Shown here: piece by piece, positions 1 through 64,000 of the stretch
Layout: each line of letters begins with the position of its first letter
How positions within the stretch are numbered: position 1 is the stretch's first letter
NCBI GenBank assembly: GCA_009995385.1
Contig: JAACPT010000002.1
Coordinates: 759-64,758, forward strand
Length of the DNA stretch: 64,000 nt
Source of the DNA: Candidatus Parcubacteria bacterium
GTDB taxonomy: Bacteria; Patescibacteriota; Minisyncoccia; Phycocordibacterales; UBA918
Direction: 5' to 3'
Translations under genes and position numbers: made by a program
The notes under the pieces: model-generated
The model's input: the letters and a program-made list of their open reading frames with translations, nothing else
Databases searched by the model: none
Told to the model about the DNA's origin: nothing

Positions 1-3000
1 GACCATTGTTAAAGGATATTGGACCAACGGTTGGATCAAATGCCAGCGTGAGTTCTGGAAGTTTTGCGTATGAATCTAATGTGGAGCCACCATCAGTAAC
101 TCGGAAACAGTACGCATCATTGACAGCATTAGTAGTCAGTTTAATTACATACTCAAGCTCAATGTATTTATTTTGATCAACATTAATTGCTGTTGATTGA
201 TTACTGGTATCAGCCACAATCTGACCTGGTACAAAGGCACCTGCAGCGGTGAGCAAATGATCAGTAGTCGGACTGCCAGTAGTGACATTTGCAGAGGTAG
301 TCATGCAGATTGCGGACGTACCACAACTAGCGAGGTTCGGTACTGCGGTAAATGAACCACTAGTAACTGCTTCACAACTTGGTGCAGCAAGTTTCGGCGC
401 AAACTCCAGGCGGAAATTTTGGTTAGTAATCGGCAATCCTGTATTTTCAATACCAATACGAAGTCGAGCGGTTTCATCAAAGAGGAAGCCACCGGTTGGC
501 GTATTTTGCGCAGCTGCCCAACTTGCGCCCCCTTGTAACTGTTCGGCACCGAGATACACCACTGGTTGCGTCGCGGTACGTGGCCACGAGATGTAGCTAT
601 CCCAGCCGCCATTTTGACCCCAGAAGGTAAAGCCAAACCCACCACTGGTGTATGTACTATCGGTCGCAGACGTCGTTGCTGCCAGAGATCCCGTAGCATC
701 AAAAACAGCCACATCAATACTGTTATTTGTCTGCCAATCTATCTCAATCTCGTACCATCCAGTTACAAGACTGATGCTAGAGGAAGCGAGTACTGTTCCT
801 GTAGAATCAGTATTTTGCACATTTTCAACTAATGAAACTCGGTCAGTTCCAAATTGCTCTAGACAGACACCGTAATTCTGATTTGCTGTTACTGGCGATT
901 GTACAGCAAACAATGTACAGACTTCATCGGCACTGCCAACGGTGGTATCTACATATTGCATATAGCGGATGATCTCACCTTGAGAAATCGTGAAATCAGT
1001 GCGTCCGATTCCATCAGTTGTTTTGTCATTTGGGTTTGGAGAGGCGTACAGACCGTAGCCACCACCATAGGCGAAGGTGCCAGTGGTGCCAAATTTTGCA
1101 GTATCACCCGAATACTCAGTGAGGTTGTTATCATCAAAATCATCATACGCATTGAACACATCACTGATCTCGCTCGTGGTCGTTGCCGTATTATTACCGT
1201 AGTACAAGTAGAGTTCAGTGACAGTATCAGCATTCATGGTTGGAACTTTTACCCAGAACTGTGCAGCAGTTGCCGTCGTGTATTGCTCGCGCCAATAGCT
1301 GAGTGTTGTCGTCCCACTAGCATCAGTGAAGCGAACGTCATCAAAATCAGTTTGCATATCAGTGTCATAGGCAACTTCAACTTTAACAGCGACATCAGTA
1401 TAAGTGGTAGCGTCTTCGTTGACTACTCGTACGCGCTTTCGAGCAGCCCAATTTGAATCAAACCAAGTTCCTGGTGCTGCACCTTCTCCACCGTCGTCAT
1501 TACGCCAACGATAGGTCGCTTGTTCGGTGAGGAGACACTGACTATCATCCCAACGAATCGAACTACAATCATCAGTGCCATCGACGTCGTATGATTCTCC
1601 CCACAAGTTGCCGCTAGCGCCTGTAATAAGCCAACTGTTAGTCGTAGTAGCATCAAGAGAGATGTTTGTTCCAGCTACAAAGCCACCAGTAGCAAATCGA
1701 GTATTAGTAACCACGAGAGAAGCATTAGTGTTTAGTGCTGTGGAGACTAGCGTAATAAGTGTTGCACTATCACTTGCTTGTTCAAAATCACCCAGGGAAA
1801 GAGAACCAATTGTAGCTGTACCAAGTATTTGTAACCCATCAGCGTCTAGGTTGCGGAAGCGATAGTATTCAGCGTCAAATATCCCCGCAGAAGCGGTAAA
1901 CGTATATATACCAGTACCTTGGTTTGACACAGTACTAGTACTGTTAGCCGATCCAAGCATATGGAGAGTACCACCATCGACTGTCACCGTCGATCCACCA
2001 GCAATTGCTACCGACGCCGCCCGTGGTGATCCACCAAGCGCTGCGCCATCAAAGTCTGTTGCGTAGCTCCAATGTTCCGTTGTAGTAGCAATGTGGTAAT
2101 CACCAAAGATATACAAGCTACCGTTCACCGCGTTATGATCTTGTGAATACAGAGAACCAGAAGACGCGACAATAGTTGTCGTGGCTGAAGAATTCCACAT
2201 ACTAATATCAGTGTTTGTGCCCACTTCCAGAATGTTATACCGTTCAGTTGCAACTGCTTTACCACTGACCTCGTACTCGGTACCACTACCTAGTACCACT
2301 TGTGTACCGTTCCAGTTTGTTGCCGTACCGCCTACGTTGTTTGTAAATACTCCACCGATATATAAGCGGGTACCGGAACTCATGGTGAATGAACTAGCCG
2401 CAGCAAGACTAAAATTATTGGTCGTGGTAGCGTTGTCGACAATCGTCCAACCACCATTCACACTACCAAAGACGACGTCATAAAGATCATTTGTACCAGT
2501 ATCAATAAATTCTCCTGTGTTAGCAGAATTAAAGAGGAGTGTACCGTTACTTGAAATAAAGGTACCACCAGATACATCAAATGATCCACCAACTGACACT
2601 GTACCAGTTCCTACCGTCAGTTGACCACTCTGAAGGAAGAGGTCACCAAGAAATGCTGCCCCTGCATCAGTCATCGTGTAGTCCCCAGTACCAGCAATAA
2701 TTTTAAGATTATTTAATGTATTACCTTTTAGGGTAAATAGGTTACCACCACCCGTACCAATGAGATTGACTGAACCTCCAGCGTGTACGACAGATCCCTG
2801 CACAATAAAGTTATCTCCTACAGTCAGTGTTCCCGTCGGTAGGGTCACCGTACCAGCACTAACGGTGAAGGAATTAGTCGTCGTCGCGTTAGTATCAGCA
2901 ATTATCCAGCTTCCACCAGTTCCATTAAAGCGTACCGTTGCAGTATCTGAACCATTGAAGCGAACAACGTTACCAACGTCAGTTGCGGTAAAGTACAACA

Positions 3001-6000
3001 ATCCACTATTGGCGACAAAGCTTCCGCCGGTAATATCGAATGTACCACCAATTGTTGTCGTCGCACTTGGTAGTGTGACCGAACCAGCTGACTGTATATA
3101 ATCTCCAACTACCAACAACGCCGGATCAGCCACTGTCCAACTTCCAGCACCAGTGAATGACAAGTTATAGAAACCTGCATTATTACTGTCTATAGTTCGT
3201 GCCGTACCTGTAGTAGTGAAAGTAACCGTCGATTGTGCTGGAGTAAATACCGCACCAGTACCAGTAAGAAGGCTGCCACCAATAGAATGTACTTGACCAT
3301 TAGCCGCCGTAAAGGTTGCGCCGGCTCGTAATTCAAGTGTTCCATCATAATCAGTTCCAGCACCTCCACCAGAAACAGTAACATTTCCACCAGGAGTAAA
3401 CTTCTTATTATTCCAGACAATAAGCTTTGTGTTTGCTGGAAGGACAAGAGTATTAGTACCAGCAGTCTCCGTATTGAAAAGGATATCTGCATCATTATCA
3501 CTATCCCAAGTACTCATGTCAGCAATGGTCATCGGGGCACTACTTTCATGGGTAAGGATGACTCGATTTTCATAGAGATCAAGACCACTAATTGAAGAGA
3601 CCGGGTCTTGGGTAACGGTCACTGCTTTTTCTGATTCACCTTTAATGTACACCGTAAGTGTGTTACCAACTCCGTACCCAACACCAACAAAACTGTAAGC
3701 GCCAGTACCGACAGCACACGTCGTAGAAGCAAACGTTAAACCTTGAATACTTAACCACACATTCTTGGTAGTACCATCACACGCCGCCGAAGCAGTAACC
3801 CCTTCATCGCTATACACTGCTCCTGAAATATTAATAATTGCGGCAGAATCTTCCCAAGTAAGGTAACCAGGATCGCCGGCGGGATCAACGTCCTTTGCCT
3901 CCCCACCGAGATTTCCCTGGACATTCACAAAGCGCCAGGCACTAGCACTCGTTCCCGTCGCCGTGACATTGTACGCATTGATGGCGGTAGTAGTAGCCAT
4001 TCGAATATCGGTAAAGTTGAGCGCCGGATTAGCGGTAATCACACTACCACCAACAGTCATCGTCGAGCCATCTGCGATAGCTACTTCGAGATCGCCATGG
4101 GAAAGGTTGAGAATATGTGGTGCCCCAGTGAATATAAGACCAGCACTGGTTGTATCGCGGACTACATAGTTACTCATTTCGACTTCTGTATCACCACCAA
4201 TAGTAAGTTCGTATGTTCCAGATGTTTGTGCCGCTATCGTCGTAGAAGCTGAACTGGTACCTATAATATAGAGGGAACCGCTTGGGTACTGAGCTGTCCC
4301 ACCTGCTTCAATGTAGACTGAAGCCTGTCGTGGTACACCAAGAGAAGCACCATCAAAATCTGTAGCGTAGCTCCAATAATCAGAGTACCCTTCATTGACA
4401 TAGTCACCAAAGATATAGAGCTCTCCCGTAACGTCACGATGATTCATTGAGTACAACGAACTCACTCCATTGGTAGTGACGACAGTGGTAGTTGAGTTCC
4501 AGAGACGTGGGTGAGTGCCGCTCGCGGTGACGATAGTGTCGTATGTGTCACTAGTTGTTTTAGTGTTCATCACGAATGCAGTTCCACTATAGAAACTAAG
4601 TGTAGTATCGGTCCAAGTGGTACTGTCATCAGTCATAGTATTACTAAAAGCACCACCTACCGCTAGCGTCAGTCCCGGATTAAGGGTGAACGAACCAGTC
4701 GTAATTGTTAGATTACCAGTGGACGTAGCATTTTCAGTCACCGTGTACGCTGCAGAACCGAGCACGTTGAGCACCGCGAATGGAGAATCGCCTGCTGTAA
4801 TTGTTGCAGATCCACCAACTTTTGAAAAAGTAACGGTACCGCCATTAGCGTTGAAAATACCATCATTTTCCCAGTTTCCATTAACTGTCAGTGTTTTATT
4901 ATTACTAGCTTCGAGTGTACCAAGAGAACCAATAAGTACATTATTCCCAACTGAAAAAGTAGGATCGTTTGTATTGGCATTTAGAGTAGAGGTACCTAAC
5001 ACACCAATAGTTAAGTTGTTGAGTATCTGCAGTCCCGTAGTCGGCGCCGTGGCAGTCACCGTACCACCACGATCAGTGTCAATCACAACATTGTAATATG
5101 GAGTTTGTTTGATATTTGGAGTTGTCCCACTGAAGCGGATAGTACTCATATCTTCAATGAACGTACCTGTCTCGACAAATACATTGCCATTTCCTTGTAA
5201 ATCCCACAACGAATTACCTGCGGCAAGGAAGTGTGCGGCAGCGATGGTGAGTGTGCCACGAACTGACGTCGTAGCAGTACTAGCCGGCGTCGTGATACCA
5301 GCCACCGCACCACTACCGAGAGTTAGGTTGTTAAACGTCCAAGGGCGCATGCCACCTAAAGTATTGGTCTTTTTGAGCAATGTCGTCCCACCAGTGAAAT
5401 CAACTGTTCCATTACCAGAGAATGAGCCATCATTGATAGTAACATTTGCTACCCCTGAAACAGTACCAGTGGCTACTAAAATACCCGTTTCAGAAATCAA
5501 TGGTGTTTGAATTGCCCAGTTACCACCAACACCAGTAAAGGAGACGTCATATAAAGTAATCGTTGAACTAGCGGCTGCACCAATTGATTGCCCTGGATTT
5601 GTGGCCGTAAAATCTACGGTACTAGCAGAACCAGAAAACGTCGCTCCCGTTTCTAGATAGAGTGAACCACCAATCGTGATGTCATCGGAACTATGCGCTT
5701 GCAATATACTTGACTGTTTGAGCAGCAACGAACCATCGGCGGGAGTACTACCAGCGCCGAGAAGCGCAACCGCACCACCGGTAGTAAATGTTTTATCGTT
5801 CCAGATGACTAATCCACTACCTGATTGTACAGAAAGTAAATCAGGTACTCCGGTTGCTGCTGTAAATGGTAGGTCACTGTCATTATCATGGTCAAATACC
5901 ACCATGTCAGCAATAGTGAGAGCATCCACATTCTCATGACGAACGATTACTCTGTTTTGGTAGAGATCCATGTCACTGATCGTGTCAGCTACAGACACCG

Positions 6001-9000
6001 CCGCTGGTCGAAGGGCAAACTGCCCGACGTTGACATCATCAACACTACCATTAGTCATAGTAGCATCGCTAGTTGCACCAGCAGAAACCATAGTACGTCC
6101 CGACACGGCTAGCAGTCGATTATTAATCATGACGTCTTGCGCCAACGTCAACCAAGGACTAGCTGGCATATCCATAGCATTATCATCAATCACATACCAT
6201 GAAGCTAATACATAGGCACCAGGTGTCACCGTGTTAATACTTGGAGCCGTTGGTGAAGAAACATTCTGGAGATTACTCCACACTGGTGTTACATCAAAGA
6301 CGTTTGTCGCATCAACCCCACTGAATGAGCCAATCCAGTAGGAGAACTCTTCGACTCCGTCGTCATTGCTAATGAAGCTGTACGATACTGGCTCACTGCC
6401 TGCATTAGTTACAACGTGATACCAGACACCGGTATACATCGCGTTTCCAACGCTTTGAATAAGGTCATCCCCTTGTGTCCAGCCACCTGGCGGCGTTACA
6501 ATGAAATCATCCTCCTTACCAAGGATTGCTACCAGCACATCACCATTTTCAACTGCCGGTCGATTGATATCAATTGCTGCAGCCGCCGCTACTGTGCCAT
6601 AGGCATTTTTTTGGTCACGCAGTGCAATGGTGTTGTACGGTGAACCGCTATTACCAATCGGTGTCTTGGTAACTGCGGCGGCAACCATTGAGCTCGAACC
6701 CGTCGGACCAGTGGACGGACGGAACGCAAATTGCCCAACGTGTGATTCGCGCGTAGCAATGACACCACTCAACGACACATCACCAGTCGCTCCAGCAGTC
6801 AGCATTGATCGCGAAGATACAGTAAGATTACCACTTTCAGGATTAACAATATTATTTGCTCGATCGAACCAGTTATACACTGGCGCAACCACCTGTGTAT
6901 CGAGGTAGGTATACCACGCTGATAGCACTAGCGCTCCATTGGTAACAGTGGTGATACTTGGTGCTGTTGGTTCAAACTGATTTTGTACCTTGGTCCACGT
7001 ACTGGCAACATCAATCGGTGTGACGGTGTCGACATTGATGAGTGCACCCATCCAAAAACTAAACCCTTCGCCGTTGTCAGCAGTAAAGTTGTACGTCGTC
7101 GGTTCCGTTCCAGCATCAGTGACCACACGATACCAAATGCCCGTATCAATCTGGTCACCAGTGGTATTTCCAAGGGTGTTTATTGCAGTCCACCCAACCG
7201 GAGCAGTAATCAGTGGATCATCATCCTTACCAGCAATAAGTACAAGAACTGAACCGTCGACCACACTTGGTCTATTGACTGTCATCACCACCCCAGCAAC
7301 AGTACCTGTACCAGTAATCTCATCGTATATCTGCACATTCGTTTGCGGTGTCGCCGCTTCACTGTTGAGGTAAGTAACAATCTGTGGTTCACCAGTGTAA
7401 GAAATACCACTGACAGAGAAACTACCATCAAGCGGATTACATGAAGCAGTATATGTTGTCATTCCATCAAGCACGACAGTTACGACTTCGGTAGAACCGT
7501 TACAAACAGGGTATGTCGCCGGAGTGACCCCGTCATCATTGTAGACTGTCCCTGAAATAGTGACGGAAAAATTACTGTCATCCCACTGGATTGATCCTGG
7601 ATTACCGTCATCATTATCATGTTCTTCTCCATAGAGATTTCCAGTACCGCCTGAGAAAAGCCAGAAAGTGGCGGGAACACCGTCAGTCGTAACATTGTAA
7701 GAGAAAGTTTCAGCCGAACTCGTCGCGTAGAATGAGGTGGCATCCGTGAAGTTACGATATTCAGCATCAATGCGATTAGCCGAAGGTGGCGTGACTGAGA
7801 AGCGAAGTTCATCAATATCCATGTCTCCGTACGTAGTGGTCTGATAGGCACCAATTCGCAAGCCAGTGTTAGTTGGATTTTGAGCACTAAGTAACTGAGT
7901 CACTGAGTCACGCAGTATATTGTCTTCATATATTTCACTAACCTCTCCAGCAGTGGCGCGTCCTATAGTAGTAAAGTGATGCCATGAAGCAGCATTTCTC
8001 GTGAAGGAGTAGTCGGTACCACTAGTCATACCAAAACGGAAGTACCCACGAGTCGTATTGTTATACCAGGGCATAAAGGAAAGGTACGTACCATTATCAC
8101 TGCCACTACCATCGCCAAATTGCCAAAGCGCACTGGTATCAAAGTTAGCCATGCGGTACAGACCTGAAGAGACAAGGTCATCACCAGGGGTCCAGGTCCA
8201 GGTAAGGTTTTCTAGTTTAACATTGTTAGCCGCGGTAGTATCAAGCGCAGTTCCGACTAATCCAGTCGTAGTAGCTGGAGTACCACTTGTTGGGAACAAA
8301 TTATGACCGTTCCCTGTCATGTCGGTGATACTAATAGTAGGATTTTCATTAAAGTGGTACACCGCTTCATAGTTCGCCCAGACTGCCTGTCTACCATACT
8401 GATTAGTAGCACCATACGCGGCAGCAGCTGGATTATTAAAATGAATATAAAAGACGGTATTAGCAGTATTACTAATGGCTGAAGCAAGAAAGTACAATTC
8501 TCCAGTTTTAGTAGTAGTATTAATCTCCACTAAATCTATTGGCAGTTCAACACCACCGTCAGTGGTGACACGGATATCTCGACCATCGCTTTGTACCCCA
8601 TTCCAAAACGCTGTACCAAGATGTGAAAGATTTACATACACTGGGTAATTTACGAGATCCTCATTTACCGCATCGGCATCAATCGTAAGCACTATCTGAT
8701 CACTCCACGCTGGTTCATAAATACCGTTTGCAGTAGTAGTCGCAAATACGATGTTCGTAAATTCTGACGATGGTTGAGTGTTAACTGTAGCAGCATCGAC
8801 AGTGATACCACTCCGACCTCCTGCAACACCAAATTCAACGGCAGTGAGTGTATTCACCGTCGTGCCATTAGTTAGGGACAATCCTTTTGGACCCATATCG
8901 GTAAAAGATGCGTACTCCGTATTGAGCGTTCCCGCGTTTACCGTAAGCGAATAAATACCAGAAATTGCTGCCACGGTAGTAGTTGCACCCGCAGCACCCT

Positions 9001-12000
9001 TTGCCACCAGCGTAGTGCTAGTTGCTAGATAGATACTTGCGCCTCGACCAATTTCAACACTTACTGTTCGTTCACCGCCACCGACTAAACTGGTACCGTC
9101 AAAGTCTGTATCGCGACTCCAGTATTCAGTACCACTAGTACGTTCGTAGGCACCATAAATCCTCAAGGTACCATTTACACCATTAAAGTCTGGCATATAG
9201 AGAGAAGAAGTGTCCCTAATAGTTGAAGTACTAACGCTCGAATTCCACATGACAAGGTCTGAATCATTAGATACCACCAGTGTCGCGTAATCGTCACCAA
9301 AGTCAAGACGGTTGGTGACCGTGTAATCGCCACCTGAAAGCACTAATATACTATCATCCCAAGTTGTTGCAGCTTCATTAAAACTATTCCTAAAGATTCC
9401 CGCTACCGTGAGCATTGTCCCCGGTGCTAGAGTAAAATCAGCACCCGTAATGAGGGTAGCGTCATTGAGAACAGTCGTCGTCGCTATAGTCCAGCCACCA
9501 CCGACACCATTGAAACTCAAGTTGTAAAAGGCACCATCTCCGAAAGCAACAGTTTCGCCAACATCAGTACTATTAAACGTGGTAGTGGCATTGTTTGGAT
9601 TATACGAACCATTGCTATTAAACGCTGAACCACCGATTGAGAAATTGCTACTTGGTGCCACCAGATTAGCGTAGTAAATCTTCACATCACCAGTAGCGAC
9701 AGTAGTAGCTTCGTCAAGTGTGTATGAAGGCACCACCTCTAGATATGATTGCGTCGAGGTGCTGTAAAAACTCTTGACGGCAGTGAGGTTACGATATTCG
9801 GTCGTTATCCATTGCTGACTGCGAGTAGTACTAGCAAAGCGCAGTTCGTCAATCTTGATGTTCATGTACGTTCCCGCAGTGTATCGACCGAGTTGCAAAC
9901 CAGTGTTGGTCGGATTTTGTGCCGGAACAGTCTGGAGTACTGAACCACGAAGGATACTATCTTCAAAAATTTGATTAGCTTGTCCAGCCGTCGCTCGACC
10001 GTTAGTAGTAAAGTGGTGCCAAATTGTCCCATTACGTGAAAAGGTGTACGTGTCAGCCGTGGTGACACCAAAACGGTGATATCCAGTGGTCCTTGTATAC
10101 CACGGCAGGAATGCCAAGCAGGTACCATTGTTCGCTCCACAGACGGTACCAAACTCCCAAAGTGCTCCATCATCAACTGCACTTTGGTAATAGAGACCAG
10201 ATGAAACAAGATCCTCACCTGCTGTCCAAGTCCAACCGGAATTACCAACCATGACGTTACCACCAGTGAGATCAAGAGCGTCACCAACTAGACCGACGGT
10301 GCTGACTGGCGTACCAACGAGTGGCGATAGATTCCTTCCATTACCAGACATATCAGGTACACCAGTAGTTGGGTCTCCGTTAAAGTGATACACCGCCTCA
10401 TACTCAGTCCAAACTGCGTTGGCGCCATACACGCTATCAGTGGCAGGCGCCTCGGCGGCCGCATTATCAAAATACACATAGAAGGTAGTGTCGACTACTG
10501 GTGACAGTGATGGTGCTAAGAAATGAAGCTCTCCCGTTTTGAGACCAACACTAATATCTACTAGGTCGATTGGTAGTTCTGTCTTACCATCGCTACTGGT
10601 CATGCGAATGTCTCGACCATCCACCGCAACCTTCGCCCAGAAACTATTACCCATAGTGCTGAGGTCAAGATAAACAGGAAAATCGGTAACCATTCCCGCA
10701 ACTGAAGTAGAAGCTACTTTGATCACCATTCGTTCTCCCCAAGCCGAGTTGTACCAGCCAAACGCTGGGTCATCATTTCCAAAAATAACGGTATTGAATG
10801 ATGAACCCTTCGTAGAGATACTTTCACTCTCTACTGAAGTGAAATGAATAGTCCCCGCATTGGCATTGAATCCTCCAGCGTTTACATCCAAGAAACCACC
10901 GACCGCTAGCACTCCAGTTGGGAAGACCACCGTACCGTTATTAATAGTGATGTTATTACTGGTAGTTGCGTTGCTATCAGCAAATGTCCATGAGCCACTA
11001 CCATTAAAGACTACGTTATATAACCCGTTGTAAAATTCCGTACCATGTAATTCGATAGTTTCTGCAGCAGTACTGTTAAAAGTAACTTGCCCATTATTGT
11101 GCATGAAGTATCCATTGTTTGTGAGCGAACCACCGATGGTAAGCACTCCAGTTGGAAACGCTACGGTGCCCGTCGCGATGGTGAGATCATTAGTAATTGT
11201 CACTGATGGTTCAGTGAAAGCAGGTGAAGTAGTCGCATCATTAAATATCAGGTTGTAGAACGGTGAACCACCAGCATCAATCCTATGTGAGGCTTCATCA
11301 ATTACTACATCTGGTGTGTATGATTGCACCGAACTTGTTGCATAAAATACCGTCGGTGTTTTTTGGTTGCTATATTCTGCCTCTACCCAATCACTGGTGC
11401 GGAGCACCGTACTAATACGCAATTCGTCAATTTGTGCTTGAAGAGAACCACCAGTGCCTTCTCGACCGACTTGGAGACCAGTCGCTCCGTTGTTGTACGG
11501 GTTTGCCACAGTCTGAGTAACACGTTCAACTTCAATCGAGTTTTGGTACACCAGATTGTCCTGACCAGTGGTGGTAGCACCAATGGTAGTGAAATGGAGC
11601 CAATTAGTAGTATCTCGAGGTGACTGTGCATACGTAGCATTAGCCGTTACTCCAAAGTAATGGAGTCCGTTGGTCGTCTGATACCACGGTCGGAACTCAA
11701 TACTATTCGGCGACGCAGCAGTTCCCCATTGCCACAGTGATTCATTACTAGCGGCTGGCATCTTGTACCAACCAGACGTGACTAGTGGATTACCAGCCGT
11801 CCAAGTAAAGCCAGCGTTACGCAAGATACCAGTTGAACCAATCAGGTTAATGCTTTGCCCTAATTGACCAGTAGAAGTTGCCAGGCCAGCCACTTCTACC
11901 AGTAGGTGGTTACCATTAGTGGTGGCATCATACACATAACTATCGACCGCGGTCGGATCGTCAACGAAGTGGTACACCGCTTCGTATTGGGACCATACTG

Positions 12001-15000
12001 CCTGACTACCATACGTATCGGTAGGATAGTATGCAGTAGCAGTAGCATTATTAAAATAGATAAAGAAGTAGGTGCTAGTCGCACTATCAACGCTATTAGT
12101 CAAGAAGTGTAACTCTCCTGTCTTGGTGACAGCATCAATGGCAACTAGATCATACGGCAGTTCAGTCTGACCATCTCCACTAGTGATGCGAATATCTCGA
12201 CCATCACTATGAACACTGTTCCAGAAATCATTACCAAGTGTAGAGAGGTCAATATAGACCGGGAAGTTGGTAAGCACACCAGGAATCTCAACTGGATTAG
12301 TTTCAATCATCAAACGACTGGTGAAATTACTATCTGCATACCAATCTTGTGAACCAGGCACAGTTGGTGGATACGTCCGATCATCATGTATCAGTTCTAC
12401 AGTGCCAGACTGTGCGCTAAAGATGCCATTATTTTCCCAATCCCCTGCTACATATATAGTTTTTCCAGAGGTTCCATTCAAACGATCATTAGTACCAATC
12501 CGAATATCATACGCACCGACATTAGTGAGAGCAGTCACGTTCGTGGAAGCACCATCAATTAGTACATCACCGACTTTCTGAGTGATTAAATTATCATCTC
12601 GCCAAGTCTTCGCGCCGGCACCATCAAAAGAGGTAGTTCCTAATCCTAGCCAAAAACCTCCCGTACCAGTAGTGAGATTCCCCGCTAAAGAAATTGCGAG
12701 CCCACTACGATCAAGTGTACCGCTAGCTACCGTAAGACTACCAGAAAGATCGAGACCCGCAGAAAGCGTAAAGACAGCATCACCTGCCCCACTACCAAAA
12801 CTAAGTGTGTGAAATACTAGTGGGCTTTCTGTGCTTGAAATTGACTCCGTGCCTGTGGCAGCTGTGAAGTTGATGGTGGCAGTATCGATAGATGATGTCG
12901 CATTGTTCTTCCATGAGCCGGTGACGATGACAGTGTTTGAATCAAGTTCAATCGTCCCGTCATTGATTACGTCGTGAGTAGTAACACTGGTACCACCCGC
13001 CGCTGCCGGTATGTATGTATTTCCAGGACCAATATAGATACTCGCATCACTACAAGCACCAACACTACAGACCACCAAATTATTAAAGGTATCAACATTA
13101 TAGAAAATATCTTCATCACCAGAAGTGAGATTGTCATATAAACCAAGTGACGCGTTGGTGACAGTCTCTTCTTCATCAGCAGAGATTGAGAGATGTTGCT
13201 CGAATAGTTCAACTCCAGTAATGTCTCCTGTTCCGTCATAGACAAAAACTCCTACTGCTTCTTCAGACTCTGTCGCTCCATCGACCCAGACAGTTACCGT
13301 GTCACCAGAAAAAGCGGTGATGTTACTCAGCGTCCACGAACCAGCAGCTACGGTCGCTGATCCTCCTACTGGAGTACCATTTACCGCTGCTCTAATAGTA
13401 CCAGTAGCAACAGCAGTGAGACGATCATATTCCTTGAGCGTTCCTGACATATTAACTCCCTCACTCCACTCCAACTGCCAATCATTGATCTGCGGACAAT
13501 TCCCCCCCGAACAAGTCAGTGTTGCAACTGGACGAATGACTGGGTAGATATTTATATCGACACTTGTAAGGTCAATTGGACCAACAGAGGTACCAATACT
13601 ATTGCCTGGAATAATACTATTTGGAATGAGTGCATATATCCCAGGAGATACTTCGTACTCCATCTGGTAATAGACATCACTCACTCCTGGAGTACTGTCA
13701 TTCCAAGAAAAATTATCATATTTTGGACCAGCGCCATCGGTGAAAATAATATTTTCACCCGCAACAGTCCCCGAGAGTCCGCTGGCAGCATATCGTTTCA
13801 AAACACCCGAGGTGTTTTCAAAAGCAAAAGCAAGTATTCGCTCAATTGTGTGCGCACGATCAGCAGGAACGTCTTCGTCAATAAATGGATAGTAGTTATT
13901 AGTAGTCGGAATGGTTGCCGCATACAGACCGGCAAAACCGCCTTGTCCTCCTCTTTCTGAACCCTGTTGCACCAAGACTACTTCTGGCGCGCTAGAGAAA
14001 GGACTGAAAAAAGCCTCAGCAGTAGCTGGAGCTTCATCGTGCACAATCGCTGACACGTCAGCATCAAACTCACTGCCGTTGTTAGTACCATGCCCAGGTG
14101 CCATTACTATATAATCAACATCTTCAGGATCATGGATTGCCGTCTGCATACCACGTGCCAGATAGATACCCATACCACTGGCAGTTGGTTCATTGTTTCG
14201 TATATTTCCGTCGTTAAGACCGACTACCGCCCAGGTACTATCGTTATCGGATGAGATAGTTGCGACTACCGCTGGTGCAGCAGCAAAAGCGGGTGAAAAA
14301 GTAACATCTTCTCCATAACCACTGGCTGGATACGGATTTGCTACCACATCACTTACATTTGAAAAAGTGTTAGCAACAATTCGTTTGCCGGTACTACCAT
14401 CCTCGAGCACCCAATCACCACGTTCCACCACTAAGTAGTCAACCACCGTACTGCCCGTCGCGAGCCCTGCCGAATTGGTTACCAAAAGTTCAAAGGAAGT
14501 CGCTGTTTTATTACGAACTCGAGCGGAACGCGAAATGTCTCCAAGCGGGGTGTACCGTACTGAAGCGACAACGACAGGATTATTGTAAATTGACTGCAAG
14601 TCTATAGTGGTCCAAGTACCGTTTGTTACAGTTGTTTTACCGAATTCGCCGACTTTATCATTAACCACCACGGCATCAGCGGTTGTTGCAATCGTTCCAT
14701 TTAGCGTACCCTCTTCGAATTGCTCTTTCGTAGTCTGGAACCAGGTTGATACCGTAAGTCCCGTATCGACAGTGAAGGAATCTGGATTAGACCACGGTGA
14801 CCAACTATCGTCGCCGTTTGGATCTTTTGCGCGCACGCGCCACCAGTAGGTTTCGGTATTAATAAATGGGCTGCCCACCTGCGTAGTATAGGTGACCGTT
14901 GCACCAGAGGTAAACGGAGAGGCGTCACCTCCATTACCTGAATTAGCAAATCCTGCACTGGAGCTAGAATTATAAGTACTTGAACCAGTCAAAAATGTTT

Positions 15001-18000
15001 TATCAGTACTAAATGATATTTCGTACTCCAACTCATCGCTCTGTGGGTCAGTCGATACAAAATCAAACACCGGTAGTGTCTCAACCGTTTTTTGGTTATC
15101 AAAGAGATCACCGAGTATTGGTGTCTCTACTCGCAGACCCCAGCGAATAGTCCAATCCTGCAAAGAAAGTGTACTACCATCAAAAGTCGCCACTAGACGA
15201 AGTTCGTTATAAACAGCAGTATCAAGTTCACGAAGACTAATCGGAGCAATTGAAACACCGGTTGAGTTTCCAGGAAGTAAGGTATTCGGAATCAGCTGCC
15301 ATGAACCGCCATTTTTATACTCCACCTGAATTCGAATTTCACCTACAGTCTCAGTATCACTCCAATCAACCTCGCCCCAGGCGTTACCAACTACAGCCGT
15401 ATCAAAATCAACTGGTGTGCTGACCATCATGCCAAGTACTCCACTGGCACTGACTGCTCCTGCTGTCGTTGTAAGATTCGTCAGGGTATTAGTTGTAAAT
15501 TGCTCACCGGTGGTTTGGAACCATTCACTCGTCTGCAAATTTTGATTGGTCGTAAAGCTCGTTGGAAGAGACCACTCACTCGCCGTCGCTGAACCAAGTG
15601 GATCGGACGCTCGTACGCGCCACCAGTACGTGGTACTCGAAGCGACACTAGTTGGTGCGGTAAAACGGATAAGGTTACCAGAAGTAAACGGTGCTTTGTC
15701 TGACGGTAGTGTGACGTTTTCAAAGTTAAGTGGGTAAGCGGTTGAATTACGATCAATCTCGACACTCGCAAACGTCGGATCATCGTCTACTTGTACCTGG
15801 TATTGAATATCATCACTCGCCAAATCAATCGAAACAAATTCCAAGACTGGAGTCAAATCAGTAGTATGTTCATTGTCGAAATAAACAAGATTTGATGGTG
15901 TGTTTGGTGGACCAACAGTGATGAGCTCTGGATAAGTAGTGTACGTTGTTAGCTCGTGACCAGTTGCTCGAACCATGCGAAAACAGTAAGTAGTATTGAT
16001 ATCGACACTTACCGCCTCGATTACCCAATCCCATTCACCCACCTCACCAATTCCAATCTCATTTGGAATAAGGTTGGAGTAGTTACGTTCCTCGTACGAA
16101 GCTAGGACTGTCGAACTTGCGAGCGTCGTTGAAGACAACGTAGTACCATCCTCTAGGGTAGGATTGTTATACCCTCTAAATAGTGCTGTGGTGCTTCCGA
16201 TTTCACCAAGATCATGCCAAGAAGTGGCTGATGAACACTGCCCAACACCAGCAGCCGCTGCATATTGGAGTGTGAAGGCAGACGACTGTACTGTAGCGGT
16301 CGCCGTCGTGACTGCTAGGTTCATCCGTAAGCGCAAGATATCACCGTCATCGACTGCACCTGAACCGCTAATCGCTACACCTTCTTCAACATCTTCTGAA
16401 GCGTTAATCGGCCAACTTGAAGTTGGCGTCTGCAAAGTGGTATTTTCATACCACCTATACGACAATTGCTCCAGGTCATCATCGTATGTAATAATCGTCG
16501 CAGATTCTTGTGCACCAAAGCCAATAAGACGATTGGTGACACCGTCGAACTTTCTCGCCTGCACTGAACCAAGGATATTCTTTTCATCTTGTTCTACATT
16601 GACGTCCTCGTAAATAACGTAGAACGGCTTGCCATTTGTAGAAACAATCTGGTGACCAGCGGTGAAGTTGATTGCATCCCCATTAGTACCATTACCATGA
16701 TTAAAATATGCTTTACCAGGATTATTTCCAACTGGAGAACAGGTGGCACTTTCCACTAAATTACCTGCGCTGTCCTGCACCTCTAGCGCGACATCGCCAA
16801 AACGCGGTGAACAAACCACTGCCGCATACGCTGCATCATTGGTCATAAAGTATCTCGTTCCAAATTCGTGCTGTGGCCAAAAAACAGTCGCTTCATTACC
16901 ATCACCGTCAGCCATTTGCACTGCAGAAATCGGCTGAATAGCACCAGTAAATCGTACTGCCGAACCGGCGCCTTCAGCGGCTGTGGTACATTGCGTAATA
17001 TCGTCTTTTTCACCTCTGGTAGTGCCAGTAGTCGCACCGCCAGTACCAACTGAACAGTAAACGGTTGCATCAGGATTATCAGCGGTAGCCGATAAATGGA
17101 AGTAGTTCGAATCAACACCAAAGAGGTCTCGAGTGGTCGGTGGATAAGCCACAATGCCATCCCCCGGGTTGGTCGTACGATGCATCAAAAGCACCGGACT
17201 AGTAGCTTCTACTACTATACCGTTTCCATCTACCCCGGAACCAGAATCAGTTGGATCTGTAGTCGATGTTGAAGCGGTATTTTTTGGGATGACAATAGTT
17301 TGACTAGCTGTGCCACTGTTACCTATGTAGGTAGAAACGGTGGTAGTAGCAAACGGAGCGTGAATGTACCAGCGATCAGCAGCTCGGTTCAGTGGTACAG
17401 CAAAGGTGGTGGTAGCAAAGCTAATAGGCGCAAGCGTATCGCTACTATCAGTGCTATTACCAGTTACCGTGCCAGAAATCGGCCCAAGTGTACTGATAAT
17501 TGAGCTACCCGTGAACGTAGCAAAAGTGGTGCGCTCACCCTGATTGAGCGGCACAGGTGTCCCACCATCAATCGAGACTGCATTGCCGTCAATCAAACTT
17601 TGTACCGAAATACTTGTCGCGCCAGAGTCATCAACAACGTAGTACAGGTCGGTACTGGTGCTGTAGCTAAAAGTTGCTAACTCATCACTTGCAGAAGTAG
17701 CACCAGTACTTCCATAATACATATATATAGTAGTTTCCTCTCCAGCCGGAATACTATCCACCTGAACCCAAATATCTGCTTGGTCACTAGTGTTATCAAA
17801 ATGTTGCACCCAGAAATCAAGCTCAACGAAATCAGTAATCGCGAGATCCTCAGCCGATGACGTAGCCACAAAACTAGACACATTGTTCATGTTTGCGTAC
17901 TCTACAGCCAGCCAATTTTTATTGCGTACGACACTAGCAAACCGCAATTCATCGAGCTGACCCTCAAAGTTTTGGTTGTTTTGGAATCCACCGCCGAGCG

Positions 18001-21000
18001 AATCTTGCTCTTGTCCCACAATAAGACCACCATTAGCAATCGAAAGCGGAGCAATAGGTTGTGGGTCAGGGTTTTCTGTATCACCAACACCATTGACGTA
18101 AAAATTGACTTCGTCAATTGCGTCTTCACCGGTCACAGCAAAAAAGTTCCAGCTGCCCGTATTATGGGTGCCAATGGTATCAGAAAGACCAAAGCTTTCA
18201 AAAGCGTTTTGATAAAACAACTGAAGATTACTTGTATTACTAAAGTATATAATGTACTCGTTAGAACCAGCTGCGGTATTATCTTTGGCTCCTGACACAA
18301 TCGTCTGAGCTCCTCCGATGGTCGTCTGGTGCCACCATGAAGTGGTCAGGTTTGATACTCCATTCAGAACCTCACGAGGTAAGATTAAGTAATCATTCTG
18401 ATCATCGCCAAATTCTTGCCCTTTCCCAAACAGACCAACTTTACTGTTCGAAGTATTGTAGTCATCACCATCATACTGATTGCTGGTTGAATCTTTATAG
18501 AGATTGAGGTTACTGGTCCCTACCGCATCTTCCTCGAGGTGATATACCGCTAGGTAATTATTGGTCCAGACATTATTAGAACCATAGGTACTCGTACGAC
18601 TGTATGGCAATGCATCTTCATTTTGGTAGTAGATATAAAAATCGTTGGCAGCGTTTCTATTAAGATTTGTCTTAAAATACAACTCACCAGAATTGGTGCC
18701 TTTATCAATAGATACTAACTCGAATGGTAGCTCGGTGACTCCGTCTCCCGTGGTGATACGGATATCTCTACCGTCAGTCTTTACCGCACTAAAGAACTCA
18801 GTCCCAAACATTGAGAGATCTATATATACAGGGAAATCAGTCAGATTCGCACTAATCTTTGCTTGTGGAATTGAGAATTTCAATCTCTTTCCCCAGCTAG
18901 TGCTATACCAAGTGAGATTGGCTGCATTATCTGGCACTTGTGAATCACCGATCGAATAGAAATGTGTTGGATCAGAGAGATTGCTGGTTTCTAGCCTCAC
19001 ACGTTCATCGGTTCTAGTAGTGAGCGCAACACGGAGTTCATCAACCTGACCGTTCCACCAAGTGTTGGTGCCAGTGCGAGCAACACTGAATCCACCAGCG
19101 CCGGTATTGGTTGGATTACCCACTGTTTGTGGTACTGATTCTATCAGCACTCCATCTTCAAAAACTAAGTTGTTTCCAGAAATTGAAGTAGTACCAACTG
19201 TACCAAAAGCACTCCAAGTAGAGGTAGCTCGGGCAAGCGTATATGTTGCACCACCAGTAGCACCAAAGTAATGGAGACCGGTAGCTGCAGTATTAAGACC
19301 GGTATACCAAGGCCGGAACTCCATATCGTCTGGTTGGTTAGCAGTACCCCACTGCCATAAAGCTGAGTTACTCACAACCGGCATACGGTAAAGACCAGTA
19401 ATGACGAGTGGGTCACCACCAGGGAAAGTCCAAGTTGTAGAAGCCAAGTATCCAGATACTGCCGTAAAGTCATACGCTGTTCCCATCTGACCAGTAGTCG
19501 TCGCAGGAGCAGCAGTGATGACTGTTAGGTCGTGACCGTACCCTGTTTCATCAGTAAGCACATTACCAACCGTAGATGGATTATCACTGAAGTGATATAC
19601 CGCCTGATAGCCCGCCCCAGTCCAAACTGCCTGCGATCCAGATGGATCGCTAGAAGCATACCCTGACGCAGCAGTATTATCGTAATACACGTAGAAGGTA
19701 TTAGCAGCATGAGCAGCGATTGCTGACGCTAGGAAATGTAACTCCCCCGTTTGCGCCGTTGTGTTTATCTCCACCAAATCTATTGGTAGTTCAGTTCCAT
19801 CACTGGTCGTCACTCTAATATCACCACCATCACTTTTCACCCCTGCCCAAAAACCGGCATCAAAAAGTGAGAGGTCCACATAGACTGGGAAATTGCTTTG
19901 ATCTTCAGTCACCGTCAGTGGCGGGATAGTGATGGCGACTCGACCGCCAAAGCTCGGGTCAAACCAATTCGTCTGCGCAGTGCCAGCATTACTAAAGTTG
20001 CCAGTAGACACCTGCTGTGCAAAGCGAATATCACTTCCATCGGCTGCTACATTGTTCCAAAAATCAGTCAGTGCACTACTAATTTCCAAAAATACCTGGT
20101 ATTCAGAAAGATCAGTCGTACCATTGGTGTTATCAATAGTGATTGGCATCCGGTAGCTCCAGTCTGATGTCCAAAATGGGTCAAGAAGTCCATACTCACT
20201 GTTACCAATTACTTCAATCCAGTATTCCCCATTTGAAAACGGTGGAAAAGCAATGTCCATCTTGAAGTACTTTGTTTCTCCTGGCTCAATCAGGTACGTA
20301 CCAGGAGTATGGGCACGTACTTCAAATTCCGCCGGAACATCTTTTTTATCTGGTCCCAACCCAACAAACTGAGCAATTTTACGAAGAACCCCTGGTCGTG
20401 GTTGTTCCCCCGCTGCAGTAGCTATCTTTTCCCATCCTGGTTCATATCGAGTCATATTATGCTCCGCAACTTTGACATCAAGCATGACACAGGCGGTATT
20501 AGCACCATCTAGCTCGTCACATTCACGAACCACATTAGTATTTCGACACGAATACGCTGGTATCTGATCTTCGACTGCAATGATTTCCTTACTCTCTATG
20601 ACACGCTCAATACCTGCTTCCTCTTCGAAAACCAGTGCAGTGGTTGTAGCAATTTCTTCACTCGTGACCTCTAGAGTGGAAGTACTTTCGGAGGAAATCG
20701 GTAAGACTGACCTACTACTTGCTTCTGCAAGTACTGCATCCTCAGCGAGTTGGCGCGAGAGAGCGTCTAGACTTTCGGGTAACTGCTCACCTACGTATTC
20801 CCAACCCGCCTCGCAATGGTACACATATGGTCGATACTCAGGGATTACTGCGGTACGTGGTTTATTCTGGTTGAACATCTCAAGTGAGACTACCTCTCCA
20901 ACTTCTCGCGGGAAGTAGGTTTGAATAGAGAATTCTTCTGCCTTCGAAGCAGTATTGGTCACACTAAAATAGGTGGCTACTTCAGAAAGTCCTTGGTAGG

Positions 21001-22543
21001 TATCCTCGTTTGTCTTTATAATCAGTGTCTCATTAGTGTTATCGTCCGTCACTGAGAAATTAATTTTTTCTCCGTTTGGAAGACGTAACTCATCGCCAGA
21101 GAGCACCCCGCTGGTAAATCCATCATCACTGAGAAGCGCCTGAAGGTCGGTTGGCAAAATTTCTGGAGCCTCAAGCGTAAAGAGTTCCAGCCAAGCACTT
21201 TCAACGTAGAGCGATTGTAGCGCCGATGGATCATTGTCATACCGTAGTTGCACCTGAAGCGCATCGAGTGACATCTGGTCAGCTACTTCTGGTAATGCAA
21301 AAAGATAGTACCCACCATTGATACTGTTTGATGCCTCATCATCAATAATGATTGCACCGGCTGATAACCAGGTAGCACCTTGATCAATTGAATAGAGAAT
21401 TGAAAACTCTGGAATCAAATCGCGAGTTGGCTTTACTTTGGCAGCAAAAGAAAGACGGAGCTGCGCACCAGAGACCTCTACTCCAGTATCGAGAGGATAC
21501 CCGAAATCTGACAAGGTGATGAAGTACGATCCACATTGATCAGTACAATCAGAAGCGATGGTATGAACTTGTTCATCAACCTCGTCAACAATTAAAGTGG
21601 CATCACTTATCGATGAAGTTGGAGTTGGTGATGTTATAAAATCAAACTCACTTTGTAGAGCAGGTTCAGCTACTTCACCCGATATTTCTGGCGTATCGTT
21701 TACTTCCATGACAGCAGCGTCTTCTGTTGGAGCAACCGGGATAGTGACCACTTCCTCCACCGTTTGGACGACTGGTTCACCAACTGATTCAATCAATAGT
21801 TCATTTGAACCAGAACTTATTTCATTATTTAAAACTTCATCGGTAGTGACCGTAGTATCAAACACTGCTGTAACGGCTGCCACCGCCAACGCAAACAGTG
21901 ACTCCGCATGGCGTAGCACAGTAGTTGTCGCTGTATCGATAGGATCACCTGCACCCTCTGCATCAATAAGTTCTTCACCTGACTGCAGAGATTCAATACG
22001 ATCAGTAGTCGTCGTCTGTGTTTCAGGTACCAAAATTAAATCTTCAGCTGTGGTATTTTCCGGTAGTCCAAAATCAACGCTATCATCCAAAACAGCCGGT
22101 GTAGCTGTAGCTGCCGGAATCAGTACTTCAGTAGAAAAAGCTGGCACCTCTTGACCACCAGAAATTTGTGGCTTGGTATAGGTTCGTTCACGCTCGAACT
22201 GTACTGCTTCACTAGTATTTAACGTTACGGCATTAATGCCATTAAACTCCTGAAGGAGCGCATACTCATCAAGATTTTGGAATGTAATAGTTTCAACATT
22301 ATTCCAACCAGTGGCTACAACAGCTGCTGGAAAGACGTGCGTTGTTCTGATGACATATGCATCCTTGAATAACTGCGCGTGCACGTATGGCAAGAGCACC
22401 GCTAGTAGTAAAACGAATGTCGTTATGACAGTTCCAAATTTTTTATTTTTTACACGACAAATAACACCTTTTACTAAAATCGGCGCATAAAATATAGGTT
22501 TTTTTAGTTTTTCTCCAATCTTTTGTACGTGTTTACTTATCAC
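1..22543 (-). CDS. Giant secreted/cell-surface protein, 5' part only (the gene continues past the left window edge; at least ~7,500 codons). It has repeated DUF2341-like and LamG (concanavalin-like) modules plus beta-helix-like repeats. The start codon is uncertain: no in-frame ATG was found, and a GTG at 22543 is the best candidate.
   Basis: Over 22 kb, every minus-strand ORF in the track lies in a single other frame (all end coordinates are 0 mod 3), and plus-strand ORFs never occur in frame 1. My hand translation of the remaining minus frame from ~22540 down to position 1 hit no stop. It read as protein throughout: signal peptide '...KNKKFGTVITTFVLLLAVLLPYVHAQ', then repeated motifs such as 'FPVYVDLS..FW..V.SDGRDIRVTT.DG.ELP.DLV.I...T.TGELHF...FY.YY.N' and 'DELRFAS..R...W...EY.N'. 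The codon phase at position 4 equals the phase at 22543. The ORF is presumably missing from the track because no stop falls inside the window. Confidence 0.75.
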   Translation of the reverse strand, partial: MISKHVQKIGEKLKKPIFYAPILVKGVICRVKNKKFGTVITTFVLLLAVLLPYVHAQLFKDAYVIRTTHVFPAAVVATGWNNVETITFQNLDEYALLQEFNGINAVTLNTSEAVQFERERTYTKPQISGGQEVPAFSTEVLIPAATATPAVLDDSVDFGLPENTTAEDLILVPETQTTTTDRIESLQSGEELIDAEGAGDPIDTATTTVLRHAESLFALAVAAVTAVFDTTVTTDEVLNNEISSGSNELLIESVGEPVVQTVEEVVTIPVAPTEDAAVMEVNDTPEISGEVAEPALQSEFDFITSPTPTSSISDATLIVDEVDEQVHTIASDCTDQCGSYFITLSDFGYPLDTGVEVSGAQLRLSFAAKVKPTRDLIPEFSILYSIDQGATWLSAGAIIIDDEASNSINGGYYLFALPEVADQMSLDALQVQLRYDNDPSALQSLYVESAWLELFTLEAPEILPTDLQALLSDDGFTSGVLSGDELRLPNGEKINFSVTDDNTNETLIIKTNEDTYQGLSEVATYFSVTNTASKAEEFSIQTYFPREVGEVVSLEMFNQNKPRTAVIPEYRPYVYHCEAGWEYVGEQLPESLDALSRQLAEDAVLAEASSRSVLPISSESTSTLEVTSEEIATTTALVFEEEAGIERVIESKEIIAVEDQIPAYSCRNTNVVRECDELDGANTACVMLDVKVAEHNMTRYEPGWEKIATAAGEQPRPGVLRKIAQFVGLGPDKKDVPAEFEVRAHTPGTYLIEPGETKYFKMDIAFPPFSNGEYWIEVIGNSEYGLLDPFWTSDWSYRMPITIDNTNGTTDLSEYQVFLEISSALTDFWNNVAADGSDIRFAQQVSTGNFSNAGTAQTNWFDPSFGGRVAITIPPLTVTEDQSNFPVYVDLSLFDAGFWAGVKSDGGDIRVTTSDGTELPIDLVEINTTAQTGELHFLASAIAAHAANTFYVYYDNTAASGYASSDPSGSQAVWTGAGYQAVYHFSDNPSTVGNVLTDETGYGHDLTVITAAPATTTGQMGTAYDFTAVSGYLASTTWTFPGGDPLVITGLYRMPVVSNSALWQWGTANQPDDMEFRPWYTGLNTAATGLHYFGATGGATYTLARATSTWSAFGTVGTTSISGNNLVFEDGVLIESVPQTVGNPTNTGAGGFSVARTGTNTWWNGQVDELRVALTTRTDERVRLETSNLSDPTHFYSIGDSQVPDNAANLTWYSTSWGKRLKFSIPQAKISANLTDFPVYIDLSMFGTEFFSAVKTDGRDIRITTGDGVTELPFELVSIDKGTNSGELYFKTNLNRNAANDFYIYYQNEDALPYSRTSTYGSNNVWTNNYLAVYHLEEDAVGTSNLNLYKDSTSNQYDGDDYNTSNSKVGLFGKGQEFGDDQNDYLILPREVLNGVSNLTTSWWHQTTIGGAQTIVSGAKDNTAAGSNEYIIYFSNTSNLQLFYQNAFESFGLSDTIGTHNTGSWNFFAVTGEDAIDEVNFYVNGVGDTENPDPQPIAPLSIANGGLIVGQEQDSLGGGFQNNQNFEGQLDELRFASVVRNKNWLAVEYANMNNVSSFVATSSAEDLAITDFVELDFWVQHFDNTSDQADIWVQVDSIPAGEETTIYMYYGSTGATSASDELATFSYSTSTDLYYVVDDSGATSISVQSLIDGNAVSIDGGTPVPLNQGERTTFATFTGSSIISTLGPISGTVTGNSTDSSDTLAPISFATTTFAVPLNRAADRWYIHAPFATTTVSTYIGNSGTASQTIVIPKNTASTSTTDPTDSGSGVDGNGIVVEATSPVLLMHRTTNPGDGIVAYPPTTRDLFGVDSNYFHLSATADNPDATVYCSVGTGGATTGTTRGEKDDITQCTTAAEGAGSAVRFTGAIQPISAVQMADGDGNEATVFWPQHEFGTRYFMTNDAAYAAVVCSPRFGDVALEVQDSAGNLVESATCSPVGNNPGKAYFNHGNGTNGDAINFTAGHQIVSTNGKPFYVIYEDVNVEQDEKNILGSVQARKFDGVTNRLIGFGAQESATIITYDDDLEQLSYRWYENTTLQTPTSSWPINASEDVEEGVAISGSGAVDDGDILRLRMNLAVTTATATVQSSAFTLQYAAAAGVGQCSSATSWHDLGEIGSTTALFRGYNNPTLEDGTTLSSTTLASSTVLASYEERNYSNLIPNEIGIGEVGEWDWVIEAVSVDINTTYCFRMVRATGHELTTYTTYPELITVGPPNTPSNLVYFDNEHTTDLTPVLEFVSIDLASDDIQYQVQVDDDPTFASVEIDRNSTAYPLNFENVTLPSDKAPFTSGNLIRFTAPTSVASSTTYWWRVRASDPLGSATASEWSLPTSFTTNQNLQTSEWFQTTGEQFTTNTLTNLTTTAGAVSASGVLGMMVSTPVDFDTAVVGNAWGEVDWSDTETVGEIRIQVEYKNGGSWQLIPNTLLPGNSTGVSIAPISLRELDTAVYNELRLVATFDGSTLSLQDWTIRWGLRVETPILGDLFDNQKTVETLPVFDFVSTDPQSDELEYEISFSTDKTFLTGSSTYNSSSSAGFANSGNGGDASPFTSGATVTYTTQVGSPFINTETYWWRVRAKDPNGDDSWSPWSNPDSFTVDTGLTVSTWFQTTKEQFEEGTLNGTIATTADAVVVNDKVGEFGKTTVTNGTWTTIDLQSIYNNPVVVASVRYTPLGDISRSARVRNKTATSFELLVTNSAGLATGSTVVDYLVVERGDWVLEDGSTGKRIVANTFSNVSDVVANPYPASGYGEDVTFSPAFAAAPAVVATISSDNDSTWAVVGLNDGNIRNNEPTASGMGIYLARGMQTAIHDPEDVDYIVMAPGHGTNNGSEFDADVSAIVHDEAPATAEAFFSPFSSAPEVVLVQQGSERGGQGGFAGLYAATIPTTNNYYPFIDEDVPADRAHTIERILAFAFENTSGVLKRYAASGLSGTVAGENIIFTDGAGPKYDNFSWNDSTPGVSDVYYQMEYEVSPGIYALIPNSIIPGNSIGTSVGPIDLTSVDINIYPVIRPVATLTCSGGNCPQINDWQLEWSEGVNMSGTLKEYDRLTAVATGTIRAAVNGTPVGGSATVAAGSWTLSNITAFSGDTVTVWVDGATESEEAVGVFVYDGTGDITGVELFEQHLSISADEEETVTNASLGLYDNLTSGDEDIFYNVDTFNNLVVCSVGACSDASIYIGPGNTYIPAAAGGTSVTTHDVINDGTIELDSNTVIVTGSWKNNATSSIDTATINFTAATGTESISSTESPLVFHTLSFGSGAGDAVFTLSAGLDLSGSLTVASGTLDRSGLAISLAGNLTTGTGGFWLGLGTTSFDGAGAKTWRDDNLITQKVGDVLIDGASTNVTALTNVGAYDIRIGTNDRLNGTSGKTIYVAGDWENNGIFSAQSGTVELIHDDRTYPPTVPGSQDWYADSNFTSRLMIETNPVEIPGVLTNFPVYIDLSTLGNDFWNSVHSDGRDIRITSGDGQTELPYDLVAIDAVTKTGELHFLTNSVDSATSTYFFIYFNNATATAYYPTDTYGSQAVWSQYEAVYHFVDDPTAVDSYVYDATTNGNHLLVEVAGLATSTGQLGQSINLIGSTGILRNAGFTWTAGNPLVTSGWYKMPAASNESLWQWGTAASPNSIEFRPWYQTTNGLHYFGVTANATYAQSPRDTTNWLHFTTIGATTTGQDNLVYQNSIEVERVTQTVANPYNNGATGLQVGREGTGGSLQAQIDELRISTVLRTSDWVEAEYSNQKTPTVFYATSSVQSYTPDVVIDEASHRIDAGGSPFYNLIFNDATTSPAFTEPSVTITNDLTIATGTVAFPTGVLTIGGSLTNNGYFMHNNGQVTFNSTAAETIELHGTEFYNGLYNVVFNGSGSWTFADSNATTSNNITINNGTVVFPTGVLAVGGFLDVNAGGFNANAGTIHFTSVESESISTKGSSFNTVIFGNDDPAFGWYNSAWGERMVIKVASTSVAGMVTDFPVYLDLSTMGNSFWAKVAVDGRDIRMTSSDGKTELPIDLVDISVGLKTGELHFLAPSLSPVVDTTFYVYFDNAAAEAPATDSVYGANAVWTEYEAVYHFNGDPTTGVPDMSGNGRNLSPLVGTPVSTVGLVGDALDLTGGNVMVGNSGWTWTAGEDLVSSGLYYQSAVDDGALWEFGTVCGANNGTCLAFLPWYTRTTGYHRFGVTTADTYTFSRNGTIWHHFTTNGRATAGQANQIFEDSILRGSVLQTVPAQNPTNTGLQLGRYTAGTYMNIKIDELRFASTTRSQQWITTEYRNLTAVKSFYSTSTQSYLEVVPSYTLDEATTVATGDVKIYYANLVAPSSNFSIGGSAFNSNGSYNPNNATTTFNSTDVGETVAFGDGAFYNLSFNGVGGGWTIATTTVLNDATLITGADFTLAPGTMLTVAGIFRNSFNEAATTWDDSILVLSGGDYTVTNRLDFGDDYATLVVSNDSDLVMWNSSVSTSTIRDTSSLYMPDFNGVNGTLRIYGAYERTSGTEYWSRDTDFDGTSLVGGGERTVSVEIGRGASIYLATSTTLVAKGAAGATTTVAAISGIYSLTVNAGTLNTEYASFTDMGPKGLSLTNGTTVNTLTAVEFGVAGGRSGITVDAATVNTQPSSEFTNIVFATTTANGIYEPAWSDQIVLTIDADAVNEDLVNYPVYVNLSHLGTAFWNGVQSDGRDIRVTTDGGVELPIDLVEINTTTKTGELYFLASAISNTANTVFYIHFNNPAAAAYGATNQYGRQAVWANYEAVYHFNENPTISITDMTGNGHNLFPTSGTPATTTGLVGTALDTTAANNVKLENLTWTWTPGDDLVSSGLYRMANFDTSALWQFGDGSGSDNGTYLSFMPWYNNTTRGYFRFGMTSGTDYSFTRNAASWHHFTTIGRATAGEVSEIYEDNILRDSVTQLLSAQNPTNTGLRIGAYQTTTYGDMDIDELRFSVTPPSANRIDAEYRNFTDATSFYATSSAETFSYNVTTDGVPATFWLFSGGTGNLYGEEHDNDDGNPGSIQWDDSNFSVTISGTVYNDDGVTPATYPVCNGSTEVVTVVLDGMTTYTASCNPLDGSFSVSGISYTGEPQIVTYLNSEAATPQTNVQIYDEITGTGTVAGVVMTVNRPSVVDGSVLVLIAGKDDDPLITAPVGWTAINTLGNTTGDQIDTGIWYRVVTDAGTEPTTYNFTADNGEGFSFWMGALINVDTVTPIDVASTWTKVQNQFEPTAPSITTVTNGALVLSAWYTYLDTQVVAPVYNWFDRANNIVNPESGNLTVSSRSMLTAGATGDVSLSGVIATRESHVGQFAFRPSTGPTGSSSMVAAAVTKTPIGNSGSPYNTIALRDQKNAYGTVAAAAAIDINRPAVENGDVLVAILGKEDDFIVTPPGGWTQGDDLIQSVGNAMYTGVWYHVVTNAGSEPVSYSFISNDDGVEEFSYWIGSFSGVDATNVFDVTPVWSNLQNVSSPTAPSINTVTPGAYVLASWYVIDDNAMDMPASPWLTLAQDVMINNRLLAVSGRTMVSAGATSDATMTNGSVDDVNVGQFALRPAAVSVADTISDMDLYQNRVIVRHENVDALTIADMVVFDHDNDSDLPFTAATGVPDLLSVQSGSGLVIWNDKTFTTGGAVALLGAGSTPADGSLLLKQSSILQAHSSDDITIGGSLYLETGATFSGSASTVDFTATNPGQSIGAAASSTITLYDVSFTGVGGNWAIQTPLISETGILVATGTVSGVANVTINDGSFSGNGTVDFTGGTTLLKKTNTLGGMRPWTFNNLTLGSGAVAGITTPASTATTSVRGTLTIAAAHFLAAGNSLWDLQGNGNVFVETGTFIEDMSTIRFSGTTPNIKQTPYYNVVIDTDRGGTVTATAPTTGLQILNNLTIGVLGTSTLNANTNDPTFSVGNNVLIGSLGTLEASNNKTLTVNGNWENDGIFNANGGTVTFSKVGGSATITAGDSPFAVLNVLGSAAYTVTENATSTGNLTITTGSFTLNPGLTLAVGGAFSNTMTDDSTTWTDTTLSFYSGTAFVMNTKTTSDTYDTIVTASGTHPRLWNSTTTVVTTNGVSSLYSMNHRDVTGELYIFGDYVNEGYSDYWSYATDFDGASLGVPRQASVYIEAGGTAQYPSGSLYIIGTSSASTTIAAQTSGTYELTIGGDTEVEMSNYVVRDTTSAGLIFTGAPHILNLSHGDLEVAIADGSTMTVGGSVITANPALNFTDIRMATTTAINAYNVTATGTSASAWRFVNVQGNLGGEAKDVDPAGDPGYLTWEDSAAIINISGAVYSDEGVTASAACDGTTKNVWLSIQGLTFASTTCAVGTGAYSFVGVGYGVGNTLTVYIKGESEKAVTVTQDPVSSISGLDLYENRVILTHESSAPMTIADMSTWDSDNDADILFNTETAGTNTLVLPANTKLIVWNNKKFTPGGNVTVSGGGAGTDYDGTLELRAGATFTAANGQVHSIGGSLLTGTGAVFTPAQSTVTFTTTGTARTIDSNNAGFYNLSFTGAGSWTVADPALLVVGDYIQSAGSVTLPSATTTIGGTFDITGGSFVANSGLLYFTATDVGNVVRFNGSDTATVRFNGTGGSWIIADTNATTTNSFTVSAGTVTLPTGTLTVGDNFIVQGSVVHAGGSVNLIGTGGGNLFTLKGNTLNNLKIIAGTGDYTMTDAGAAFLGDLFLQSGQLTVGTGTVSVGGSFDVSGGTFISSNGTLLFNSANTGEFIDTGTNDLYDVVFGSVNGGWTIVDNATTTNNFSLAAASSFTMSSGTRLYIGGVFTNNVGGTATNWNGTQVVLGSGTEYEVSGKAVATERYNILEVGTNTDISMWNSSATTTIVASSGSLYSQDHNAVNGSLYIFGDYHIATTTEHWSYATDFDGAALGGSPRAASVAIAGGSTVTVDGGTLHMLGSANSTSTVSNQGTGIYTFTASAGIFDAEYYRFRNLDADGLQILGTATIGSLSLGDFEQASDSATLITLVSTALNTNASLVVTNTRFATGGFVAGTNISLDATTTNSWLITGASGNLWGESYDVDGTDDCSSIRWDDSQCLLTEQATYRWRNDDGGEGAAPGTWFDSNWAARKRVRVVNEDATTYTDVAVKVEVAYDTDMQTDFDDVRFTDASGTTTLSYWREQYTTATAAQFWVKVPTMNADTVTELYLYYGNNTATTTSEISDVFNAYDDFDDNNLTEYSGDTAKFGTTGTFAYGGGYGLYASPNPNDKTTDGIGRTDFTISQGEIIRYMQYVDTTVGSADEVCTLFAVQSPVTANQNYGVCLEQFGTDRVSLVENVQNTDSTGTVLASSSISLVTGWYEIEIDWQTNNSIDVAVFDATGSLAATTSATDSTYTSGGFGFTFWGQNGGWDSYISWPRTATQPVVYLGAEQLQGGASWAAAQNTPTGGFLFDETARLRIGIENTGLPITNQNFRLEFAPKLAAPSCEAVTSGSFTAVPNLASCGTSAICMTTSANVTTGSPTTDHLLTAAGAFVPGQIVADTSNQSTAINVDQNKYIELEYVIKLTTNAVNDAYCFRVTDGGSTLDSYAKLPELTLAFDPTVGPISFNNG

Positions 22544-22596
22544 TTTTCTGCATAGTAGCCTCACTTCAGAGATGAAGTGGACTGTATATAAGTATA

Positions 22597-22623
22597 CCGC
22601 CCAACTACAGTGTAGTTGGGCGG
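22597..22623 (-). terminator. Perfect 13-bp inverted repeat (ccgcccaactaca g tgtagttgggcgg) between the stop of the cohesin-like gene and the start of the giant gene. It is a putative intrinsic terminator or attenuator.
   Basis: Read directly from the sequence. On the minus strand it is followed by the AT-rich stretch 'tatacttatatac'. Confidence 0.4.
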
Positions 22624-22656
22624 TTATCCTCATATTTTATTAGGTTTTTCTTAAAT

Positions 22657-24195
22657 CTACTTCAATACTGCTTTTACATCATTAATCTCTTTCTCTATCA
22701 AGGTCTCAGAAACTTCTAGTGCCTGCGTCAAGGCTTCAACTGCTTCTTTTTCCTTAGTTGATAGTCGTTTGCGTTTGGTAATCAAATTTATTTGGTCGTA
22801 GATTTCGTCACGCAACGCCGAAAAGATTTTTTCCATCTGATCTTGTACCTCACGAGTTTCTCGACGAAGTTTTTCTTCTCGCTCTTTCAAAGTTTTATGT
22901 TCGTACCAGAAGTAAATAATTTGAAGCAAAATGATTACCAAAAGAAGGAATACGAATAAATTGATTGGAGTAAAGAAATCCCAGATCGAACCTTCATCTA
23001 CTACCACCACTGGTTTTACCCAGCCGGCAGTAATCAGTACAGCCACACTACTCTCTCGCTTGTTACCAGCCATATCAACAGCTACTACTTTGACAGTGTA
23101 CGTGCCATTTTCGAGTTCTTTAAGGAGGTACCCCAATCTTGCTTCATCAGGACTGACTCGTAGTGGTTCTTTATCCGCCACGGTCATTTCGTAATAATCA
23201 ATACCTGACGTAACGTCATTAGCTTCAAAGCGAAGTAGTGGGAATGAGTCTGGAGAAGTACCTGCTTGCACATTAATAGCGTATGGTTCAGGTGGCGTTG
23301 TATCGATCTTGAGTTTACGGTTGGTCACTGCTCCCCAACCTACCTGATTCTTAAAGTTCACACTGACGTACTGAATACCATCTGTGACGTTGCTTTTTGA
23401 AATTACGAATTCTTCCACTGGCGGATCTATCACTGCCCCCTCGCTATCCTGGGGTTTATTTTCTGGATTGGTAGTCAGCTCAACTGCCACTACATTCACA
23501 TCAAACGGTAGTGTCCAAGAAAAGATACCTTCTGTTTTGTTATACCAAGTTTCTGGATCGAGGAATGTCTGTGAACCAACCTCTGGAGACCGTGGTGGAT
23601 CACCATAGATGATTGCTTGCTGACCGTCATCAGCTGTCGGTTCTTTTGGTGTTACTGTCGGAGTGGTATCTGACGGTGGCGGAGTAGTTGGTGTAGTAGC
23701 GGCTCCAACAGTGTACGAGCCAGGAGTGGCGTTTTTGAAAACATCAGTACCGCGTCCGTCAGCAGCAAGAATAGATGAGTTAGAAAAAGTCACTGAACCA
23801 GTCCCCTCGGTAATTGCTCGGAAGGTGATAGAAATTAGATTTGAAGGAGTCGTAAAAGGAGTGGGACTACCTCCACCAAATGTGATAGTACCAGCAGTGT
23901 TAGAAAAAGCTGGTTCTGTAGTCCATAAGGAAAAAGCCGAGCCTGTCTTACTGATACTAACAACCGAAAGCACCGTTGGATTAAACTTGAGTGTTGATTC
24001 TACCGCATTAATACTGTCAGTATTGGGAACTGCACGCAAGGTAACAGTAAAGGTCTGCCCAGCAGTATATGATCCAGTACTTGGCGCAAGTGAGAGGTCA
24101 GCAGCAAAGGTCGTACCAATGAGTAACAAAAAAAACATTGCTGTAGCAAACAACAGTTTTGTGATTTGGGCGTAGTGTCTAGTAAGGTACAACAT
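22657..24195 (-). CDS. Membrane-anchored cohesin-like domain protein with a signal peptide, cohesin-like and Ig-like domains, a TM helix and a C-terminal cytoplasmic coiled coil.
   Basis: Track ORF 22657..24204; an ATG at 24195 gives 'MLYLTRHYAQITKLLFATAMFFLLLIG'. The cohesin-like pattern is 'L.L.P.....GQTFTVTL......INAVESTLKFNPTVLSV.SI...........T.....NTAGTITFGGG.......LISITFRAI.EGTGSVTF'. The TM helix is 'FVFLLLVIILLQIIYFWY', followed by a charged coiled-coil tail. Confidence 0.6.
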   Translation of the reverse strand: MLYLTRHYAQITKLLFATAMFFLLLIGTTFAADLSLAPSTGSYTAGQTFTVTLRAVPNTDSINAVESTLKFNPTVLSVVSISKTGSAFSLWTTEPAFSNTAGTITFGGGSPTPFTTPSNLISITFRAITEGTGSVTFSNSSILAADGRGTDVFKNATPGSYTVGAATTPTTPPPSDTTPTVTPKEPTADDGQQAIIYGDPPRSPEVGSQTFLDPETWYNKTEGIFSWTLPFDVNVVAVELTTNPENKPQDSEGAVIDPPVEEFVISKSNVTDGIQYVSVNFKNQVGWGAVTNRKLKIDTTPPEPYAINVQAGTSPDSFPLLRFEANDVTSGIDYYEMTVADKEPLRVSPDEARLGYLLKELENGTYTVKVVAVDMAGNKRESSVAVLITAGWVKPVVVVDEGSIWDFFTPINLFVFLLLVIILLQIIYFWYEHKTLKEREEKLRRETREVQDQMEKIFSALRDEIYDQINLITKRKRLSTKEKEAVEALTQALEVSETLIEKEINDVKAVLK

Positions 24196-24215
24196 AAGGA
24201 ACAAAAACTTAAGCG

Positions 24216-24695
24216 TTAATTCGTGCGTTTGGGTAAGCCGCGACCACCAGTAACTTTTAGTTGCACTTTTTCTTTTTCACTTGGTTTTAAGAGTGGTAAA
24301 ATGAGTATCAGTACACCATTCTTTATCTTTGCTTCCGCTTGATCGATATTAACACTTTCTGGCAAAATGATGCGACGATAGAAATCTCCCCAAATACATT
24401 CCTCGGCAACATACGAACCCTTCACATTTTTTTTTGGGAACACAATGTATTCAGGGCGTATGCGCTTCCCTTCTATCAAGACAATATCGGCATCACCCTC
24501 AATTGAGACGTGAACATCATTCATATCGGCACCTGCTGACTGAGCATACACCACGATCATACGCTCGGTTTGATACACATCAACATGAAGTTGCGCTACC
24601 TTGTCAACTGCCGTTTCTTCAGCATCAGACAACAGCGACGCATCTTCGTTGCGTACCCCTTTACCTTTTAATCTCTGCAGAAAGGACATATACAA
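24216..24695 (-). CDS. Hsp20/alpha-crystallin family small heat-shock protein.
   Basis: Alpha-crystallin domain signature 'GDFYRRIILPESVNIDQAEAKIKNGVLILILP'. Confidence 0.85.
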   Translation of the reverse strand: MYMSFLQRLKGKGVRNEDASLLSDAEETAVDKVAQLHVDVYQTERMIVVYAQSAGADMNDVHVSIEGDADIVLIEGKRIRPEYIVFPKKNVKGSYVAEECIWGDFYRRIILPESVNIDQAEAKIKNGVLILILPLLKPSEKEKVQLKVTGGRGLPKRTN

Positions 24696-24991
24696 CTATT
24701 ATACTTACTTTTATTTACAGAAAGGATATTTACCCACACATTACCATCTATTGAAACGTTCCCATTCCTTGAAACCGAATCGTCCCCTGGAATTGATGTC
24801 TGGAATATTTTTGCGTCGCAGCTTCGGATATGATGACGTACACCCGACCTTGATAAGAGTTATATCGATGCCACTCATTCGCTTATTTTAGCATGATAGA
24901 AAGGGGTTTTTGAAGCGGGGGAAAAGCTGATTAAATAGAGAAACTATTTTACTCACCAAAAACACCGAGTCTATGGAATCGGTGTTTTCGT

Positions 24992-26896
24992 TTATCCCGT
25001 CCAGGCAAAGAGCATAATCGAGAAGTCAGTCAGACTGACCTTACTATCACGATTAATGTCGGCAGGTGGGTCGGAATCACCACCGTTACTATTCCACCAG
25101 AATAACAAAATCGAGAAGTCAATGAGGTTTACCTTACCATCACGGTTGAGGTCAGCATTAATTGGCACCTCGGCTGTTTTGCCAACACCGTAAAAAGTGT
25201 ACTCTGACCAGTTGGTCGTCGCGCCACCTTCTTGCGCAGACTTGGCGCGGATTTGATAGGTACCGACAGAAAAACTAGCAGTATCAACAGTGGTTGTCCA
25301 AAGTCCAGAAGCATTAGAAGTCACCGATATATCTTTCATGATAGTGGAGCGAAGTTTACCGTTTTGTAGTGATACAGTGGCGTTGGGAAGCGCGTATCCC
25401 GAAGCAGTCAGTGTTTCTCCAGGATTAACTGGATTGGGAGTAACTAGAATAGATGGTGCAACATTCACATTACTGAGCGCCGAAGTACGAGCACCAGTGA
25501 CCGTAAAGGAAGTACTAAAAGTCGAAGATTTGATACCATTAGGTCCAGTAGCATACACTCCAAAGGTGTACACCCCGCGCGCAATCTGATCAAGAGTAAT
25601 AGAGTAAGCCCCCGCAGCGGTAGCTTTGGTGGTATTTAAAAACTTCCCGTCTACCAAAATGCTTACCGTACTATTTGGATAGGCATACCCGGAAATCACT
25701 ACTCGCCCATCACCACTACGGTATGGCGCATCAGTAGATTCAAATCCACCACCCGCAGTGCTACCAGAACCTCCGCCCGAGCCACCGCCACCGCCACCGC
25801 CCGAGCCACCAGTACCAGAAGAACCTCCTTCCAGTGGTTGTTCCCCACTCGATTGTCCTGTCGTGCCACCTGAACCAGAGCCGTCACCGGTTCCGTCATT
25901 GCCTGACCCACTACCATCACCACTCACATCACCATCGGTATTGGCGGTACCAGTCGGAATATCATTCACCGAGAACTCAATAAGAAAGTCATCGGTATTC
26001 ATATTGCCTTCATCGTCAATACACCGCACAAAGAATCTCTGCAAACTATTTGGTACGACTGCCACAATAGTAGAGTGAAAAATGTAACCAGTATTAGAAA
26101 AAGTAGACGACATAGAAGCATACGGGGTGCCAGACTCCGTATCAAACCGACAATTCGAAAGTTCGTCAGTTTCTAGTGATATTTCTACACTGAGAGTAGT
26201 ACCACCAACGGTACTCGTTGGAGCAGGGTTAAATCGAAACGGCGGTACCGTCTCTCTCGTATCTACTCCTGGGAAGTTTACTTTCTCATTTAAGAAAATT
26301 ACAAAATTTGCGTTTGCCACTACGCCACCATCGTAGATTTCAACTTTTACTTTATGTACTCCAGTTGAAATGGCGTTCATAATTGGCTCAATATCACCAG
26401 GGGTCGTGGTCGTACCAGTAGATGTACTGAAGGTAGTGACAGGCAAAAACGCATTAGTAGTGTGGTTACCGATACGGAACTGCAAATGACTACCCGCAGT
26501 AAGCGTAAAATCTGGCGCCAGTGTATACCGAATAAAACCGGGTGTACCGGTAGTGAATTCAACCTGATCAATCCCTGATGCGGCTACTGCTGCGGCATCA
26601 CGAGGAAAACCATTTACCCACAACTGCACATTTCTTTCTGCAAACGTAGAAGTCGCGAGAAGAGTAAATTGGTCTGGTAAGGTAATCTCGATACTCCCAC
26701 CCGGAGAGACTGTCGTACCGACAGTAAATTCAAGGGTGTGATTTGAGTACTCACTCGGTCCTGAGTCGCTCAAGACATCTCGATACTCAGTAATATTAAG
26801 CGCTTCGACGAACTGTGGAAACAGTAAAAGTAGCCCCACTATCAATGCGATAGTGAGCGGTAGAAAAATCGACCACGATTTCTGGACGCTGAACAT
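24992..26896 (-). CDS. Secreted protein with an N-terminal signal peptide, a Gly/Ser-rich linker, Ig-like domains and a C-terminal type-I dockerin module.
   Basis: Duplicated calcium-binding dockerin segments 'DLNRDGKVNLIDFSILLFWW' and 'DINRDSKVSLTDFSIMLFAW' lie at the C-terminus. The signal peptide is 'MFSVQKSWSIFLPLTIALIVGLLLLF'. Confidence 0.7.
   Translation of the reverse strand: MFSVQKSWSIFLPLTIALIVGLLLLFPQFVEALNITEYRDVLSDSGPSEYSNHTLEFTVGTTVSPGGSIEITLPDQFTLLATSTFAERNVQLWVNGFPRDAAAVAASGIDQVEFTTGTPGFIRYTLAPDFTLTAGSHLQFRIGNHTTNAFLPVTTFSTSTGTTTTPGDIEPIMNAISTGVHKVKVEIYDGGVVANANFVIFLNEKVNFPGVDTRETVPPFRFNPAPTSTVGGTTLSVEISLETDELSNCRFDTESGTPYASMSSTFSNTGYIFHSTIVAVVPNSLQRFFVRCIDDEGNMNTDDFLIEFSVNDIPTGTANTDGDVSGDGSGSGNDGTGDGSGSGGTTGQSSGEQPLEGGSSGTGGSGGGGGGGSGGGSGSTAGGGFESTDAPYRSGDGRVVISGYAYPNSTVSILVDGKFLNTTKATAAGAYSITLDQIARGVYTFGVYATGPNGIKSSTFSTSFTVTGARTSALSNVNVAPSILVTPNPVNPGETLTASGYALPNATVSLQNGKLRSTIMKDISVTSNASGLWTTTVDTASFSVGTYQIRAKSAQEGGATTNWSEYTFYGVGKTAEVPINADLNRDGKVNLIDFSILLFWWNSNGGDSDPPADINRDSKVSLTDFSIMLFAWTG
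25756..25935. repeat. GGN/GCC-rich simple-sequence tract encoding the Gly/Ser/Asp linker of the dockerin protein.
   Basis: ccaccgccaccgccaccgcc... on the plus strand; the translation is 'GDGSGSGNDGTGDGSGSGGTTG...SGGGGGGGSGGGSGS'. Confidence 0.5.
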
Positions 26897-26951
26897 AGAT
26901 ACTCACTCATTGTACCCTACAGAAGCACATAATCTTTGCGCATTACACAGG

Positions 26952-27371
26952 TCAGGCATTGCGCAATTCACGTAGGCGAAGATAATCAAGGGTGTAATTG
27001 AGCAATATCAATATAAGAAGAATAAAGAGAACGCTCGATAAGATATACGTGGCGGTACTAGAATCACCCATTCCCGTAGAGAGCTCGACTGTTATCTCGC
27101 GTTCCCGCAATGCTGCCTCACGAGCAGCGAGTTCACGTTCCTTTTTAGTCAACTCGGCAGTAATTTGATTGAGTTCGTTTGGTTGTACTGCCGCACTCAT
27201 ACCAATGACATTGGCTAGGTAAAGGTGCGTCTGCTTGGAAATATCTTTAGTAGATTCACGAACTAATCCACTTTCAAAAGCCAAGACTAGTGCACAGAGG
27301 AGCGCGGCAGTACGTAGAAAACGATGGTAGTTACTGTCTTGTTGCAAATGCATACTCATATAGTGTACCAC
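26952..27371 (-). CDS. Small membrane protein with a coiled-coil segment (hypothetical).
   Basis: ORF with an N-terminal hydrophobic segment, the coiled-coil stretch 'ELTKKERELAAREAALREREI' and a C-terminal TM helix. Its ATGA start/stop overlaps the upstream gene at 27371. Confidence 0.5.
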   Translation of the reverse strand: MVHYMSMHLQQDSNYHRFLRTAALLCALVLAFESGLVRESTKDISKQTHLYLANVIGMSAAVQPNELNQITAELTKKERELAAREAALREREITVELSTGMGDSSTATYILSSVLFILLILILLNYTLDYLRLRELRNA

Positions 27372-28465
27372 TACGCAAAGAGTGCGAGCAGTACAATCAA
27401 CGATAAAGCAATGACTGTAAGTGTTACCACCAGTACCAGTAGTACTGCCGAGGAATTGCTTCTGCTACGGCGATGGACAATTCGTCTACCCTGATTTAGA
27501 TGTGCGAGTGAGCGGCGAATGTACAATCGAACAAAAATAAAGATGACAAGTAGTAGTACCCCCAGCGCGACGAGTGCTGGTCCGATGATGTTCATCGGGA
27601 GAATCCAAAACGTGACTGAACTCGACATGGTCTTCTTCGCACCACTCTCGCCGTATACCGGACTGAGTATCGCTTCATAGCGCCCAAACCCAATTGAGTC
27701 ACCAGTCCAAACAATGTTCTTGAATTCACGAGTGTCGTTAGGGAAGACTGAGAAACGTTCTTCGTTAAACATCAAATCCCCTACCTTATTGCCAAGCATA
27801 TTGTAAATTTCAAGCGGACCCATTGGACGTACGAGGACATTACCATTATTTTCGATACGAACATCAAACTCCACGTTCTGTGAACCATGCAAGAATTTGG
27901 AGGTAGAAAACTGGCGAATACTAGCTTCCTCTACAATATCTCCATTTACTCGAATACTGAGCACACTCGCGACCTGATATCCAACCGCTGCACCAGAATT
28001 TTCAATCTTTGGTGGGTCAACGGAAATAAACACTCCACCAAAGTGACTACCTGGCGAAGCATTCATTGGGACAGTCAACGTCATGTCAACAGATGATTGA
28101 CCTTTAGCTGGAATAGTAATTTCACTGTATGGAAGAACGATCCAATCTGCCAGCTCGTATCCCGTCTGCTCAAAGTTATCGGAAGCAAAGATTGGTACTC
28201 CCCCTTCTTTCACACCAGAAATATTTCTGGTGAAAAGATAGTATGTTTGTTCAGCAGCATTTAGATTTTCAATACTCAGCGAATATTGCTTGGTAACCCC
28301 AGGATCAAGCGTCTCTTCAAGCATCGCTGGTTTGATACTCACCCCTACTTGCTGCGCAAAAGCGAGCACCGGAAAAGAAAGCCAAAATGTAGAAACTATG
28401 AATAGTGACAAAAAGAAATGTTCAACAATAGCCCGTAGCATACGAGAGGAATAAGTCGAATTCAT
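27371..28465 (-). CDS. DUF916/DUF3324 cell-surface protein (CscA-like), with a signal peptide and a C-terminal TM anchor.
   Basis: N-terminal signal, then 'VGVSIKPAMLEETLDPGVTKQYSLSIENLN...GSHFGGVFISV' (DUF916-like). This is followed by '...VEFDVRIENNGNVLVRP.GPLEIYNMLGNKVGDL...' (DUF3324-like). The C-terminal TM segment is 'IIGPALVALGVLLLVIFIFVRLYIRR'. Confidence 0.55.
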   Translation of the reverse strand: MNSTYSSRMLRAIVEHFFLSLFIVSTFWLSFPVLAFAQQVGVSIKPAMLEETLDPGVTKQYSLSIENLNAAEQTYYLFTRNISGVKEGGVPIFASDNFEQTGYELADWIVLPYSEITIPAKGQSSVDMTLTVPMNASPGSHFGGVFISVDPPKIENSGAAVGYQVASVLSIRVNGDIVEEASIRQFSTSKFLHGSQNVEFDVRIENNGNVLVRPMGPLEIYNMLGNKVGDLMFNEERFSVFPNDTREFKNIVWTGDSIGFGRYEAILSPVYGESGAKKTMSSSVTFWILPMNIIGPALVALGVLLLVIFIFVRLYIRRSLAHLNQGRRIVHRRSRSNSSAVLLVLVVTLTVIALSLIVLLALFA

Positions 28466-28525
28466 AATATAAACCTATCTTAATAATCTTCATATCATAC
28501 CATCGACCAATTCTTCATTTAGGTG

Positions 28526-28574
28526 ACTTATGTACAACAAAAACCTCCCAGGGAGGTTTTTGTTGTACATAAGT
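28526..28574. terminator. Perfect 24-bp-arm palindrome (acttatgtacaacaaaaacctccc a gggaggtttttgttgtacataagt). It is a putative bidirectional intrinsic terminator after the WxL-like gene, or a protein-binding site.
   Basis: Read directly from the sequence; it lies 10 nt downstream of the 28585 stop. Confidence 0.5.
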
Positions 28575-28584
28575 GTGTAGGAAT

Positions 28585-29685
28585 TTAGAAGGTCGGAGTA
28601 GCGATATATGTCAACGTTGTGTTGTAGTCATCAGCTGCTTCCTGAAGTGGAGTGATTTCGATTTGGTATCCGATATCAGTCTGTCCTACGTCATCACCAG
28701 TGGAATCAACGGTAAAGGTCGTACCATCTGATGGACCATTGTGAGCCATCACTACACGTGGAGTCGTACTAGCCGACACCCAAGTATTAGCGGCAGTAAA
28801 GTCTGTTGCCCCTTGCAGGTTTCCGTCTTCTGTGGTGAGACCCCAGTGACCGTACGTATTCTCATCAAGGAGAGAATTTGAAGGATTTGCCCAGGCGGCT
28901 GGAGTGTCGTCATAGGCACCGTCTGCAAAGCCATCAATGTCTGCTCCTGTCGATGATTGAAGATTTCCATCTTGCTCAACAGTCACTACAAAACCATTTT
29001 TAGCATTCGTCGTTACGTTAAGTCTTTGTGCCAACGTCTTGATCTGACCAGCGGTAAGGACTCCGAATGGAATTTCTGTTGGCGTGGTTGAACCGGTAGT
29101 CGAAGTACCATTGATGGCAGTTGAAGTAGCCAGACCAGTGATAGTGAAGTTGAAAGTTGTTTCAACGACAGCGGTCACGAGGACATTATCAATGATGGCG
29201 ACACGAGTCTTACCTGTGTCAGTTGGAGTAACTACGGCGATTTCGTATGAACCAGTGGTTCCAGGATTGGTAATCTTTCCGTCTGCGATCGCGACTACTA
29301 CTTCTTCTGTGGCGTTAGCGGTGGTGTCGAGTGAAAGAGTAAGCACCTCCCCAACAGCGGTCAATGAGTCTTGCGCTGCGGCTCCTCCGTTAACGGTTAC
29401 TGTTATGTCCCCGCCTGTCACAGTGTTTACTCCAGTAAAGCCAGCAGGGAACGTGATAGTGAAAGTGCTGGCAGCACCAAGAGTTGAAGCGGTTGGAATA
29501 GTAAAAGCGATGGTATGCCCTGAGGTGACGCTAAGGTCAGAGTCAGAGAGTGTATCACTAATGAGTGTGAGGTTAGCTGCTTGCGCAGTGGTATAGAGGC
29601 CGATTGACCAAAGTACCATTGCACTTGCAACAAGTGTCGCGACCACCCGTTGCGCAAAGCCAACGTGAGTTGCTTTTGCGAACAT
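28585..29685 (-). CDS. Secreted beta-rich surface protein, WxL-like (CscB/C-like); the assignment is tentative.
   Basis: Signal peptide 'VVATLVASAMVLWSIGLYTTAQA', Thr/Val-rich beta segments and a 'GHWGL' motif. It sits next to a DUF916/DUF3324 gene, as in Firmicutes csc clusters. Confidence 0.4.
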   Translation of the reverse strand: MFAKATHVGFAQRVVATLVASAMVLWSIGLYTTAQAANLTLISDTLSDSDLSVTSGHTIAFTIPTASTLGAASTFTITFPAGFTGVNTVTGGDITVTVNGGAAAQDSLTAVGEVLTLSLDTTANATEEVVVAIADGKITNPGTTGSYEIAVVTPTDTGKTRVAIIDNVLVTAVVETTFNFTITGLATSTAINGTSTTGSTTPTEIPFGVLTAGQIKTLAQRLNVTTNAKNGFVVTVEQDGNLQSSTGADIDGFADGAYDDTPAAWANPSNSLLDENTYGHWGLTTEDGNLQGATDFTAANTWVSASTTPRVVMAHNGPSDGTTFTVDSTGDDVGQTDIGYQIEITPLQEAADDYNTTLTYIATPTF

Positions 29686-29989
29686 ATTATATGAATATTA
29701 TTTTAAATAACTTTCTTCTACGTTGTACCAACGAGAAGGTTTCGATGGCAGCTTTTGTGGAGAAGATACTTGTTCCAAATTATTTGAGAAAATCTCAGCC
29801 TGTTATGGAACAGTGTATCACTGCTATCGAACTACCATTAGTATACAAAGTCTTTTTGAAATCGTCTTATGCTCACTGTTGATAACCGTAATCTCATGAC
29901 CTTTGTACTTTTTTTGTAGCTATATTTTGAGCCAATTTATGCTTACAGACTGGAAAATACCGATTGATTGGGTAAAGAACACGTGTCGA

Positions 29990-31246
29990 TTAGACACTGT
30001 CTGTCTTTACTACTGCTATATCAGACCAGCGAGTCGTATACGCTGGTGAACGGACTTCAGCTTTAGCCTGCCAAGCGGTGTTCTTAAGATGACTTCCGAA
30101 GAGAACTACTTCTTTCCCACCACGGCGATTAAGGGCATCAACCACCAGCATGAGACGCCCGTCGTCAGACGAACCAACCGCTCCAAATAACTTCAGATTT
30201 ACCCCCGCCACTGGAGTGAGCTCAAGTAGAGTCACCCCAACTTTTTTATACGGCACACCGGCTTCAAACAGCTCATCAAGAAGCGTTTCTGCCACCTGAA
30301 GGAGCGTCAAAGTATTATTGGTAGGGATAGGTAATATCGCCTCTCTTGTACCGCCACGTAGCACAAAATCACCGTAGCGACTAGGATATATAGCGATTCT
30401 GATATGACTTGTCACTTGCGCTTCGGCGCGCAAATCAGCCGCAGTATGACGGACATGATATGCCACTGCGTCTGCGAGTGTCGAACGATCAGTGACTACA
30501 TTCTGGAACGAGCGAGAACTCATGATACTGTGCTGGGGCTGGTGTTTTTGCTGTAGCAACAAGACCGATGTACCACTGAGCTCTTGTTGCAAACGTACTC
30601 CATTGCTACCAAAAAGTTTCACTAGTCGAGCCGAATCAACTGTAAGCAAATCGGCCACCGTTTGGATTCCATGTTGTTTGTACCGAAATTCTAGTTTCCC
30701 GCCCACTCCCCATATCTGAGCCAACGGAATCGCTTGAACTTCTTTGAACCAACTTGATCTATCAAGAACATGAATCCCAGTACCTTTTTTGGCTCGGCCA
30801 TTAGCGACTTTTGCCAATGTTTTGGTTGGAGCAATTCCAACTGACACTGGAATACCAACCGACCGTTCGACTTCATATTTTAACCGAGAAGCAACTGCAG
30901 ACGGTTCAACATCCACTCTGAAAAAAGCTTCATCTATAGAATACTGTTCGATCAAATCAAGCTCCGCACGCATTACCGAAAATACCCGCCTGGAGATATC
31001 GCGATACAGGGAAAAATGTGAAGAAAACACGGTAATACCGTGTTTTTGTACAGTGTCCTTTATCTTAAAATAAGGGACACCCATAGAGACACCAATGTCC
31101 TTTACTTCTTGAGAACGAGCGACAACACAACCGTCATTACTCGAAAGTACCAAGACTGGCTTTCCGATAAGGTCGGGTCTAAATAGCCGTTCGCACGAAA
31201 CGAAGAAATTGTTGCAATCAAGAAGTCCAATGAGTGGTGCGGTCAT
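29990..31246 (-). CDS. umuC: Y-family translesion DNA polymerase, UmuC-like (Pol V catalytic subunit).
   Basis: 'LLDCNNFFVSCERLFRPDLIGKPVLVLSSNDGCVVARS' at the N-terminus and 'SPAYTTRWSDIAVVK' at the C-terminus; both resemble E. coli UmuC. Confidence 0.8.
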   Translation of the reverse strand: MTAPLIGLLDCNNFFVSCERLFRPDLIGKPVLVLSSNDGCVVARSQEVKDIGVSMGVPYFKIKDTVQKHGITVFSSHFSLYRDISRRVFSVMRAELDLIEQYSIDEAFFRVDVEPSAVASRLKYEVERSVGIPVSVGIAPTKTLAKVANGRAKKGTGIHVLDRSSWFKEVQAIPLAQIWGVGGKLEFRYKQHGIQTVADLLTVDSARLVKLFGSNGVRLQQELSGTSVLLLQQKHQPQHSIMSSRSFQNVVTDRSTLADAVAYHVRHTAADLRAEAQVTSHIRIAIYPSRYGDFVLRGGTREAILPIPTNNTLTLLQVAETLLDELFEAGVPYKKVGVTLLELTPVAGVNLKLFGAVGSSDDGRLMLVVDALNRRGGKEVVLFGSHLKNTAWQAKAEVRSPAYTTRWSDIAVVKTDSV

Positions 31247-31264
31247 GCTAATAGTATAGCAAAA

Positions 31265-31287
31265 CGGCGCGCCCGTAGGGCGCGCCG
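31265..31287 (-). terminator. GC-rich hairpin (cggcgcgccc gta gggcgcgccg) followed by TTTT on the minus strand. It is an intrinsic terminator after the GH18 gene.
   Basis: Read directly from the sequence. Confidence 0.6.
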
Positions 31288-31300
31288 ATGTACTGCGTAC

Positions 31301-32500
31301 CTAGAATAATTTCCAAATGTCAGGATCTTCTTCTCCATCAACTTTGAAAATTGCGGCGCCACGTAAATTATATTTCTTTACTAACTCAAGCTTGTCTTCG
31401 ACTGCTTTAGCATCACTCCAGGTAACAAACCGAACTGGTATTTCTACCTTGGCAACTGTCGCCACGAGCAGTGCCTTGGCAGCTGCTTCATACCCATTTG
31501 GTGTTCCTTTAGGAGTAGGGAGTTGATTAAATATTTTCCACACGGAATCCTCGGGGAAATACGAGAGCACCGCTTCCCCACCTTCAGTACGTCCGATTAC
31601 TGCTCCGTACTTTTTTGAAAGTTCGAGAATACGAGGGTGGTTAAGGGAAGCAACTCGTTTGTAATCTCGGTACCAGTCCGGTGCAACAGTAATGTCCCAA
31701 GCGCGCCCATAGGTCGCTACGCCGAGCATAATCTTGTCAGCAGCAATATCCTTCAACGCTAATTTAATTACTTTTTCTACCCATTCATTATCTGCTACCG
31801 GCATATATGGCACTCCCCTTCGTTCATCGTTGAGTTTTAAATCAGCCCGTTGTTGATCGTATGCCATGATTTCAACCCAATCACAATAACGATTCATCGC
31901 CTTGTAATCATTGGCATATTCAATAACCTTCGGTACTTCACGCCAGCGAGAATCGGGCGGAGTCCGGGCTTCGATGGTACAAGTGAGATCCTTACTTCCC
32001 AGCGCTTTAGAGAGTTCTTTTAAGAATGAAGAATAGTGGTCTTTAGTCTCTGATTTCTTTGCTTCATAATCAATATTTACCCCATTGAAATCATACTTTT
32101 TTACCATTTTTACAATCGCTTTCACGTGCGCCGCTCGGGCAGTATCGTTGCTGAGTACAGCGTGAATCGCAACTCCATCAAACCACGCGATCGTGGGAAT
32201 AATAGCTACTCGACCTCTTTCCGCTTTTTTAAACAAAGCTCGCCAGTGCTTATCATCAAAATCGACTCGATTCTTGAGTGTTCCATCTAGATTGACCTCA
32301 TAGACGAATGGGTAAATTATATCGAGCGAATTTATGTTTTTTAGAGCACTTTTTGCTCCCGCCTCTTCTGTCCACCACGGTACCCAGGCTGCCACCTGCT
32401 GACTTGCACCATGCGCAAATGTTGGCACCAACAGAAAACCTAGCAGCATCAACCCCACATAGAATTGTTGGGGTATATTTTTGATATGTTTTTGTGTCAT
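31301..32500 (-). CDS. Secreted glycoside hydrolase family 18 (chitinase/YdhD-like) protein.
   Basis: Signal peptide plus the GH18 catalytic motif 'FNGVNIDYE' (DxxDxDxE). Confidence 0.75.
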   Translation of the reverse strand: MTQKHIKNIPQQFYVGLMLLGFLLVPTFAHGASQQVAAWVPWWTEEAGAKSALKNINSLDIIYPFVYEVNLDGTLKNRVDFDDKHWRALFKKAERGRVAIIPTIAWFDGVAIHAVLSNDTARAAHVKAIVKMVKKYDFNGVNIDYEAKKSETKDHYSSFLKELSKALGSKDLTCTIEARTPPDSRWREVPKVIEYANDYKAMNRYCDWVEIMAYDQQRADLKLNDERRGVPYMPVADNEWVEKVIKLALKDIAADKIMLGVATYGRAWDITVAPDWYRDYKRVASLNHPRILELSKKYGAVIGRTEGGEAVLSYFPEDSVWKIFNQLPTPKGTPNGYEAAAKALLVATVAKVEIPVRFVTWSDAKAVEDKLELVKKYNLRGAAIFKVDGEEDPDIWKLF

Positions 32501-32530
32501 ATACGTACAGACGTGAAGGAGGCTGCACTC

Positions 32531-32974
32531 TTACGATAGTACTCGTGCTGAACCAACCACCGCCCCCCAGATGAAGCAACCTTCAGTGTCATTGATTTCA
32601 ATCGGTTCATACTGCTCATTTTCAGAAACTAATTGAAAACCGTCAGTAGTCTTTTTTAGACGTTTAACCACCAATTCTCCATATACTGCCGCCACCACAA
32701 TCATTCCTGAAGCCGGTTCAATTGAGCGGTCAACCACCAAGATATCCCCCGCAAAAATACGTGCCCCTTCCATTGAATCACCAGAGACGCGGACAAAAAA
32801 GGTAGCGGTTGGATTTTCGATTAATAAATCATTTAAATCGAGTGGTTCTTCGACCAAATCATCACCCGGAGCTGGAAAGCCAGCTGCTGGTTGTGCGCTA
32901 TACATCGTCTGCTCGGTGATCTTTTCTATAGCAACAGGGGAGATGGCAGTGACTAATACCTTAGACTGTTTCAT
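32531..32974 (-). CDS. umuD: UmuD-like S24 peptidase (LexA/UmuD family, no HTH).
   Basis: 'AAGFPAPGDD...VRVSGDSMEGARIFAGDILVVDRS...VVKRL' with Ser/Lys dyad residues. The true start is probably the internal ATG at ~32974, because the track ORF overlaps the upstream gene. Confidence 0.75.
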   Translation of the reverse strand: MKQSKVLVTAISPVAIEKITEQTMYSAQPAAGFPAPGDDLVEEPLDLNDLLIENPTATFFVRVSGDSMEGARIFAGDILVVDRSIEPASGMIVVAAVYGELVVKRLKKTTDGFQLVSENEQYEPIEINDTEGCFIWGAVVGSARVLS

Positions 32975-33017
32975 ACGTCCAGTATACGCAACAAAGAGAC
33001 GTACAGCAAAAAAGCGT

Positions 33018-34172
33018 TTACACGATGACCGCACCACCAGTTAGTAGTATGTGGGTATACCACAATACTCCCATACCGCACAAAAGTAGCACTCCATATG
33101 CTACCTGTACCATGCGGAATCGACGTGCTTCTAGCACCACAGAAATCGAAAGTAATAAAGCGACAATTATACCCATAATTACATAGACAAACTGAAGCAC
33201 CGTGTTTGGCTGAGTAGCGATAGCTGGGATAGTGCTACCAGATTGCAGTGTTTCCGGGATAGTTATTGACGTGACAGCAAGACCAGATGAAGTAGCAATA
33301 AGGGAAGATTCAATCACTACAACATCTGCTGGGGCTTCTATCTCAGCGAGGGAGACATCAGGAAGAGTCGTTTCTTCTTCTTTCAGTGGTGGCGTACCAA
33401 CTTCTGATACTGAAGTTATTTCAGAGGTGACCGCTACTTCTTCCACTCTTTGACTACTCACCACTTTGGAATCTATTATTGAGACTTCTGATCTGGTCTC
33501 AGCTGATAAGACAGCTGGTGATTCTATAGAAGTTGGTACCAGAGACTCAATTGTTTTTGCGACAACTGGAGCGGTGGGAGGAGGAGTGACAACTGGTGGT
33601 GGAGTGACTACTGGACGAGTAGCTGGTGCGCCAAAAAGTTGGACGACATAAACCGTATCATACCCTTCAAACGTACCCTTGGCAGTACCGACACCAATCT
33701 CGGTATACTGTGGACCCACGATATTTTCACGATGGGTTAGTGAATTCATCCACGCATCCACTACTTCCGTTGAATCGGTAAAATGAATAGCGAGGTTTTC
33801 TCCAGCGTGCGCGTAAACGTAGCCAACCTGATCAAACCAGTACCATGGTGAAATACCATCAGGGCTATAGTGTGCGAAGTATTGGTTTTTTGCCATATGC
33901 TCAGCTTTACGCTGTGCAGCTCTATCCAAGACTTCACTACGCACCAACGGACTAACCGCGTTCTGTGCTCGCTCTTGATTGGTAAGGTCAACCACGACCG
34001 CTGGCAATACGGTGGAGACCAGCCAATCTGAAGATTTCCAAAGAATTGCCTGCAGGTTAGCTCCAACAAAAGTAAGTAGTACTAGCGCGCCCATGAGCGA
34101 CAGAGAAAATTTTTGCAGGATAGTAAGACCACGCGGATAACTATGCATATAGTTACTATTAAACAATATCAA
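33018..34172 (-). CDS. CAP/SCP (YkwD-like) domain protein with a Pro/Thr-rich linker and a C-terminal TM anchor.
   Basis: 'DLTNQERAQNAVSPLVRSEVLDRAAQRKAEHMAKNQYFAHYSPDG...AGENLA' is the CAP domain. This is followed by 'VTPPPVVTPPPTAPV' and a C-terminal hydrophobic segment. Confidence 0.65.
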   Translation of the reverse strand: MILFNSNYMHSYPRGLTILQKFSLSLMGALVLLTFVGANLQAILWKSSDWLVSTVLPAVVVDLTNQERAQNAVSPLVRSEVLDRAAQRKAEHMAKNQYFAHYSPDGISPWYWFDQVGYVYAHAGENLAIHFTDSTEVVDAWMNSLTHRENIVGPQYTEIGVGTAKGTFEGYDTVYVVQLFGAPATRPVVTPPPVVTPPPTAPVVAKTIESLVPTSIESPAVLSAETRSEVSIIDSKVVSSQRVEEVAVTSEITSVSEVGTPPLKEEETTLPDVSLAEIEAPADVVVIESSLIATSSGLAVTSITIPETLQSGSTIPAIATQPNTVLQFVYVIMGIIVALLLSISVVLEARRFRMVQVAYGVLLLCGMGVLWYTHILLTGGAVIV

Positions 34173-34378
34173 AATGATTTGTCAAAACACCGTATAGGGA
34201 GAAGAACTACTGTGCAATATTGTCACTGGTCAATCATTACAATTTCTACGTGAGTGTGAAAAAAAATTCTCAGTTGTTTGTGCGGTACTCGTGGCAACTA
34301 AATTCCACCACCACAAAGTGTAGTTTACTGCTATTTCTCTTCCGAAAAAGACAAATTTGCTACTGGCTTTCTAGGTGA

Positions 34379-35029
34379 TTATTTTTCTACCAACTCTGCA
34401 AACACAATGAGATTGTGTGAATATCGAAGTGTCGTATGACTGTATACACCAGTGCAGGTGATGAGTCGTAGACCAGCGTGATCAATATCGCCATACACTT
34501 GTTCTGTCGGAAAATCAGCTTGCCTATGTCGAGAGAGCTTTGAAACTACGAATTTTGCAGTCGTTCCATCTTCTCGGTCAATGAATATATCATCACCTGG
34601 TTTTAATTGTCCTAAACCATAGAAGACAGCTGGACCTTGGTATGAATCGACGTGACCAAGAATAACCGCTGGTCCAAGTTCACCCGGAGTCGGTCCGTAC
34701 TTGTACCATCCAACGTCTTCATATGAATCTGGTACTGCAACAGTACCGTCAGATGTAAGCCCAAGCGGTCGTCCAAATGTTGCCTCTATCCCGACCGCTG
34801 GTATATGTAAACGTCGTGGTAAAGATTCAGGAAACCATTGCGTTGATGAAGCCACCGTTGAGACCTCTTCTACCACTGGGCTAGTCGGTGGAAACATACC
34901 ACTTCCATTACTGAGTTTCTCTACAAACAATCCATACGAAACAGCGATGACAATGCCCACGGCAAACACCACTACCGGCCGATAGTGGCGTTTGTATCCT
35001 GCTTGTAATTGTTCAATCAATTTAGCCAT
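34379..35029 (-). CDS. Sortase (class E/F-like transpeptidase).
   Basis: 'LHIPAVGIEA', 'ILGHVDSYQGPAVFYGLGQLKPGDDIFI' and the 'LITCTG' (TLxTC) active-site motif. Confidence 0.8.
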   Translation of the reverse strand: MAKLIEQLQAGYKRHYRPVVVFAVGIVIAVSYGLFVEKLSNGSGMFPPTSPVVEEVSTVASSTQWFPESLPRRLHIPAVGIEATFGRPLGLTSDGTVAVPDSYEDVGWYKYGPTPGELGPAVILGHVDSYQGPAVFYGLGQLKPGDDIFIDREDGTTAKFVVSKLSRHRQADFPTEQVYGDIDHAGLRLITCTGVYSHTTLRYSHNLIVFAELVEK

Positions 35030-35525
35030 TGCGAGCTACCTGTAGTAGATTGCGCAATACTATAGAAGGCAAAGCCTGCACTCGTGAAATTTCGATTGGT
35101 GAAGTTCCACCAGCACCGGCAGCTGGAGCACCATACGGCACTGCGCTTACCTGTTCACCCAAGACTCTACCAACTGCAAGGGGGAAGTCACCTCCCATGC
35201 CGCCAATGAAACCACTGGTGACCGTACAGGTGTCACTACTCCTAAAGCGATTGACGGTGAGAAGATATTCAACACTCGAAGCTGTACCGACATAGAAACT
35301 GCCAGCATCAACCCTGTCTTCATCACTGGTAGCGAAGATTTCAACATCATTAGCAGTAATCGTAAGGTCCTTACCACGAAGAGTCTCCCATTCAAGCATA
35401 CCGTTTGTGAGAGAGAGATCACTACAAACTGGGTTAGTAGATCCTCCTCCGCCACCACCAAAACTACTCAAGGTAACAACATCACCACCAAGTGCTCCGC
35501 CAGTGTTACTACCAGCATCCGGCAA
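35022..35525 (-). CDS. Gly-rich hypothetical protein with a TTG start and no signal peptide; it may not be a real gene.
   Basis: The track ORF is bounded by an upstream in-frame stop, and the start codon is TTG. Confidence 0.25.
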   Translation of the reverse strand: MPDAGSNTGGALGGDVVTLSSFGGGGGGSTNPVCSDLSLTNGMLEWETLRGKDLTITANDVEIFATSDEDRVDAGSFYVGTASSVEYLLTVNRFRSSDTCTVTSGFIGGMGGDFPLAVGRVLGEQVSAVPYGAPAAGAGGTSPIEISRVQALPSIVLRNLLQVARNG

Positions 35526-35596
35526 TGCTAACCAGACACAAGACAGTATGTCAAGAGTTCGACTGTGTATAATTTTATATTTTATTCAAAACACCC

Positions 35597-36511
35597 CTAG
35601 TCATCTAAAAGTCGGTACACTGGGGCGATAGTGGCGCAAATGCTTGGCGTAGTCAAAATAATTGAATCAAATGAACCTTCGCTCGATTCGGGACGTCGGA
35701 GGGACGGCTTGCGGGCATGATTGGTGACCCGTTCGACAAATTCCTCCCGTTCTTCGTGGCGTTCCAAACTAGTCATGTCTTTATCGAAATGCCAAGGAAA
35801 CGCACCACAAGCATGGAAGAGATGTAACTCTGTGTCGGAGGGATCACCGAGAAGCTTGACCAATCTTTCTGAATTGAGAGCAGTCAGGTCAGAGTGCACC
35901 AACTCAGAAATATCAATCGTCCAGCGCCCACCATTAATATCTTCAAAGATAATGGTTGTAGTCGGACTAAGGGTGGTATATCGAAGTCTACCAACCAACC
36001 GTCCATCGTCAGGATCTTGCCATAAATACTGCTCAAATTTATTTTGTGATTGATACAGCGACATATGTTCACCCAATACGTCGTCTATTGTGTAGCCTAA
36101 ACCAAAAAATTGCAGCGTCGACCCGCCAGCAAAACTGAGCACCACACTACTTGCCATGATCATCCATAACGGGTAGCGGTAGCCGTATTTGGTGTGGCGA
36201 ATGTTATAAATAGCGGCGTAGGTCATAACTGCAAAAGTGACTATCCATACGTACGGGAGGGTCTCAACCATGAAGGTAAAGAAATTGCTATGTGAAGCTT
36301 CATAAAAAGCGTATTGATGATGTAGTACCACAAAAAGTGAAACTGAGAAGGCAAGTGCACCAACTACCACAGAAAGCAACCAGAGCATCCACACCGCACA
36401 CTCTCGACTACGAAAAAACACGCGCGGACGAGGAGACATCTTTTCCGCTTTGATACGTTGAAGGACGGTATTCTTGAGTAGTCCCTTTGGTTGTTTGCCA
36501 ATTTCATTCAT
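35597..36511 (-). CDS. Multi-pass membrane protein, a putative anti-sigma factor for the upstream ECF sigma.
   Basis: Lies immediately downstream of the sigma gene on the same strand and has three predicted TM helices. Confidence 0.45.
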   Translation of the reverse strand: MNEIGKQPKGLLKNTVLQRIKAEKMSPRPRVFFRSRECAVWMLWLLSVVVGALAFSVSLFVVLHHQYAFYEASHSNFFTFMVETLPYVWIVTFAVMTYAAIYNIRHTKYGYRYPLWMIMASSVVLSFAGGSTLQFFGLGYTIDDVLGEHMSLYQSQNKFEQYLWQDPDDGRLVGRLRYTTLSPTTTIIFEDINGGRWTIDISELVHSDLTALNSERLVKLLGDPSDTELHLFHACGAFPWHFDKDMTSLERHEEREEFVERVTNHARKPSLRRPESSEGSFDSIILTTPSICATIAPVYRLLDD

Positions 36512-36521
36512 AAGTACTTAT

Positions 36522-37106
36522 TTATATACGTAATGTGTCAGGATTTAATGCAGTAGCGAGCTGTTTTTTACCGCGATGGAGGAGCGTACCGACTGAACCG
36601 ACTGGTATTTCTAAAATATCTGATATCTCTTCATACTCTTTATCCTCAAAAAAACGCAAAATAATAACCTCGCGATATTTTTCGTCAATTTTTTCGAGTG
36701 CTTTATTGAGTTCCTTTACATTAATCATTTTATCAAACTGTTCATCAACTGATTCCTCCTTACTTTTAAGGAGCATCAATAATTCATCACTGTCACCAAT
36801 GAGATGCCCTTCAGGGCGAACATTCTGCTTACGGTACCAACTAATTGCTTCATTGTGCGTAATTCGGTAAATCCATGAGGAAAATCGTAACGAAGTATCA
36901 AAGCCGTTGAGGTTACGATAAGCTTTAAGAAATATTTCTTGCAGTACATCTTGTTGGTCTTCCAACTGGCGGATACCAAGTCGAGCGATGTACCGAGTGA
37001 GCTTTGCTTCATACCGGTCGACAAGCACACCAAAATACTCCTTGTCAGATAAAGTTAGTTGTACCAGCTCTTCGTCACTAGGTGGGAGTTGTAGTAGTTG
37101 TTCCAT
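36522..37106 (-). CDS. ECF-type RNA polymerase sigma-70 factor.
   Basis: Region 2 reads 'DVLQEIFLKAYRNLNGFD...FSSWIYRITHN'. Region 4 reads 'REVIILRFFEDKEYEEISDILEIPVGSVGTLLHRGKKQL'. Confidence 0.85.
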   Translation of the reverse strand: MEQLLQLPPSDEELVQLTLSDKEYFGVLVDRYEAKLTRYIARLGIRQLEDQQDVLQEIFLKAYRNLNGFDTSLRFSSWIYRITHNEAISWYRKQNVRPEGHLIGDSDELLMLLKSKEESVDEQFDKMINVKELNKALEKIDEKYREVIILRFFEDKEYEEISDILEIPVGSVGTLLHRGKKQLATALNPDTLRI

Positions 37107-37132
37107 GAGCCGGTTATAGGTAGAATAGTGGC

Positions 37133-37657
37133 ATGAATATACATAAAATGAAAGTTGCCCTCGGTCTGTTTATCTTTTCCTTTTTAATCACCCCAGCTAC
37201 TGGAGAGGCATACTTCACCACGGCGCAATCAGCAACAAAGATTACCGAAAATACAACCTTATTCACTGTGACGTACCGTTTTGGTTTTCTCAATCGTGAG
37301 TTGTATATGCCAATCATTACAGAACGTGGACTGAAAGCCGATGCAACAAAGTTTTCTGTCGGATACGAACTAATAACGGCTACTGATAAAATTGTAAGCA
37401 TTGGCTCAACTACCGCACTAGTGCTCACAAATGATAAAGACATCCAGATTAAAAACAACCGCTATTATCTACCAGAAGGAAAATCAGCAGAATTTACTTT
37501 TGTCGCTTTTGTCACCACACCAGCTGATGAGACAACCAACGCATCACTTTTGGTATCACATTTGCCATTTATTATGGTAGATAAAGGTCAAGAAATACCA
37601 GCCAGACTCAATCCGTCTGAAATGCTGTACTATCGAACACCAGAGGTAGCGATATAG
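37133..37657 (+). CDS. Secreted hypothetical protein.
   Basis: Signal peptide 'MKVALGLFIFSFLITPATGEA'. Confidence 0.55.
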   Translation: MNIHKMKVALGLFIFSFLITPATGEAYFTTAQSATKITENTTLFTVTYRFGFLNRELYMPIITERGLKADATKFSVGYELITATDKIVSIGSTTALVLTNDKDIQIKNNRYYLPEGKSAEFTFVAFVTTPADETTNASLLVSHLPFIMVDKGQEIPARLNPSEMLYYRTPEVAI

Positions 37658-37693
37658 CAGTAGCTCTTGGTAAAAAGAATGACAGTAGTAAAA

Positions 37694-37735
37694 AATGGCT
37701 GGACCCTCTGGGGTCCAGCCATTTTTTAGACTCCC
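37694..37735 (+). terminator. Intrinsic terminator (aaaaatggctggaccc tctg gggtccagccatttttt).
   Basis: Perfect 16-bp stem followed by a T-run. Confidence 0.75.
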
Positions 37736-37808
37736 CTACCCTAATTTTTTCACTGTATATTTACAATAAAACAAAAATGTGTCATAGTAGGCTTCTATGG
37801 AATTCCCT

Positions 37809-38507
37809 ATGCGTATTAACAAATATCTTGCCCACACTGGCGTAGCCTCAAGACGTGAATCAGATGAACTTATTGCCAAAGGACAGATTTCAATAAATGG
37901 AAAATTAGCTGAAATGGGTCAGTCTGTGCAAGAAGGCGACGCTGTCACTGTAGTTGGAAAAACCAAAGACAAGAGTTACCTCGCCTACTACAAAGGTCGT
38001 GGCATCATTACCCACTCCCCCGCTTTAGGTGAAATTGACATCGCTACTAAGTTGGCAAAAGACTATGGTATCACTCACGTGTCACCAGTCGGGCGGCTCG
38101 ACAAAGATTCAGAGGGTCTCATTATTCTCTCAAACGACGGTCGTATCACTGGTCCCCTCCTTGACCCAAAAGCATCACATGAAAAGGAGTACGATGTTAC
38201 GGTCGATAAAGCTGTTTCTGGTATGTTCTTACGCGCCATGGCAAACGGTGTCGAGATAGAACGGTACCGCACCAAACCAGCCAAAATAGAGCAACACCCT
38301 CGTAACGACAAGCGTTTCACTCTTATCATCACTGAAGGTAAAAAACATCAAATTCGTCGTATGTGCGCTGCGCTTGGATACCAGGTGCAAGCACTCAAGC
38401 GTGTCAGAGTTGCAAATATTGCCCTCGGGAAGCTCAAGCCAAACCAATACCGCAAAATCGAAGGACAAGAACTCAGTGCGTTCCTCCAGGAACTTAACCT
38501 TTCATAA
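37809..38507 (+). CDS. rsuA: RsuA/RluB-family pseudouridine synthase.
   Basis: S4-like N-terminus 'MRINKYLAHTGVASRRESDELI' and the catalytic motif 'GRLDKDSEGLIIL'. Confidence 0.85.
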   Translation: MRINKYLAHTGVASRRESDELIAKGQISINGKLAEMGQSVQEGDAVTVVGKTKDKSYLAYYKGRGIITHSPALGEIDIATKLAKDYGITHVSPVGRLDKDSEGLIILSNDGRITGPLLDPKASHEKEYDVTVDKAVSGMFLRAMANGVEIERYRTKPAKIEQHPRNDKRFTLIITEGKKHQIRRMCAALGYQVQALKRVRVANIALGKLKPNQYRKIEGQELSAFLQELNLS

Positions 38508-38519
38508 AAATGGTGTTTA

Positions 38520-39509
38520 TTAGGCTGTCGCCAGTACGCGCGCCACTGGATCCTCATCATCCTCATCCACAATTTCTTGCTGAATGATTTCTTCAATAAT
38601 ATCCTCGAGTGAGATGACTCCCACAAAACGCTTATTTTGATTGCGTACAATGGCTATATGATGCTTTGATTTGAGCATTCTTCCCAGTACCACATCGAGC
38701 TTGTCTCCAGCGCGCACAGCAAGGCAATTAGCATCAAAAGCATCTTCAGTCTCTTTTATTGTTATGTTCTCATCTTCGACGATGAGATCCTTTACGTACA
38801 TGATACCAATGATATTTGAAGGATCACCGCTATAGATTGGCAATCGAGAGAACCCATGTTCATACACCTGCGTGTAAAATTCCTCATTCAGTCGCTGATT
38901 TTCGTCAAACGAAACTACCCGCTCCGCGGGGGTCATCACTTCGCGCACCATCATATGCGAAAACTGTAGCGCTCCGTGGACAATCCGCTCTTCATCTTCA
39001 TCAATTGTACTGTGCTCTGAGTCCTCATGTTCAGAAATGATTTCCATGAGCTCTTTTTTTGAATAAATAGTCGGCATTTCTGAACCAAGAAAATAGTCGA
39101 GTGCTTTAGCGATTGGATATACCACCGGAGAAGCAATAATAATTGCAATCCGGGTAAACCAAATTGTCCGTGCTCCAAACCAGAGCGCATACCTCGAAAT
39201 AACTGCCTGCGGCACAATTTCACCGAAGATAACAATAAGTCCAGTGGCAATAAACCCAGCAACCACACCAGAAGCAATAGTGCCTAAAAAAATTGACAAT
39301 GTGGTGTTGACGACGACGTTACCAAGCAACAGCGTAGCTAGCACCAAATTCCCTTTTTGGCGGATGGGGTAAATAATAGCCGCATCTTTATCGCCATGTT
39401 TCGCCCGGCGACGTAATGATTGCGCATCAAGTGATAAGATTCCTAGTGTTAAGCCCGAGAAGAGCCCTGATAAGATCACTAGGACCGTGGATATGAAATA
39501 TTCCATTTC
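38520..39509 (-). CDS. CNNM/CorC-HlyC family transporter (DUF21 membrane domain plus a CBS pair).
   Basis: Four N-terminal TM segments followed by CBS domains. Confidence 0.8.
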   Translation of the reverse strand, partial: EMEYFISTVLVILSGLFSGLTLGILSLDAQSLRRRAKHGDKDAAIIYPIRQKGNLVLATLLLGNVVVNTTLSIFLGTIASGVVAGFIATGLIVIFGEIVPQAVISRYALWFGARTIWFTRIAIIIASPVVYPIAKALDYFLGSEMPTIYSKKELMEIISEHEDSEHSTIDEDEERIVHGALQFSHMMVREVMTPAERVVSFDENQRLNEEFYTQVYEHGFSRLPIYSGDPSNIIGIMYVKDLIVEDENITIKETEDAFDANCLAVRAGDKLDVVLGRMLKSKHHIAIVRNQNKRFVGVISLEDIIEEIIQQEIVDEDDEDPVARVLATA

Positions 39510-39668
39510 TATTAGTCTCGCTATTACACTATACTTTATATAAATTTGCAAATAGATACTCAACTCTTTAGTACCTTTATATGTGCGCTCAGTCTTTTTT
39601 ACCAATCACACTCCACAGACTAAAATACCCAGCGTGCTGAATGTCGACACGGCAATACCTGGTAGGAG

Positions 39669-40256
39669 TTATCGTTCAAGACTATGTGCCGCACCTTTTG
39701 CCGCATCGATAGCTTCTTTGTAACTGGTAGGATTTTGCGGTGGTACTACTTCACCAGTAGCGGTAAAGCGGACCGGAATCTCAAGTGCATCATCATGTTC
39801 AGGAAGACCAGAGGGGTTATCTTTTTTAAGGATTAATGAACCGCGTTGCATAAAATCAGGATCTCCAACGCGATATAGATTTTCAAATGTAAGTGTGGCA
39901 GTAAATGGCACAAAGTCTTCAGTCATCCATTCTTCTTGTGCCGTAGCCAAACCTTCTGCGATAATAAGACCATCCCAATTCGTGAGCACTACTGGAAAGC
40001 TCGCTTCAAAATACCATGTTCCACGGGCTTGCCCAGTGACGGTAAACGGACTTTTAATTAGCTGATTTGGTAGTGGCGATTCAATTTGGACAATGTTGGC
40101 ATGGGTTTCAATTTCAGCCACAATGGCTGGATCTAGGACTATTTCTACTGGCACCTTTTCTAGACTTGATGGAGCAATCGCCAGATTAGATAATGAAAAC
40201 CACCAACCAATAATAGCCATAGTGACAAGTAACGAGATAAGACCAAAGTACTGCAT
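39669..40256 (-). CDS. Membrane-anchored Gmad2-like Ig-fold protein.
   Basis: N-terminal TM segment, then 'SPLPNQLIKSPFTVTGQARGTWYFEASFPVVLTNWDGLIIAEG'. Confidence 0.45.
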   Translation of the reverse strand: MQYFGLISLLVTMAIIGWWFSLSNLAIAPSSLEKVPVEIVLDPAIVAEIETHANIVQIESPLPNQLIKSPFTVTGQARGTWYFEASFPVVLTNWDGLIIAEGLATAQEEWMTEDFVPFTATLTFENLYRVGDPDFMQRGSLILKKDNPSGLPEHDDALEIPVRFTATGEVVPPQNPTSYKEAIDAAKGAAHSLER

Positions 40257-40267
40257 ACTTATATAAA

Positions 40268-40828
40268 CTATTCCGTAATCACGATTGTGCTAGTAGGCAG
40301 TGTTTGACGTATCACCATCAAATCTTGCTCAGCGTACTGTGTTCCACTTAAATCGATTACTGCAAGATTCTTTAGATTTCCCAGTTCATGCGGAAGTCCT
40401 GTGAATGGATTATCTGAAAGGTCAATTTTTTGCAGCTGGGATAGTTGTCCAATCTCTGCTGGCAAACCAGTGAAATTATTGTTACTAATATTAAGTTCTC
40501 GAAGCTCGGTCAGATAACGAACCTCAGCCTTGAGCGACCCGTCAAGACCACGCCCCGACAAATCAAGAAATTGTATATTCTTGGCGACGCTAACTCCCGG
40601 ATACACTTCGACCGAACCACCTAGCTTAAAAGAACCTGGTTCGGGGTCCGATTCATCTTTCGCAATATTAGATTGCAGAGATGATGCTGATTTATCGATT
40701 GAGACCGTTTTTTCTGACATCGTGATTGACCACCATACCCCAGTGATAATTACTACAAATAGTAAAATAGTTCCAAATGTATTCATATAGTGTATTGTAC
40801 ACCCGTTTCGGGTATGCAGTGGAGACAC
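40268..40828 (-). CDS. Secreted leucine-rich-repeat protein.
   Basis: LRR repeats such as 'LRELNISNNNFTGLPAEIGQLSQLQKIDLSDNPFTGLPHELGNLKNLAVIDLSG'. Confidence 0.7.
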   Translation of the reverse strand: MSPLHTRNGCTIHYMNTFGTILLFVVIITGVWWSITMSEKTVSIDKSASSLQSNIAKDESDPEPGSFKLGGSVEVYPGVSVAKNIQFLDLSGRGLDGSLKAEVRYLTELRELNISNNNFTGLPAEIGQLSQLQKIDLSDNPFTGLPHELGNLKNLAVIDLSGTQYAEQDLMVIRQTLPTSTIVITE

Positions 40829-40855
40829 CGCATTGATTTACACAATGATGGTCTA

Positions 40856-40881
40856 TAAAAAGCACCTCTTGGGTGCTTTTT
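40856..40881 (-). terminator. Intrinsic terminator after typA (aaaagcacc tcttg ggtgctttt, then a T-run on the minus strand).
   Basis: Read directly from the sequence. Confidence 0.65.
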
Positions 40882-40896
40882 ATCATCTCTTAAATA

Positions 40897-42684
40897 TTAC
40901 TTACTCCCTCGTTTGCGGTCACCTTCTTTCATGAACTGTTTCCGAAGCCGAATCGACACTGGACAAACTTCAAGGTACTCATCTTCTTGTATGATTTCAA
41001 GCCCGATTTCAATTGAAAGTGGTCGATGTGGCGTCAGTGTTACCGCATCATCTGAACCACTGGCGCGCATATTGGTAAGCTGCTTTCCTTTGGTTGGATT
41101 CACGGTCATTTCTTCTCCTTTACTAGTGTTACCGATAACCATACCTTCATACACTTCAGTACCTGGACCAATATAGAGTTCACCCCGATCTTGCAAGCCC
41201 CAGAGTGCAAACGCTAATGCTTTGCCAGTGGCCATAGAAATCATTGAACCAACCTGTCGCTTCTTAATTTCACCGTAGTATTTACGGAACTCAATGAAGC
41301 GCGATGCGAGGATACCTTCACCGCGAGTATCAATGACAAACTGATTTTTGTACCCTAAGAGTCCACGAGTTGGACCTTCAAAGAGAAGACGAGCCTGGTT
41401 CTCATGCATAATCATATTCTGCATAATGAAACCACGATTTCCTAGTCGCTCAATCACTGAACCTTGAAACTCGCTCGGGACATCAACAGTGACTTCCTCA
41501 AATGGTTCCATCCGCACGCCATCTACTTCTTTGATAATTACCTTTGGTTGTGAAACAGAGAGCTCATATCCTTCACGACGCATATTCTCGAGCAAGATGG
41601 CAATGTGCATTTCACCCCGACCCTTGACGTTATATGCATCACCACCAGCTGATTCTACTTGTAAACCAACATTAATTTCCATTTCTTTCATCAGACGCTC
41701 TCCAATTTGTCGACTGGTCACGTACTTTCCTTCTCGCCCTGCAAATGGTGAGGAGTTTACAAGGAATTGCAACGCAACGGTTGGTTCATCGACGTTGATA
41801 GCCGGTAATGGTTCAGCATCTTCAGTATCAGTAATCGTGTCACCAATACTACTGTCAGTAAGACCGGCAATTAGTGCGATGTCTCCAGCAAATGCCTCTT
41901 CCACTTCTTTCTGTCGCACTCCCTCAAACGTTGAGAGCTTGACAATTTTTCCTTTTCGAGTGCCAGTGTCTTTATGTTTAATAAGCACTGCTTGTCCCTT
42001 TGCTACCTTACCTTCGTAAATACGAACCACCGCGAGACGACCGAGGAAGTTGTCATAACCAAGATTAAAAACTTGTGCCCGAAGCACTTCATCTGCGACA
42101 TAGCCCCTAGCAGCAGGGACGTGCTCCAGTACGAGGTCTAGCACTGGAGACAAATCTTTCATTTCATCATCCATTTTCCGCTTCGCCACTTTATCGCGAC
42201 CGATAGCGTACACCACTGGGAAATTTGACTGCTCATCAGTTGCTCCAAGCTCCCAAAATAGTTCCAGTACCTGCTCTTCACAACGTGCTGGGTCAGCAGC
42301 TGGTTTATCAATCTTATTAATCACCACAATTGGACGATGTCCTAGTTCAAGCGACTTCTTGAGTACAAAACGAGTTTGTGGCATTGGTCCCTCCTGAGCA
42401 TCAACGACCAAAAGCACACAGTCGATACTACGAAGTACACGTTCTACTTCAGAACCAAAATCAGCGTGACCAGGAGTGTCAACGATGTTTATCTTGGTAC
42501 CTTTATAATTCACCGAAGTATTCTTGGCGTAAATGGTAATACCACGTTCTTGTTCAAGCGCGTTACTGTCCATGGACTGCCCTTCCTCGCGTGAGCCAGT
42601 GAATTCCATCAGACCGTCGGTCAAAGTGGTCTTACCATGGTCTACGTGAGCAATAATGGCAATGTTGCGGATTTCTGGTGACAT
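40897..42684 (-). CDS. typA: Translational GTPase TypA/BipA.
   Basis: 'IAIIAHVDHGKTTLTDGLM...DTPGHADFGSEVER' and the length match TypA. Confidence 0.95.
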   Translation of the reverse strand: MSPEIRNIAIIAHVDHGKTTLTDGLMEFTGSREEGQSMDSNALEQERGITIYAKNTSVNYKGTKINIVDTPGHADFGSEVERVLRSIDCVLLVVDAQEGPMPQTRFVLKKSLELGHRPIVVINKIDKPAADPARCEEQVLELFWELGATDEQSNFPVVYAIGRDKVAKRKMDDEMKDLSPVLDLVLEHVPAARGYVADEVLRAQVFNLGYDNFLGRLAVVRIYEGKVAKGQAVLIKHKDTGTRKGKIVKLSTFEGVRQKEVEEAFAGDIALIAGLTDSSIGDTITDTEDAEPLPAINVDEPTVALQFLVNSSPFAGREGKYVTSRQIGERLMKEMEINVGLQVESAGGDAYNVKGRGEMHIAILLENMRREGYELSVSQPKVIIKEVDGVRMEPFEEVTVDVPSEFQGSVIERLGNRGFIMQNMIMHENQARLLFEGPTRGLLGYKNQFVIDTRGEGILASRFIEFRKYYGEIKKRQVGSMISMATGKALAFALWGLQDRGELYIGPGTEVYEGMVIGNTSKGEEMTVNPTKGKQLTNMRASGSDDAVTLTPHRPLSIEIGLEIIQEDEYLEVCPVSIRLRKQFMKEGDRKRGSK

Positions 42685-42979
42685 AAAAAATACTAAAATT
42701 TGGTGCTTCTTGATAATAATGGAGAGAGGTGCTAGCCCTATCTCTGGTTTTCAGAGAGCGGTTACGCAACTATGAAAACTAAAATACTCCTAGGATGTAG
42801 GCTGGCGCCCACGAACAAGCGATCCTAGTTTTAAAGGAGGCTCATAGCCGACTAATAAAACGGAGTATTCTTGTGGCGCTATAATACTGACTTTCTGTCC
42901 TCTTGTCTATAGCTCTCCAAGGAAAGCGAGATTTGCAAAATGCCAAAGTACTGCACCGGCGATAAGAATCACAAAAAAT

Positions 42980-43639
42980 TTAATCCACATGAGCTATTAC
43001 TTTACGGAATCTCCAAGTACGCTGCATAATAAAAAGTAGCAAAATAATACCTAGAGGATAATACACATATGATGATCCAAGCATTTTGCCAATTGAAAGC
43101 CCAAATCCTTGCTGTACAGTACGTACGTGTGCAAGGGCTTCGAAGTAGCCCATTTTTTCTTCAGTCGTTCCGAGCGTCAGCATATATCGACCAAGATTAT
43201 CGGGTGTACTCACCTCAATACGGTATGTCCCTGGTCGCAGTTCACTGGTGATTGGTGCACTATCTAAAAAACTCATTCCATACATGGCGTCTTTTCGAAT
43301 GTCCCAATCAGTGACTTCTGGGTGCGTACGCATCACTTCAGAGACCCCACCGCCAGTGTCATCCTCTCGAACAAGCATCAACGCCAGTGAAAGCGGTGCG
43401 ACACTACCCTGATAGCGTTGCGATAGCTGTGTCGTAAAAGTGGTAGTAGCCACAACCGTCACCGCGTACATAATCGGAAAATTCTCTAATTGACCAATAT
43501 GCGCCTGTTTCTTTTCTAAATCCTGCTGTAGCGAAATAATCTCATACGGTTTTGTCACTTCAGTCTGATAGACAGTAAACGCCGTTACGGAAGTCACACT
43601 AGCGCCAAATAAGAAAAAAATCGTACATATAAGTTTCAT
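42980..43639 (-). CDS. Hypothetical secreted/membrane protein.
   Basis: The signal peptide reads 'MKLICTIFFLFGASVTSVTA' from the internal ATG at 43639. The longer track start overlaps a hairpin at 43654..43689. Confidence 0.45.
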   Translation of the reverse strand: MKLICTIFFLFGASVTSVTAFTVYQTEVTKPYEIISLQQDLEKKQAHIGQLENFPIMYAVTVVATTTFTTQLSQRYQGSVAPLSLALMLVREDDTGGGVSEVMRTHPEVTDWDIRKDAMYGMSFLDSAPITSELRPGTYRIEVSTPDNLGRYMLTLGTTEEKMGYFEALAHVRTVQQGFGLSIGKMLGSSYVYYPLGIILLLFIMQRTWRFRKVIAHVD

Positions 43640-43710
43640 CCTTGTATCATAGCAAACGCACATGAGTGCGTCAGCTCCCATGTGCGTTTATTAAATGATA
43701 TCAGCACTAT

Positions 43711-44304
43711 TTACTCATCTTTAGAATGGCGGTATTCGAAACCTGCTTCGTCAAAGATAGCTTGCATGGTAGCTCGATCATTGGACTGTCGTGCGACACG
43801 CAATGCTTCACGCTGTTCTTCTGTAAACTGCGCAGCAGTTGGTACCAGATTCTCAAAATGACGCGGCCTTCTCATCATACCGACGCCAGGAACTACCTCT
43901 GACTTAGAGTCACGTAATTCATGCGCTTCACAAAACTGTTTAAAATCTGCCTCGGAAGTAACAATATCAGCGATTGGTAACCCGATTGTAGCCTTCCTAA
44001 AGGCTTCATAATCTTTATGTACGATAGCTTCGTGAATAGAATTCTTTGTCTCACTAGCGGCACGATGCATCGCGCGCAAATGATCATCAGTAATTCCCGC
44101 TGCCACCAAGCGGTCACGAGCAGCAATGTAATCACCAGCAGTACGTAGCTCTTGTGCTTTTTCGATAGCATTTTTTTGCACTTTAGTGAGCCCAGCTCGA
44201 TTAATAACTGGCGAACCACTATATGCATGGACACCAGTGGCGGTCACTGCAAACGCGGCGATGGCGATAAGTAACGATTTTGGTTGCATATAATTATGTT
44301 TCAA
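43711..44304 (-). CDS. Hypothetical secreted alpha-helical protein.
   Basis: Signal peptide followed by a charged helical sequence. Confidence 0.5.
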   Translation of the reverse strand: MKHNYMQPKSLLIAIAAFAVTATGVHAYSGSPVINRAGLTKVQKNAIEKAQELRTAGDYIAARDRLVAAGITDDHLRAMHRAASETKNSIHEAIVHKDYEAFRKATIGLPIADIVTSEADFKQFCEAHELRDSKSEVVPGVGMMRRPRHFENLVPTAAQFTEEQREALRVARQSNDRATMQAIFDEAGFEYRHSKDE

Positions 44305-44436
44305 TTAGTCTAATTTCCTATTGAGAGATTGTACAATCTCTACCCTTATTACTACGAAAGTCCCCTCTCTCACATTTCAAAGCGCCAGCATTCCATAATG
44401 GAATGCTGGCGCTTTCAAGACGTACGCAGATTGAGA

Positions 44437-45006
44437 CTAATTATTTCCACTGGTTTCGTAGAAATCCCACACTGCACCAAGCGTGGTCCACAAGGAACTC
44501 GAAACTTCCACTGCCGTTCCACAAGAATCAACACTATATGTTACTCCATTAAGGGTAATTTCATATTTTACGTCAATTCCATCAGTGTACGAATTACAAA
44601 AAGAGGGAGTAATTTGTTTTGATTGCACCAAAAGTGCCTCGGAAGTAACTGCTTTCCGTAGGCGCAACTGTAGCTCTCGTGAAAGTGTACCTTTACGGAT
44701 GACTTGTTCGGCTTCAGCTGCTGGCGTATAGAGGTAGCGGTACGAACCATCATCTTGAATCTGAAATGAGGGGCACATATTACGACAGCCGCCGTACACG
44801 TCTGCGACAATTACAAATTCTGATACCGTCTCGACATCAGGAGTCTTAATTTTTGAGACAAGACCAGCAAAGTTGGTAAGGTACAAATACCCACCCACCA
44901 AAAACCCCACCGAGAAGGTGATCAAAATACTCAACTGATCCGCTTTTTTCACCTCGTCATTATAGCGCACCGAGCAAGTATTAAAAGCAAAAAAATCATT
45001 GGTCAT
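44437..45006 (-). CDS. Hypothetical single-pass membrane protein.
   Basis: TM segment 'LSILITFSVGFLVGGYLYL'. Confidence 0.4.
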   Translation of the reverse strand: MTNDFFAFNTCSVRYNDEVKKADQLSILITFSVGFLVGGYLYLTNFAGLVSKIKTPDVETVSEFVIVADVYGGCRNMCPSFQIQDDGSYRYLYTPAAEAEQVIRKGTLSRELQLRLRKAVTSEALLVQSKQITPSFCNSYTDGIDVKYEITLNGVTYSVDSCGTAVEVSSSLWTTLGAVWDFYETSGNN

Positions 45007-45082
45007 TCCTTGCTGGGATGGGCAATTTCTACCCATCCTTAAGATAGAAGTAAACTTTTAATACCTCATATCAAATTGATAT

Positions 45083-45385
45083 TTACTCATAGCTCACCAT
45101 GCTACACGGCGGAAAATTATTGCGATAATTTAGCCGAAGCTCTGAAAGTAAACCAAGAAAAGGGAGCATCGGCACAAAAAGAAGCATGAATGCAGTTATG
45201 TACCGTAGCACCGAATGTATTGTGCAAATCTCACTATGAGGAAGAATTGTGATTGCTGGAACAAAAATCAGATAATAGATAAGCATTGTGATAGGCGCAT
45301 AGACAAGAATAGCGAGTATGTTTTCTTGCACATAGACTTTTTCTATATAGGTACCAAATAGCACAACAAGCATTGATAAACTCAT
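45083..45385 (-). CDS. Small hydrophobic hypothetical protein, possibly a remnant.
   Basis: Overlaps an ORF in another frame (45234..45476), so it may be a pseudogene. Confidence 0.25.
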   Translation of the reverse strand: MSLSMLVVLFGTYIEKVYVQENILAILVYAPITMLIYYLIFVPAITILPHSEICTIHSVLRYITAFMLLFVPMLPFLGLLSELRLNYRNNFPPCSMVSYE

Positions 45386-46123
45386 GTTTTCTAAGTAGCT
45401 GTAGGCGAGCGCTGAGATACATAGTATCGTCTCGGTGGTAACACCGACCGTTGATACAAAATAGCCATCCGACCAAAGACTGTCGGTTACCCCAATAGTA
45501 TTGTTTGAGCTCGGGAAATTGCCTGTTTGATGTTTCGGACGGTGTTGGTTTTAACGAGGCGAACCACTTCGCCTACAGATTTTTGTGATGGGGTAGAGAT
45601 TAAGATATGAATATAATCTTTGTCACAATTCGGCTTTTTGCTATATAGATGGTGAGATAGTGTTTGGTGACTTCAAGTAATTTACCGTAGAGGTATTTCC
45701 AGATCTGGTCAGTGATGACTGGATGTCGTTATTTGGTTGGACACACTAAGTGGCAATCAACAAAGATAGATGCTTGACTGGCACGACGACACTCGGTAAG
45801 TTTAGTCATCTCATTATGGTATCAGAGAGACGGTGAAACTAATACTGGAACTCCCTTCATCCCTGACTTTACGAGACGGGGTGTTAGTGGAAAATAAATC
45901 CCACACATCCCATCTGACCCCTCTACCAACACAAAATCATTCAAGGTAAAATTAGAATCCGTCCAGCAGAAAAATCACTTTCGTCCTGCCAGTCTTATTT
46001 TTGATTAGCATTATTTTTCTCTCAAAGTTTTTTAAACTTTGTTGGATAAACGCAGTCGACTATCGAAATCTCATTTTAAAGTACTAACCAAAAGGCTTTC
46101 CTAAAAAGCGCTCTGTCTTGTAT

Positions 46124-46211
46124 TGGCGGAAGAGACAGGATTCGAACCTGCGAGAGGTTTCCCCCTACACGCTTTCCAAGCGTGCGCCTTCGACCACTCG
46201 GCCACTCTTCC
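46124..46211 (-). tRNA. tRNA-Ser (anticodon GGA) with a long variable arm and an encoded CCA.
   Basis: Reverse complement: GGAAGAGTGGCCGAGTGGTCGAAGGCGCACGCTTGGAAAGCGTGTAGGGGGAAACCTCTCGCAGGTTCGAATCCTGTCTCTTCCGCCA. The anticodon loop is TTGGAAA and the T-loop is GGTTCGAATCC. Confidence 0.85.
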
Positions 46212-46276
46212 CTATATTATTTTAATAGACGATTTTCGTCACGACTACCACCACCATTCGTAAATGTACCATGCTT

Positions 46277-47296
46277 TTATAGCATATCTTTTCTTCCAAT
46301 AACATCTTCTAGCAGTACCAAACTGCGCCACAATGGTCGAATCAATGAGAAGGCATAGTCTCTTATATTCTCAGGTTTGGTCGAACTAGTGCTAAAACCA
46401 ACCTTAATTGAAGACTCAGGTAAGAGCATATAAAATTTATTCGCTTTGATAGCAATCCGCATATTTAATTTATGTTCAAGCCACCAAGTATATAAGTCGT
46501 GCATGAATTCTGGTGTCAAAATCTCCCGTGCGGCTACCGGATCGATGGTTGCAACATGGAGCTTGTCTTCAAAATCATTCCACTCTAGTATGGTTTCTTT
46601 TATCAAGTTGCGTCCCAAAATGTCAGACCAAAATGTCCGATGAGCAAACCCCACCCGGTCGCTGTCAGTTGAGATGTACGTCTCTGCTGGATGCATAAAC
46701 GGCAATGTGGCGACAATAAATACTCCCTTAAAAAGTTCAATATTTTCTCCTTTGCTACTTCGACTAGATTGACTTTTGGTAGTAACAATGAGTTCTCGCA
46801 TTGAAAGTTCTGCCTCACCAAAGGCAGTGAGCATATCATCCGCAGTGACTTCAATATCTTCTACGGTCATAAGTAAAGAGTCTTTGAGTAGCGCAATCGT
46901 TTCATCCCGGTGGAAAATATTGTAGGTATACATCACTGTGCGATCAAGTGTCGAGGAAATAACTGGCATTAGCGCCATATTAATTTCTTTAGTAAGTAGC
47001 TGACTATCAGTAAACCAACGACGTGCAGACACCAGCACCACTAACAACCAAAGGATGGCACAGACGATAAAGATATTACGTACTACTTCTGATTTTCCGG
47101 CATCAATAAAGTAGAGTGAAAAAAGCACTGCAACTGCAAATGCGCCCGCTACCAAGGCGTAGCGTCGACTTCCCAGCACTGCCTCTCTTCGAACGTGCGT
47201 AGAAGAGATAAAATCACCATAACTGGTAAGTAAAACTGCATCAAATCGTTGTTTGAGTGCTTCCGTATCGGGAATTTTTTGTTTGAGTCGACTCAT
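46277..47296 (-). CDS. Hypothetical membrane protein (DUF3137-like?).
   Basis: Two TM segments near the N-terminus; no recognisable catalytic motif. Confidence 0.5.
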   Translation of the reverse strand: MSRLKQKIPDTEALKQRFDAVLLTSYGDFISSTHVRREAVLGSRRYALVAGAFAVAVLFSLYFIDAGKSEVVRNIFIVCAILWLLVVLVSARRWFTDSQLLTKEINMALMPVISSTLDRTVMYTYNIFHRDETIALLKDSLLMTVEDIEVTADDMLTAFGEAELSMRELIVTTKSQSSRSSKGENIELFKGVFIVATLPFMHPAETYISTDSDRVGFAHRTFWSDILGRNLIKETILEWNDFEDKLHVATIDPVAAREILTPEFMHDLYTWWLEHKLNMRIAIKANKFYMLLPESSIKVGFSTSSTKPENIRDYAFSLIRPLWRSLVLLEDVIGRKDML

Positions 47297-47304
47297 GACT
47301 ACTT

Positions 47305-48195
47305 TTACATTTCACGCAGACGTCGAATGCGGTCTGAAGCTAGTGGATGGGTTTGAAATAATCCACTAATCTTTTGACCAATACCCTGCTTCCCAGTTTG
47401 AAGTGGATCAGAGATGAATAAATGAGCGGTAGCGTGTGAAGCGTGACGCATTGGCTGTGCATGGGCACTTATCTTTTCAAGAGCTGAAGCTAATCCTTCT
47501 GGGTAGCGAGTAAGGAGAGCACCGGTGGCATCAGCTAGATATTCACGCTTACGTGAAATAGCGAGTTGGATGAGTTTGGCAGCGATTGGTGCCAAAATGA
47601 TACCGACTATACCGATAATTAAAAAAGCTGGATGGCGATCGCGATTGTTTCCACCGCCAAATAACAATGATCGAGTAAAAAAATCAGCGATGATAGCGAC
47701 AAAACCAGCCAAGACGACCGCGACTGTCATGACGAGCATATCGCGATTTCCTACATGAGAAAGTTCATGCGCCATAACCCCTTCGAGTTCAGTACGATTA
47801 AGGATTTGCAGTAATCCTGTGGTAGCAGCAACAACTGCATGTTCAGGATCTCTCCCCGTTGCAAACGCATTTGGTGAAGGGTCATCTACAATATAGACTC
47901 TTGGCATCGGTAGCCCTGCAGTAATTGAAAGGTTTTCTATAATATTGTACAACTCTGGAGCTTCAGCTTTTGTCGCCGGTTTGGCATTCGTCATCTTGAG
48001 TACTAGCTTGTCTGAATACCAGTAGCTACCAACACTGGTAAATATCGCGACAAAGGCACCTATGTACAGAATGAACGGGTTGCCCATATACCATGCCACG
48101 GCGTAGCTGATAGCAATGACTAGCACCAAAAACGTACCCATAAGCGCGATGGTCTTTGTCACATTACTTGATTGTTGCGTATAGAGCGTTGCCAT
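47305..48195 (-). CDS. htpX: HtpX-type M48 zinc metalloprotease.
   Basis: 'HELSHVGNRD' (HExxH) motif and four TM segments. Confidence 0.9.
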   Translation of the reverse strand: MATLYTQQSSNVTKTIALMGTFLVLVIAISYAVAWYMGNPFILYIGAFVAIFTSVGSYWYSDKLVLKMTNAKPATKAEAPELYNIIENLSITAGLPMPRVYIVDDPSPNAFATGRDPEHAVVAATTGLLQILNRTELEGVMAHELSHVGNRDMLVMTVAVVLAGFVAIIADFFTRSLLFGGGNNRDRHPAFLIIGIVGIILAPIAAKLIQLAISRKREYLADATGALLTRYPEGLASALEKISAHAQPMRHASHATAHLFISDPLQTGKQGIGQKISGLFQTHPLASDRIRRLREM

Positions 48196-48226
48196 ATATA
48201 TATTTTCTTTACACCGTTATTACGAT

Positions 48227-48616
48227 TTAGAGCGGAATTCCTTGCACACTTTCATTTGAACGGTACTCAACATCAGCCGACCAATTAAGAAAATACCCAT
48301 GCTTGTAACTACCCTTTTTTATCAAATTGTCTTTACGAAACTCAATTAGTTCTTCTTTACTTATTTCGAGCTGGCGGATAAGCGTCTCTAGCACCACCAT
48401 CAAGTCACTATATTCTTCCAAGAACTCTTCCTTACTACGGCTCATCGAGAGAGAAGCTGCTTCTTCTTTAATCTTTTTAAAGAGTTCTTGTTGCAATTCT
48501 TGCACGTCAGTAATTTTGCGGTAGTCGCACTGCTGGTGTTTGGCTTCAATTTTGGCTGGTACATTGTCACGCACCAACTTGTTGTAGTACACACGATTAA
48601 TCTCAGACATGGACAT
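48227..48616 (-). CDS. MazG-like nucleotide pyrophosphohydrolase-fold protein (tentative).
   Basis: 'EEYSDLMVVLETL' resembles the MazG EExxD motif. Confidence 0.35.
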   Translation of the reverse strand: MSMSEINRVYYNKLVRDNVPAKIEAKHQQCDYRKITDVQELQQELFKKIKEEAASLSMSRSKEEFLEEYSDLMVVLETLIRQLEISKEELIEFRKDNLIKKGSYKHGYFLNWSADVEYRSNESVQGIPL

Positions 48617-48643
48617 AATAATACTATGAGTTGGGCAAGAAAC

Positions 48644-50359
48644 CTACCAAGATCCCCCACCTCCTCCCCCCCCACCGCCACCTGAGTGACCACCACCACT
48701 CGAGCTGGAAGCGCCCGAAGATTTTGCTAAGGCGGTTGAAAAAGCACCAATACTGTTAGTCAGAGCAACGGCATTAAATCCACTTCCAGAAGCTGAATTA
48801 TACCAATTTGGTTGCTCAATCTGGATATCTTTGAATACATGGGACCATTCTTTTTCTACACCAAACGCGATAGCATACGGCAAATATTCCATAAACTGCT
48901 TCGGACTCAGTGCTGGTGCGTTATGAAACATATAGCGTCCTTTTTCCGTGACGGAGAGATAATCTTTGAATCCTTTAAGGTAATTGAAAGCTTCGTACCC
49001 TTTCTCCGTGCGTCGCTCAAAACTAGCAACGAGAAGTACCATCGCTGTTATCCAAATACAAATATTAAATATGGTACCAAACGGTGACAGTGACAAAAAA
49101 TGAGGACTAGTAATAATGAGTGCGGTAGCCAGAAATACTCTGGCAGCGCGCCCAATTACTTGCTCCAATAACCCTTGCTTAACCAACTCAGCAACCACTG
49201 ACTTTCGTAGTGCCTGAATAGTCGCCATATTTTTACGAAGCTGTGACTGATCAGATTTTATATCAGATATCTTTTTAGTTACCCCAACTCCCGTGATCGG
49301 GTTAAAAATCAATGTAAGTACCTGCCTTTGGAACTTAGTCTCAATCTGATCTAAAGGACGTAGCAACGTTACTTCATAATCAGTCACACCAAACAACCAC
49401 CCTACTTTGTGAGTGGTCTGTCTTATCGAAATGAATCCCTGTTGTGCTGAGTACACAATTGCGGCAGTAATATCACGAGCATCTAACCGATTATCAAAAA
49501 GAACACCAGTGAACATCGGTTTGAAATCCGGTAACGGTTCATACTGCGGAATAATGGTACGAGAAGGTCTAAACGCCACTCGCCAGCGGTAAATCCACAA
49601 ACAAAGAAATGTAAACCACGCAAAAAACCCGATCAGCCCCAACCAGGCGTGATTAGTTTTTTCTAGAATAGGCGGTGCTACCGCAAGTTCCAGTGACTGT
49701 GCGATGGTTAAATTGTATCCAGGAAATATGTTTTTTTCACTAAATAAGACGGCAGTATTTTTTGGTTCAATAGAATCGCAACGTTCAGAAGAACCCTGCG
49801 GACCTGCGTAGCAATATTGATCCGACAGCAACTGTACTCCTGCTGCTACGCTAACTTTAGCAGAGGCTGCTTCTATAGTCGTAGGCCAATCATCACCAGT
49901 CACATTCCAGTACAATTCTACTGTCTCGGGGTACTCAGCTAGTCCGCCTTTGACCGCATACACAATCTGGTAAATGTGTGGACCGGTAATCTGTTTATTA
50001 GCATCACCAACTTTGAGTGACAAACCATTATATGGTTCCGTGGTATATGGCTCAGACAAACCATCTCTCGTCACCGAAACAAGCGTAAGTTCAATATAGC
50101 GAGTCTTGTACCAGGCCGTCGATTTTTGTGGGTGCACATCTTTGACTTTACGGAAGATGCCGTGCCGAAATTCTTGCCCAAAATCATACACGATGGTTTC
50201 TGTTACCAAAAATGACCCATCATCATTAATGAGAATATCTGAATCAAAAGAACGAATGACCTCAGCTTGAGCAGACGCAAAAAGCGCCACCCAAAGGGTG
50301 GCACTCATAAGTAGCAAAACAGCAATGTTTCTTGCGGTCAGTGCTACCGAATGAAACAT
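48644..50359 (-). CDS. DUF2207 membrane protein with a Gly-rich C-terminus.
   Basis: Signal peptide, an extracellular domain, TM helices and the C-terminal tail 'SSSGGGHSGGGGGGGGGGSW'. It lies next to lemA. Confidence 0.7.
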   Translation of the reverse strand: MFHSVALTARNIAVLLLMSATLWVALFASAQAEVIRSFDSDILINDDGSFLVTETIVYDFGQEFRHGIFRKVKDVHPQKSTAWYKTRYIELTLVSVTRDGLSEPYTTEPYNGLSLKVGDANKQITGPHIYQIVYAVKGGLAEYPETVELYWNVTGDDWPTTIEAASAKVSVAAGVQLLSDQYCYAGPQGSSERCDSIEPKNTAVLFSEKNIFPGYNLTIAQSLELAVAPPILEKTNHAWLGLIGFFAWFTFLCLWIYRWRVAFRPSRTIIPQYEPLPDFKPMFTGVLFDNRLDARDITAAIVYSAQQGFISIRQTTHKVGWLFGVTDYEVTLLRPLDQIETKFQRQVLTLIFNPITGVGVTKKISDIKSDQSQLRKNMATIQALRKSVVAELVKQGLLEQVIGRAARVFLATALIITSPHFLSLSPFGTIFNICIWITAMVLLVASFERRTEKGYEAFNYLKGFKDYLSVTEKGRYMFHNAPALSPKQFMEYLPYAIAFGVEKEWSHVFKDIQIEQPNWYNSASGSGFNAVALTNSIGAFSTALAKSSGASSSSGGGHSGGGGGGGGGGSW

Positions 50360-50369
50360 GGTCTCAAGG

Positions 50370-51026
50370 TTAGAAACTCACTTTCACGGGTTCTCGTTCC
50401 TGACTATTCTCACCAAGCTCGAAGAACTGTTCTGCTTTGAAATTGAAAGTACTTCCAATAACATTTGATGGGAATGATTGCAACGCGATATTAAGATCGC
50501 GAACATTTCCGTTATAGAAGCGGCGAGCAGCTTGAATCTTATTTTCAGTGTCAGAAAGTTCTCGCTGTAGTTCGAGGAAGTTGGTGTTAGCTTTAAGGTC
50601 AGGGTAGTTTTCAGCAATGGCGAGCAAACGTCCCAGCGCTCCCGTAAGAGCTGATTCGGCGCCTGCCATCGCAGCAATCTGGTCAGGAGTAATGTTAGCA
50701 GGATCAATGTGTGTTGCGGTCGCCTGTGCACGAGCTTGCGTCACTTGGTCGAGAGTCTCTCGTTCGTGTGCAGCGTACCCCTTGACGGTCTCAATGAGGT
50801 TTGGAATCAGGTCGTACCGACGTTTAAGTTGTACATCAATGTCCGCCCACGCTTCCTTAGCCCGTTGAGTGAGCTTCACGAAACCGTTGTACGCAGAAAT
50901 AACCCAGATAACAAGGACAATTACTAACGCCGGCAGACTAAACTCCCAAGGTGATATCCCGAGAAAACCTGTTAATAGCGAACCGATAACAATAGCGATG
51001 ATTAGGTAATTCCACGTTGCGTTCAT
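50370..51026 (-). CDS. lemA: LemA family protein.
   Basis: '...LKRRYDLIPNLIETVKGYAAHERETL...ENYPDLKAN..F..LQ.EL..TENKI..AR..YN' is the LemA family pattern. Confidence 0.9.
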   Translation of the reverse strand: MNATWNYLIIAIVIGSLLTGFLGISPWEFSLPALVIVLVIWVISAYNGFVKLTQRAKEAWADIDVQLKRRYDLIPNLIETVKGYAAHERETLDQVTQARAQATATHIDPANITPDQIAAMAGAESALTGALGRLLAIAENYPDLKANTNFLELQRELSDTENKIQAARRFYNGNVRDLNIALQSFPSNVIGSTFNFKAEQFFELGENSQEREPVKVSF

Positions 51027-51114
51027 AAGTATGAAAATTAAATATAACTATGACATTGTAGCACAAAAAAAAGCCATGTGAATGACTTTTTTTTGTGTAG
51101 TTTATGAATGTACT

Positions 51115-52770
51115 TTAATACATTCCACCACCCATTCCTCCCATGCCACCCATATCAGGCATCGACGGTTTGTCTGGTTCTGGTGCATCAGCCACGGCTG
51201 CTTCGGTAGTAAGTAAGATCGCTGCTGCTGACACCGCGTGTTGTACGCCGGCTCGAGCTACTTTAGCTGGGTCAATGATACCAACCTTAATCATGTCTTC
51301 CACCATCTCTGCCTTTGCAGCATCATACCCAGCGTTACCGCCCGCACTTTTAACTTTTTCTACAATCACGGCACCATCGTGTTTGCCCGTATTATCAACA
51401 ATTTGTTTAAGTGGTACTTCAAGCGCTTTAAGCACAATGTTGTACCCAATCATCTCTTCGCGGGCGAGATCCTTTTTTGCTAACAGCTCTTTTTCTACAA
51501 TACCTGCTGCTCGAGCTAATGCCGTACCGCCGCCTGGTACAATTCCTTCTTCAATCGCTGCTTTGGTCGCGTTAACTGCATCTTCAATTTTGAGTTTAAG
51601 GTACTTCATCTCAGATTCAGTTGCAGCACCGACTCGGATTACTGCTACACCACCGGAAAGTTTTGCAATTCGCTCTTCCAGTTTTTCCTTATCAAATTTT
51701 GAAGATGACTGTTCTAATTGTGCCTTTAATGCACTTACTCGATCAGCGATAGCAGTCTTTTCACCTGCTCCTCCAACAATAGTAGTGCTTTCTTTGGTAG
51801 CAATGACTCGATCTGCTTTACCAAGCTGTGCCAGCTCCACATTTTCAATTTTCAAACCAACTTCTTCTGAGATAACCTGACCACCAATTGTCGTCGCAAT
51901 GTCTGCTAGGATTTCTTTCTTTCGATCACCGTACCCTGGAGCTTTTACTGCCAAGACAGAGAAACCACCTTTCAGCTTATTGACCACAAACGTCGCCAAG
52001 GCTTCTCCTTCAACATCATCAGCAATAATGACAAGTTCTTTTTTGCCCGTCTGAGCAATTTTCTCAAGCAGCGGTAAAATCTCTTGGACACTTGATATTT
52101 TTTTGTCAGTGATAAGGACTTGAGCATTTTTATACTCCGCTTCCATTCGCTCGGCATTAGTCACCATGTATGGCGAAACATACCCTTTGTCAAACTGCAT
52201 CCCTTCGGTGAGTTCAGTTTCAATACCAAATGACTGTGACTCTTCTACTGTCACCACGCCATCCTTACCTACCTTGTCGATAGTCTCCGCAATCTTTTCA
52301 CCCAATTCAGCATCCTCAGCCGAAATAGTCGCCACTTGCTTTATCTCTGCAATCGAAGAAATCTTCGTCGCCATTTTCTTAAGTGTCTCAACAACATCTG
52401 TAGCAGCGTGCTCCATACCATGCCGTACTGCCATCGAATTGATGCCCATTGTGGTCTGACGAAGCCCTTCATTAACGAGCGCTTGTGTGAGCACTGTGGC
52501 GGTAGTAGTACCGTCACCCGCTAGTTCGTTGGTTTTAGTGGCAACTTCCTTGATAATTTCAGCCCCCATGTTTTCAAACTTGTCCTTGAGGGTGATTTCC
52601 TTGGCAATTGATACACCATCATTGGTTATCGTTGGACCTCCAAATCCTTTATCAAGGATGACATTACGTCCTCGTGGACCAAGCGTTACTTTCACGACAT
52701 TCGCTACGGTGTCAACTCCTCTCTGGAGTTTTTTCTTTAATTCTTCACCAAAAATTACTTCTTTTGCCAT
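51115..52770 (-). CDS. groL: Chaperonin GroEL.
   Basis: '[11 protein letters not shown]' motif and the C-terminal '[11 protein letters not shown]'. Confidence 0.97.
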
Positions 52771-52787
52771 ATCGTTAAGAATTTTAA

Positions 52788-53120
52788 TTACTTAGTAAAG
52801 ATTCCCAGAATACTTGCTTCAGAGACAATAAAGTACTCCTTATTTTCAAATTTGAGTTCATCAAACCCGTATTTAGAGAATACTACTCGGTCGCCAACTT
52901 TAACTTCCAAAGGAATACGTTTTTCACCATCTTCATCCCATTTACCCGGACCAGTAGCAATTACCATCCCTTGCTCAGGCTTCTCTTTTTTTGCCGTATC
53001 AGGAATGATAATTCCAGACGCTGATACGGTTCCTAACTCTTCCTCGGTAAGTGGTCGGACGATCACTCGGTCACCCAGTGGGCGAAGCGGGCTTTCGTCT
53101 TTCTTTGTATCTACTGACAT
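52788..53120 (-). CDS. groS: Co-chaperonin GroES.
   Basis: '[12 protein letters not shown]...' from the internal ATG at 53120. Confidence 0.9.
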
Positions 53121-53498
53121 AACAAAATAATTAAGAACTACTGCTAAAAACTCTTCATAATCTACCATTTACGACACCAAAAACAGTCTATGCAGCTCAC
53201 CGCCAGCATGTTCTCCCTAGGCAGGTAGAATCTGCTGAGAGGAGTCTGCATAAATTCAGCATAATCGCAGCTTTGCTGCTCGATGCTTCATTTAATCCCG
53301 TCGCGTCGGTATTATACCGATAGATAGATAAGTATGCAAAATAAAAGCCTCCGCCGTGAAATTCTCTCAGAGACTTTCTTTATAGGTAGACATAGACTGA
53401 AATCAATTAATCACTTCCTCTGAATCCCAATCCTTTTACCCTTACATCCTCTTTTCCTCACTTGCTTACTCCCCTTCTTTCTGCTACTATCTTCCGGC

Positions 53499-53738
53499 AT
53501 GAATATTATCGATTCGGTGCTCCCTGCACTGCCGTATATCCAGATAATCCTCTCCGTCCTCCTCGTTGCCGCAATTCTTTTGCAACAACGTGGTTCAAGT
53601 TTGGGAGGGGCATTTGGAGGTGACAACTTTAGCTCTGCATTCCATAAGCGTCGTGGTGCTGAACTCTTTTTGTTCAAGTTCTCGATCGGAATCTCTATCC
53701 TATTTGTCCTTTCGGCTTTTCTCAACATCCTTGCCTAA
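53499..53738 (+). CDS. secG: Preprotein translocase subunit SecG.
   Basis: Two TM segments and the 'LLQQRGSSLGGAFGG' motif. Confidence 0.7.
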   Translation: MNIIDSVLPALPYIQIILSVLLVAAILLQQRGSSLGGAFGGDNFSSAFHKRRGAELFLFKFSIGISILFVLSAFLNILA

Positions 53739-53834
53739 TCGGTTGGAGTGTAGGGTTTACTGATGTATACACAAAAATGACTACGGTCGTTACCTTTGTC
53801 TGTATAAACATTCGTAAATCATTCTCATTACAGC

Positions 53835-55589
53835 ATGAACAAAAATATCAAACCCGAATCATCCATACATCTCATGGATAAGCTCATCGGTCTTATAGAG
53901 GCTATTCCTCACAGTGATCGTCTATTAGTACGAATCGCCTTTTTCCTATTCATCGGAACAACCGTCTGGCTCATCTTATCAATAAATCAAAATCACTCTG
54001 AAATTACACCAACCAGTGGTGGCTCTTTTATTGAAGGTGTTGTCGGTACCCCACGCTTCGTCAACCCAGCACTTGCATTCACTCGAGCTGACCAGGACAT
54101 CACCGCCCTCATCTACAGTGGTCTCCTTAAAATTGGAGAAGACGGTGTTCTTAAAAATGATCTCGCAGAAAATATTTCTATTTCTGAAGATGGACGCACC
54201 TATATAGTCACCCTTCGCAAAGACGTCACCTTTCATGACGGAACACCACTTACAGCTCGTGATGTTGCGTTTACCATTCACCTCATACAAGATCCCGACT
54301 TAAAGAGTCCACTGCGGGGAAATTGGAGCGACGTAACAGTTGAAGAAGTGAGCGAGTATGAATTACACATAAAACTTGAAGAAGTATACACTCCATTTAT
54401 CGAAAACTTTACCCTTGGGATTATGCCAGCACACGCCTGGAGTAATCTTCCTATTGAGCAACTCCCATTCAGCCAACTTAATACTGAACCTATCGGTTCT
54501 GGACCATTCTCTGTCACGGCTGCAAGACGAAGCACTTCTGGCGTTATTGAGCATTACACCTTAACTGCATTCCATGACAATGGCACCACACCAAAAATCG
54601 ACACCGTCGGTTTAGCTTTTTATCAAAATGAGGAACAACTACTCACCGCACTCGGAGAACATAAGATTGATGCTACAGCGTATGTGTCTTCAGAGCACAT
54701 TTCGCAAGTTGCAGCGCTTGGATATCAAACAGTTGAACAATCACTCCCCCGAGTGTTTGCTATTTTCTTTAATCAGAACCGCTCAGCCGCACTTCGCGAT
54801 ACAGCTGTGCGGAATGCATTGACAGCTGCAATCAATCGAGATGTACTCATTGAAAATGCACTACAAGGACACGGTGTCCCCATTTCCACTCCTACCATAC
54901 TTGGATCATCTACGTTAGAATCAACAGGAAGCATCGCAAACGAAGCGACATCATCCGAAAGTGAACGTGCAGTTGCTATACTAAAAGCTGGTAACTGGAC
55001 CAAAAATGACCTTGGTCTCTGGGAGAAAAAGATTGATAAAGAGCTTGTGGCACTTACTGTTACACTTAAGACTAGCAACAGCCCATTCTTTGCTAATTTA
55101 GTTGATTCCATCACGAAACAGTGGGAAGCGATTGGCGTGCAAGTAACCGTTGAGCAGTTCGAACAAACTGGCTTGGTACAATCGGTGATTAGACCACGCG
55201 ATTTTGAAGCACTGCTCTTTGGTCTTGATATGAGTAGGTCGCATGATTTATATCCTTTCTGGCATTCTTCACAGCAAGATGATCCAGGACTTAATATCGC
55301 ACAGTACGCAAACGTTGAAGTTGATAAACTACTAGAAAAAGCTCGAACTGAACCATACGGAGTAGGGAGAATCGAATTACTACATTCAGCTAGTGACATC
55401 ATCGTCAAAGAACAACCAGCAATCTTTCTATTTCAACCAACATTTACTTATGTAATCGCTGAAGATATGTTTATCGCAGAAATGAAAGAATTAGGTCGTC
55501 CGACTGACCGTTTCAGTAATATTGCACTATGGTACACCGAAAATGACTCACTTTGGACGATATTCCGAAAAAACAACAGTGAAGAATAA
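53835..55589 (+). CDS. Membrane-anchored ABC transporter substrate-binding protein (family 5, peptide/nickel type).
   Basis: N-terminal TM anchor, then SBP_bac_5-like sequence. Confidence 0.65.
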   Translation: MNKNIKPESSIHLMDKLIGLIEAIPHSDRLLVRIAFFLFIGTTVWLILSINQNHSEITPTSGGSFIEGVVGTPRFVNPALAFTRADQDITALIYSGLLKIGEDGVLKNDLAENISISEDGRTYIVTLRKDVTFHDGTPLTARDVAFTIHLIQDPDLKSPLRGNWSDVTVEEVSEYELHIKLEEVYTPFIENFTLGIMPAHAWSNLPIEQLPFSQLNTEPIGSGPFSVTAARRSTSGVIEHYTLTAFHDNGTTPKIDTVGLAFYQNEEQLLTALGEHKIDATAYVSSEHISQVAALGYQTVEQSLPRVFAIFFNQNRSAALRDTAVRNALTAAINRDVLIENALQGHGVPISTPTILGSSTLESTGSIANEATSSESERAVAILKAGNWTKNDLGLWEKKIDKELVALTVTLKTSNSPFFANLVDSITKQWEAIGVQVTVEQFEQTGLVQSVIRPRDFEALLFGLDMSRSHDLYPFWHSSQQDDPGLNIAQYANVEVDKLLEKARTEPYGVGRIELLHSASDIIVKEQPAIFLFQPTFTYVIAEDMFIAEMKELGRPTDRFSNIALWYTENDSLWTIFRKNNSEE

Positions 55590-55617
55590 CTTTTACAGAA
55601 ATCATTAGAAATAATTT

Positions 55618-57636
55618 ATGGACACAACAAACAACAACCCACAACCAGGAACAAATAACCGTAATCGAAGAACGTACCGAAACTACAAATCATCCACCCC
55701 AGCCGCTAATGGTAACCGAGCGAGAACAGGAACCAGTCCCCATTATCAAGCGCGCAGACAACCAGGATCTCGACCCACTACTAGTAGCGCACCAAGACCA
55801 GATGCTACCAATCGACCAGCTGGGCGTCGAAGCAGTAACAGCAACCGAAACCGGCGTAACAATGGTGGTGGTAATCGTCGCCGATCTGACAAAGCACCAG
55901 CGCTTACTCACCGCCTCGATGTGACTGACCAAAAATCAGTTTTCATTCCAGAGATTACCGATGCAGATACTGTACGCATCATCCCTGTATCGGGAGTAGA
56001 AGAAATTGGTCGCAACATGAACATCATTGAAACCAAAGATGACATTATTGTCATCGATGCTGGGTTTCAGTTCGTGTCTGAGGAAAGTAATGCGCCAGGC
56101 ATTGATTACATCTTACCGAACACGCAGTACTTGGAAGAGCGCAAGGACAAAATTCGTGCGCTTGTTATCACCCACGGTCACCTTGACCACATTGGCGGCA
56201 TTCCATTCATCATGGAACGTATCGGCAACCCGCCGATCTACACGCAGTACCTCACCTCACTCATGATCCTTAAACGTCAGGAGGAGTTTCCACACATGGA
56301 GCCAGTAAAGATGAATGTTGTAAAAGAAGGAGAGTCATTCACGGTCGGCAGTACTAAAATTAAAACATTTCCAGTCACCCACTCAATTCCAGATGCCATG
56401 GGTGTTTGTGTTGAGACAAAGCATGGAGACGTTGTTATCACCGGTGACATTAAACTAGTGCACGAAGAAGGTAAAGTAGTCGTTGAAGAACGGGCGTCAT
56501 GGGAAAAAGTCGGGCTCAACAAAAACCTCGCGCTGCTCTGCGATTCTACCAATGCCGACCGTCAAGGTTTTTCAGCTTCTGAGGCTCGCGTATTTTTGAC
56601 CCTTGAAGAAATCATCCACAACACTACTGGTCGTCTGATTATCGGTACCTTCGCTTCACAATTTGACCGACTCATCAGTATCATTAAGGTCTGTGAAGAG
56701 ATGGGTAAGAAAGTGGTCATGGAAGGTCGCAGTATCAAGACAAATATTGATATCGCGATTGAAGCGAAGCTAATGGAAGTTAAACAAAGTACATTCATCA
56801 ACGCCGGCGATATTAATGATTATCCAGCAGATCGCATCGTTGTTCTATCAACCGGAGCACAAGGAGAGCAGTATGCTGCCTTGATGCGCATGGCGACCGA
56901 TAAACATAAATTCATCAATCTTACAGAGCGAGATACTATTGTGCTTTCATCATCAGTTATTCCAGGAAATGAAATTGCAGTGCAAAAACTCAAAGATAAT
57001 ATTTATCGCAAAAATGTAAAGGTGATTAACTACCAAGGTTCTCATGTACACTCGTCTGGGCATGGTAACGCTGGAGAACTCGTATGGGTACACCAAGCAG
57101 TAAAGCCGAACTTCTTGATACCTGTTCATGGACACCACTATCACTTGAAAAGTCATATGTATGCAGCCGTGGAAAATGGTTTCCCCCGAGAAAATATCGC
57201 AGTCCCCGATAATGGAACAATCATCGAGATCAAGAACGGTACTGAAATGACTATTCTTCCAATGAAAATACCTACCGAACTCATGATGGTAGATGGATTC
57301 ACTGTAGGAACGAGGCAGGAAGTAGTACTCCGTGATCGGCAGACTCTGTCTGAAGATGGTATGTTTGTCATCATTGCCACCGTTAATACCAAGAACGGAA
57401 AACTGCGAAAGTCGCCTGATATCATTTCCCGTGGATTCGTCTATTTAAGAGAGAATCAACAACTTCTCTCAGAAGCAAGAGTCCTCATTAAGAAGACAGT
57501 TGAAAGACAAACTGAGCACATGAACCCAATTGATCTTGAGCTCGTGAAAGACGATCTCACTGATGTTGTAAGTGGATTCTTAATGCAAAAAACGCAGAAG
57601 AGCCCAATGGTAATTCCAGTGTTGATCGGTATTTAA
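55618..57636 (+). CDS. rnj: Ribonuclease J (beta-CASP metallo-beta-lactamase) with a ~100-aa Arg/Asn-rich N-terminal extension.
   Basis: 'ITHGHLDHIGG' motif and the beta-CASP region. Confidence 0.9.
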   Translation: MDTTNNNPQPGTNNRNRRTYRNYKSSTPAANGNRARTGTSPHYQARRQPGSRPTTSSAPRPDATNRPAGRRSSNSNRNRRNNGGGNRRRSDKAPALTHRLDVTDQKSVFIPEITDADTVRIIPVSGVEEIGRNMNIIETKDDIIVIDAGFQFVSEESNAPGIDYILPNTQYLEERKDKIRALVITHGHLDHIGGIPFIMERIGNPPIYTQYLTSLMILKRQEEFPHMEPVKMNVVKEGESFTVGSTKIKTFPVTHSIPDAMGVCVETKHGDVVITGDIKLVHEEGKVVVEERASWEKVGLNKNLALLCDSTNADRQGFSASEARVFLTLEEIIHNTTGRLIIGTFASQFDRLISIIKVCEEMGKKVVMEGRSIKTNIDIAIEAKLMEVKQSTFINAGDINDYPADRIVVLSTGAQGEQYAALMRMATDKHKFINLTERDTIVLSSSVIPGNEIAVQKLKDNIYRKNVKVINYQGSHVHSSGHGNAGELVWVHQAVKPNFLIPVHGHHYHLKSHMYAAVENGFPRENIAVPDNGTIIEIKNGTEMTILPMKIPTELMMVDGFTVGTRQEVVLRDRQTLSEDGMFVIIATVNTKNGKLRKSPDIISRGFVYLRENQQLLSEARVLIKKTVERQTEHMNPIDLELVKDDLTDVVSGFLMQKTQKSPMVIPVLIGI

Positions 57637-57647
57637 GCTAAATTAAT

Positions 57648-57713
57648 AAAACCGCCAATAAATTTTCTTCATCAAAAACTGAAGAAAATCTTGTTGGCAG
57701 TTTTTTATTTATC
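57648..57713 (+). terminator. Nested hairpins followed by 'ttttttattt'; an intrinsic terminator after rnj.
   Basis: ccgccaa...ttttcttca tcaaaaac tgaagaaaa...ttggcag TTTTTT. Confidence 0.65.
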
Positions 57714-57768
57714 TTGATTGTTAATAGCTAAAAAAAATAGTGCTTTTATTGGCTATACTGTACCTACT

Positions 57769-58971
57769 ATGCCAAGAACTACATCTGCAACGTCAGTGCC
57801 TATCCATCCGTACAAAAGACACCCGTTACCAATATATGTGACTTCCCTGCTTCTTATTTTTCACTCTTATTTAGTAGCCTACATCAATTCTTCGTTCCTC
57901 GAACAATTCATATCGGCAACCGAAGTCGGTGCAGTATATATCATCGGATCAGCCTTAACCGTCCTTATCTTTCTCTTTATTTCTCGCGTGTTGAGAAAAA
58001 TTGGTAACTATAAATGGAGCCTCGTACTGATTTCGCTAAACTTTGCCGCCGTAGCGGGAATGGCATATACAAATGAATTGCGAGTAGCAGTACCACTCTT
58101 CATTATCCACTTAATCTCAGTCACACTGATATTCTTCAATCTCGATGTGTTCATGGAAGAACAAATTGGCATTAATGAAACTACTACCGGCAGTAAGCGT
58201 GGACTACTCCTTACCTTGATAAGTCTTGTCGGCGCAACATCCCCTCTCATTGGGTCATTACTCGTTGATGGTAACGAAACAGCATTTACCTATCCATACT
58301 TACTCAGTGCAGCCACGCTTATCCCTGTTATTATTATCTTGCTTTTCTTCTTTAGAGACTTTTCTGATCCAGAGTACAATGAGATAGACATCTTTTCCGC
58401 TATCAGAAGTTTTTGGCGTTCAGTCAGTATTCGTCATGTTTTTTTGGCACATTTTGCACTCCAGATGTTTTTCATGTTAATGGTAGTGTATATTCCGATT
58501 TATCTCACCAAAGATATTGGTCTTTCGTGGGCAGAATTTGGTGTCGTCATGTTTTTTGGACAACTTGCATATGTAGTATTTGAGTATCCGATTGGCATCA
58601 TCGCTGACCGATACATTGGAGAAAAAGAAATGATGGGATTTGGTTTTTTGATACTGATTATTTCCACTTCATGGATAGCCTTCGTCACTTCAACCAGTAT
58701 TCTAGTCTGGTCAATCATCATGTTTGTCACTCGTATCGGCGCCAGCTTGGTCGAGGTGACCACTGAAAGCTACTTTTTTAAGCAAACAAAAAGTAACGAC
58801 GCACAGATTATTAGTTTCTTCCGTATCACCCGACCACTTGCTTATGTAACCGGTGCGATATTAGGAAGTCTGGCACTGCTCTACGTACCATTCAATTTAC
58901 TTTTTATTGTCTTCACAATACTTTTTGTACCGGCGATGTTTGGTACCATTAATATCATTGATACTAAATAA
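57769..58971 (+). CDS. Major facilitator superfamily transporter.
   Basis: About 12 predicted TM helices. Confidence 0.6.
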   Translation: MPRTTSATSVPIHPYKRHPLPIYVTSLLLIFHSYLVAYINSSFLEQFISATEVGAVYIIGSALTVLIFLFISRVLRKIGNYKWSLVLISLNFAAVAGMAYTNELRVAVPLFIIHLISVTLIFFNLDVFMEEQIGINETTTGSKRGLLLTLISLVGATSPLIGSLLVDGNETAFTYPYLLSAATLIPVIIILLFFFRDFSDPEYNEIDIFSAIRSFWRSVSIRHVFLAHFALQMFFMLMVVYIPIYLTKDIGLSWAEFGVVMFFGQLAYVVFEYPIGIIADRYIGEKEMMGFGFLILIISTSWIAFVTSTSILVWSIIMFVTRIGASLVEVTTESYFFKQTKSNDAQIISFFRITRPLAYVTGAILGSLALLYVPFNLLFIVFTILFVPAMFGTINIIDTK

Positions 58972-58972
58972 T

Positions 58973-59788
58973 CTACGGAAGTTGGTACCTCTCATTGTTT
59001 TTGCATAGTAGTCCCTCAACTTGAAGGCAAAAAAGTTGAGTGACAATTCGTTCAGTAGCAAAATTTGGTAGAAGGCTCTGCAGCTCTGCAGTAGTGATCA
59101 CATTTTTTTCACTCAATAATTTTATGATTGCACCGCGCAACTGTCGGTCACTGCCAGCAAAAGTGGTTTGTTTTCTGTAGTGTGTACTCTTGCGATTCAT
59201 ATTTCCATACCGCTGTTTCAAAAATGAACCGTAATCCATGAGTGCGTAGTACCATTCTCTCCAGTCGCTTTCTGGCAGAGTCTTCTCAATCAATTGCAAT
59301 ATCGCATCATCTGATACAGTTTCATTTTTAGAGAAAAAATGATGGATGAATACCTGCCGTATATTTGTCTCTATCAACAACACTGACTGATTGTATGCAA
59401 ACGCCATAATCGCTCCCGCTGTATAAGTACCAACACCAGGCAAGGTTCGCAGGTTGAGCGCTTCACGCGGAAAAGTACCATGGTAGAGAGATACAATTTC
59501 TTGTCCCGCTTGCCACAAAAATTTAGCCCGACGATTGTAACCGAGTCCCTGCCAAACTCTAAGCACATCAGAAAGTGGCGCGGCAGCAAGTCGCTGTACG
59601 GTTGGAAATAGTTTCAGAAACTCTCTGTATTTTGGTATTACGCGTTCGACTTGCGTCTGTTGCAGCATGACTTCAGAAACCAAAATTCGGTAAGGATTAC
59701 GTGTTTTTCGCCACGGTAGATTATGTCGCCCGTACGTGGAATAATACTCCCACACCGTTTTTACAAACTGTTGCTTTTTTCTATTCAT
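58973..59788 (-). CDS. HhH-GPD DNA glycosylase, MutY/Nth-like, lacking the Fe-S cluster cysteines.
   Basis: 'MLQQTQVERVIPKYREFLKLFPTVQRLAAAP...LPGVGTYTAGAIMAFAY' is the HhH-GPD region; there is no C-x6-C-x2-C-x5-C cysteine cluster. Confidence 0.7.
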   Translation of the reverse strand: MNRKKQQFVKTVWEYYSTYGRHNLPWRKTRNPYRILVSEVMLQQTQVERVIPKYREFLKLFPTVQRLAAAPLSDVLRVWQGLGYNRRAKFLWQAGQEIVSLYHGTFPREALNLRTLPGVGTYTAGAIMAFAYNQSVLLIETNIRQVFIHHFFSKNETVSDDAILQLIEKTLPESDWREWYYALMDYGSFLKQRYGNMNRKSTHYRKQTTFAGSDRQLRGAIIKLLSEKNVITTAELQSLLPNFATERIVTQLFCLQVEGLLCKNNERYQLP

Positions 59789-61151
59789 TGAATAATTGTG
59801 CTCTTGCCGAGTATTTTTCAATGTATTTTGCAACAGCAAATTTTTTTTTAGCCCCAGCAAAATTCATGTATCTAATCTTGCCAAAAACCTGACGTTCATT
59901 CCACGCCCGATCATGTACCCCACAAATTGACCACATGATGCCAGTGATTCCACTTGGATCATTACCGTCGAGACTATATTTATCATTGAGATATATTGCT
60001 GTATCAATTGCGACTTGGGCTGTCGGTGTCCACTCTAAAATCTTCTTTGCCCAATACATACGACACCAACCATGTAACTTACCGTTTTTCACCAATTGTC
60101 GTTGCATCGCATTCCACAGTTCATCGTGTGTCTTTCCAGTCTCAAACTCTTCGCTTTCGTACACATAGTCTCGAGTATCACAAGCGTGCTCAGCAATAGT
60201 CTTCTGCGCCCAAGCATGAGCACCTATTACCAGGTTGTAGGATTGATTGTAATAGCAAAAATTATCTGCCAGTTCACGACGCACGATGAGCTCTTCAAGA
60301 AACGCATCCCGACTCTCTTTGTTACTGTCATACGCTTTACTAACTTGTCGCGCTACCCACTGAGCGGATAGTTGCCCATAGTGCAGATATGGTGATAAAT
60401 CTGATTGCCCATTTTTGGTTGGGTCATTTCTATCAGTACTGTATGTAGTTAATCCATTCAAAATAAAATGCCGTGTTTTTGCTTTACCAGCATGTGCACC
60501 TGGAATAAGCCAATCAACCGGCGCTACCAATCGATCAGCTAAAACTGTCTTTCGTAGCAAGGCAAAGTCTGGTTCGTCCATTGTGACAGTAGCTCCATAC
60601 GAATGTGGCACCACTTCCGGAAAATCAGTTAAGTACTGCGATAATTTTCTATGTACCTTCGGGCGGAAGGTGTAAGCGGCAAACTCTTCCTTATCGCTAG
60701 CTACCCAGCAAGGAATACTATTATGTGCATCAACTTCACTCATACGTACTGAAATACCCTTTGCTACTGTTTCCTTCCAAGAGCGGATAAATCGTAACGG
60801 ATTAAAATCAGTCACCACCTCACCAGCAGCAATGTGCGTAGCAAATGCTGGTACAGTCATGGTTGGGTCACCTTGCAGTATACAAAAAAATATATTAAGA
60901 GACGCTAGTCGTGAAGCAGTCTCTTCGAGACCGTGTAGCATAAAATCATACTGTCGCCACGATGCTCCAGCAAACGTCGGCACAAGATTAAACACTACAT
61001 AAAGTGGTGTCTGTTTTTCCAGCGCTCGCTCCTGTGCGTAGAGTAGTGCCCAATTATCATCTACTCGTTGGTCGCGTTGCATCCAATACACTACCGGACC
61101 TGATTTTGCCTCCAGCTGGTTTATTGCCCGTACTCTTGTATCATCAACCAT
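59781..61151 (-). CDS. phr: Class II CPD deoxyribodipyrimidine photolyase.
   Basis: 'VVYWMQRDQRVDDNWALLYAQ' is a class II signature; the FAD-binding region is present. Confidence 0.85.
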   Translation of the reverse strand: MVDDTRVRAINQLEAKSGPVVYWMQRDQRVDDNWALLYAQERALEKQTPLYVVFNLVPTFAGASWRQYDFMLHGLEETASRLASLNIFFCILQGDPTMTVPAFATHIAAGEVVTDFNPLRFIRSWKETVAKGISVRMSEVDAHNSIPCWVASDKEEFAAYTFRPKVHRKLSQYLTDFPEVVPHSYGATVTMDEPDFALLRKTVLADRLVAPVDWLIPGAHAGKAKTRHFILNGLTTYSTDRNDPTKNGQSDLSPYLHYGQLSAQWVARQVSKAYDSNKESRDAFLEELIVRRELADNFCYYNQSYNLVIGAHAWAQKTIAEHACDTRDYVYESEEFETGKTHDELWNAMQRQLVKNGKLHGWCRMYWAKKILEWTPTAQVAIDTAIYLNDKYSLDGNDPSGITGIMWSICGVHDRAWNERQVFGKIRYMNFAGAKKKFAVAKYIEKYSARAQLFNE

Positions 61152-61156
61152 ACGCC

Positions 61157-61381
61157 TTACTCGACGATCTCATAATCGACATGCGGGGGTTTTCGTTTTG
61201 GCATCAAAACCCATGCAGCAAAATACAGTAGTAATCCTGGGAAAAAACCAGTTACTATTAAAAAAGTGACGGCAATAATACGAAACAGCACTGGATCTTG
61301 ACCAAAATATTCTGCCAAACCCGCCACCACTCCAGATACCACTGCTTTTTCTTGATCCCGTTCTAGTCGTTTCTTTTTCAT
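61157..61381 (-). CDS. PspC-domain membrane protein.
   Basis: 'GVVAGLAEYFGQDPVLFRIIAVTFLIVTGFFPGLLLYFAAWVLMP'. Confidence 0.7.
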   Translation of the reverse strand: MKKKRLERDQEKAVVSGVVAGLAEYFGQDPVLFRIIAVTFLIVTGFFPGLLLYFAAWVLMPKRKPPHVDYEIVE

Positions 61382-61400
61382 ATCGATACAGTATAGCAAA

Positions 61401-62096
61401 TTACATCGTACCAATCGTATAAATCACATCTTTTCGTTCTACTATCACTGGCCACCCTACTCGTTTTGCGTAGGTATATAAGCGTTCATTAGGATTAAAA
61501 CAGATTGGCTGGGCTACTGTTTCAAGTAGTGATATATCTCCGTCGGTATCACCAACTGCCAAAGAATGTTCTCTAGAAAGTGTAGCATTCCGATCAAATA
61601 CCCGATTAACGATATTTGCTTTATTCTTTATAAGATGTTCATCGGTAACAATGCCAGTGAATTGGTCTTGCGGACCAATCTCATAGAAGCGACCATACAC
61701 TTTATCAAATCCATACTGTAGACAGAATTCATCAAGCACGGTTTTCGGTGACTGAGAAATAGCCACCAGGTAGTAATCTTGTGCTTTCAACTGTGCAATC
61801 AAATCACGAGTATACCGATAGACATGCTTACTCTGCTCAGCCACAACGTGCTGACCGATTTCTACAAATGTGCGGTAATGCACTCCTTTGATGTACTGTA
61901 AGAAGGATTTGACGACTGCTTCAATGTATCCTTGATACTCTCCTTCACGCGCCCGCCACGCCTGCTTTTCCATTTCATATTGTAATGCCGCTTCGGGAGG
62001 AAAGACATCTTCCTTAATCAACTGCTCCACTAATTCAACCAGCAGACTAGAGCGAAAGACGGTCCCGTCGATATCAAAGAAAGCTACTGGTCTCAT
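61401..62096 (-). CDS. HAD-superfamily hydrolase (subfamily IB-like).
   Basis: Motif I 'FFDIDGTVF' and a motif-IV-like 'VGDTDGDISLL'. Confidence 0.7.
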   Translation of the reverse strand: MRPVAFFDIDGTVFRSSLLVELVEQLIKEDVFPPEAALQYEMEKQAWRAREGEYQGYIEAVVKSFLQYIKGVHYRTFVEIGQHVVAEQSKHVYRYTRDLIAQLKAQDYYLVAISQSPKTVLDEFCLQYGFDKVYGRFYEIGPQDQFTGIVTDEHLIKNKANIVNRVFDRNATLSREHSLAVGDTDGDISLLETVAQPICFNPNERLYTYAKRVGWPVIVERKDVIYTIGTM

Positions 62097-62119
62097 ACGT
62101 ACGTAAAATGCAATTGTGA

Positions 62120-63241
62120 CTAGCCTCTCGCAGTCTTAATAACCACATCAGTAATCGATCCAAAAGTAATCACTAGAAGAATAAGTAGTGCCACTTGCCC
62201 AATTATCGGCAAGAGCATAAAGAAAGCAATTCCAACAGTACCAACTATCACCGATAGTAATGTCAATTGCTGATTGGGGCGATCAAAGATATACAGCAGA
62301 AACTGTCCCAGTACAGCACTCATTGCGATGAGACTGAGCACAATAAGTAGTGCGTACCCAAGTAGCAAAACAAAACTTACTAGCGTGCCAATCATACTGA
62401 CAAACAGAAGTACAAACGCAATCGGTACAAGAAACATAACCACCAGTCCTAAAATAAATGGGCGCACGCTTTTAGAAACCGCTCGATTAACTACTACCGT
62501 CAATGTTTTTTTGGATACCAAATACCATGTCAGTACCGAGAAGAGAAGGACTAAAAGTGGTATCACCGCTGCTTTAATGGTTGGCGTACTTCCAAGGAGC
62601 ACAGGGTCACTACGAACTATATTTCCACTCACGGTGGCGTTAAGCGACTGAGTTAGTAACAGTTCGCTCGTATATCGTACTGAGCCCGTCACTACTGCCC
62701 GATCGCCAAGCACAAGTTGGTCTACCCTTACATCAATATCGCCAACTACCGGTGCATCAATTCGAAGCGTCATTGCAGTACCAAGTACGTCACCACCAAC
62801 TGAACCTTCAATTGTTGCGTCGGTGACAAAAAGTAGCACGTCCCCCGACACCGATGCAGTCGAGAGGATACGAAGCGAACCACCAATGACTAATAAGTCT
62901 CCCATAATTGGCTCAGCAATGGTGGTGTCTCCAGAAATAATTCTAAGATCATCTCCCACAGTGCCATGGATATCAGTCTTAAGTGCTACTAGAAATGCAT
63001 TGTCAGTTACCGATCCATTGAGGACAACCTGACCGGCTGCGACAATCAGATCTTCTGATATTGCCCCTGAAATATTAACCGTACTACCAATAGCATATAA
63101 ATCTCCTTCGACAAACTGATCTTCCGTTAAGGAAACTGATTGTCCGGTACGGACCACTGTATTAGCGTATGCAGGCAATGAAGATATGAACGCCAGGGTT
63201 AGTATAAAAACAAAAAAAAGTGATTGGTGTATTCTGGTCAT
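62120..63241 (-). CDS. Membrane protein with bactofilin-like (polymer-forming) beta-helical repeats.
   Basis: Signal peptide, repeated 'G.V.G.V.GD' units and a C-terminal multi-TM region. Confidence 0.45.
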   Translation of the reverse strand: MTRIHQSLFFVFILTLAFISSLPAYANTVVRTGQSVSLTEDQFVEGDLYAIGSTVNISGAISEDLIVAAGQVVLNGSVTDNAFLVALKTDIHGTVGDDLRIISGDTTIAEPIMGDLLVIGGSLRILSTASVSGDVLLFVTDATIEGSVGGDVLGTAMTLRIDAPVVGDIDVRVDQLVLGDRAVVTGSVRYTSELLLTQSLNATVSGNIVRSDPVLLGSTPTIKAAVIPLLVLLFSVLTWYLVSKKTLTVVVNRAVSKSVRPFILGLVVMFLVPIAFVLLFVSMIGTLVSFVLLLGYALLIVLSLIAMSAVLGQFLLYIFDRPNQQLTLLSVIVGTVGIAFFMLLPIIGQVALLILLVITFGSITDVVIKTARG

Positions 63242-63245
63242 GTAT

Positions 63246-63965
63246 TTATTCAGCTTTTATATCTTCACGGATAATGGTCGTTCGTCGTTCTCTATCAATT
63301 ACAATCTCCTCGGCTACCTCTGCAATAATACGGTTTTCATTTTCAATTTTTTCATTTTCTCGACGTACGGTAGATTTTGCGATACTTTCTTTTTCTGAAA
63401 GATTCATCAATAAAAACATAAACACTGCTATCGCAATGATGCCAAAAAGGTTAAGGAAAAGAAGCATCGTAGCGCCTTTGATGACCGTAGCATTCATCGC
63501 AGCAATACCAACGCCGATGGTAGCGAGTGGAGGTACCAAGGCGACTGCGATAGCCACTCCCGGTAATGCGGCATCCCATTCTGGTCGCGCCAACATATAC
63601 GCCACCGCGGCGCCAGACACAAGCGCAACCAAAAAGTGTAGGAGCGTAGGCTCAGTGCGAGCAAGTACTTCTGTGGTGAGATAGCTAGCATTATCACCAA
63701 GCAAAAACGCCACTATGACCGACAGACCGAGCCCCACCGCGAGCGACTTGGTCAGTGTTTTAATAGCCCGATCGAGTAGCGATATATCTTTACTCATCAT
63801 CACCAAACCAAGTGAAACCCCCAAAATTGGATACATAAGCGGTGCAATGAGCATACTACCAATGACAATCGAACTACTATCTAGTAGCAAGCCAAGTGTT
63901 GCCATGACGGTAGAAAGCCCTACCAAATAGTAGTAATCAAAATCAGGAGTTCCATTTTCAACCAA
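63246..63965 (-). CDS. DUF389-like integral membrane protein.
   Basis: 'GSMLIAPLMYPILG' and hydrophobic repeats. Confidence 0.45.
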   Translation of the reverse strand: MVENGTPDFDYYYLVGLSTVMATLGLLLDSSSIVIGSMLIAPLMYPILGVSLGLVMMSKDISLLDRAIKTLTKSLAVGLGLSVIVAFLLGDNASYLTTEVLARTEPTLLHFLVALVSGAAVAYMLARPEWDAALPGVAIAVALVPPLATIGVGIAAMNATVIKGATMLLFLNLFGIIAIAVFMFLLMNLSEKESIAKSTVRRENEKIENENRIIAEVAEEIVIDRERRTTIIREDIKAE

Positions 63966-64000
63966 TTTTCTGACGAGGGTAACTTTATCTTTATCCGGTA

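What the first reader, a model, noticed from the sequence alone, without database searches (positions are those of the whole stretch)
8300..20100. At least seven diverged tandem DUF2341-like and LamG-like modules inside the giant gene, in two clusters
The core motif 'F/YPVY(V/I/L)DLS...FW..V..DGRDIR.T..DG.TELP.(D/E)LV.I...T.TGEL.F...FY.YY.N' recurs seven times within 8300..20100; an eighth variant lies near 1250..1450. The plus-strand coordinates of the seven DGRDIR cores are approximately 20015-20043, 19805-19831, 18741-18777, ~17750 (variant), 12181-12207, 10596-10622 and 8565-8590. Each module is followed by a 'NVWT..Y.AVYHF' segment and ends in 'DELR(F/I)..(V/T).R...W...EY.N'. Nucleotide identity between the repeat units is only ~70-75%, so the duplications are old and not assembly artefacts. 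The repeats make the gene a substrate for recombinational length variation.
Basis: seen in the sequence. Interest (0 to 1): 0.6.

Follow-up and report, generated by a model that had tools for sequence, protein, structure and literature searches.

The report
Repeated lectin-like modules in giant gene
A roughly 7,800-residue surface protein of an ultrasmall (Patescibacteria/CPR) bacterium carries five old, diverged copies of a two-part DUF2341 + lectin-like (LamG) module, probably sugar-binding attachment units; the repeats are real, but this kind of protein has been noted before.

Summary

The anatomy needs correcting:
- There are five complete ~340-aa didomain modules: a DUF2341-like beta-sandwich plus a LamG/ConA-like jelly roll.
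- One further DUF2341 domain is split into two halves by nested insertion of modules 1 and 2.
- One canonical DUF2341 lies near the C-terminus.
- Only modules 1 and 2 are truly tandem.

Identity between modules is 30-53% at protein level and 44-57% at nucleotide level. The longest exact nucleotide match is 17 nt, so present-day homologous recombination is unlikely.

The gene belongs to a ~6,600-7,900-aa protein family found in at least 139 species-level Patescibacteria genomes. The nearest is Ca. Nomurabacteria, 73% identical in the C-terminal region. Module number differs between lineages (2, 4 or 5), including a clean whole-module indel. The M4/M5 duplication predates species divergence.

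Most likely role: a multivalent glycan-binding adhesin. Verdict: a new member of a known kind, of moderate interest.

The parts
2..22543 (-). Giant gene. The probable GTG start is at 22543; an alternative ATG lies at 22633. The 3' end runs off the window; about 245 codons are missing by comparison with homologue P0127.
   Evidence: The frame is open over 2..22636. The alignment to P0192 begins at aa 33. P0127 extends 245 aa beyond the window end.
22373..22444 (-). N-terminal hydrophobic segment (aa 65-88, KKFGTVITTFVLLLAVLLPYVHAQ): a signal peptide or membrane anchor, and the only such segment in the protein.
   Evidence: Kyte-Doolittle scan. The same feature is seen at the N-termini of P0127, P0131 and P0192.
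20018..20173 (-). First half of an outer DUF2341-like domain (aa 822-873, ending in DGSDIRF).
   Evidence: It matches positions 2-53 of the self-built HMM. Concatenated with the second half, it gives a contiguous Pfam DUF2341 match over profile positions 1-66.
18947..19966 (-). Module M1 (aa 891-1230): DUF2341-like N-domain plus LamG-like C-domain.
   Evidence: Pfam DUF2341 scores 24.7 bits, just above the gathering cut-off of 23.4.
17840..18910 (-). Module M2 (aa 1243-1599): DUF2341-like domain plus LamG domain. It is directly tandem to M1.
   Evidence: Pfam Laminin_G_3 scores 47.4 bits and Pentaxin 49.7 bits.
17666..17854 (-). Second half of the outer DUF2341 domain (aa 1595-1657, ELDFWVQ...IYMYYG).
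   Evidence: Pfam DUF2341 profile positions 14-66, 59.5 bits. It matches positions 47-104 of the self-built HMM.
11315..12343 (-). Module M3 (aa 3432-3774).
   Evidence: It is 50% identical to P0127's module at the collinear position.
9740..10756 (-). Module M4 (aa 3961-4299).
7700..8719 (-). Module M5 (aa 4640-4979). It is absent from homologue P0127 as a clean one-module indel.
   Evidence: Orthologues in six Nomurabacteria-clade genomes.
1121..1465 (-). C-terminal canonical DUF2341 domain (aa 7058-7172). It is followed by a conserved C-terminal region, not by the LamG module type.
   Evidence: Pfam DUF2341 scores 75.7 bits over profile positions 1-76. Self-built HMM match.

Best explanation
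The region is part of one real, very large gene for a secreted or membrane-anchored surface protein. The full length is estimated at about 7,760 residues from the GTG start at 22543 (about 7,790 counted from the top of the open frame). The organism is a Patescibacteria (CPR) bacterium related to Candidatus Nomurabacteria.

**What is shown**
- The recurring motif marks a ~340-aa didomain cassette. It has a conserved DUF2341-like beta-sandwich fused rigidly to a sequence-variable LamG/ConA-like lectin jelly roll.
- The cassette is present in five full copies that arose by ancient duplication.
- Two of these copies sit as a nested insert inside the loop of a sixth, outer DUF2341 domain.
- A seventh DUF2341 lies near the C-terminus.
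- The taxon, the age of the duplications, and cassette gain, loss and replacement between lineages are also shown.

**What is inferred**
- The protein is exported through its N-terminal hydrophobic segment and projects from the cell as a long fibre.
- The five diverged lectin domains act as a multivalent, multi-specificity glycan-binding array. This array attaches the ultrasmall cell to the envelope polysaccharides of a host microbe or to polymeric substrates.
- Specificity resides in the variable LamG loops.
- Glycan binding and host attachment are inferred from the fold and from the literature. They were not demonstrated here.

Over evolutionary time the cassette has been gained, lost and replaced at several sites in the family. 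The present copies are too diverged to recombine readily.
For: **Gene and modules**
- One open frame spans the region.
- Five full N+C modules and three partial N-domain matches are detected.
- Database homologues of the module carry PF10102 + PF13385. The module profile matches 23,438 cluster representatives, many with 2-21 copies.

**Fold**
- The AlphaFold2 model of M4 has pLDDT 91.9 and pTM 0.92.
- Within modules the DUF2341 part is conserved (1.3-1.5 bits column entropy). The LamG body is variable (2.3-2.95 bits, with indels).

**Surface location**
- The only hydrophobic segment is N-terminal. The composition is Thr/Gly/Ser-rich and Cys-poor.

**Family and evolution**
- The protein is collinear with P0127 at about 50% identity, apart from a clean M5 indel.
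- Family members carry 2-5 modules.
- Module orthology and paralogy were resolved.
- All best genome hits are Patescibacteria, the nearest being Ca. Nomurabacteria at 73%.

**Nested insertion**
- The two HMM halves are complementary, and the concatenate gives a contiguous Pfam match.
- In relatives the same halves flank 1-2 modules or a different insert.
- The domain is unsplit at the equivalent position in the distant homologue P0254.

**Literature**
- Patescibacteria proteins over 4,000 aa often carry FhaB and/or DUF2341 domains and are proposed adhesins (PMC11809585).
- DUF2341 occurs in pilus-associated adhesins (PMC4858521).
- ConA/LamG proteins are proposed CPR/DPANN attachment factors (PMC11310336).
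Against: - No ligand, localisation or expression data exist.
- Four of the five LamG parts and four of the five DUF2341-like parts fall below Pfam's gathering scores when scanned alone. Family assignment therefore rests on transitive homology and the predicted fold.
- NCBIfam gives no match.
- The LamG fold also occurs in non-adhesive roles, such as enzyme accessory modules and structural proteins.
- The C-terminus is outside the window, so anchoring cannot be examined.
- The AlphaFold2 model of the nested region has low confidence on the outer halves, and their packing could not be read from the output.
Confidence: 0.6

Rival explanations
1. One reading: the repeats make the gene a contingency locus. 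Homologous recombination between copies currently generates length and copy-number variants between strains.
For: - Copy number differs between lineages, and there is a precise one-module indel against P0127.
- Our M4 is not orthologous to P0127's fourth module, which suggests a past replacement.
- Paralogue pairs cluster within single proteins in other lineages.
- PMC11809585 speculates on domain reshuffling by recombination in such proteins.
Against: - Nucleotide identity between modules is 44-57%, and the longest exact match is 17 nt.
- DNA-level similarity is detectable only in a ~90-nt core at 62-73%.
- There is no tandem DNA array.
- The M4+M5 arrangement is identical in six species-level genomes, and orthologues are more similar than paralogues, so the arrangement has been stable for a long time.
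- No strain-level relatives were found to test variation directly.
Confidence: 0.1
2. The modules are carbohydrate-binding modules of a cellulosome-like, cohesin-dockerin-assembled surface complex. This complex captures or degrades polysaccharides for nutrition, rather than serving as a cell-cell adhesin.
- A cohesin protein and a dockerin protein lie immediately upstream, with a GH18 protein nearby in the window.
- A dockerin protein is part of the conserved downstream cluster in relatives.
Against: - No catalytic, cohesin or dockerin domain was detected in the giant protein itself.
- Patescibacteria have minimal catabolic repertoires (established knowledge; PMC11809585).
- This reading overlaps with glycan-binding adhesion and does not exclude it.
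Confidence: 0.2
3. The protein is mainly a structural envelope or S-layer-like component. In this reading the repeated modules are architectural spacers without ligand specificity.
For: - The protein is a very long, beta-rich, Thr/Gly/Ser-rich polypeptide with a single N-terminal hydrophobic segment.
- It is conserved across at least 139 species-level genomes, next to a conserved ABC/FtsX cluster.
Against: - The LamG bodies are the most variable part of the modules while the scaffold is conserved. This pattern is typical of binding-site diversification.
- Module number varies from 2 to 5 among the ten full-length family proteins compared, and from 0 to 2 within the sampled C-terminal ~3,340 aa of 81 family loci. 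That is unexpected for a lattice component.
Confidence: 0.08
4. The repeats are an assembly artefact or a chance motif recurrence.
For: None found.
Against: - Domain E-values reach 1e-53 to 1e-110.
- The copies are diverged rather than collapsed or duplicated.
- Full-length collinearity with independent homologues, and orthologous modules in other genomes, rule out an artefact.
Confidence: 0.01

Closest known systems
Very large (>4,000 aa) Patescibacteria proteins carrying FhaB and/or DUF2341 domains (Dutkiewicz et al. 2024, ISME Commun., PMC11809585)
   Same: - Same phylum.
- Same size class.
- One to several DUF2341 domains at varying positions.
- Proposed role in adhesion or host interaction, with speculation about domain reshuffling.
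   Different: - That paper counted domains only. It did not define the DUF2341-LamG cassette, the nested insertion, or this orthologous family.
- Its focal proteins (ABY1 class) are FhaB-type and had no full-length homologues. Ours has more than 290 full-length-type relatives in genomes and metagenomes.
- Pfam reported no FhaB-type domain in our protein.
DUF2341 + Laminin_G_3 didomain proteins of ordinary size. These include COG5306/K12287 'MshQ'-labelled proteins, PilY-like pilus-tip adhesins, and the archaeal type IV pilus locus proteins of PMC4858521.
   Same: The didomain architecture is the same (PF10102 followed by PF13385), and these proteins are presumed to have an extracellular adhesive role.
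   Different: - Those proteins carry one or two copies in 350-1,200-aa proteins and are encoded in pilus loci.
- Here five copies are embedded in a ~7,800-aa protein.
- Among the window genes scanned, no pilus gene was identified.
- The N-terminus is not a conserved prepilin-type signal.
MotA/TolQ/ExbB-family proteins with DUF2341 (and LamG) appendages (PMC12505986; hits P0092, P0108, P0115, P0119)
   Same: The DUF2341-LamG module is homologous.
   Different: Pfam reported no MotA/ExbB channel domain (PF01618) in the giant protein.
Giant multi-module surface proteins of other host-dependent or symbiotic prokaryotes. Examples are the nanohaloarchaeal SPEARE-type LamG proteins, the Omnitrophota giant genes (bioRxiv 10.1101/2023.11.21.568195), and Apilactobacillus Giant1-5 (PMC12863079).
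   Same: - Proteins of thousands of residues.
- Repeated beta-sandwich or lectin modules.
- A small genome investing several percent of its coding capacity.
- A presumed cell-cell interaction role.
   Different: - No sequence relationship to these was tested or found here.
- The domain repertoires and taxa differ.
- The comparison to SPEARE rests on my own knowledge plus the titles listed.

Membership tests
Pfam DUF2341 (PF10102) | Score at or above the gathering threshold (23.4 bits) against the Pfam profile | tested here: inconclusive
   - Passing: the C-terminal copy (75.7 bits), the second half of the outer domain (59.5 bits; 64.9 when joined to its first half), and M1 (24.7 bits).
- Below threshold: M2 23.0, M3 21.1, M5 15.7, M4 14.4.
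- All align to profile positions 1-57/59, starting at the DG.DIR motif.
- Database homologues of the modules carry PF10102.
Pfam Laminin_G_3 (PF13385), ConA-like lectin/glucanase clan | Profile score at or above 27.6 bits | tested here: inconclusive
   M2 scores 47.4 bits and passes. M3 scores 17.8 bits. M1, M4 and M5 give no hit when scanned alone. All five align to each other over the whole C-domain, and their database homologues carry PF13385.
ConA-like / LamG jelly-roll fold | Predicted structure superposes on solved LamG, pentraxin or lectin jelly rolls | tested here: met
   - The AlphaFold2 model of M4 has pLDDT 91.9.
- Foldseek E-values are around 1e-8.
Tandem repeat array (DNA level) | Head-to-tail copies detectable as a periodic DNA array | tested here: not met
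   - Tandem Repeats Finder finds no array with the module period.
- Only M1 and M2 are adjacent.
- The other start-to-start spacings are 528, 679 and 2,189 aa.
Large Patescibacteria DUF2341/FhaB exoproteins (PMC11809585) | Length over 4,000 aa, at least one DUF2341 domain, and encoded by a Patescibacteria genome | tested here: met
   - At least 7,514 aa lie inside the window.
- DUF2341 hits are above threshold.
- The best genome relatives are all Patescibacteria, the nearest being Ca. Nomurabacteria at 73% identity.
- The taxon of the window itself is inferred from these relatives.
MshQ / type IV pilus-associated DUF2341 adhesins (K12287, COG5306) | Encoded in a type IV pilus (msh/pil) gene cluster | tested here: not met
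   Window ORFs of at least 150 aa that were scanned with Pfam include cohesin, dockerin, UmuC, GH18, CAP, sortase, BipA, GroEL and RNase J. No pilin, PilB/C/T or prepilin peptidase was found. Not every window ORF was scanned, so this is not an exhaustive search. The downstream cluster in relatives is fn3-ABC-FtsX.
MotA/ExbB-fused DUF2341 proteins | Presence of a PF01618 channel domain in the same protein | tested here: not met
   Pfam scans of the whole giant protein give no PF01618 match.
Gram-positive-type fibrillar adhesin | N-terminal export signal, a repetitive stalk, an adhesive domain, and a C-terminal LPXTG or wall anchor | tested here: inconclusive
   - An N-terminal hydrophobic segment is present.
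- Many internal repeats are present.
- Lectin-fold domains are present.
- The C-terminus is outside the window. The C-terminus of homologue P0127 shows no LPXTG on reading, although a sortase gene lies at 34379-35029.

The most novel reading that the evidence does not exclude
The DUF2341-LamG didomain behaves as a portable cassette. It has repeatedly been inserted (even nested inside another DUF2341 domain), lost and replaced within one orthologous ~7,000-7,900-aa protein. That protein heads a strongly conserved and, as far as my searches show, undescribed gene cluster. The cluster comprises the giant protein, an fn3 protein, a MacB-type ABC ATPase, an FtsX-like permease, two unknown ORFs and a dockerin protein. 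In this window, cohesin and dockerin proteins also lie upstream. The cluster is found across Paceibacteria-type Patescibacteria. It could be the principal host-attachment apparatus of this large group of uncultivated episymbionts, with host range tuned by cassette turnover.
Probability: 0.3. Interest if true: 0.65.

Novelty: new member of a known kind. Interest (0 to 1): 0.4.

Why it matters
Patescibacteria are a large share of bacterial diversity, yet how most of them recognise and hold on to hosts is unknown.

The gene's size points to its importance. Scaled to the ~1 Mb chromosome of the nearest relative, this one gene would take up about 2.3% of the genome. It is conserved in well over a hundred species. 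Its most variable parts are lectin-fold domains.

It is therefore a concrete candidate for the host-recognition molecule. The individual ~340-aa modules fold confidently in silico and are small enough to express and test on glycan arrays.

For genome annotation, the result shows that most of these modules fall just below Pfam thresholds. It also shows that a split (nested) DUF2341 can be miscounted as two domains.

Tried and rejected
- **blastp of the protein against itself** returned only the identity hit. It was replaced by tiled queries.
- **Strain-level relatives.** A metagenome scan with the M5 region found nothing. The second scan found nothing closer than 67% identity.
- **NCBIfam** gave no match for any part of the protein.
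- **PDB sequence search** gave only weak pentraxin hits to M2.
- **The afdb50 fold library** was unavailable.
- **AlphaFold2 of aa 815-1665**, run to test the nested insertion, gave pLDDT 78 and pTM 0.54 with low confidence on the outer halves. The tool output does not report contacts, so this test is inconclusive.
- **A prepilin-type signal** was considered for 'KKFG|TVITT' and rejected, because the motif is not conserved in homologues (reading).
- **A diversity-generating retroelement target** was considered. No reverse transcriptase was seen among the window proteins scanned, but not every ORF was scanned.
- **Literature searches** for this family under Nomurabacteria/giant, cohesin/dockerin/Parcubacteria and LamG/Patescibacteria found no description of it.


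Full report
**1. The observation**

The minus strand is open from window 22636 to 2 (7,545 codons), and the frame runs off the left edge. The probable start is the GTG at 22543, because alignment to homologue P0192 begins at aa 33. An ATG at 22633 is the alternative.

An HMM built from the aligned copies finds eight N-domain matches in one frame:
- aa 822-873
- aa 891-998
- aa 1243-1351
- aa 1595-1649
- aa 3432-3542
- aa 3961-4070
- aa 4640-4747
- aa 7058-7155

The same approach finds five C-domain matches: aa 1000-1230, 1352-1599, 3543-3774, 4071-4299 and 4748-4979. Domain E-values are about 1e-53 to 1e-55 for the five full N-domains and about 1e-91 to 1e-110 for the C-domains.

**2. Corrected anatomy**

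The unit is a ~340-aa didomain, and there are five complete copies (M1-M5). Only M1 and M2 are head-to-tail. M3, M4 and M5 are separated by 186- and 340-aa spacers, and M2 and M3 by about 1,830 aa.

The copy at aa 822-873 covers only HMM positions 2-53 and stops at 'DGSDIRF'. The '~17750 variant' (aa 1595-1657) covers HMM positions 47-104 and Pfam DUF2341 positions 14-66. The evidence that these are two halves of one domain is as follows:
- Joined in silico, they give one contiguous Pfam DUF2341 match (profile positions 1-66, 64.9 bits). The second half alone gives 59.5 bits and the first half alone gives nothing.
- In relatives the same two halves flank two modules (P0127, P0131), one module (P0190, P0192), or a different ~350-aa insert (P0167).
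- In the distant homologue P0254 the domain at the equivalent position reads as unsplit. In P0148 the equivalent region also reads as contiguous, but it gave no Pfam hit and no HMM match.

I therefore read M1+M2 as a nested insertion into a loop of an outer DUF2341 domain. An AlphaFold2 run on aa 815-1665 gave the expected strand pattern for both halves but low confidence, and no readable contacts. This point is inferred, not shown structurally.

The eighth copy (aa 7058-7172) is a canonical DUF2341 (75.7 bits). It is followed by a conserved C-terminal region, not by the LamG module type.

**3. Divergence**

Pairwise module identity is 30-53% at protein level. Codon-aligned nucleotide identity is 44-57%, and the longest exact nucleotide match is 17 nt. 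At DNA level only an 88-104-nt core around FPVY...DGRDIR is detectable, at 62-73%. Tandem Repeats Finder finds no array.

**4. What the module is**

- *Pfam on the whole protein* reports DUF2341, Laminin_G_3/Pentaxin (M2 only), an Ig_Rha78A_N-like repeat and a weak DUF4861 match.
- *Scanned alone,* the N-domains score 14.4-24.7 bits against DUF2341 (cut-off 23.4). Only M2's C-domain passes Laminin_G_3.
- *Homologues of the module* in the 5.8-billion-protein set carry PF10102 + PF13385. Some are fused to MotA/ExbB, and some are labelled COG5306/K12287 (MshQ).
- *An exhaustive profile search* finds 23,438 cluster representatives, many with 2-21 copies in proteins of up to ~7,900 aa.
- *Across 31 modules* from the family, the DUF2341-like part and the terminal 'AVYHF' and 'DELRF...EY.N' elements are conserved. 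The LamG body is variable and carries the indels.

**5. The gene, its family and its organism**

Ten full-length relatives (6,589-7,696 aa) share the N-terminal region, the overall order and the C-terminal region.

P0127 is collinear at about 50% identity. Our aa 366-4635 align to its 391-4626, and our aa 4980-7545 align to its 4630-7195. M5 (aa 4636-4979) is therefore a clean one-module indel, and about 245 residues are missing from our C-terminus.

A scan of GTDB species genomes with the conserved C-terminal region found 139 genomes. Nearly all of the 80 listed records carry Patescibacteria/CPR labels: Nomurabacteria, Kaiserbacteria, Paceibacterota, Adlerbacteria, Sungbacteria and Lloydbacteria. 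Many are generically labelled 'Saccharibacteria', and one record (L036) is labelled Acidimicrobiales. The best hit is Ca. Nomurabacteria HK-STAS-PATE-25, with a 0.99-Mb chromosome and 73% identity. A metagenome scan added 154 more contigs, none closer than 67%.

The rest of the window is ordinary chromosome: BipA, GroEL, RNase J, UmuC, a sigma factor, and tRNA-Ser.

The only hydrophobic segment in the giant protein is N-terminal (aa 65-88), and the composition is Thr/Gly/Ser-rich with 0.4% Cys.

**6. History of the copies**

Full-didomain counts in the family are 5 (ours, P0131), 4 (P0127, P0148) and 2 (six others). Among 81 loci where the gene fills the 10 kb upstream of the C-terminal anchor, 50 have none, 19 have one and 12 have two modules in that stretch.

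- M1, M2 and M3 are 48-52% identical to P0127's modules at the same positions, against 28-43% to the others. Those duplications therefore predate the split.
- M4 is only 31% identical to P0127's fourth module but 53% identical to M5. This implies a lineage-specific duplication or replacement.
- M4 and M5 each have positional orthologues in six Nomurabacteria-clade genomes, at 55-64% and 63-69%. In most of these comparisons that exceeds the 53% identity between the M4 and M5 paralogues within our protein. That event is therefore also old, and the arrangement has been stable since.

Evolutionary-scale cassette turnover is shown. Present-day recombinational instability is not supported. It could not be tested directly, because no strain-level relatives were found.

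**7. Mechanism**

The most likely reading is a surface fibre displaying several diverged lectin domains, which gives multivalent and possibly multi-specific glycan binding for attachment to a host cell or polymer. The steps shown are the fold, the repetition, the variability pattern, the N-terminal hydrophobic segment, the taxon and the conservation. The steps inferred are export, surface display, glycan binding and host attachment.

The literature supports the general idea. Large Patescibacteria proteins with FhaB and/or DUF2341 domains are proposed adhesins (PMC11809585). DUF2341 occurs in pilus-associated adhesins (PMC4858521). ConA/LamG proteins are proposed CPR/DPANN attachment factors (PMC11310336).

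They are weighed in the rival-explanations section.

**8. Context noticed along the way**

In relatives the giant gene is followed by an fn3 protein, a MacB-type ABC ATPase, a MacB_PCD/FtsX permease, two unknown ORFs and a dockerin protein. These are present in 120, 120, 116, 111, 91 and 81 of the 124 loci that have enough downstream sequence.

In our window, the genes immediately upstream are a cohesin protein, an Hsp20 and a Big_6 + dockerin protein. This suggests that the giant protein is one part of a conserved surface system.

**9. Verdict**

It is a new member of a known kind, namely giant multi-DUF2341 Patescibacteria exoproteins built from the widespread DUF2341-LamG didomain. The family-level conservation, the nested insertion and the conserved neighbouring cluster are the parts worth following up.

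Noticed in passing
window 17666-17854 and 20018-20173 (aa 1595-1657 and 822-873): These two 'copies' are complementary halves of one DUF2341 domain, split after DGSDIRF by nested insertion of modules M1 and M2. Relatives have 1-2 modules or a different insert at the same site. In the distant homologue P0254 the domain at the equivalent position is unsplit.
   Followed up: partly
L002 12266-20597 and 123 other family loci (the region downstream of the giant gene, beyond the window's left edge): A conserved gene cluster follows the giant gene: an fn3 protein, a MacB-type ABC ATPase, a MacB_PCD/FtsX permease, a 623-aa ORF, a 317-aa ORF and a dockerin protein. These are found in 120, 120, 116, 111, 91 and 81 of 124 loci respectively.
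   Followed up: partly
window 22657-26896 (minus strand): Three genes lie immediately upstream of the giant gene on the same strand: a cohesin-domain protein (22657-24204), an Hsp20 (24216-24695) and a Big_6 + dockerin protein (24992-26896). This may be a cohesin-dockerin surface assembly linked to the giant protein.
   Followed up: no
window 9740-10756 (M4) compared with P0127 aa 3949-4289: The module at the fourth position is not orthologous between our protein and its closest full-length homologue: 31% identity, against 53% to our own M5. This implies a module replacement or conversion in one lineage. The NJ tree shows similar within-protein paralogue pairs in P0254, P0199, P0131 and P0148.
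   Followed up: partly
window 2-22543, outside the modules: The giant protein contains several other diverged internal repeats with no Pfam assignment. Pairs include aa 2253-2395 / 2512-2656 (an fn3/Ig-like 'YWWRVRA' unit), 4305-4598 / 6653-6947, 5101-5308 / 5337-5545, 5552-5751 / 6348-6539, and 6005-6268 / 6772-7036.
   Followed up: no
window 29990-35029: This stretch encodes a UmuC-type polymerase (29990-31246), a GH18 glycosidase (31301-32500), a CAP/SCP-domain protein (33018-34172) and a sortase (34379-35029). The sortase is notable because the C-terminus of homologue P0127 shows no LPXTG motif.
   Followed up: no
L001 (JGI Ga0558718_01290), 2-10869: The homologous giant gene on this 126-kb contig is called as a string of short genes (264, 153, 578, 141 ... 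1,335 aa). Possible causes are frameshifts, sequencing errors or decay. It is still followed by the fn3 and ABC genes.
   Followed up: no
L036 and many loci from L008 to L080: Genome records labelled 'Acidimicrobiales' (L036) or 'uncultured Candidatus Saccharibacteria' carry this Paceibacteria-type gene and its cluster. The labels or the binning look unreliable.
   Followed up: no
window 7700-20173, within each module: The DUF2341-like half is the conserved part (column entropy 1.3-1.5 bits). The LamG body is the variable part (2.3-2.95 bits, with indels around M4 residues 201-220).
   Followed up: yes

What the first reader, a model, noticed from the sequence alone, without database searches (positions are those of the whole stretch)
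26952..29685. Csc-like cell-surface complex genes (DUF916/DUF3324 CscA-like plus WxL-like protein) upstream of the cohesin/dockerin pair
Gene 27371..28465 has the hallmarks of a CscA protein: a signal peptide, DUF916 and DUF3324 segments, and a C-terminal TM anchor with a basic tail. The neighbouring 28585..29685 protein is Thr/Val-rich and beta-rich with a GHWGL motif. A small TM/coiled-coil gene overlaps at ATGA (27371). Csc/WxL clusters are described mainly in Lactobacillales, where they bind peptidoglycan non-covalently. Finding the arrangement here, feeding into a ~30-kb co-directional surface island (29685 down to 1, all on the minus strand), is notable.
Basis: partly seen in the sequence, partly recalled or inferred. 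Interest (0 to 1): 0.55.

Follow-up and report, generated by a model that had tools for sequence, protein, structure and literature searches.

The report
WxLIP-like surface anchor pair in Kaiserbacteria
In an ultra-small uncultured (Kaiserbacteria/CPR) bacterium, a membrane-anchored relative of the Gram-positive "WxL-interacting" surface protein is always encoded next to a probably abundant secreted protein of a new family, which gives a testable candidate for how these bacteria build their outer surface.

Summary
The three ORFs exist as described, on the minus strand of a Candidatus Kaiserbacteria (Patescibacteria) contig.

**Gene 27371-28465 (364 aa)** is a remote but real homologue of CscA/WxLIP.
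- Pfam DUF916 is below threshold here (24 bits against 27.3), but all 57 relatives match it.
- A profile-profile comparison with true WxLIPs gives 96% probability across both Ig domains.
- The best structural match of the AF2 model is the solved E. faecium WxLIP (9i25/9i1y).
- It differs in three ways: no Pfam DUF3324 hit, no NQIDKxxxYFDLK motif, and two C-terminal membrane helices instead of one.

**Gene 28585-29685 (366 aa)** is not a demonstrable WxL protein.
- None of 61 relatives hits Pfam WxL. hhalign probability is at most 2%, and jackhmmer never reaches WxL proteins.
- The Trp of "GHWGL" is not conserved in the wider family.
- It belongs to a new CPR family made of a BslA/YcnI-like N-domain and a pilin/TLP-1-like C-domain.
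- It occupies the same gene position as the small WxL gene.

**The pair**
- It is adjacent in about 65 Paceibacteria genomes and in seven deeply divergent CPR loci.
- A conserved terminator hairpin follows the 366-aa gene.

**Verdict:** a new variant of the WxL/Csc surface-anchor system with a non-WxL partner. The mechanism is inferred, not shown.

The parts
29686..29989 (-). AT-rich 304-nt intergenic region upstream of the 366-aa gene. It holds one sigma-70-like match at 29806..29779. This is the presumed promoter region of the partner gene.
   Evidence: The promoter match is a consensus match only.
28585..29685 (-). Partner protein 'p366', 366 aa. Sec signal peptide 1-36 (AQA|A). The mature protein is 33.7 kDa, pI 4.05, Cys-free and 19% Thr. 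It founds a new CPR protein family with 1724 representatives at 50% identity and E<=1e-3.
   Evidence: No Pfam or NCBIfam family.
29185..29577 (-). p366 N-domain (aa 37-167): an Ig-like sandwich with pLDDT about 95. It resembles YcnI, YweA and BslA. His57 is invariant. The same domain starts the dockerin protein at 24992-26896.
28588..29184 (-). p366 C-domain (aa 168-366): a beta domain with conserved motifs IPFG, TNAxNGFxVTV, TYGHxG and LQEAxxDYxxTLTYIATPTF. This is the module that travels with DUF916-like genes across the CPR.
28526..28574 (-). Perfect 23-bp hairpin (A-run / GC core / U-run) that starts 11 nt after the p366 stop codon. It is an intrinsic terminator or attenuator between the partner and anchor genes.
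   Evidence: Region folds at -39.3 kcal/mol, z -4.9. An equivalent hairpin with a different sequence follows the p366 homologue in essentially all of about 65 loci.
27371..28465 (-). Anchor protein 'p364', 364 aa: a WxLIP/CscA-like protein with a signal peptide, two Ig-like domains and a two-helix membrane hairpin.
27947..28342 (-). p364 domain 1 (aa 42-173), DUF916/PGBD-like. It contains two nearly invariant loops with lower model confidence (about 80-108 and 149-166). These are candidate partner-binding strands.
   Evidence: PF06030 matches residues 53-147. Conservation list. pLDDT dips to 68-73 and 56. The analogy is to the WxLIP hairpin that completes the WxL sandwich (PMC10599100).
27602..27925 (-). 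p364 domain 2 (aa 181-288): an Ig-like domain in the position of DUF3324/HBD.
   Evidence: No PF11797 hit. The hhalign alignment with true WxLIPs runs to residue 266, and Foldseek aligns 266 columns of 9i25_C.
27374..27595 (-). p364 membrane hairpin: helix 291-325, basic loop RRSLAHLNQGRRIVHRRSRSNSS, helix 338-363. True WxLIPs have one helix followed by a short basic tail.
   Evidence: C-termini of seven real WxLIPs.
26952..27359 (-). Small membrane protein 'p139', 135 aa from the ATG at 27359. It has an N-terminal hydrophobic segment (14-33), a heptad-rich Glu/Arg/Ala segment (about 60-95) and a C-terminal TM (99-129). It always follows the anchor gene.
   Evidence: No Pfam family.
24992..26896 (-). 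634-aa secreted protein: p366-type N-domain, Gly-rich linker, Big_6-like Ig domain, and a C-terminal dockerin.
   Evidence: Dockerin_1 at E 8.9e-8, 32.7 bits (cut-off 22.9). N-domain.
24216..24695 (-). HSP20 small heat-shock protein. It is cytoplasmic, lies between the dockerin and cohesin genes, and keeps that position in about 55 genomes.
22657..24204 (-). 515-aa protein with an N-terminal cohesin, Ig/Fn3-like domains, a TM helix (about 405-436) and a C-terminal coiled coil. It is the likely membrane receptor for the dockerin protein.
   Evidence: Cohesin at 31.9 bits (cut-off 24.1). TM segment.
2..22636 (-). Giant surface-protein gene of more than 7545 codons that runs off the left edge of the window. 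It carries DUF2341 twice plus LamG/pentaxin-like domains.

Best explanation
This is a surface-display module inherited vertically across the Paceibacteria. Its anchor is a distant homologue of the Firmicutes WxLIP/CscA protein. Its cargo belongs to a different, CPR-specific protein family.

**Proposed mechanism**
1. p366 is transcribed from its own upstream region and largely terminated at the conserved hairpin. It should therefore be made in excess over the downstream genes.
2. p366 is exported by Sec as an acidic, Thr-rich, Cys-free protein with two beta domains.
3. p364 is exported and held in the cytoplasmic membrane by a two-helix hairpin. Its two Ig-like domains face outward.
4. By analogy with WxLIP-WxL (PDB 9i25; PMC10599100), one of p364's invariant but poorly ordered loops adds a beta-strand to the C-domain of p366 and tethers it to the cell.
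5. The N-domain of p366, which is BslA/YcnI-like, is the displayed functional part. The same N-domain is displayed a second way, on the dockerin protein (24992-26896), which the membrane cohesin protein (22657-24204) would hold.
6. p139 is a membrane coiled-coil accessory of the anchor.

**Shown:** homology of the anchor, the new partner family, conservation of the pair, the conserved terminator, and the shared N-domain.

**Inferred:** physical binding, the strand-insertion mode, the expression ratio, and the biological role (cell coat or attachment).
For: **The anchor is WxLIP-like**
- 57/57 family members match PF06030.
- The PDB profile search hits EfmWxLIP1.
- hhalign gives 96% probability and E 2.8e-9 over both domains against seven true DUF916+DUF3324 proteins.
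- The AF2 model (pLDDT 85) has 9i25_C and 9i1y as its top Foldseek hits, followed by PapD/Caf1M/CfaA strand-donating chaperones.

**The pair is functionally linked**
- The order dinB, p366, p364, p139 is kept in about 65 genomes at identities down to roughly 40%.
- In seven much more distant CPR loci with different surroundings, DUF916-like genes (E 1e-31 to 1e-90) are still flanked by proteins carrying the p366 C-domain. HMM E-values are 1e-7 to 1e-71 in six loci; the seventh, L075/L079-type, is joined by jackhmmer.
- N-terminally extended relatives of 673 and 1022 aa keep the module at their C-terminus and are followed by a DUF916-like gene.

**Gene order matches real WxL loci:** partner first, then anchor, on the same strand.

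**Terminator:** a hairpin follows p366 in the window and in essentially all related loci, with different sequences.

**Shared N-domain:** it also occurs in the dockerin protein. The pattern of two N-domains, one C-domain and one anchor holds in 55 of 71 loci.
Against: - No direct evidence of binding.
- The partner is not detectably a WxL domain, so the WxLIP-WxL binding mode may not transfer.
- The WxLIP hallmark motif NQIDKxxxYFDLK is deleted in p364 (alignment, against PMC10599100).
- Gene order in these reduced genomes is conserved far beyond this pair: dinB, GH18 and HSP20 are syntenic too. Within close relatives, adjacency is therefore weak evidence. The distant loci carry most of the weight.
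- TM-scores to 9i25_C are modest (0.36/0.47).
Confidence: 0.55

Rival explanations
1. The module assembles a fibre or pilus. p366-type proteins would polymerise by donor-strand exchange, as in TasA, TLP-1 or chaperone-usher pili. p364 would then act as a membrane-tethered PapD-like chaperone or assembly platform rather than a static anchor.
For: - After WxLIP, the next best folds for p364 are strand-donating pilus chaperones (CfaA, Caf1M, PapD, CsuC) at E 1e-8 to 1e-10.
- A major-subunit gene followed by a terminator is typical of pilin operons.
- Distant loci carry two or three partner paralogues of different size, like major, minor and tip subunits.
- The C-terminal GxYxxxhThxh strand resembles the last strand of pilins (own knowledge).
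Against: - The AF2 monomer of p366 folds confidently, with its N-terminal strand inside the N-domain and no evident free donor strand.
- The window has a single C-domain protein.
- No usher or polymerase candidate was identified. The sortase at 34379-35029 has no LPXTG substrate in the window.
Confidence: 0.2
2. This is a true, highly diverged Csc/WxL cluster. On this reading the p366 C-domain is a WxL domain whose tryptophans have been replaced (NGF-V-V for GW-x-L, and LTY-I-A for LTW-x-L). It would bind peptidoglycan non-covalently, as in Lactobacillales.
For: - Three motifs line up in the same order in a low-stringency hhalign alignment of 149 columns: F-G, then xVxT(N/D)xxxG(F/Y/W)xVxV, then YxxxLT(Y/W)xhxxxP.
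- Annotated WxL proteins from the Bacillus and Pediococcus plasmid loci (L084, L085, L082; the Pediococcus one not re-scanned against Pfam here) also carry Y in place of W: 'LTYSIVTGP' and 'TGYTVTV'.
- hhalign picks the same GW/GF region as its top local match in every run.
- The gene order is identical, and the domain is C-terminal in long relatives.
Against: - All statistics are insignificant: hhalign probability 0.3-2.2% and P 0.02-0.18, against 0.08 and 0.39 for unrelated controls.
- HMM scores are about 3-8 bits.
- PF13731 hits none of 61 close relatives and none of 10 distant ones.
- The PDB profile search at E<=10 finds nothing, including the WxL chain of 9i25.
- No WxL chain is in the top 50 to 60 structural matches.
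- The final-strand motif is common to many Ig-like surface proteins (own knowledge).
Confidence: 0.2
3. There is no functional coupling. On this reading p364 is just one of many Ig-domain membrane proteins, p366 is an unrelated secreted protein, and the two are neighbours only because gene order is frozen in these small genomes.
For: Unrelated neighbours (IMS polymerase, GH18, HSP20) are equally syntenic across the same genomes. A strong terminator separates the two genes.
Against: The pair recurs in loci at 24-37% identity with otherwise different neighbours and a different order and number of copies. It also recurs beside N-terminally extended partners on unrelated contigs.
Confidence: 0.05

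Closest known systems
WxLIP / CscA (DUF916 + DUF3324 + TM) of Firmicutes WxL/Csc clusters. Examples: E. faecium EfmWxLIP1 (PDB 9i1y, 9i25) and L. plantarum CscA.
   Same: - Size is similar: 364 aa against 337-365.
- Both have a signal peptide, two tandem Ig-like domains in the same order, and a C-terminal membrane segment.
- Homology is detectable, and WxLIP is the best structural match.
- Both are encoded immediately downstream of a smaller secreted beta-protein.
   Different: - The phylum is Patescibacteria rather than Bacillota.
- This sequence is below the Pfam threshold for DUF916, and there is no Pfam DUF3324 hit.
- The conserved NQIDKxxxYFDLK motif is absent.
- It has two C-terminal TM helices with a basic loop rather than one helix with a basic tail.
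- The neighbouring partner is not a Pfam WxL protein.
Small and large WxL proteins (PF13731; CscB/CscC, SwpA/LwpA)
   Same: - Secreted, beta-rich and acidic.
- The gene sits directly upstream of the DUF916 gene.
- The conserved module is C-terminal, with variable N-terminal additions in longer relatives.
- Short motifs line up in the same order.
   Different: - No significant sequence or profile similarity.
- The tryptophans are not conserved.
- p366 has an extra BslA/YcnI-like N-domain.
- Only one such gene lies next to the anchor here, where the published cluster definition requires two WxL proteins (PMC10599100).
Chaperone-usher pilus chaperones (PapD, Caf1M, CfaA, CsuC)
   Same: Two-Ig-domain architecture. 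These are the next best Foldseek matches to p364, at E 1e-8 to 1e-10 and TMt about 0.5. They are a precedent for completing a partner's sandwich by donating a strand.
   Different: They are soluble periplasmic proteins of diderms that work with an outer-membrane usher. p364 is membrane-anchored in a probable monoderm, and no usher is present. No sequence similarity was shown.
TLP-1a/b freshwater fibrils (CryoSeek; PDB 9ikk) and TasA-type donor-strand fibres
   Different: Identity is only 12%. No free N-terminal donor strand is evident in the p366 model. The best sequence relatives of TLP-1 were reported from a Flavobacteriales MAG (PMC11494351).
BslA/YweA hydrophobin-like and YcnI/DUF1775 Ig domains
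   Different: All sequence hits are below threshold. No hydrophobic cap or copper site was examined.

Membership tests
WxLIP / CscA protein | N-terminal DUF916 (PF06030, PGBD) domain | tested here: met
   This sequence scores E 4.4e-5 and 24.0 bits, below the 27.3 cut-off. All 57 relatives match, best 3.2e-9, and many pass the threshold in the precomputed Pfam column. The PDB EfmWxLIP1 hit is 6e-5.
WxLIP / CscA protein | Second domain DUF3324 (PF11797, HBD) directly after DUF916 | tested here: inconclusive
   PF11797 hits none of 57 members. However, hhalign with seven true DUF916+DUF3324 proteins aligns through residue 266 (96% probability). Foldseek aligns 266 columns of 9i25_C across both domains.
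WxLIP / CscA protein | Single C-terminal transmembrane helix | tested here: inconclusive
   A TM helix follows domain 2. It is then followed by a basic loop and a second hydrophobic helix, 338-363, which is conserved in the family. The seven real WxLIPs examined end shortly after one helix.
WxLIP / CscA protein | Conserved NQIDKxxxYFDLK motif near the start of PGBD (PMC10599100) | tested here: not met
   hhalign places an 11-residue gap in p364 opposite the template's NQi....YF.L segment. p364 reads GVSIKPAMLEETLDPG at that point.
WxL / Csc gene cluster | At least one WxLIP plus two WxL-domain (PF13731) proteins within four genes (PMC10599100) | tested here: not met
   No PF13731 hit for p366, for 61 relatives, or for 10 partner proteins from distant loci. 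None of the other five cluster proteins scanned has one either.
WxL / Csc gene cluster | Two conserved Trp-x-Leu motifs in a C-terminal domain of the partner | tested here: not met
   The only WxL string, W281-G-L, is not conserved in the wider family. The positions that align with WxL motifs carry F-V-V and Y-I-A.
WxL / Csc gene cluster | Small LPXTG protein (CscD); described as common but not essential (PMC9772566) | tested here: not met
   No LPXTG-type sorting signal in any ORF of 60 aa or more in the window. A sortase gene lies at 34379-35029.
WxL / Csc gene cluster | Partner gene immediately upstream of the DUF916 gene on the same strand | tested here: met
   Six of the seven Firmicutes plasmid loci examined show WxL directly followed by DUF916; the seventh, L080, has the WxL gene about 4.7 kb upstream. 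The window and about 65 relatives show p366 followed by p364.
WxL / Csc gene cluster | Physical binding of the partner by strand insertion from the DUF916 domain | not testable with these tools
The only indirect support is two invariant loops with low pLDDT in domain 1.
Cohesin-dockerin pair (neighbouring genes) | Dockerin_1 and Cohesin domains above Pfam thresholds in adjacent secreted proteins | tested here: met
   Dockerin scores 32.7 bits (cut-off 22.9) in 24992-26896. Cohesin scores 31.9 bits (cut-off 24.1) in 22657-24204.
Chaperone-usher / donor-strand pili | Subunit that lacks its last strand plus a free N-terminal donor strand; an usher or equivalent polymerase | tested here: inconclusive
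   Fold resemblance only. The monomer model shows no obvious free donor strand. No usher-like gene was seen among the Pfam hits.

The most novel reading that the evidence does not exclude
The 366-aa family would be the major, self-assembling surface component of Paceibacteria, either a coat or a fibre. It would be held or assembled by a WxLIP-like membrane protein through beta-strand complementation. If so, the WxL/WxLIP system of Gram-positive pathogens and commensals would be one branch of a much older and wider monoderm 'strand-donating anchor' system. That system is structurally akin to the chaperone-usher chaperones, and its CPR branch uses a different cargo fold. Some unassigned environmental fibrils of the TLP type could then come from such systems.
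Probability: 0.3. Interest if true: 0.75.

Novelty: new variant of a known kind. Interest (0 to 1): 0.55.

Why it matters
CPR/Patescibacteria are mostly uncultured, tiny bacteria that attach to host cells. Their surface architecture is largely unknown, and most of their conserved surface genes are annotated as hypothetical.

- **A concrete, testable hypothesis.** This module is present at the same place in dozens of Paceibacteria genomes, with deeper relatives in Uhrbacteria-type and other lineages. It suggests a membrane anchor related to a protein with a solved structure (WxLIP), a probably abundant cargo of a new family, and a second display route through cohesin-dockerin that uses the same N-domain.
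- **A wider range for WxLIP.** The literature I could search describes WxLIP only in Firmicutes; none of the 24 papers that mention DUF916, PF06030 or DUF3324 concerns the CPR. This finding extends it to another phylum and shows that the anchor can be paired with a non-WxL partner.
- **A bearing on WxLIP function.** That pairing is relevant to how WxLIP itself works, and to whether its role is host binding or general surface anchoring.

Tried and rejected
- **Family scans on p366:** Pfam and NCBIfam found nothing. A Pfam scan of 61 relatives gave only scattered weak hits to DUF1775, BslA and DUF2808.
- **PDB sequence-profile search with the p366 family:** zero hits even at E<=10.
- **hhalign of the p366 family against real WxL profiles:** I tried several versions (61 close relatives, 132 representatives, the C-domain only, and with 14 distant CPR partners added). 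The WxL profiles were Enterococcus-type, Bacillus/Pediococcus-type, and mixed. All were insignificant, and comparable to controls using the p364 family and the p366 N-domain.
- **WxL HMMs against all fetched CPR proteins, and jackhmmer from four CPR partners:** the CPR partners merge into one superfamily, but WxL proteins are never reached.
- **Fold search against afdb50:** this would have named WxL models, but the library was unavailable.
- **LPXTG search:** negative.
- **Rfam scan of 24000-31000:** only sub-threshold miRNA-model matches to the terminator hairpin, which are chance.
- **Simple terminator scan:** it missed the 23-bp hairpin because of its own stem and tail rules. Folding found it.
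- **Ideas rejected:**
  - GHWGL as a WxL motif, because it is not conserved.
  - An ATGA overlap at 27371, because the sequence there is TAGTG.


Full report
**What is there**

The window comes from a Candidatus Kaiserbacteria (Patescibacteria/CPR) genome. Both focal proteins have 100%-identical database entries named GW937_00755 and GW937_00760.

The three ORFs in the finding exist on the minus strand:
- 28585-29685, 366 aa, called p366 here;
- 27371-28465, 364 aa, called p364;
- 26952-27371, 139 aa with the mechanical GTG start, called p139.

Downstream on the same strand lie four more genes:
- a dockerin protein (24992-26896);
- an HSP20 (24216-24695);
- a cohesin protein with a TM helix (22657-24204);
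- a stop-free frame of more than 7545 codons (2-22636) that leaves the window.

Upstream lie an IMS/UmuC-type polymerase, a GH18 hydrolase, an S24 (UmuD/LexA-like) peptidase, a CAP-domain protein and a sortase.

**The anchor, p364**

On its own, the sequence matches Pfam DUF916 (PF06030, now WxLIP_PGBD) below the curated threshold: E 4.4e-5 and 24.0 bits against 27.3. It has no DUF3324 hit.

The family settles the matter.
- All 57 aligned relatives (58-72% identical) match PF06030, with a best E-value of 3.2e-9.
- The family profile finds the solved E. faecium EfmWxLIP1 chains (9i25_C, 9i1y_A) at about 6e-5 in the PDB sequence library.
- I fetched seven bona fide DUF916+DUF3324 proteins from Enterococcus, Pediococcus, Bacillus and Pontibacillus plasmids. 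Two were re-scanned: PF06030 at 1e-34 to 1e-39 and PF11797 at 1e-31 to 1e-38. A profile-profile comparison with them gives 96% probability and E 2.8e-9 over 224 columns. The alignment covers residues 33-266, meaning both domains.
- The AF2 model has mean pLDDT 85. It shows a signal peptide, two Ig-like sandwiches (42-173 and 181-288) and two long C-terminal helices.
- Its best Foldseek PDB matches are the WxLIP structures: 9i25_C, 'WxLIP ... bound to long WxL', at E 1.2e-12 over 266 columns. The two-domain chaperones of chaperone-usher pili come next.

Four differences from canonical WxLIP stand out.
- The Pfam DUF3324 model never fires.
- The conserved NQIDKxxxYFDLK motif described for PGBD (PMC10599100) falls in an alignment gap.
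The second helix is conserved in the family. The seven real WxLIPs end after one helix.
- Two stretches of domain 1 (about 80-108 and 149-166) are nearly invariant, yet they are the least confident parts of the ectodomain model. In WxLIP, a loop that is disordered in the free protein becomes a strand that completes the WxL sandwich (PMC10599100). I take these loops as candidates for the same role. That is an inference.

**The partner, p366**

It has a Sec signal peptide (AQA|A). The mature protein is 33.7 kDa, pI 4.05, Cys-free and 19% Thr. The AF2 model has mean pLDDT 84 and two beta domains.

p366 does not test as a WxL protein.
- No Pfam or NCBIfam family matches it.
- None of 61 relatives matches PF13731 at E<=1.
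- The family profile finds nothing in the PDB sequence library at E<=10.
- No WxL chain appears in the structural lists shown.

I then built real WxL profiles. One came from 16 Enterococcus-type proteins. Others came from plasmid-borne WxL genes of Pediococcus, B. thuringiensis, B. cereus, B. anthracis and Pontibacillus.
- hhalign probabilities were 0.3-2.2%, with P 0.02-0.18.
- Unrelated controls gave P 0.08 and 0.39.
- jackhmmer started from CPR partners never reached WxL proteins.

The 'GHWGL' motif is real (residues 279-283). However, its Trp is invariant only among close relatives and variable in the wider family, whose consensus is TYGHxGxTS.

What remains is a resemblance. In a low-stringency alignment, three motifs line up in the same order:
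- F-G;
- xVxT(N/D)xxxG(F/Y/W)xVxV;
- YxxxLT(Y/W)xhxxxP.

Some annotated WxL proteins from the plasmid loci also carry Tyr where Trp is expected. The last motif is also typical of the final strand of many pilin-like sandwiches (my own knowledge). I therefore treat all this as a lead, not a test.

**Evidence that the pair belongs together**

- Among 79 related genomic loci, about 65 keep the order polymerase, p366, p364, p139. Most then continue, after a variable insert, with the dockerin protein, HSP20, the cohesin protein and the giant gene. Because unrelated genes are syntenic too, this alone is weak evidence.
- The stronger evidence comes from seven much more distant loci (L069, L072, L074, L075, L077, L078, L079). 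They include Uhrbacteria- and Nomurabacteria-labelled contigs with 24-37% identity to p364. Their DUF916-like genes score E 1e-31 to 1e-90 against the p364 HMM.
- Those DUF916-like genes are flanked by one to three secreted proteins that carry the p366 C-domain. The HMM E-values are 1e-7 to 1e-71, and jackhmmer joins all of them into one superfamily. The surroundings, copy numbers and order differ.
- Two N-terminally extended relatives, of 1022 and 673 aa, keep the N+C module at their C-terminus. Each is followed by a DUF916-like gene, at E 1e-85 and 1e-112.
- In six of the seven Firmicutes plasmid loci examined, a WxL gene sits immediately upstream of the DUF916 gene on the same strand, which is the same arrangement; in the seventh (L080) the WxL gene lies about 4.7 kb upstream.

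**Regulatory anatomy**

A perfect 23-bp hairpin, with an A-run, a GC core and a U-run, starts 11 nt after the p366 stop codon (28526-28574). The region folds at -39.3 kcal/mol with z = -4.9.

An equivalent hairpin with a different sequence follows the p366 homologue in essentially every related locus. This is what one expects for an abundant structural gene whose downstream accessory genes are made in smaller amounts. The expression ratio itself is inferred.

The junction with the small gene reads TAGTG, not ATGA. The alignment of homologues favours the ATG at 27359 as the start.

p139 has two hydrophobic segments that bracket a heptad-rich Glu/Arg/Ala segment. It follows the anchor gene in nearly all loci that extend that far.

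**A link to the neighbouring cohesin-dockerin pair**

The p366 N-domain recurs at the N-terminus of the dockerin protein, at E 1.5e-16. In 55 of 71 loci the pattern is two N-domain proteins, one C-domain protein and one anchor.

The same module therefore seems to be displayed in two ways. One route is through the WxLIP-like anchor. The other is through a dockerin bound to a membrane cohesin. The function of the N-domain is unknown. Its fold relatives include a biofilm hydrophobin (BslA) and a copper-binding protein (YcnI).

**Interpretation**

- **Best explanation (confidence 0.55):** a CPR surface-display module. The anchor is a diverged WxLIP homologue and tethers an abundant cargo of a new family, probably by strand complementation.
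- **Fibre-assembly rival (0.2):** p364 acts as a PapD-like chaperone or platform.
- **Divergent-homology rival (0.2):** p366 is a true, highly diverged WxL domain, which would make this a real Csc/WxL cluster.
- **No-coupling rival (0.05).**

The published cluster definition (one WxLIP plus two WxL proteins; PMC10599100) is not met. No LPXTG CscD-like gene is present.

**Novelty**

Databases already label a few relatives 'DUF916 domain-containing protein [Candidatus Kaiserbacteria / Nomurabacteria]'. The presence of the domain is therefore on record.

However, none of the 24 searchable papers that mention DUF916, PF06030 or DUF3324 concerns the CPR. No paper combines DUF916 with Patescibacteria. 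The partner family is annotated only as hypothetical.

I rate this a new variant of a known kind. It is of moderate to good interest because it offers a concrete, testable model for part of the CPR cell surface.

Noticed in passing
window 2-22636 (-): A single stop-free frame of more than 7545 codons that runs off the left edge of the window. Pfam finds DUF2341 twice, plus LamG/pentaxin, Ig_Rha78A_N and DUF4861-like pieces. Its start region is conserved downstream of the cohesin gene in many related genomes.
   Followed up: partly
window 34379-35029 (-): A sortase gene (PF04203, E 7.9e-21) lies 4.7 kb upstream of the pair. No ORF in the window carries an LPXTG-type sorting signal. Its substrate may be the C-terminus of the giant protein, which lies outside the window.
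   Followed up: partly
window 29990-33037 (-): An S24 peptidase (UmuD/LexA-like, 32531-33037) and an IMS/UmuC-type polymerase with a DUF4113 tail (29990-31246) are separated by a secreted GH18 hydrolase gene (31301-32500). This three-gene arrangement is also syntenic in many related genomes.
   Followed up: no
window 24216-24695 (-): A cytoplasmic HSP20 gene sits between the dockerin and cohesin genes. It keeps that position in about 55 related genomes at 66-92% identity, which makes it the best conserved gene of the block.
   Followed up: no
loci L021-L066, between the p139 and dockerin-protein homologues: Many relatives carry a variable insert of 1-6 kb between the small membrane gene and the dockerin protein. 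The window and its closest relatives lack this insert. I did not examine its content beyond noting that it holds no extra p366 or DUF916 domains in the loci I inspected.
   Followed up: partly
L072 (DATIHE010000008.1, 5.2 kb): A contig labelled 'Candidatus Nanoarchaeia archaeon' carries a CPR-type cluster: two p366-C-domain proteins followed by a DUF916-like protein. This is either a binning error or a transfer into DPANN archaea.
   Followed up: no
L084 and L085 (B. cereus plasmid; B. anthracis pXO1): In the Bacillus plasmids, the unit of small WxL, DUF916 and (in L084) a large WxL lies directly after CpaF/VirB11-type ATPase genes and several 67-aa genes, inside a conjugation or Tad-like region. 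This hints that WxL/WxLIP may serve a pilus or mating-pair apparatus there.
   Followed up: no
L075, L077, L078, L079 partner proteins: The shorter CPR partner proteins begin with a doubled motif after the signal peptide: SS(A/T)NY.I..DS(I/V)N.GG....SS.(N/S)Y...(D/S)T.G(E/Q). p366 lacks this motif, and I could not assign it to any family.
   Followed up: no
window 35597-37106 (-): A sigma-70/ECF-like protein (36522-37106, judged from its sequence and not scanned) lies next to a multi-pass membrane protein with no Pfam hit (35597-36511), just upstream of the sortase. This may be a sigma/anti-sigma pair that controls envelope genes.
   Followed up: no

Follow-up and report, generated by a model that had tools for sequence, protein, structure and literature searches.

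A GH18 hydrolase gene lies between umuD and umuC at a probable polymerase V locus of a Patescibacteria lineage

The locus described here lies within a 64-kb stretch of DNA, referred to throughout as the window, and comprises three genes on the minus strand. The first, umuD (32974..32531), encodes the S24 autopeptidase subunit of DNA polymerase V (pol V), a protein of 147 amino acids, and lies upstream of umuC (31246..29990) on the same strand, which encodes a UmuC-type translesion polymerase of the Y family (418 amino acids). Between them is a gene (32500..31301) for a secreted glycoside hydrolase of family 18 (GH18), 399 amino acids in length and with a predicted signal peptide. The initial annotation had placed these genes, together with a GC hairpin ahead of umuC, at these positions, and all four features were confirmed there on the minus strand; coordinates and domain matches likewise bore out its observation that umuD and umuC do not form an adjacent operon here, the GH18 gene being situated between them. 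The surroundings are rich in cell-envelope genes, with a conserved block that includes an ECF sigma factor gene (36522..37106, minus strand; Sigma70_r2 and r4_2 domains), a putative anti-sigma factor, a sortase, a CAP-domain protein and surface proteins.

The UmuD protein was matched by Peptidase_S24 of Pfam (PF00717; 1e-28) as its sole domain, and passed the NCBIfam model for the autoproteolytic subunit of pol V (NF007621; 138.9 bits against a cutoff of 110), scoring only 69.5 bits, below the cutoff of 110.95, against the LexA model TIGR00498. The protein has the S24 domain but no DNA-binding domain at its N-terminus. Among 20 orthologues there is no variation in the Ala31-Gly32 cleavage site, in Ser67 (within GDSM) or in Lys104 (within VVKRL). 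The open reading frame as delimited mechanically extends to a GTG at 33037; the start was set at the ATG at 32974 on the basis of the N-termini of orthologues and the position of the promoter. A tblastn search with UmuD revealed no second S24 paralogue in the 64-kb window. The UmuC protein contains IMS (PF00817; 1e-33), IMS_C (PF11799; 1.5e-15) and DUF4113 (PF13438; 3e-15) domains, and the acidic motifs DCNNFF and SIDEAF are present in its translation. Its best NCBIfam model is that of UmuC (NF002955), at 288.4 bits under the model cutoff of 431, whereas the best DinB model scored approximately 159 bits, far under the UmuC-model score; its solved structural relatives are DinB/Dpo4 polymerases. 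On these matches the protein is classed as a divergent UmuC-type polymerase.

The product of the intervening gene was matched by Glyco_hydro_18 (PF00704; 3e-28, 99.9 bits, cutoff 29.6), and its N-terminus, read by eye, resembles a Sec signal, with basic residues followed by a hydrophobic stretch and then AHG/AS. The closest solved structures are 4q6t, 5jh8, YaaH (4s3k), YdhD (3cz8) and SleL (4s3j), and the motif NGVNIDYE was aligned with the xGINxDFE of solved relatives, 4q6t and 5jh8 among them. Residues Asp144-x-Glu146 and M212-x-Y214-D215 are invariant in 24 orthologues. By its sequence, the protein belongs to the GH18 subfamily that includes spore-cortex peptidoglycan hydrolases, and shares with SleL/YaaH and YdhD the catalytic-motif variant xGxNxDxE. 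Unlike those proteins, however, it has no LysM domains, and the organism is not a spore former.

The gene order CAP-umuD-GH18-umuC-P366 was found in more than 100 related Patescibacteria loci, drawn from approximately 20 species-level genomes and most of 80 further metagenome loci, with UmuC proteins sharing 42-69% identity with that of the window; the homologues listed are all at least 52% identical, and the metagenome loci all encode a UmuD at least 60% identical. An additional gene, antisense and encoding a NUDIX protein that is RppH-like by domain and family matches, separates GH18 from umuC in 10-11 of 29 genome loci. Among 109 classified loci it is present in 33, comprising 25 with the complete umuD-GH18-Nudix-umuC arrangement and eight partial ones, and co-transcription of umuD and umuC is impossible in genomes that carry it. 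A neighbour-joining tree of UmuC, midpoint-rooted with no outgroup or support values, so that 'ancestral' is valid for the sampled relatives only, places the four-gene form on all deep branches and nests the GH18-less forms in one subclade. That the latter are derived is evident from deletion remnants, namely a clean internal GH18 deletion of 944 bp in locus L042 relative to L039, and a GH18 promoter with a signal-peptide-like stub left behind in L057, L059 and L066. Tree and remnants together point to an ancestor of these sampled relatives with umuD, GH18, the antisense RppH-like Nudix gene and umuC, and indicate that compact umuD-umuC arrangements in some relatives arose by later loss of GH18 or of both genes. 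Judged on this comparison, the separation of umuD and umuC by GH18 is an old, conserved layout in the group and not a recent insertion.

A bipartite element, GTAAGA-N15-CGTC (32510..32534, minus strand), precedes the GH18 gene and is predicted to be a promoter of the ECF-sigma type. Its -35 half, GTAAGA, is at 32534..32529 and contains the TAA stop codon of umuD, and its -10 half, CGTC, is at 32513..32510, 9 nt before the ATG. Distinct GH18 upstream regions carry the motif G[TA]AAGA-N15-CGTC in 72 of 75 cases (25 of 26 in the first set), with a spacer that is invariably 15 nt long and has almost zero sequence information, and at a near-constant distance from the start codon. One strict match occurs in the 64-kb window, where 0.23 were expected, and at least 73 of the 81 matches in 850 kb of loci are at GH18; the motif is also kept where GH18 has other neighbours and neither umuD nor umuC is present (L022, L023 and L033). 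No -10 box of the sigma-70 type lies between the motif and the ATG. The bipartite structure, the CGT-type -10, the fixed spacing and the conservation at orthologues are those expected of an ECF promoter, and we infer that the element is an alternative-sigma promoter resembling the ECF/SigW type. The ECF sigma factor encoded at 36522..37106 may be its regulator; the gene is conserved upstream in related loci, and the best NCBIfam match of the protein is SigW (117 bits, under the cutoff). The consensus of Bacillus SigW-type promoters is TGAAAC-N16-CGTA, and the GH18 motif can be written as TG[AT]AAG-N16-CGTC, with the same spacing and a common CGT core in the -10. As in a SigW-type system, the target is a secreted envelope enzyme, and SigW is the closest model to the neighbouring sigma factor. 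The differences are that the -35 of GH18 ends in AAGA rather than AAC, that the sigma factor here scores under the SigW equivalog cutoff, that no autoregulatory site was found, and that only one main target of the motif was seen. Some of these differences could speak for a transcription-factor binding site or another signal in place of an alternative-sigma promoter, since the AAGA of the -35 half departs from the usual 'AAC' core of ECF promoters and no copy of the motif was found upstream of the ECF sigma gene in the window or in approximately 20 loci. That reading is nevertheless considered unlikely, as two short invariant blocks separated by a fixed, uninformative 15-nt spacer at a near-constant distance from the start codon are promoter-like, the region between motif and ATG offers no sigma-70-type alternative, and the similarity to the SigW consensus is close.

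Upstream of umuD, a predicted -10 box, TATACT (32981..32986, minus strand), is located 6 nt 5' of the ATG, a distance that implies a leaderless umuD mRNA. In 69 of 90 distinct upstream regions the umuD start is preceded at 4-10 nt by a -10-like hexamer, 6 nt being the commonest distance and TATACT being seen 30 times. Here, as for the other promoters and for the terminator, the assignment is a prediction from sequence conservation. The initial annotation had reported no LexA box of the E. coli or Cheo type near umuD or umuC, and this still stands for eight published patterns (E. coli, Cheo, alpha, cyanobacterial, Leptospira, Bdellovibrio, Verrucomicrobia and Xanthomonas types) and scanned with at most one mismatch: there was no intergenic match, the one-mismatch matches being confined to coding regions, and a Cheo-type box with at most one mismatch was absent from 29900..33100. 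A search for a shared dyad (a 4-mer, a gap of 0-12 and the reverse-complement 4-mer) in 41 umuD and umuC upstream regions gave none above shuffle level. Both genes are described as apparently operator-free, with the proviso that a divergent operator of an unrecognised type may exist.

In the window no terminator lies in the gap between umuD and GH18, whose -35 includes the stop codon of umuD, so that the two genes could conceivably be co-expressed by read-through as a functional module in which GH18 serves a role in DNA damage, for example as a modulator of the wall or of division. The persistence of umuD-GH18-umuC adjacency across deep divergence, the peptidoglycan-acting subfamily to which GH18 belongs, and the existence of SOS-linked cell-wall and division proteins in other phyla, such as the SOS-induced YneA and ChiZ, would all suit this idea. 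It is improbable, however, given that GH18 has its own invariant promoter, present also in the three loci where it has neither umuD nor umuC as a neighbour, that several relatives (L013, L014 and L019) have a hairpin between umuD and GH18, that a whole subclade has lost GH18 from the locus while umuD and umuC stayed, and that one locus (L018) has kept umuD-GH18 without umuC. Small genomes, moreover, often conserve synteny without a functional link. The absence of a Shine-Dalgarno sequence before GH18 was considered as a sign of translational insulation and rejected; such sequences precede only three of the 36 genes in the window, and with a near-absence of this kind genome-wide their lack before GH18 is uninformative on translational coupling.

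Separate transcription of GH18 and umuC is predicted from the hairpin and from what follows it. A predicted intrinsic terminator (31261..31287, minus strand) begins 13 nt past the GH18 stop codon and comprises a stem of 10 G-C pairs closed by a CTA loop (31287..31265) and a TTTT tract (31264..31261), the 3' flank reading TTTTG. A GC-rich stem-loop that follows a gene and leads into a U-tract, here a short one of 4 nt, is the mark of a Rho-independent terminator, and since only four T residues follow the stem, termination may be partial. The folding energy of the region is -30.4 kcal/mol (z = -4.5; none of 200 shuffles was as stable), and the site is by far the strongest terminator-like one within 22-42 kb. 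The separation of GH18 from umuC by this hairpin, as first annotated, was accordingly retained. Fused to it is the predicted extended -10 promoter of umuC, TGCTATACT (31253..31261, minus strand), which lies 6 nt 5' of the ATG and whose TG takes its T from the end of the terminator T-tract. A -10-like hexamer is present 4-10 nt before the umuC start in 51 of 62 distinct upstream regions; 36 of these hexamers have a TGn extension, 31 are TATACT and 11 are TATAAT. The question raised by the initial annotation of how umuC is regulated is answered in part, in that the gene has its own predicted extended -10 promoter and no recognisable operator.

The hairpin could alternatively act mainly as an operator, a DNA palindrome covering the umuC -35 region, or as an RNA element that controls umuC. 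It occupies exactly the site at which the -35 element of umuC would be expected and pairs two copies of GGCGCGCC, a sequence unique to it within the window, in a perfect palindrome, and the tract of four Ts is short for a terminator. The comparison with relatives makes this a slim prospect. An identical hairpin was seen also in L009 and L036, whereas hairpins of different sequence occupy the same spot in other lineages (L010, L039/42/46/47, L060, L103, L110, L112 and L114), occurring in separate Nudix-less lineages and often preceded by an A-tract and followed by a T-tract. Unrelated stems with such flanks point to selection on RNA structure and not on a protein-binding sequence. Some relatives (L027 and L098), furthermore, lack a hairpin altogether, and no dyad common to the umuC upstream regions was found.

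Least probable is the recent insertion of GH18 into a formerly intact umuDC operon of this organism: well-studied bacteria have umuD and umuC side by side, and the GH18-umuC gap takes foreign cargo in L008, L013 and L026 (toxin-antitoxin-like, Fic/RhuM-like and zeta-toxin-like open reading frames, read by eye), but the same order at more than 100 related loci, where UmuC identity falls as low as 42%, the spread of the four-gene form over the deep branches of the tree, the derived status of the GH18-less forms, the flat GC content and the absence of mobile-element genes seen flanking GH18 leave it highly improbable, although an insertion older than the divergence of the sampled relatives may have occurred. 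The GC content is flat across the whole region, with no compositional anomaly, and an assessment of horizontal transfer of GH18 by base composition was dropped for this reason. The recent insertion or rearrangement implied in the initial annotation was abandoned. It had been set against the prospect of relatives with the three genes as a conserved unit under a shared promoter; the conserved order was found, whereas in place of a shared promoter a conserved promoter-like element of its own precedes each gene.

The explanation preferred is that the region is the umuD/umuC (pol V) locus of a Paceibacteria-type lineage of Patescibacteria, a group in which the two genes are not an operon, and that the sole change specific to the lineage of the window was the loss of the Nudix gene; its probability as a whole is put at roughly 0.7. 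The three genes are best read as three putative transcription units. The umuD gene would be transcribed from its TATACT -10 box as a leaderless mRNA, and since nothing terminates this transcript before GH18, read-through would be possible. GH18 would be transcribed from GTAAGA-N15-CGTC as an alternative-sigma promoter, which the neighbouring ECF sigma factor may serve, and its transcript would end at the strong GC hairpin, thereby shielding the mutagenic polymerase gene umuC from the transcription of an envelope gene. Directly past the terminator, umuC would be transcribed from its own extended -10, again as a leaderless mRNA. Given that no LexA-type operator was recognised, it is proposed that pol V activity would be held mainly post-translationally, by the RecA-stimulated self-cleavage of UmuD, which is predicted from the intact site and dyad.

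The comparison with E. coli-type umuDC, the SOS-regulated genes of DNA polymerase V, reveals the same two proteins, encoded by genes in the same relative order on one strand, with the Ala-Gly site and the Ser/Lys dyad in UmuD and the IMS, IMS_C and DUF4113 domains in UmuC. Unlike the E. coli type, the genes here are apart and predicted not to be co-transcribed, with an independent GH18 unit (and, ancestrally, the antisense Nudix gene) between them, and each has a predicted promoter of the leaderless type with no LexA box found. Unlike the Acinetobacter regulator UmuDAb, a protein of approximately 200 amino acids, the UmuD of the window has 147 residues and the S24 domain only, and nothing suggests a repressor role. 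UmuDAb is reported to have an N-terminal DNA-binding domain (PMC4807011). The arrangements in Acinetobacter are similar in that umuD-like and umuC genes are described as unlinked and as controlled without a canonical LexA box (PMC11332147, PMC13062779), just as umuD and umuC are apart here, with no canonical LexA box found.

A bolder proposal is that GH18 takes part in the DNA-damage response, through umuD read-through combined with an envelope-stress promoter, so that genome damage would lead to remodelling of the wall or host-attachment surface, alongside LexA-free control of pol V. This is regarded as a long shot; if true, GH18 would be the Patescibacteria counterpart of SOS-induced wall or division factors such as YneA or ChiZ. 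Pol V is strongly mutagenic, and in model bacteria LexA restrains it by repressing one umuDC operon. Here, by comparison, umuD and umuC are separate, apparently operator-free units in an environmental lineage that is widespread and has a very small genome, and a strong predicted terminator guards umuC. Experimental studies of how transcription is controlled in the Patescibacteria are not known to us, and the locus yields, for that group, a concrete and testable prediction of both an alternative-sigma (ECF-like) promoter and the gene it serves. It also illustrates how a split locus can become an 'operon' again when genes are lost. If confirmed, the arrangement would mean that mutagenesis is controlled via UmuD cleavage and promoter strength, and not by SOS repression.

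The genes of DNA polymerase V (pol V), umuC and umuD, had been described in the initial annotation as split by a gene for a secreted GH18 glycoside hydrolase, and all of these features were confirmed on the minus strand. The umuD gene (32531..32974, minus) encodes a protein of 147 aa with Peptidase_S24 as its sole domain (1e-28), which exceeds the cutoff of NCBIfam's model of the autoproteolytic subunit of pol V (138.9 bits vs 110) and whose Ala-Gly site and Ser/Lys dyad are retained in 20/20 orthologs. The umuC gene (29990..31246, minus) encodes a Y-family polymerase of 418 aa that carries the IMS, IMS_C and DUF4113 domains; among NCBIfam models it matches UmuC best, with 288 bits where the cutoff is 431, and its highest DinB score is 159 bits. 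Between them, GH18 (31301..32500, minus) encodes a protein of 399 aa (PF00704, 3e-28), the N-terminus of which reads, by eye, as a Sec signal peptide. Its nearest solved structures are 4q6t, 5jh8 and the spore-cortex enzymes YaaH, YdhD and SleL, in which xGINxDFE corresponds to its NGVNIDYE motif; D144-x-E146 and M-x-Y-D are unchanged in 24/24 orthologs, and the product is probably an active secreted glycosidase.

The same gene order, CAP-umuD-GH18-umuC-P366 (a CAP-domain protein gene preceding umuD and a surface-protein gene following umuC), was recovered by tblastn with the window proteins in about 20 of 29 species-level genome loci, with identities across the genome loci of 55-76% for GH18 and 42-69% for UmuC. 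These relatives were assembled from metagenomes and carry the labels Nomurabacteria, Kaiserbacteria, Paceibacteria and Elulimicrobium, all within Patescibacteria. A UmuC identical to that of the window is present in NCBI assembly GCA_009991545.1 and in several metagenomes of the groundwater type. A further 80 loci of the same group came from a metagenome scan, and 109 loci were classified by layout: umuD-GH18-antisense Nudix-umuC (25 loci), umuD-GH18-umuC (23), umuD-antisense Nudix-umuC (12) and umuD-umuC (7), those outside these four complete layouts containing a partial region, mostly on short contigs. The antisense gene between GH18 and umuC codes for an RppH-type NUDIX protein of 156 aa. 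In a neighbour-joining, midpoint-rooted UmuC tree, all deep branches hold the four-gene form, GH18-less forms are confined to one nested subclade, and the Nudix gene is missing from all loci with which the window groups (L030, L009 and L036; L-numbers denote loci of related Patescibacteria).

The direction of change is confirmed by remnants of GH18. Compared with its close relative L039 (4915-5859), L042 (1770-2150) has a clean 944-bp deletion inside GH18, leaving a mini-ORF that fuses the signal peptide to the final ~45 residues; this deletion may exist in the population or may stem from the assembly. At three GH18-less loci (L057:688-800, L059:7485-7600 and L066:456-640), the GH18 promoter motif persists just past umuD, and behind it comes a short ORF of hydrophobic residues, MKNLSINFLLHVLLLMYLGY..., which looks like a residual GH18 signal peptide. 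By the tree distribution and the deletion remnants, GH18 between umuD and umuC is thus ancestral among the sampled relatives; the window lineage has lost the Nudix gene, and the compact umuD-umuC pairs are the product of later deletion. The proposal that a mutagenesis operon had been interrupted or rearranged therefore holds in part: umuD and umuC are indeed apart and umuC is a unit by itself, but their separation is old and conserved, and what this lineage underwent recently is a gene loss. A GH18 insertion predating the divergence of the sampled relatives, to which the comparison is confined, may have taken place. A recent insertion was rejected, given the conserved order, its depth in the tree, the remnants and the even GC/base composition throughout the region.

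Several loci showed further variation. At L106:1187-1220 and L113:495-507, two lineages in which GH18 and Nudix are both lost, umuD and umuC are separated by 5 nt or share 4 nt and umuC has no promoter; deletion has re-formed a classical coupled umuDC operon. The cargo of the GH18-umuC gap also differs, comprising, as named from translations by eye, a RelB/RelE-like pair and an oxidoreductase-like ORF (L008:7358-9841), a Fic/RhuM-like ORF (L013:7447-8454) or a zeta-toxin-like P-loop ORF (L026:7198-8114), and the gap looks like an accessory-gene hotspot. An extra UmuD-like tblastn match (L054:2818-3243, 42% identical), directly 5' of umuD and overlapping it, could represent a partially duplicated or a frameshifted copy.

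The three genes would constitute three transcription units, each with a predicted promoter. A hairpin terminator before umuC had been noted initially, and that at 31287..31265 (minus; a 10-bp all-G-C stem, CTA loop, then TTTTG) far exceeds any other terminator-like site between 22 and 42 kb in strength, the region folding at -30.4 kcal/mol (z = -4.5). The stem, GGCGCGCC, has no second occurrence in the window and is present also in L009 and L036. Hairpins of unrelated sequence occupy the same place in Nudix-less lineages (L010, the L039 group, L060, L103, L110, L112 and L114), often flanked by a 5' A-tract and a 3' T-tract and leading directly into a -10 box; L027 and L098 are among the few loci with little or no hairpin. 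That structure and position are kept while the sequence varies favours an RNA terminator over a protein-binding site. As a predicted terminator it would insulate umuC from GH18 transcription; its T-tract is just 4 nt, so that termination may be partial.

Following the hairpin are TTTTGCTATACT, ATTAGC and the ATG of umuC, with a predicted extended -10 (TGn-TATACT) 6 nt ahead of the start. In 51/62 distinct upstream regions a -10-like hexamer is present 4-10 nt from the umuC start, 36 of these with TGn, and in antisense-Nudix genomes transcription of umuC must begin at a dedicated promoter of this kind. The predicted umuD -10 box (TATACT, 32986..32981, minus) is likewise 6 nt 5' of the ATG, the commonest spacing among the 69/90 distinct ortholog upstream regions with a -10-like hexamer 4-10 nt from the start, and this spacing places the predicted transcription start on the start codon, implying a leaderless mRNA. 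At roughly one locus in four, umuD is within 20 nt of the CAP gene, and since it abuts CAP there it is probably also transcribed from further upstream. Among 36 gene starts (24216..63241), GGAG, GAGG, AGGA or AAGG occurs within 20 nt upstream at only 3, and a TAnnnT box 6-8 nt ahead of the start replaces the Shine-Dalgarno in several first genes, which suggests that leaderless or SD-independent initiation is widespread in this genome region.

GH18 itself is preceded by G[TA]AAGA-N15-CGTC in 25/26 genome orthologs and, over all loci, in 72/75 distinct upstream regions; of the three that lack it, L054 and L055 have a version with one mismatch. The spacer is constant at 15 nt with near-zero sequence information. 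In the window the predicted promoter lies at 32534..32510 (minus), with the umuD TAA stop within the -35 block and the CGTC end 9 nt from the ATG; it is the only strict match (0.23 expected), and at least 73 of 81 matches in 850 kb of loci are ahead of GH18. The motif stays with GH18 amid quite different neighbours (L022, L023 and L033). A second strict copy at L099:10851 and L100:14389, 3' of a P139 homolog, precedes a locus-edge gene, which in that lineage may also be served by the same sigma factor. Rewritten as TG[AT]AAG-N16-CGTC, the motif resembles the Bacillus SigW-type ECF promoter, TGAAAC-N16-CGTA, and SigW is the top NCBIfam match, under cutoff, of the neighbouring ECF sigma factor (36522..37106, minus). 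That this factor reads the GH18 promoter is only a guess, because no autoregulatory copy for it was found in the window or in about 20 loci of relatives. The sequence GAAAC-N16-CGTA at 29719..29743 (minus), ~34 nt upstream of P366 (28585..29685), fits the SigW-type consensus exactly but is only a lead as a promoter of that gene, about 3.5 matches being expected by chance in the window.

The ECF sigma factor gene is first in a block of envelope genes on the same strand, continuing with a putative membrane anti-sigma protein, a 167-aa protein, sortase, CAP, umuD, GH18, umuC and several surface proteins, one with a dockerin-type domain. The substrate of GH18 is perhaps peptidoglycan, which would suit both this block and an ECF-type promoter. 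Two surface proteins (22657..26896, minus) have weak cohesin-like (PF00963, from gene tables) and dockerin type I (PF00404, 9e-8) matches, hinting at a cohesin-dockerin-type surface assembly beside the sortase gene. The scarcity of long ORFs listed in the first 22 kb is due to a giant minus-strand gene (1..about 22633) that overruns the window start, given as 7,710-7,790 aa by gene callers on identical contigs, with Pentaxin and DUF2341 matches.

The reported absence of an E. coli- or Cheo-type LexA box, the SOS repressor operator, was borne out: no Cheo-type box with up to one mismatch occurs in the umuD-umuC region, and eight published LexA-box patterns matched coding regions only, with one mismatch each, and nothing intergenic. 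No shared dyad above shuffle level was found among 41 umuD and umuC upstream regions, nor a second S24 paralog in the window. With the cleavage site and dyad of UmuD intact, post-translational control of pol V via UmuD cleavage is plausible. The combined reading, that GH18 is part of a damage response and that pol V here is LexA-independent, is very improbable. There is no evidence yet of a novel mechanism at this locus, which does yield testable predictions of where transcription starts (three sites) and stops (one terminator), and of one promoter for an alternative sigma factor.
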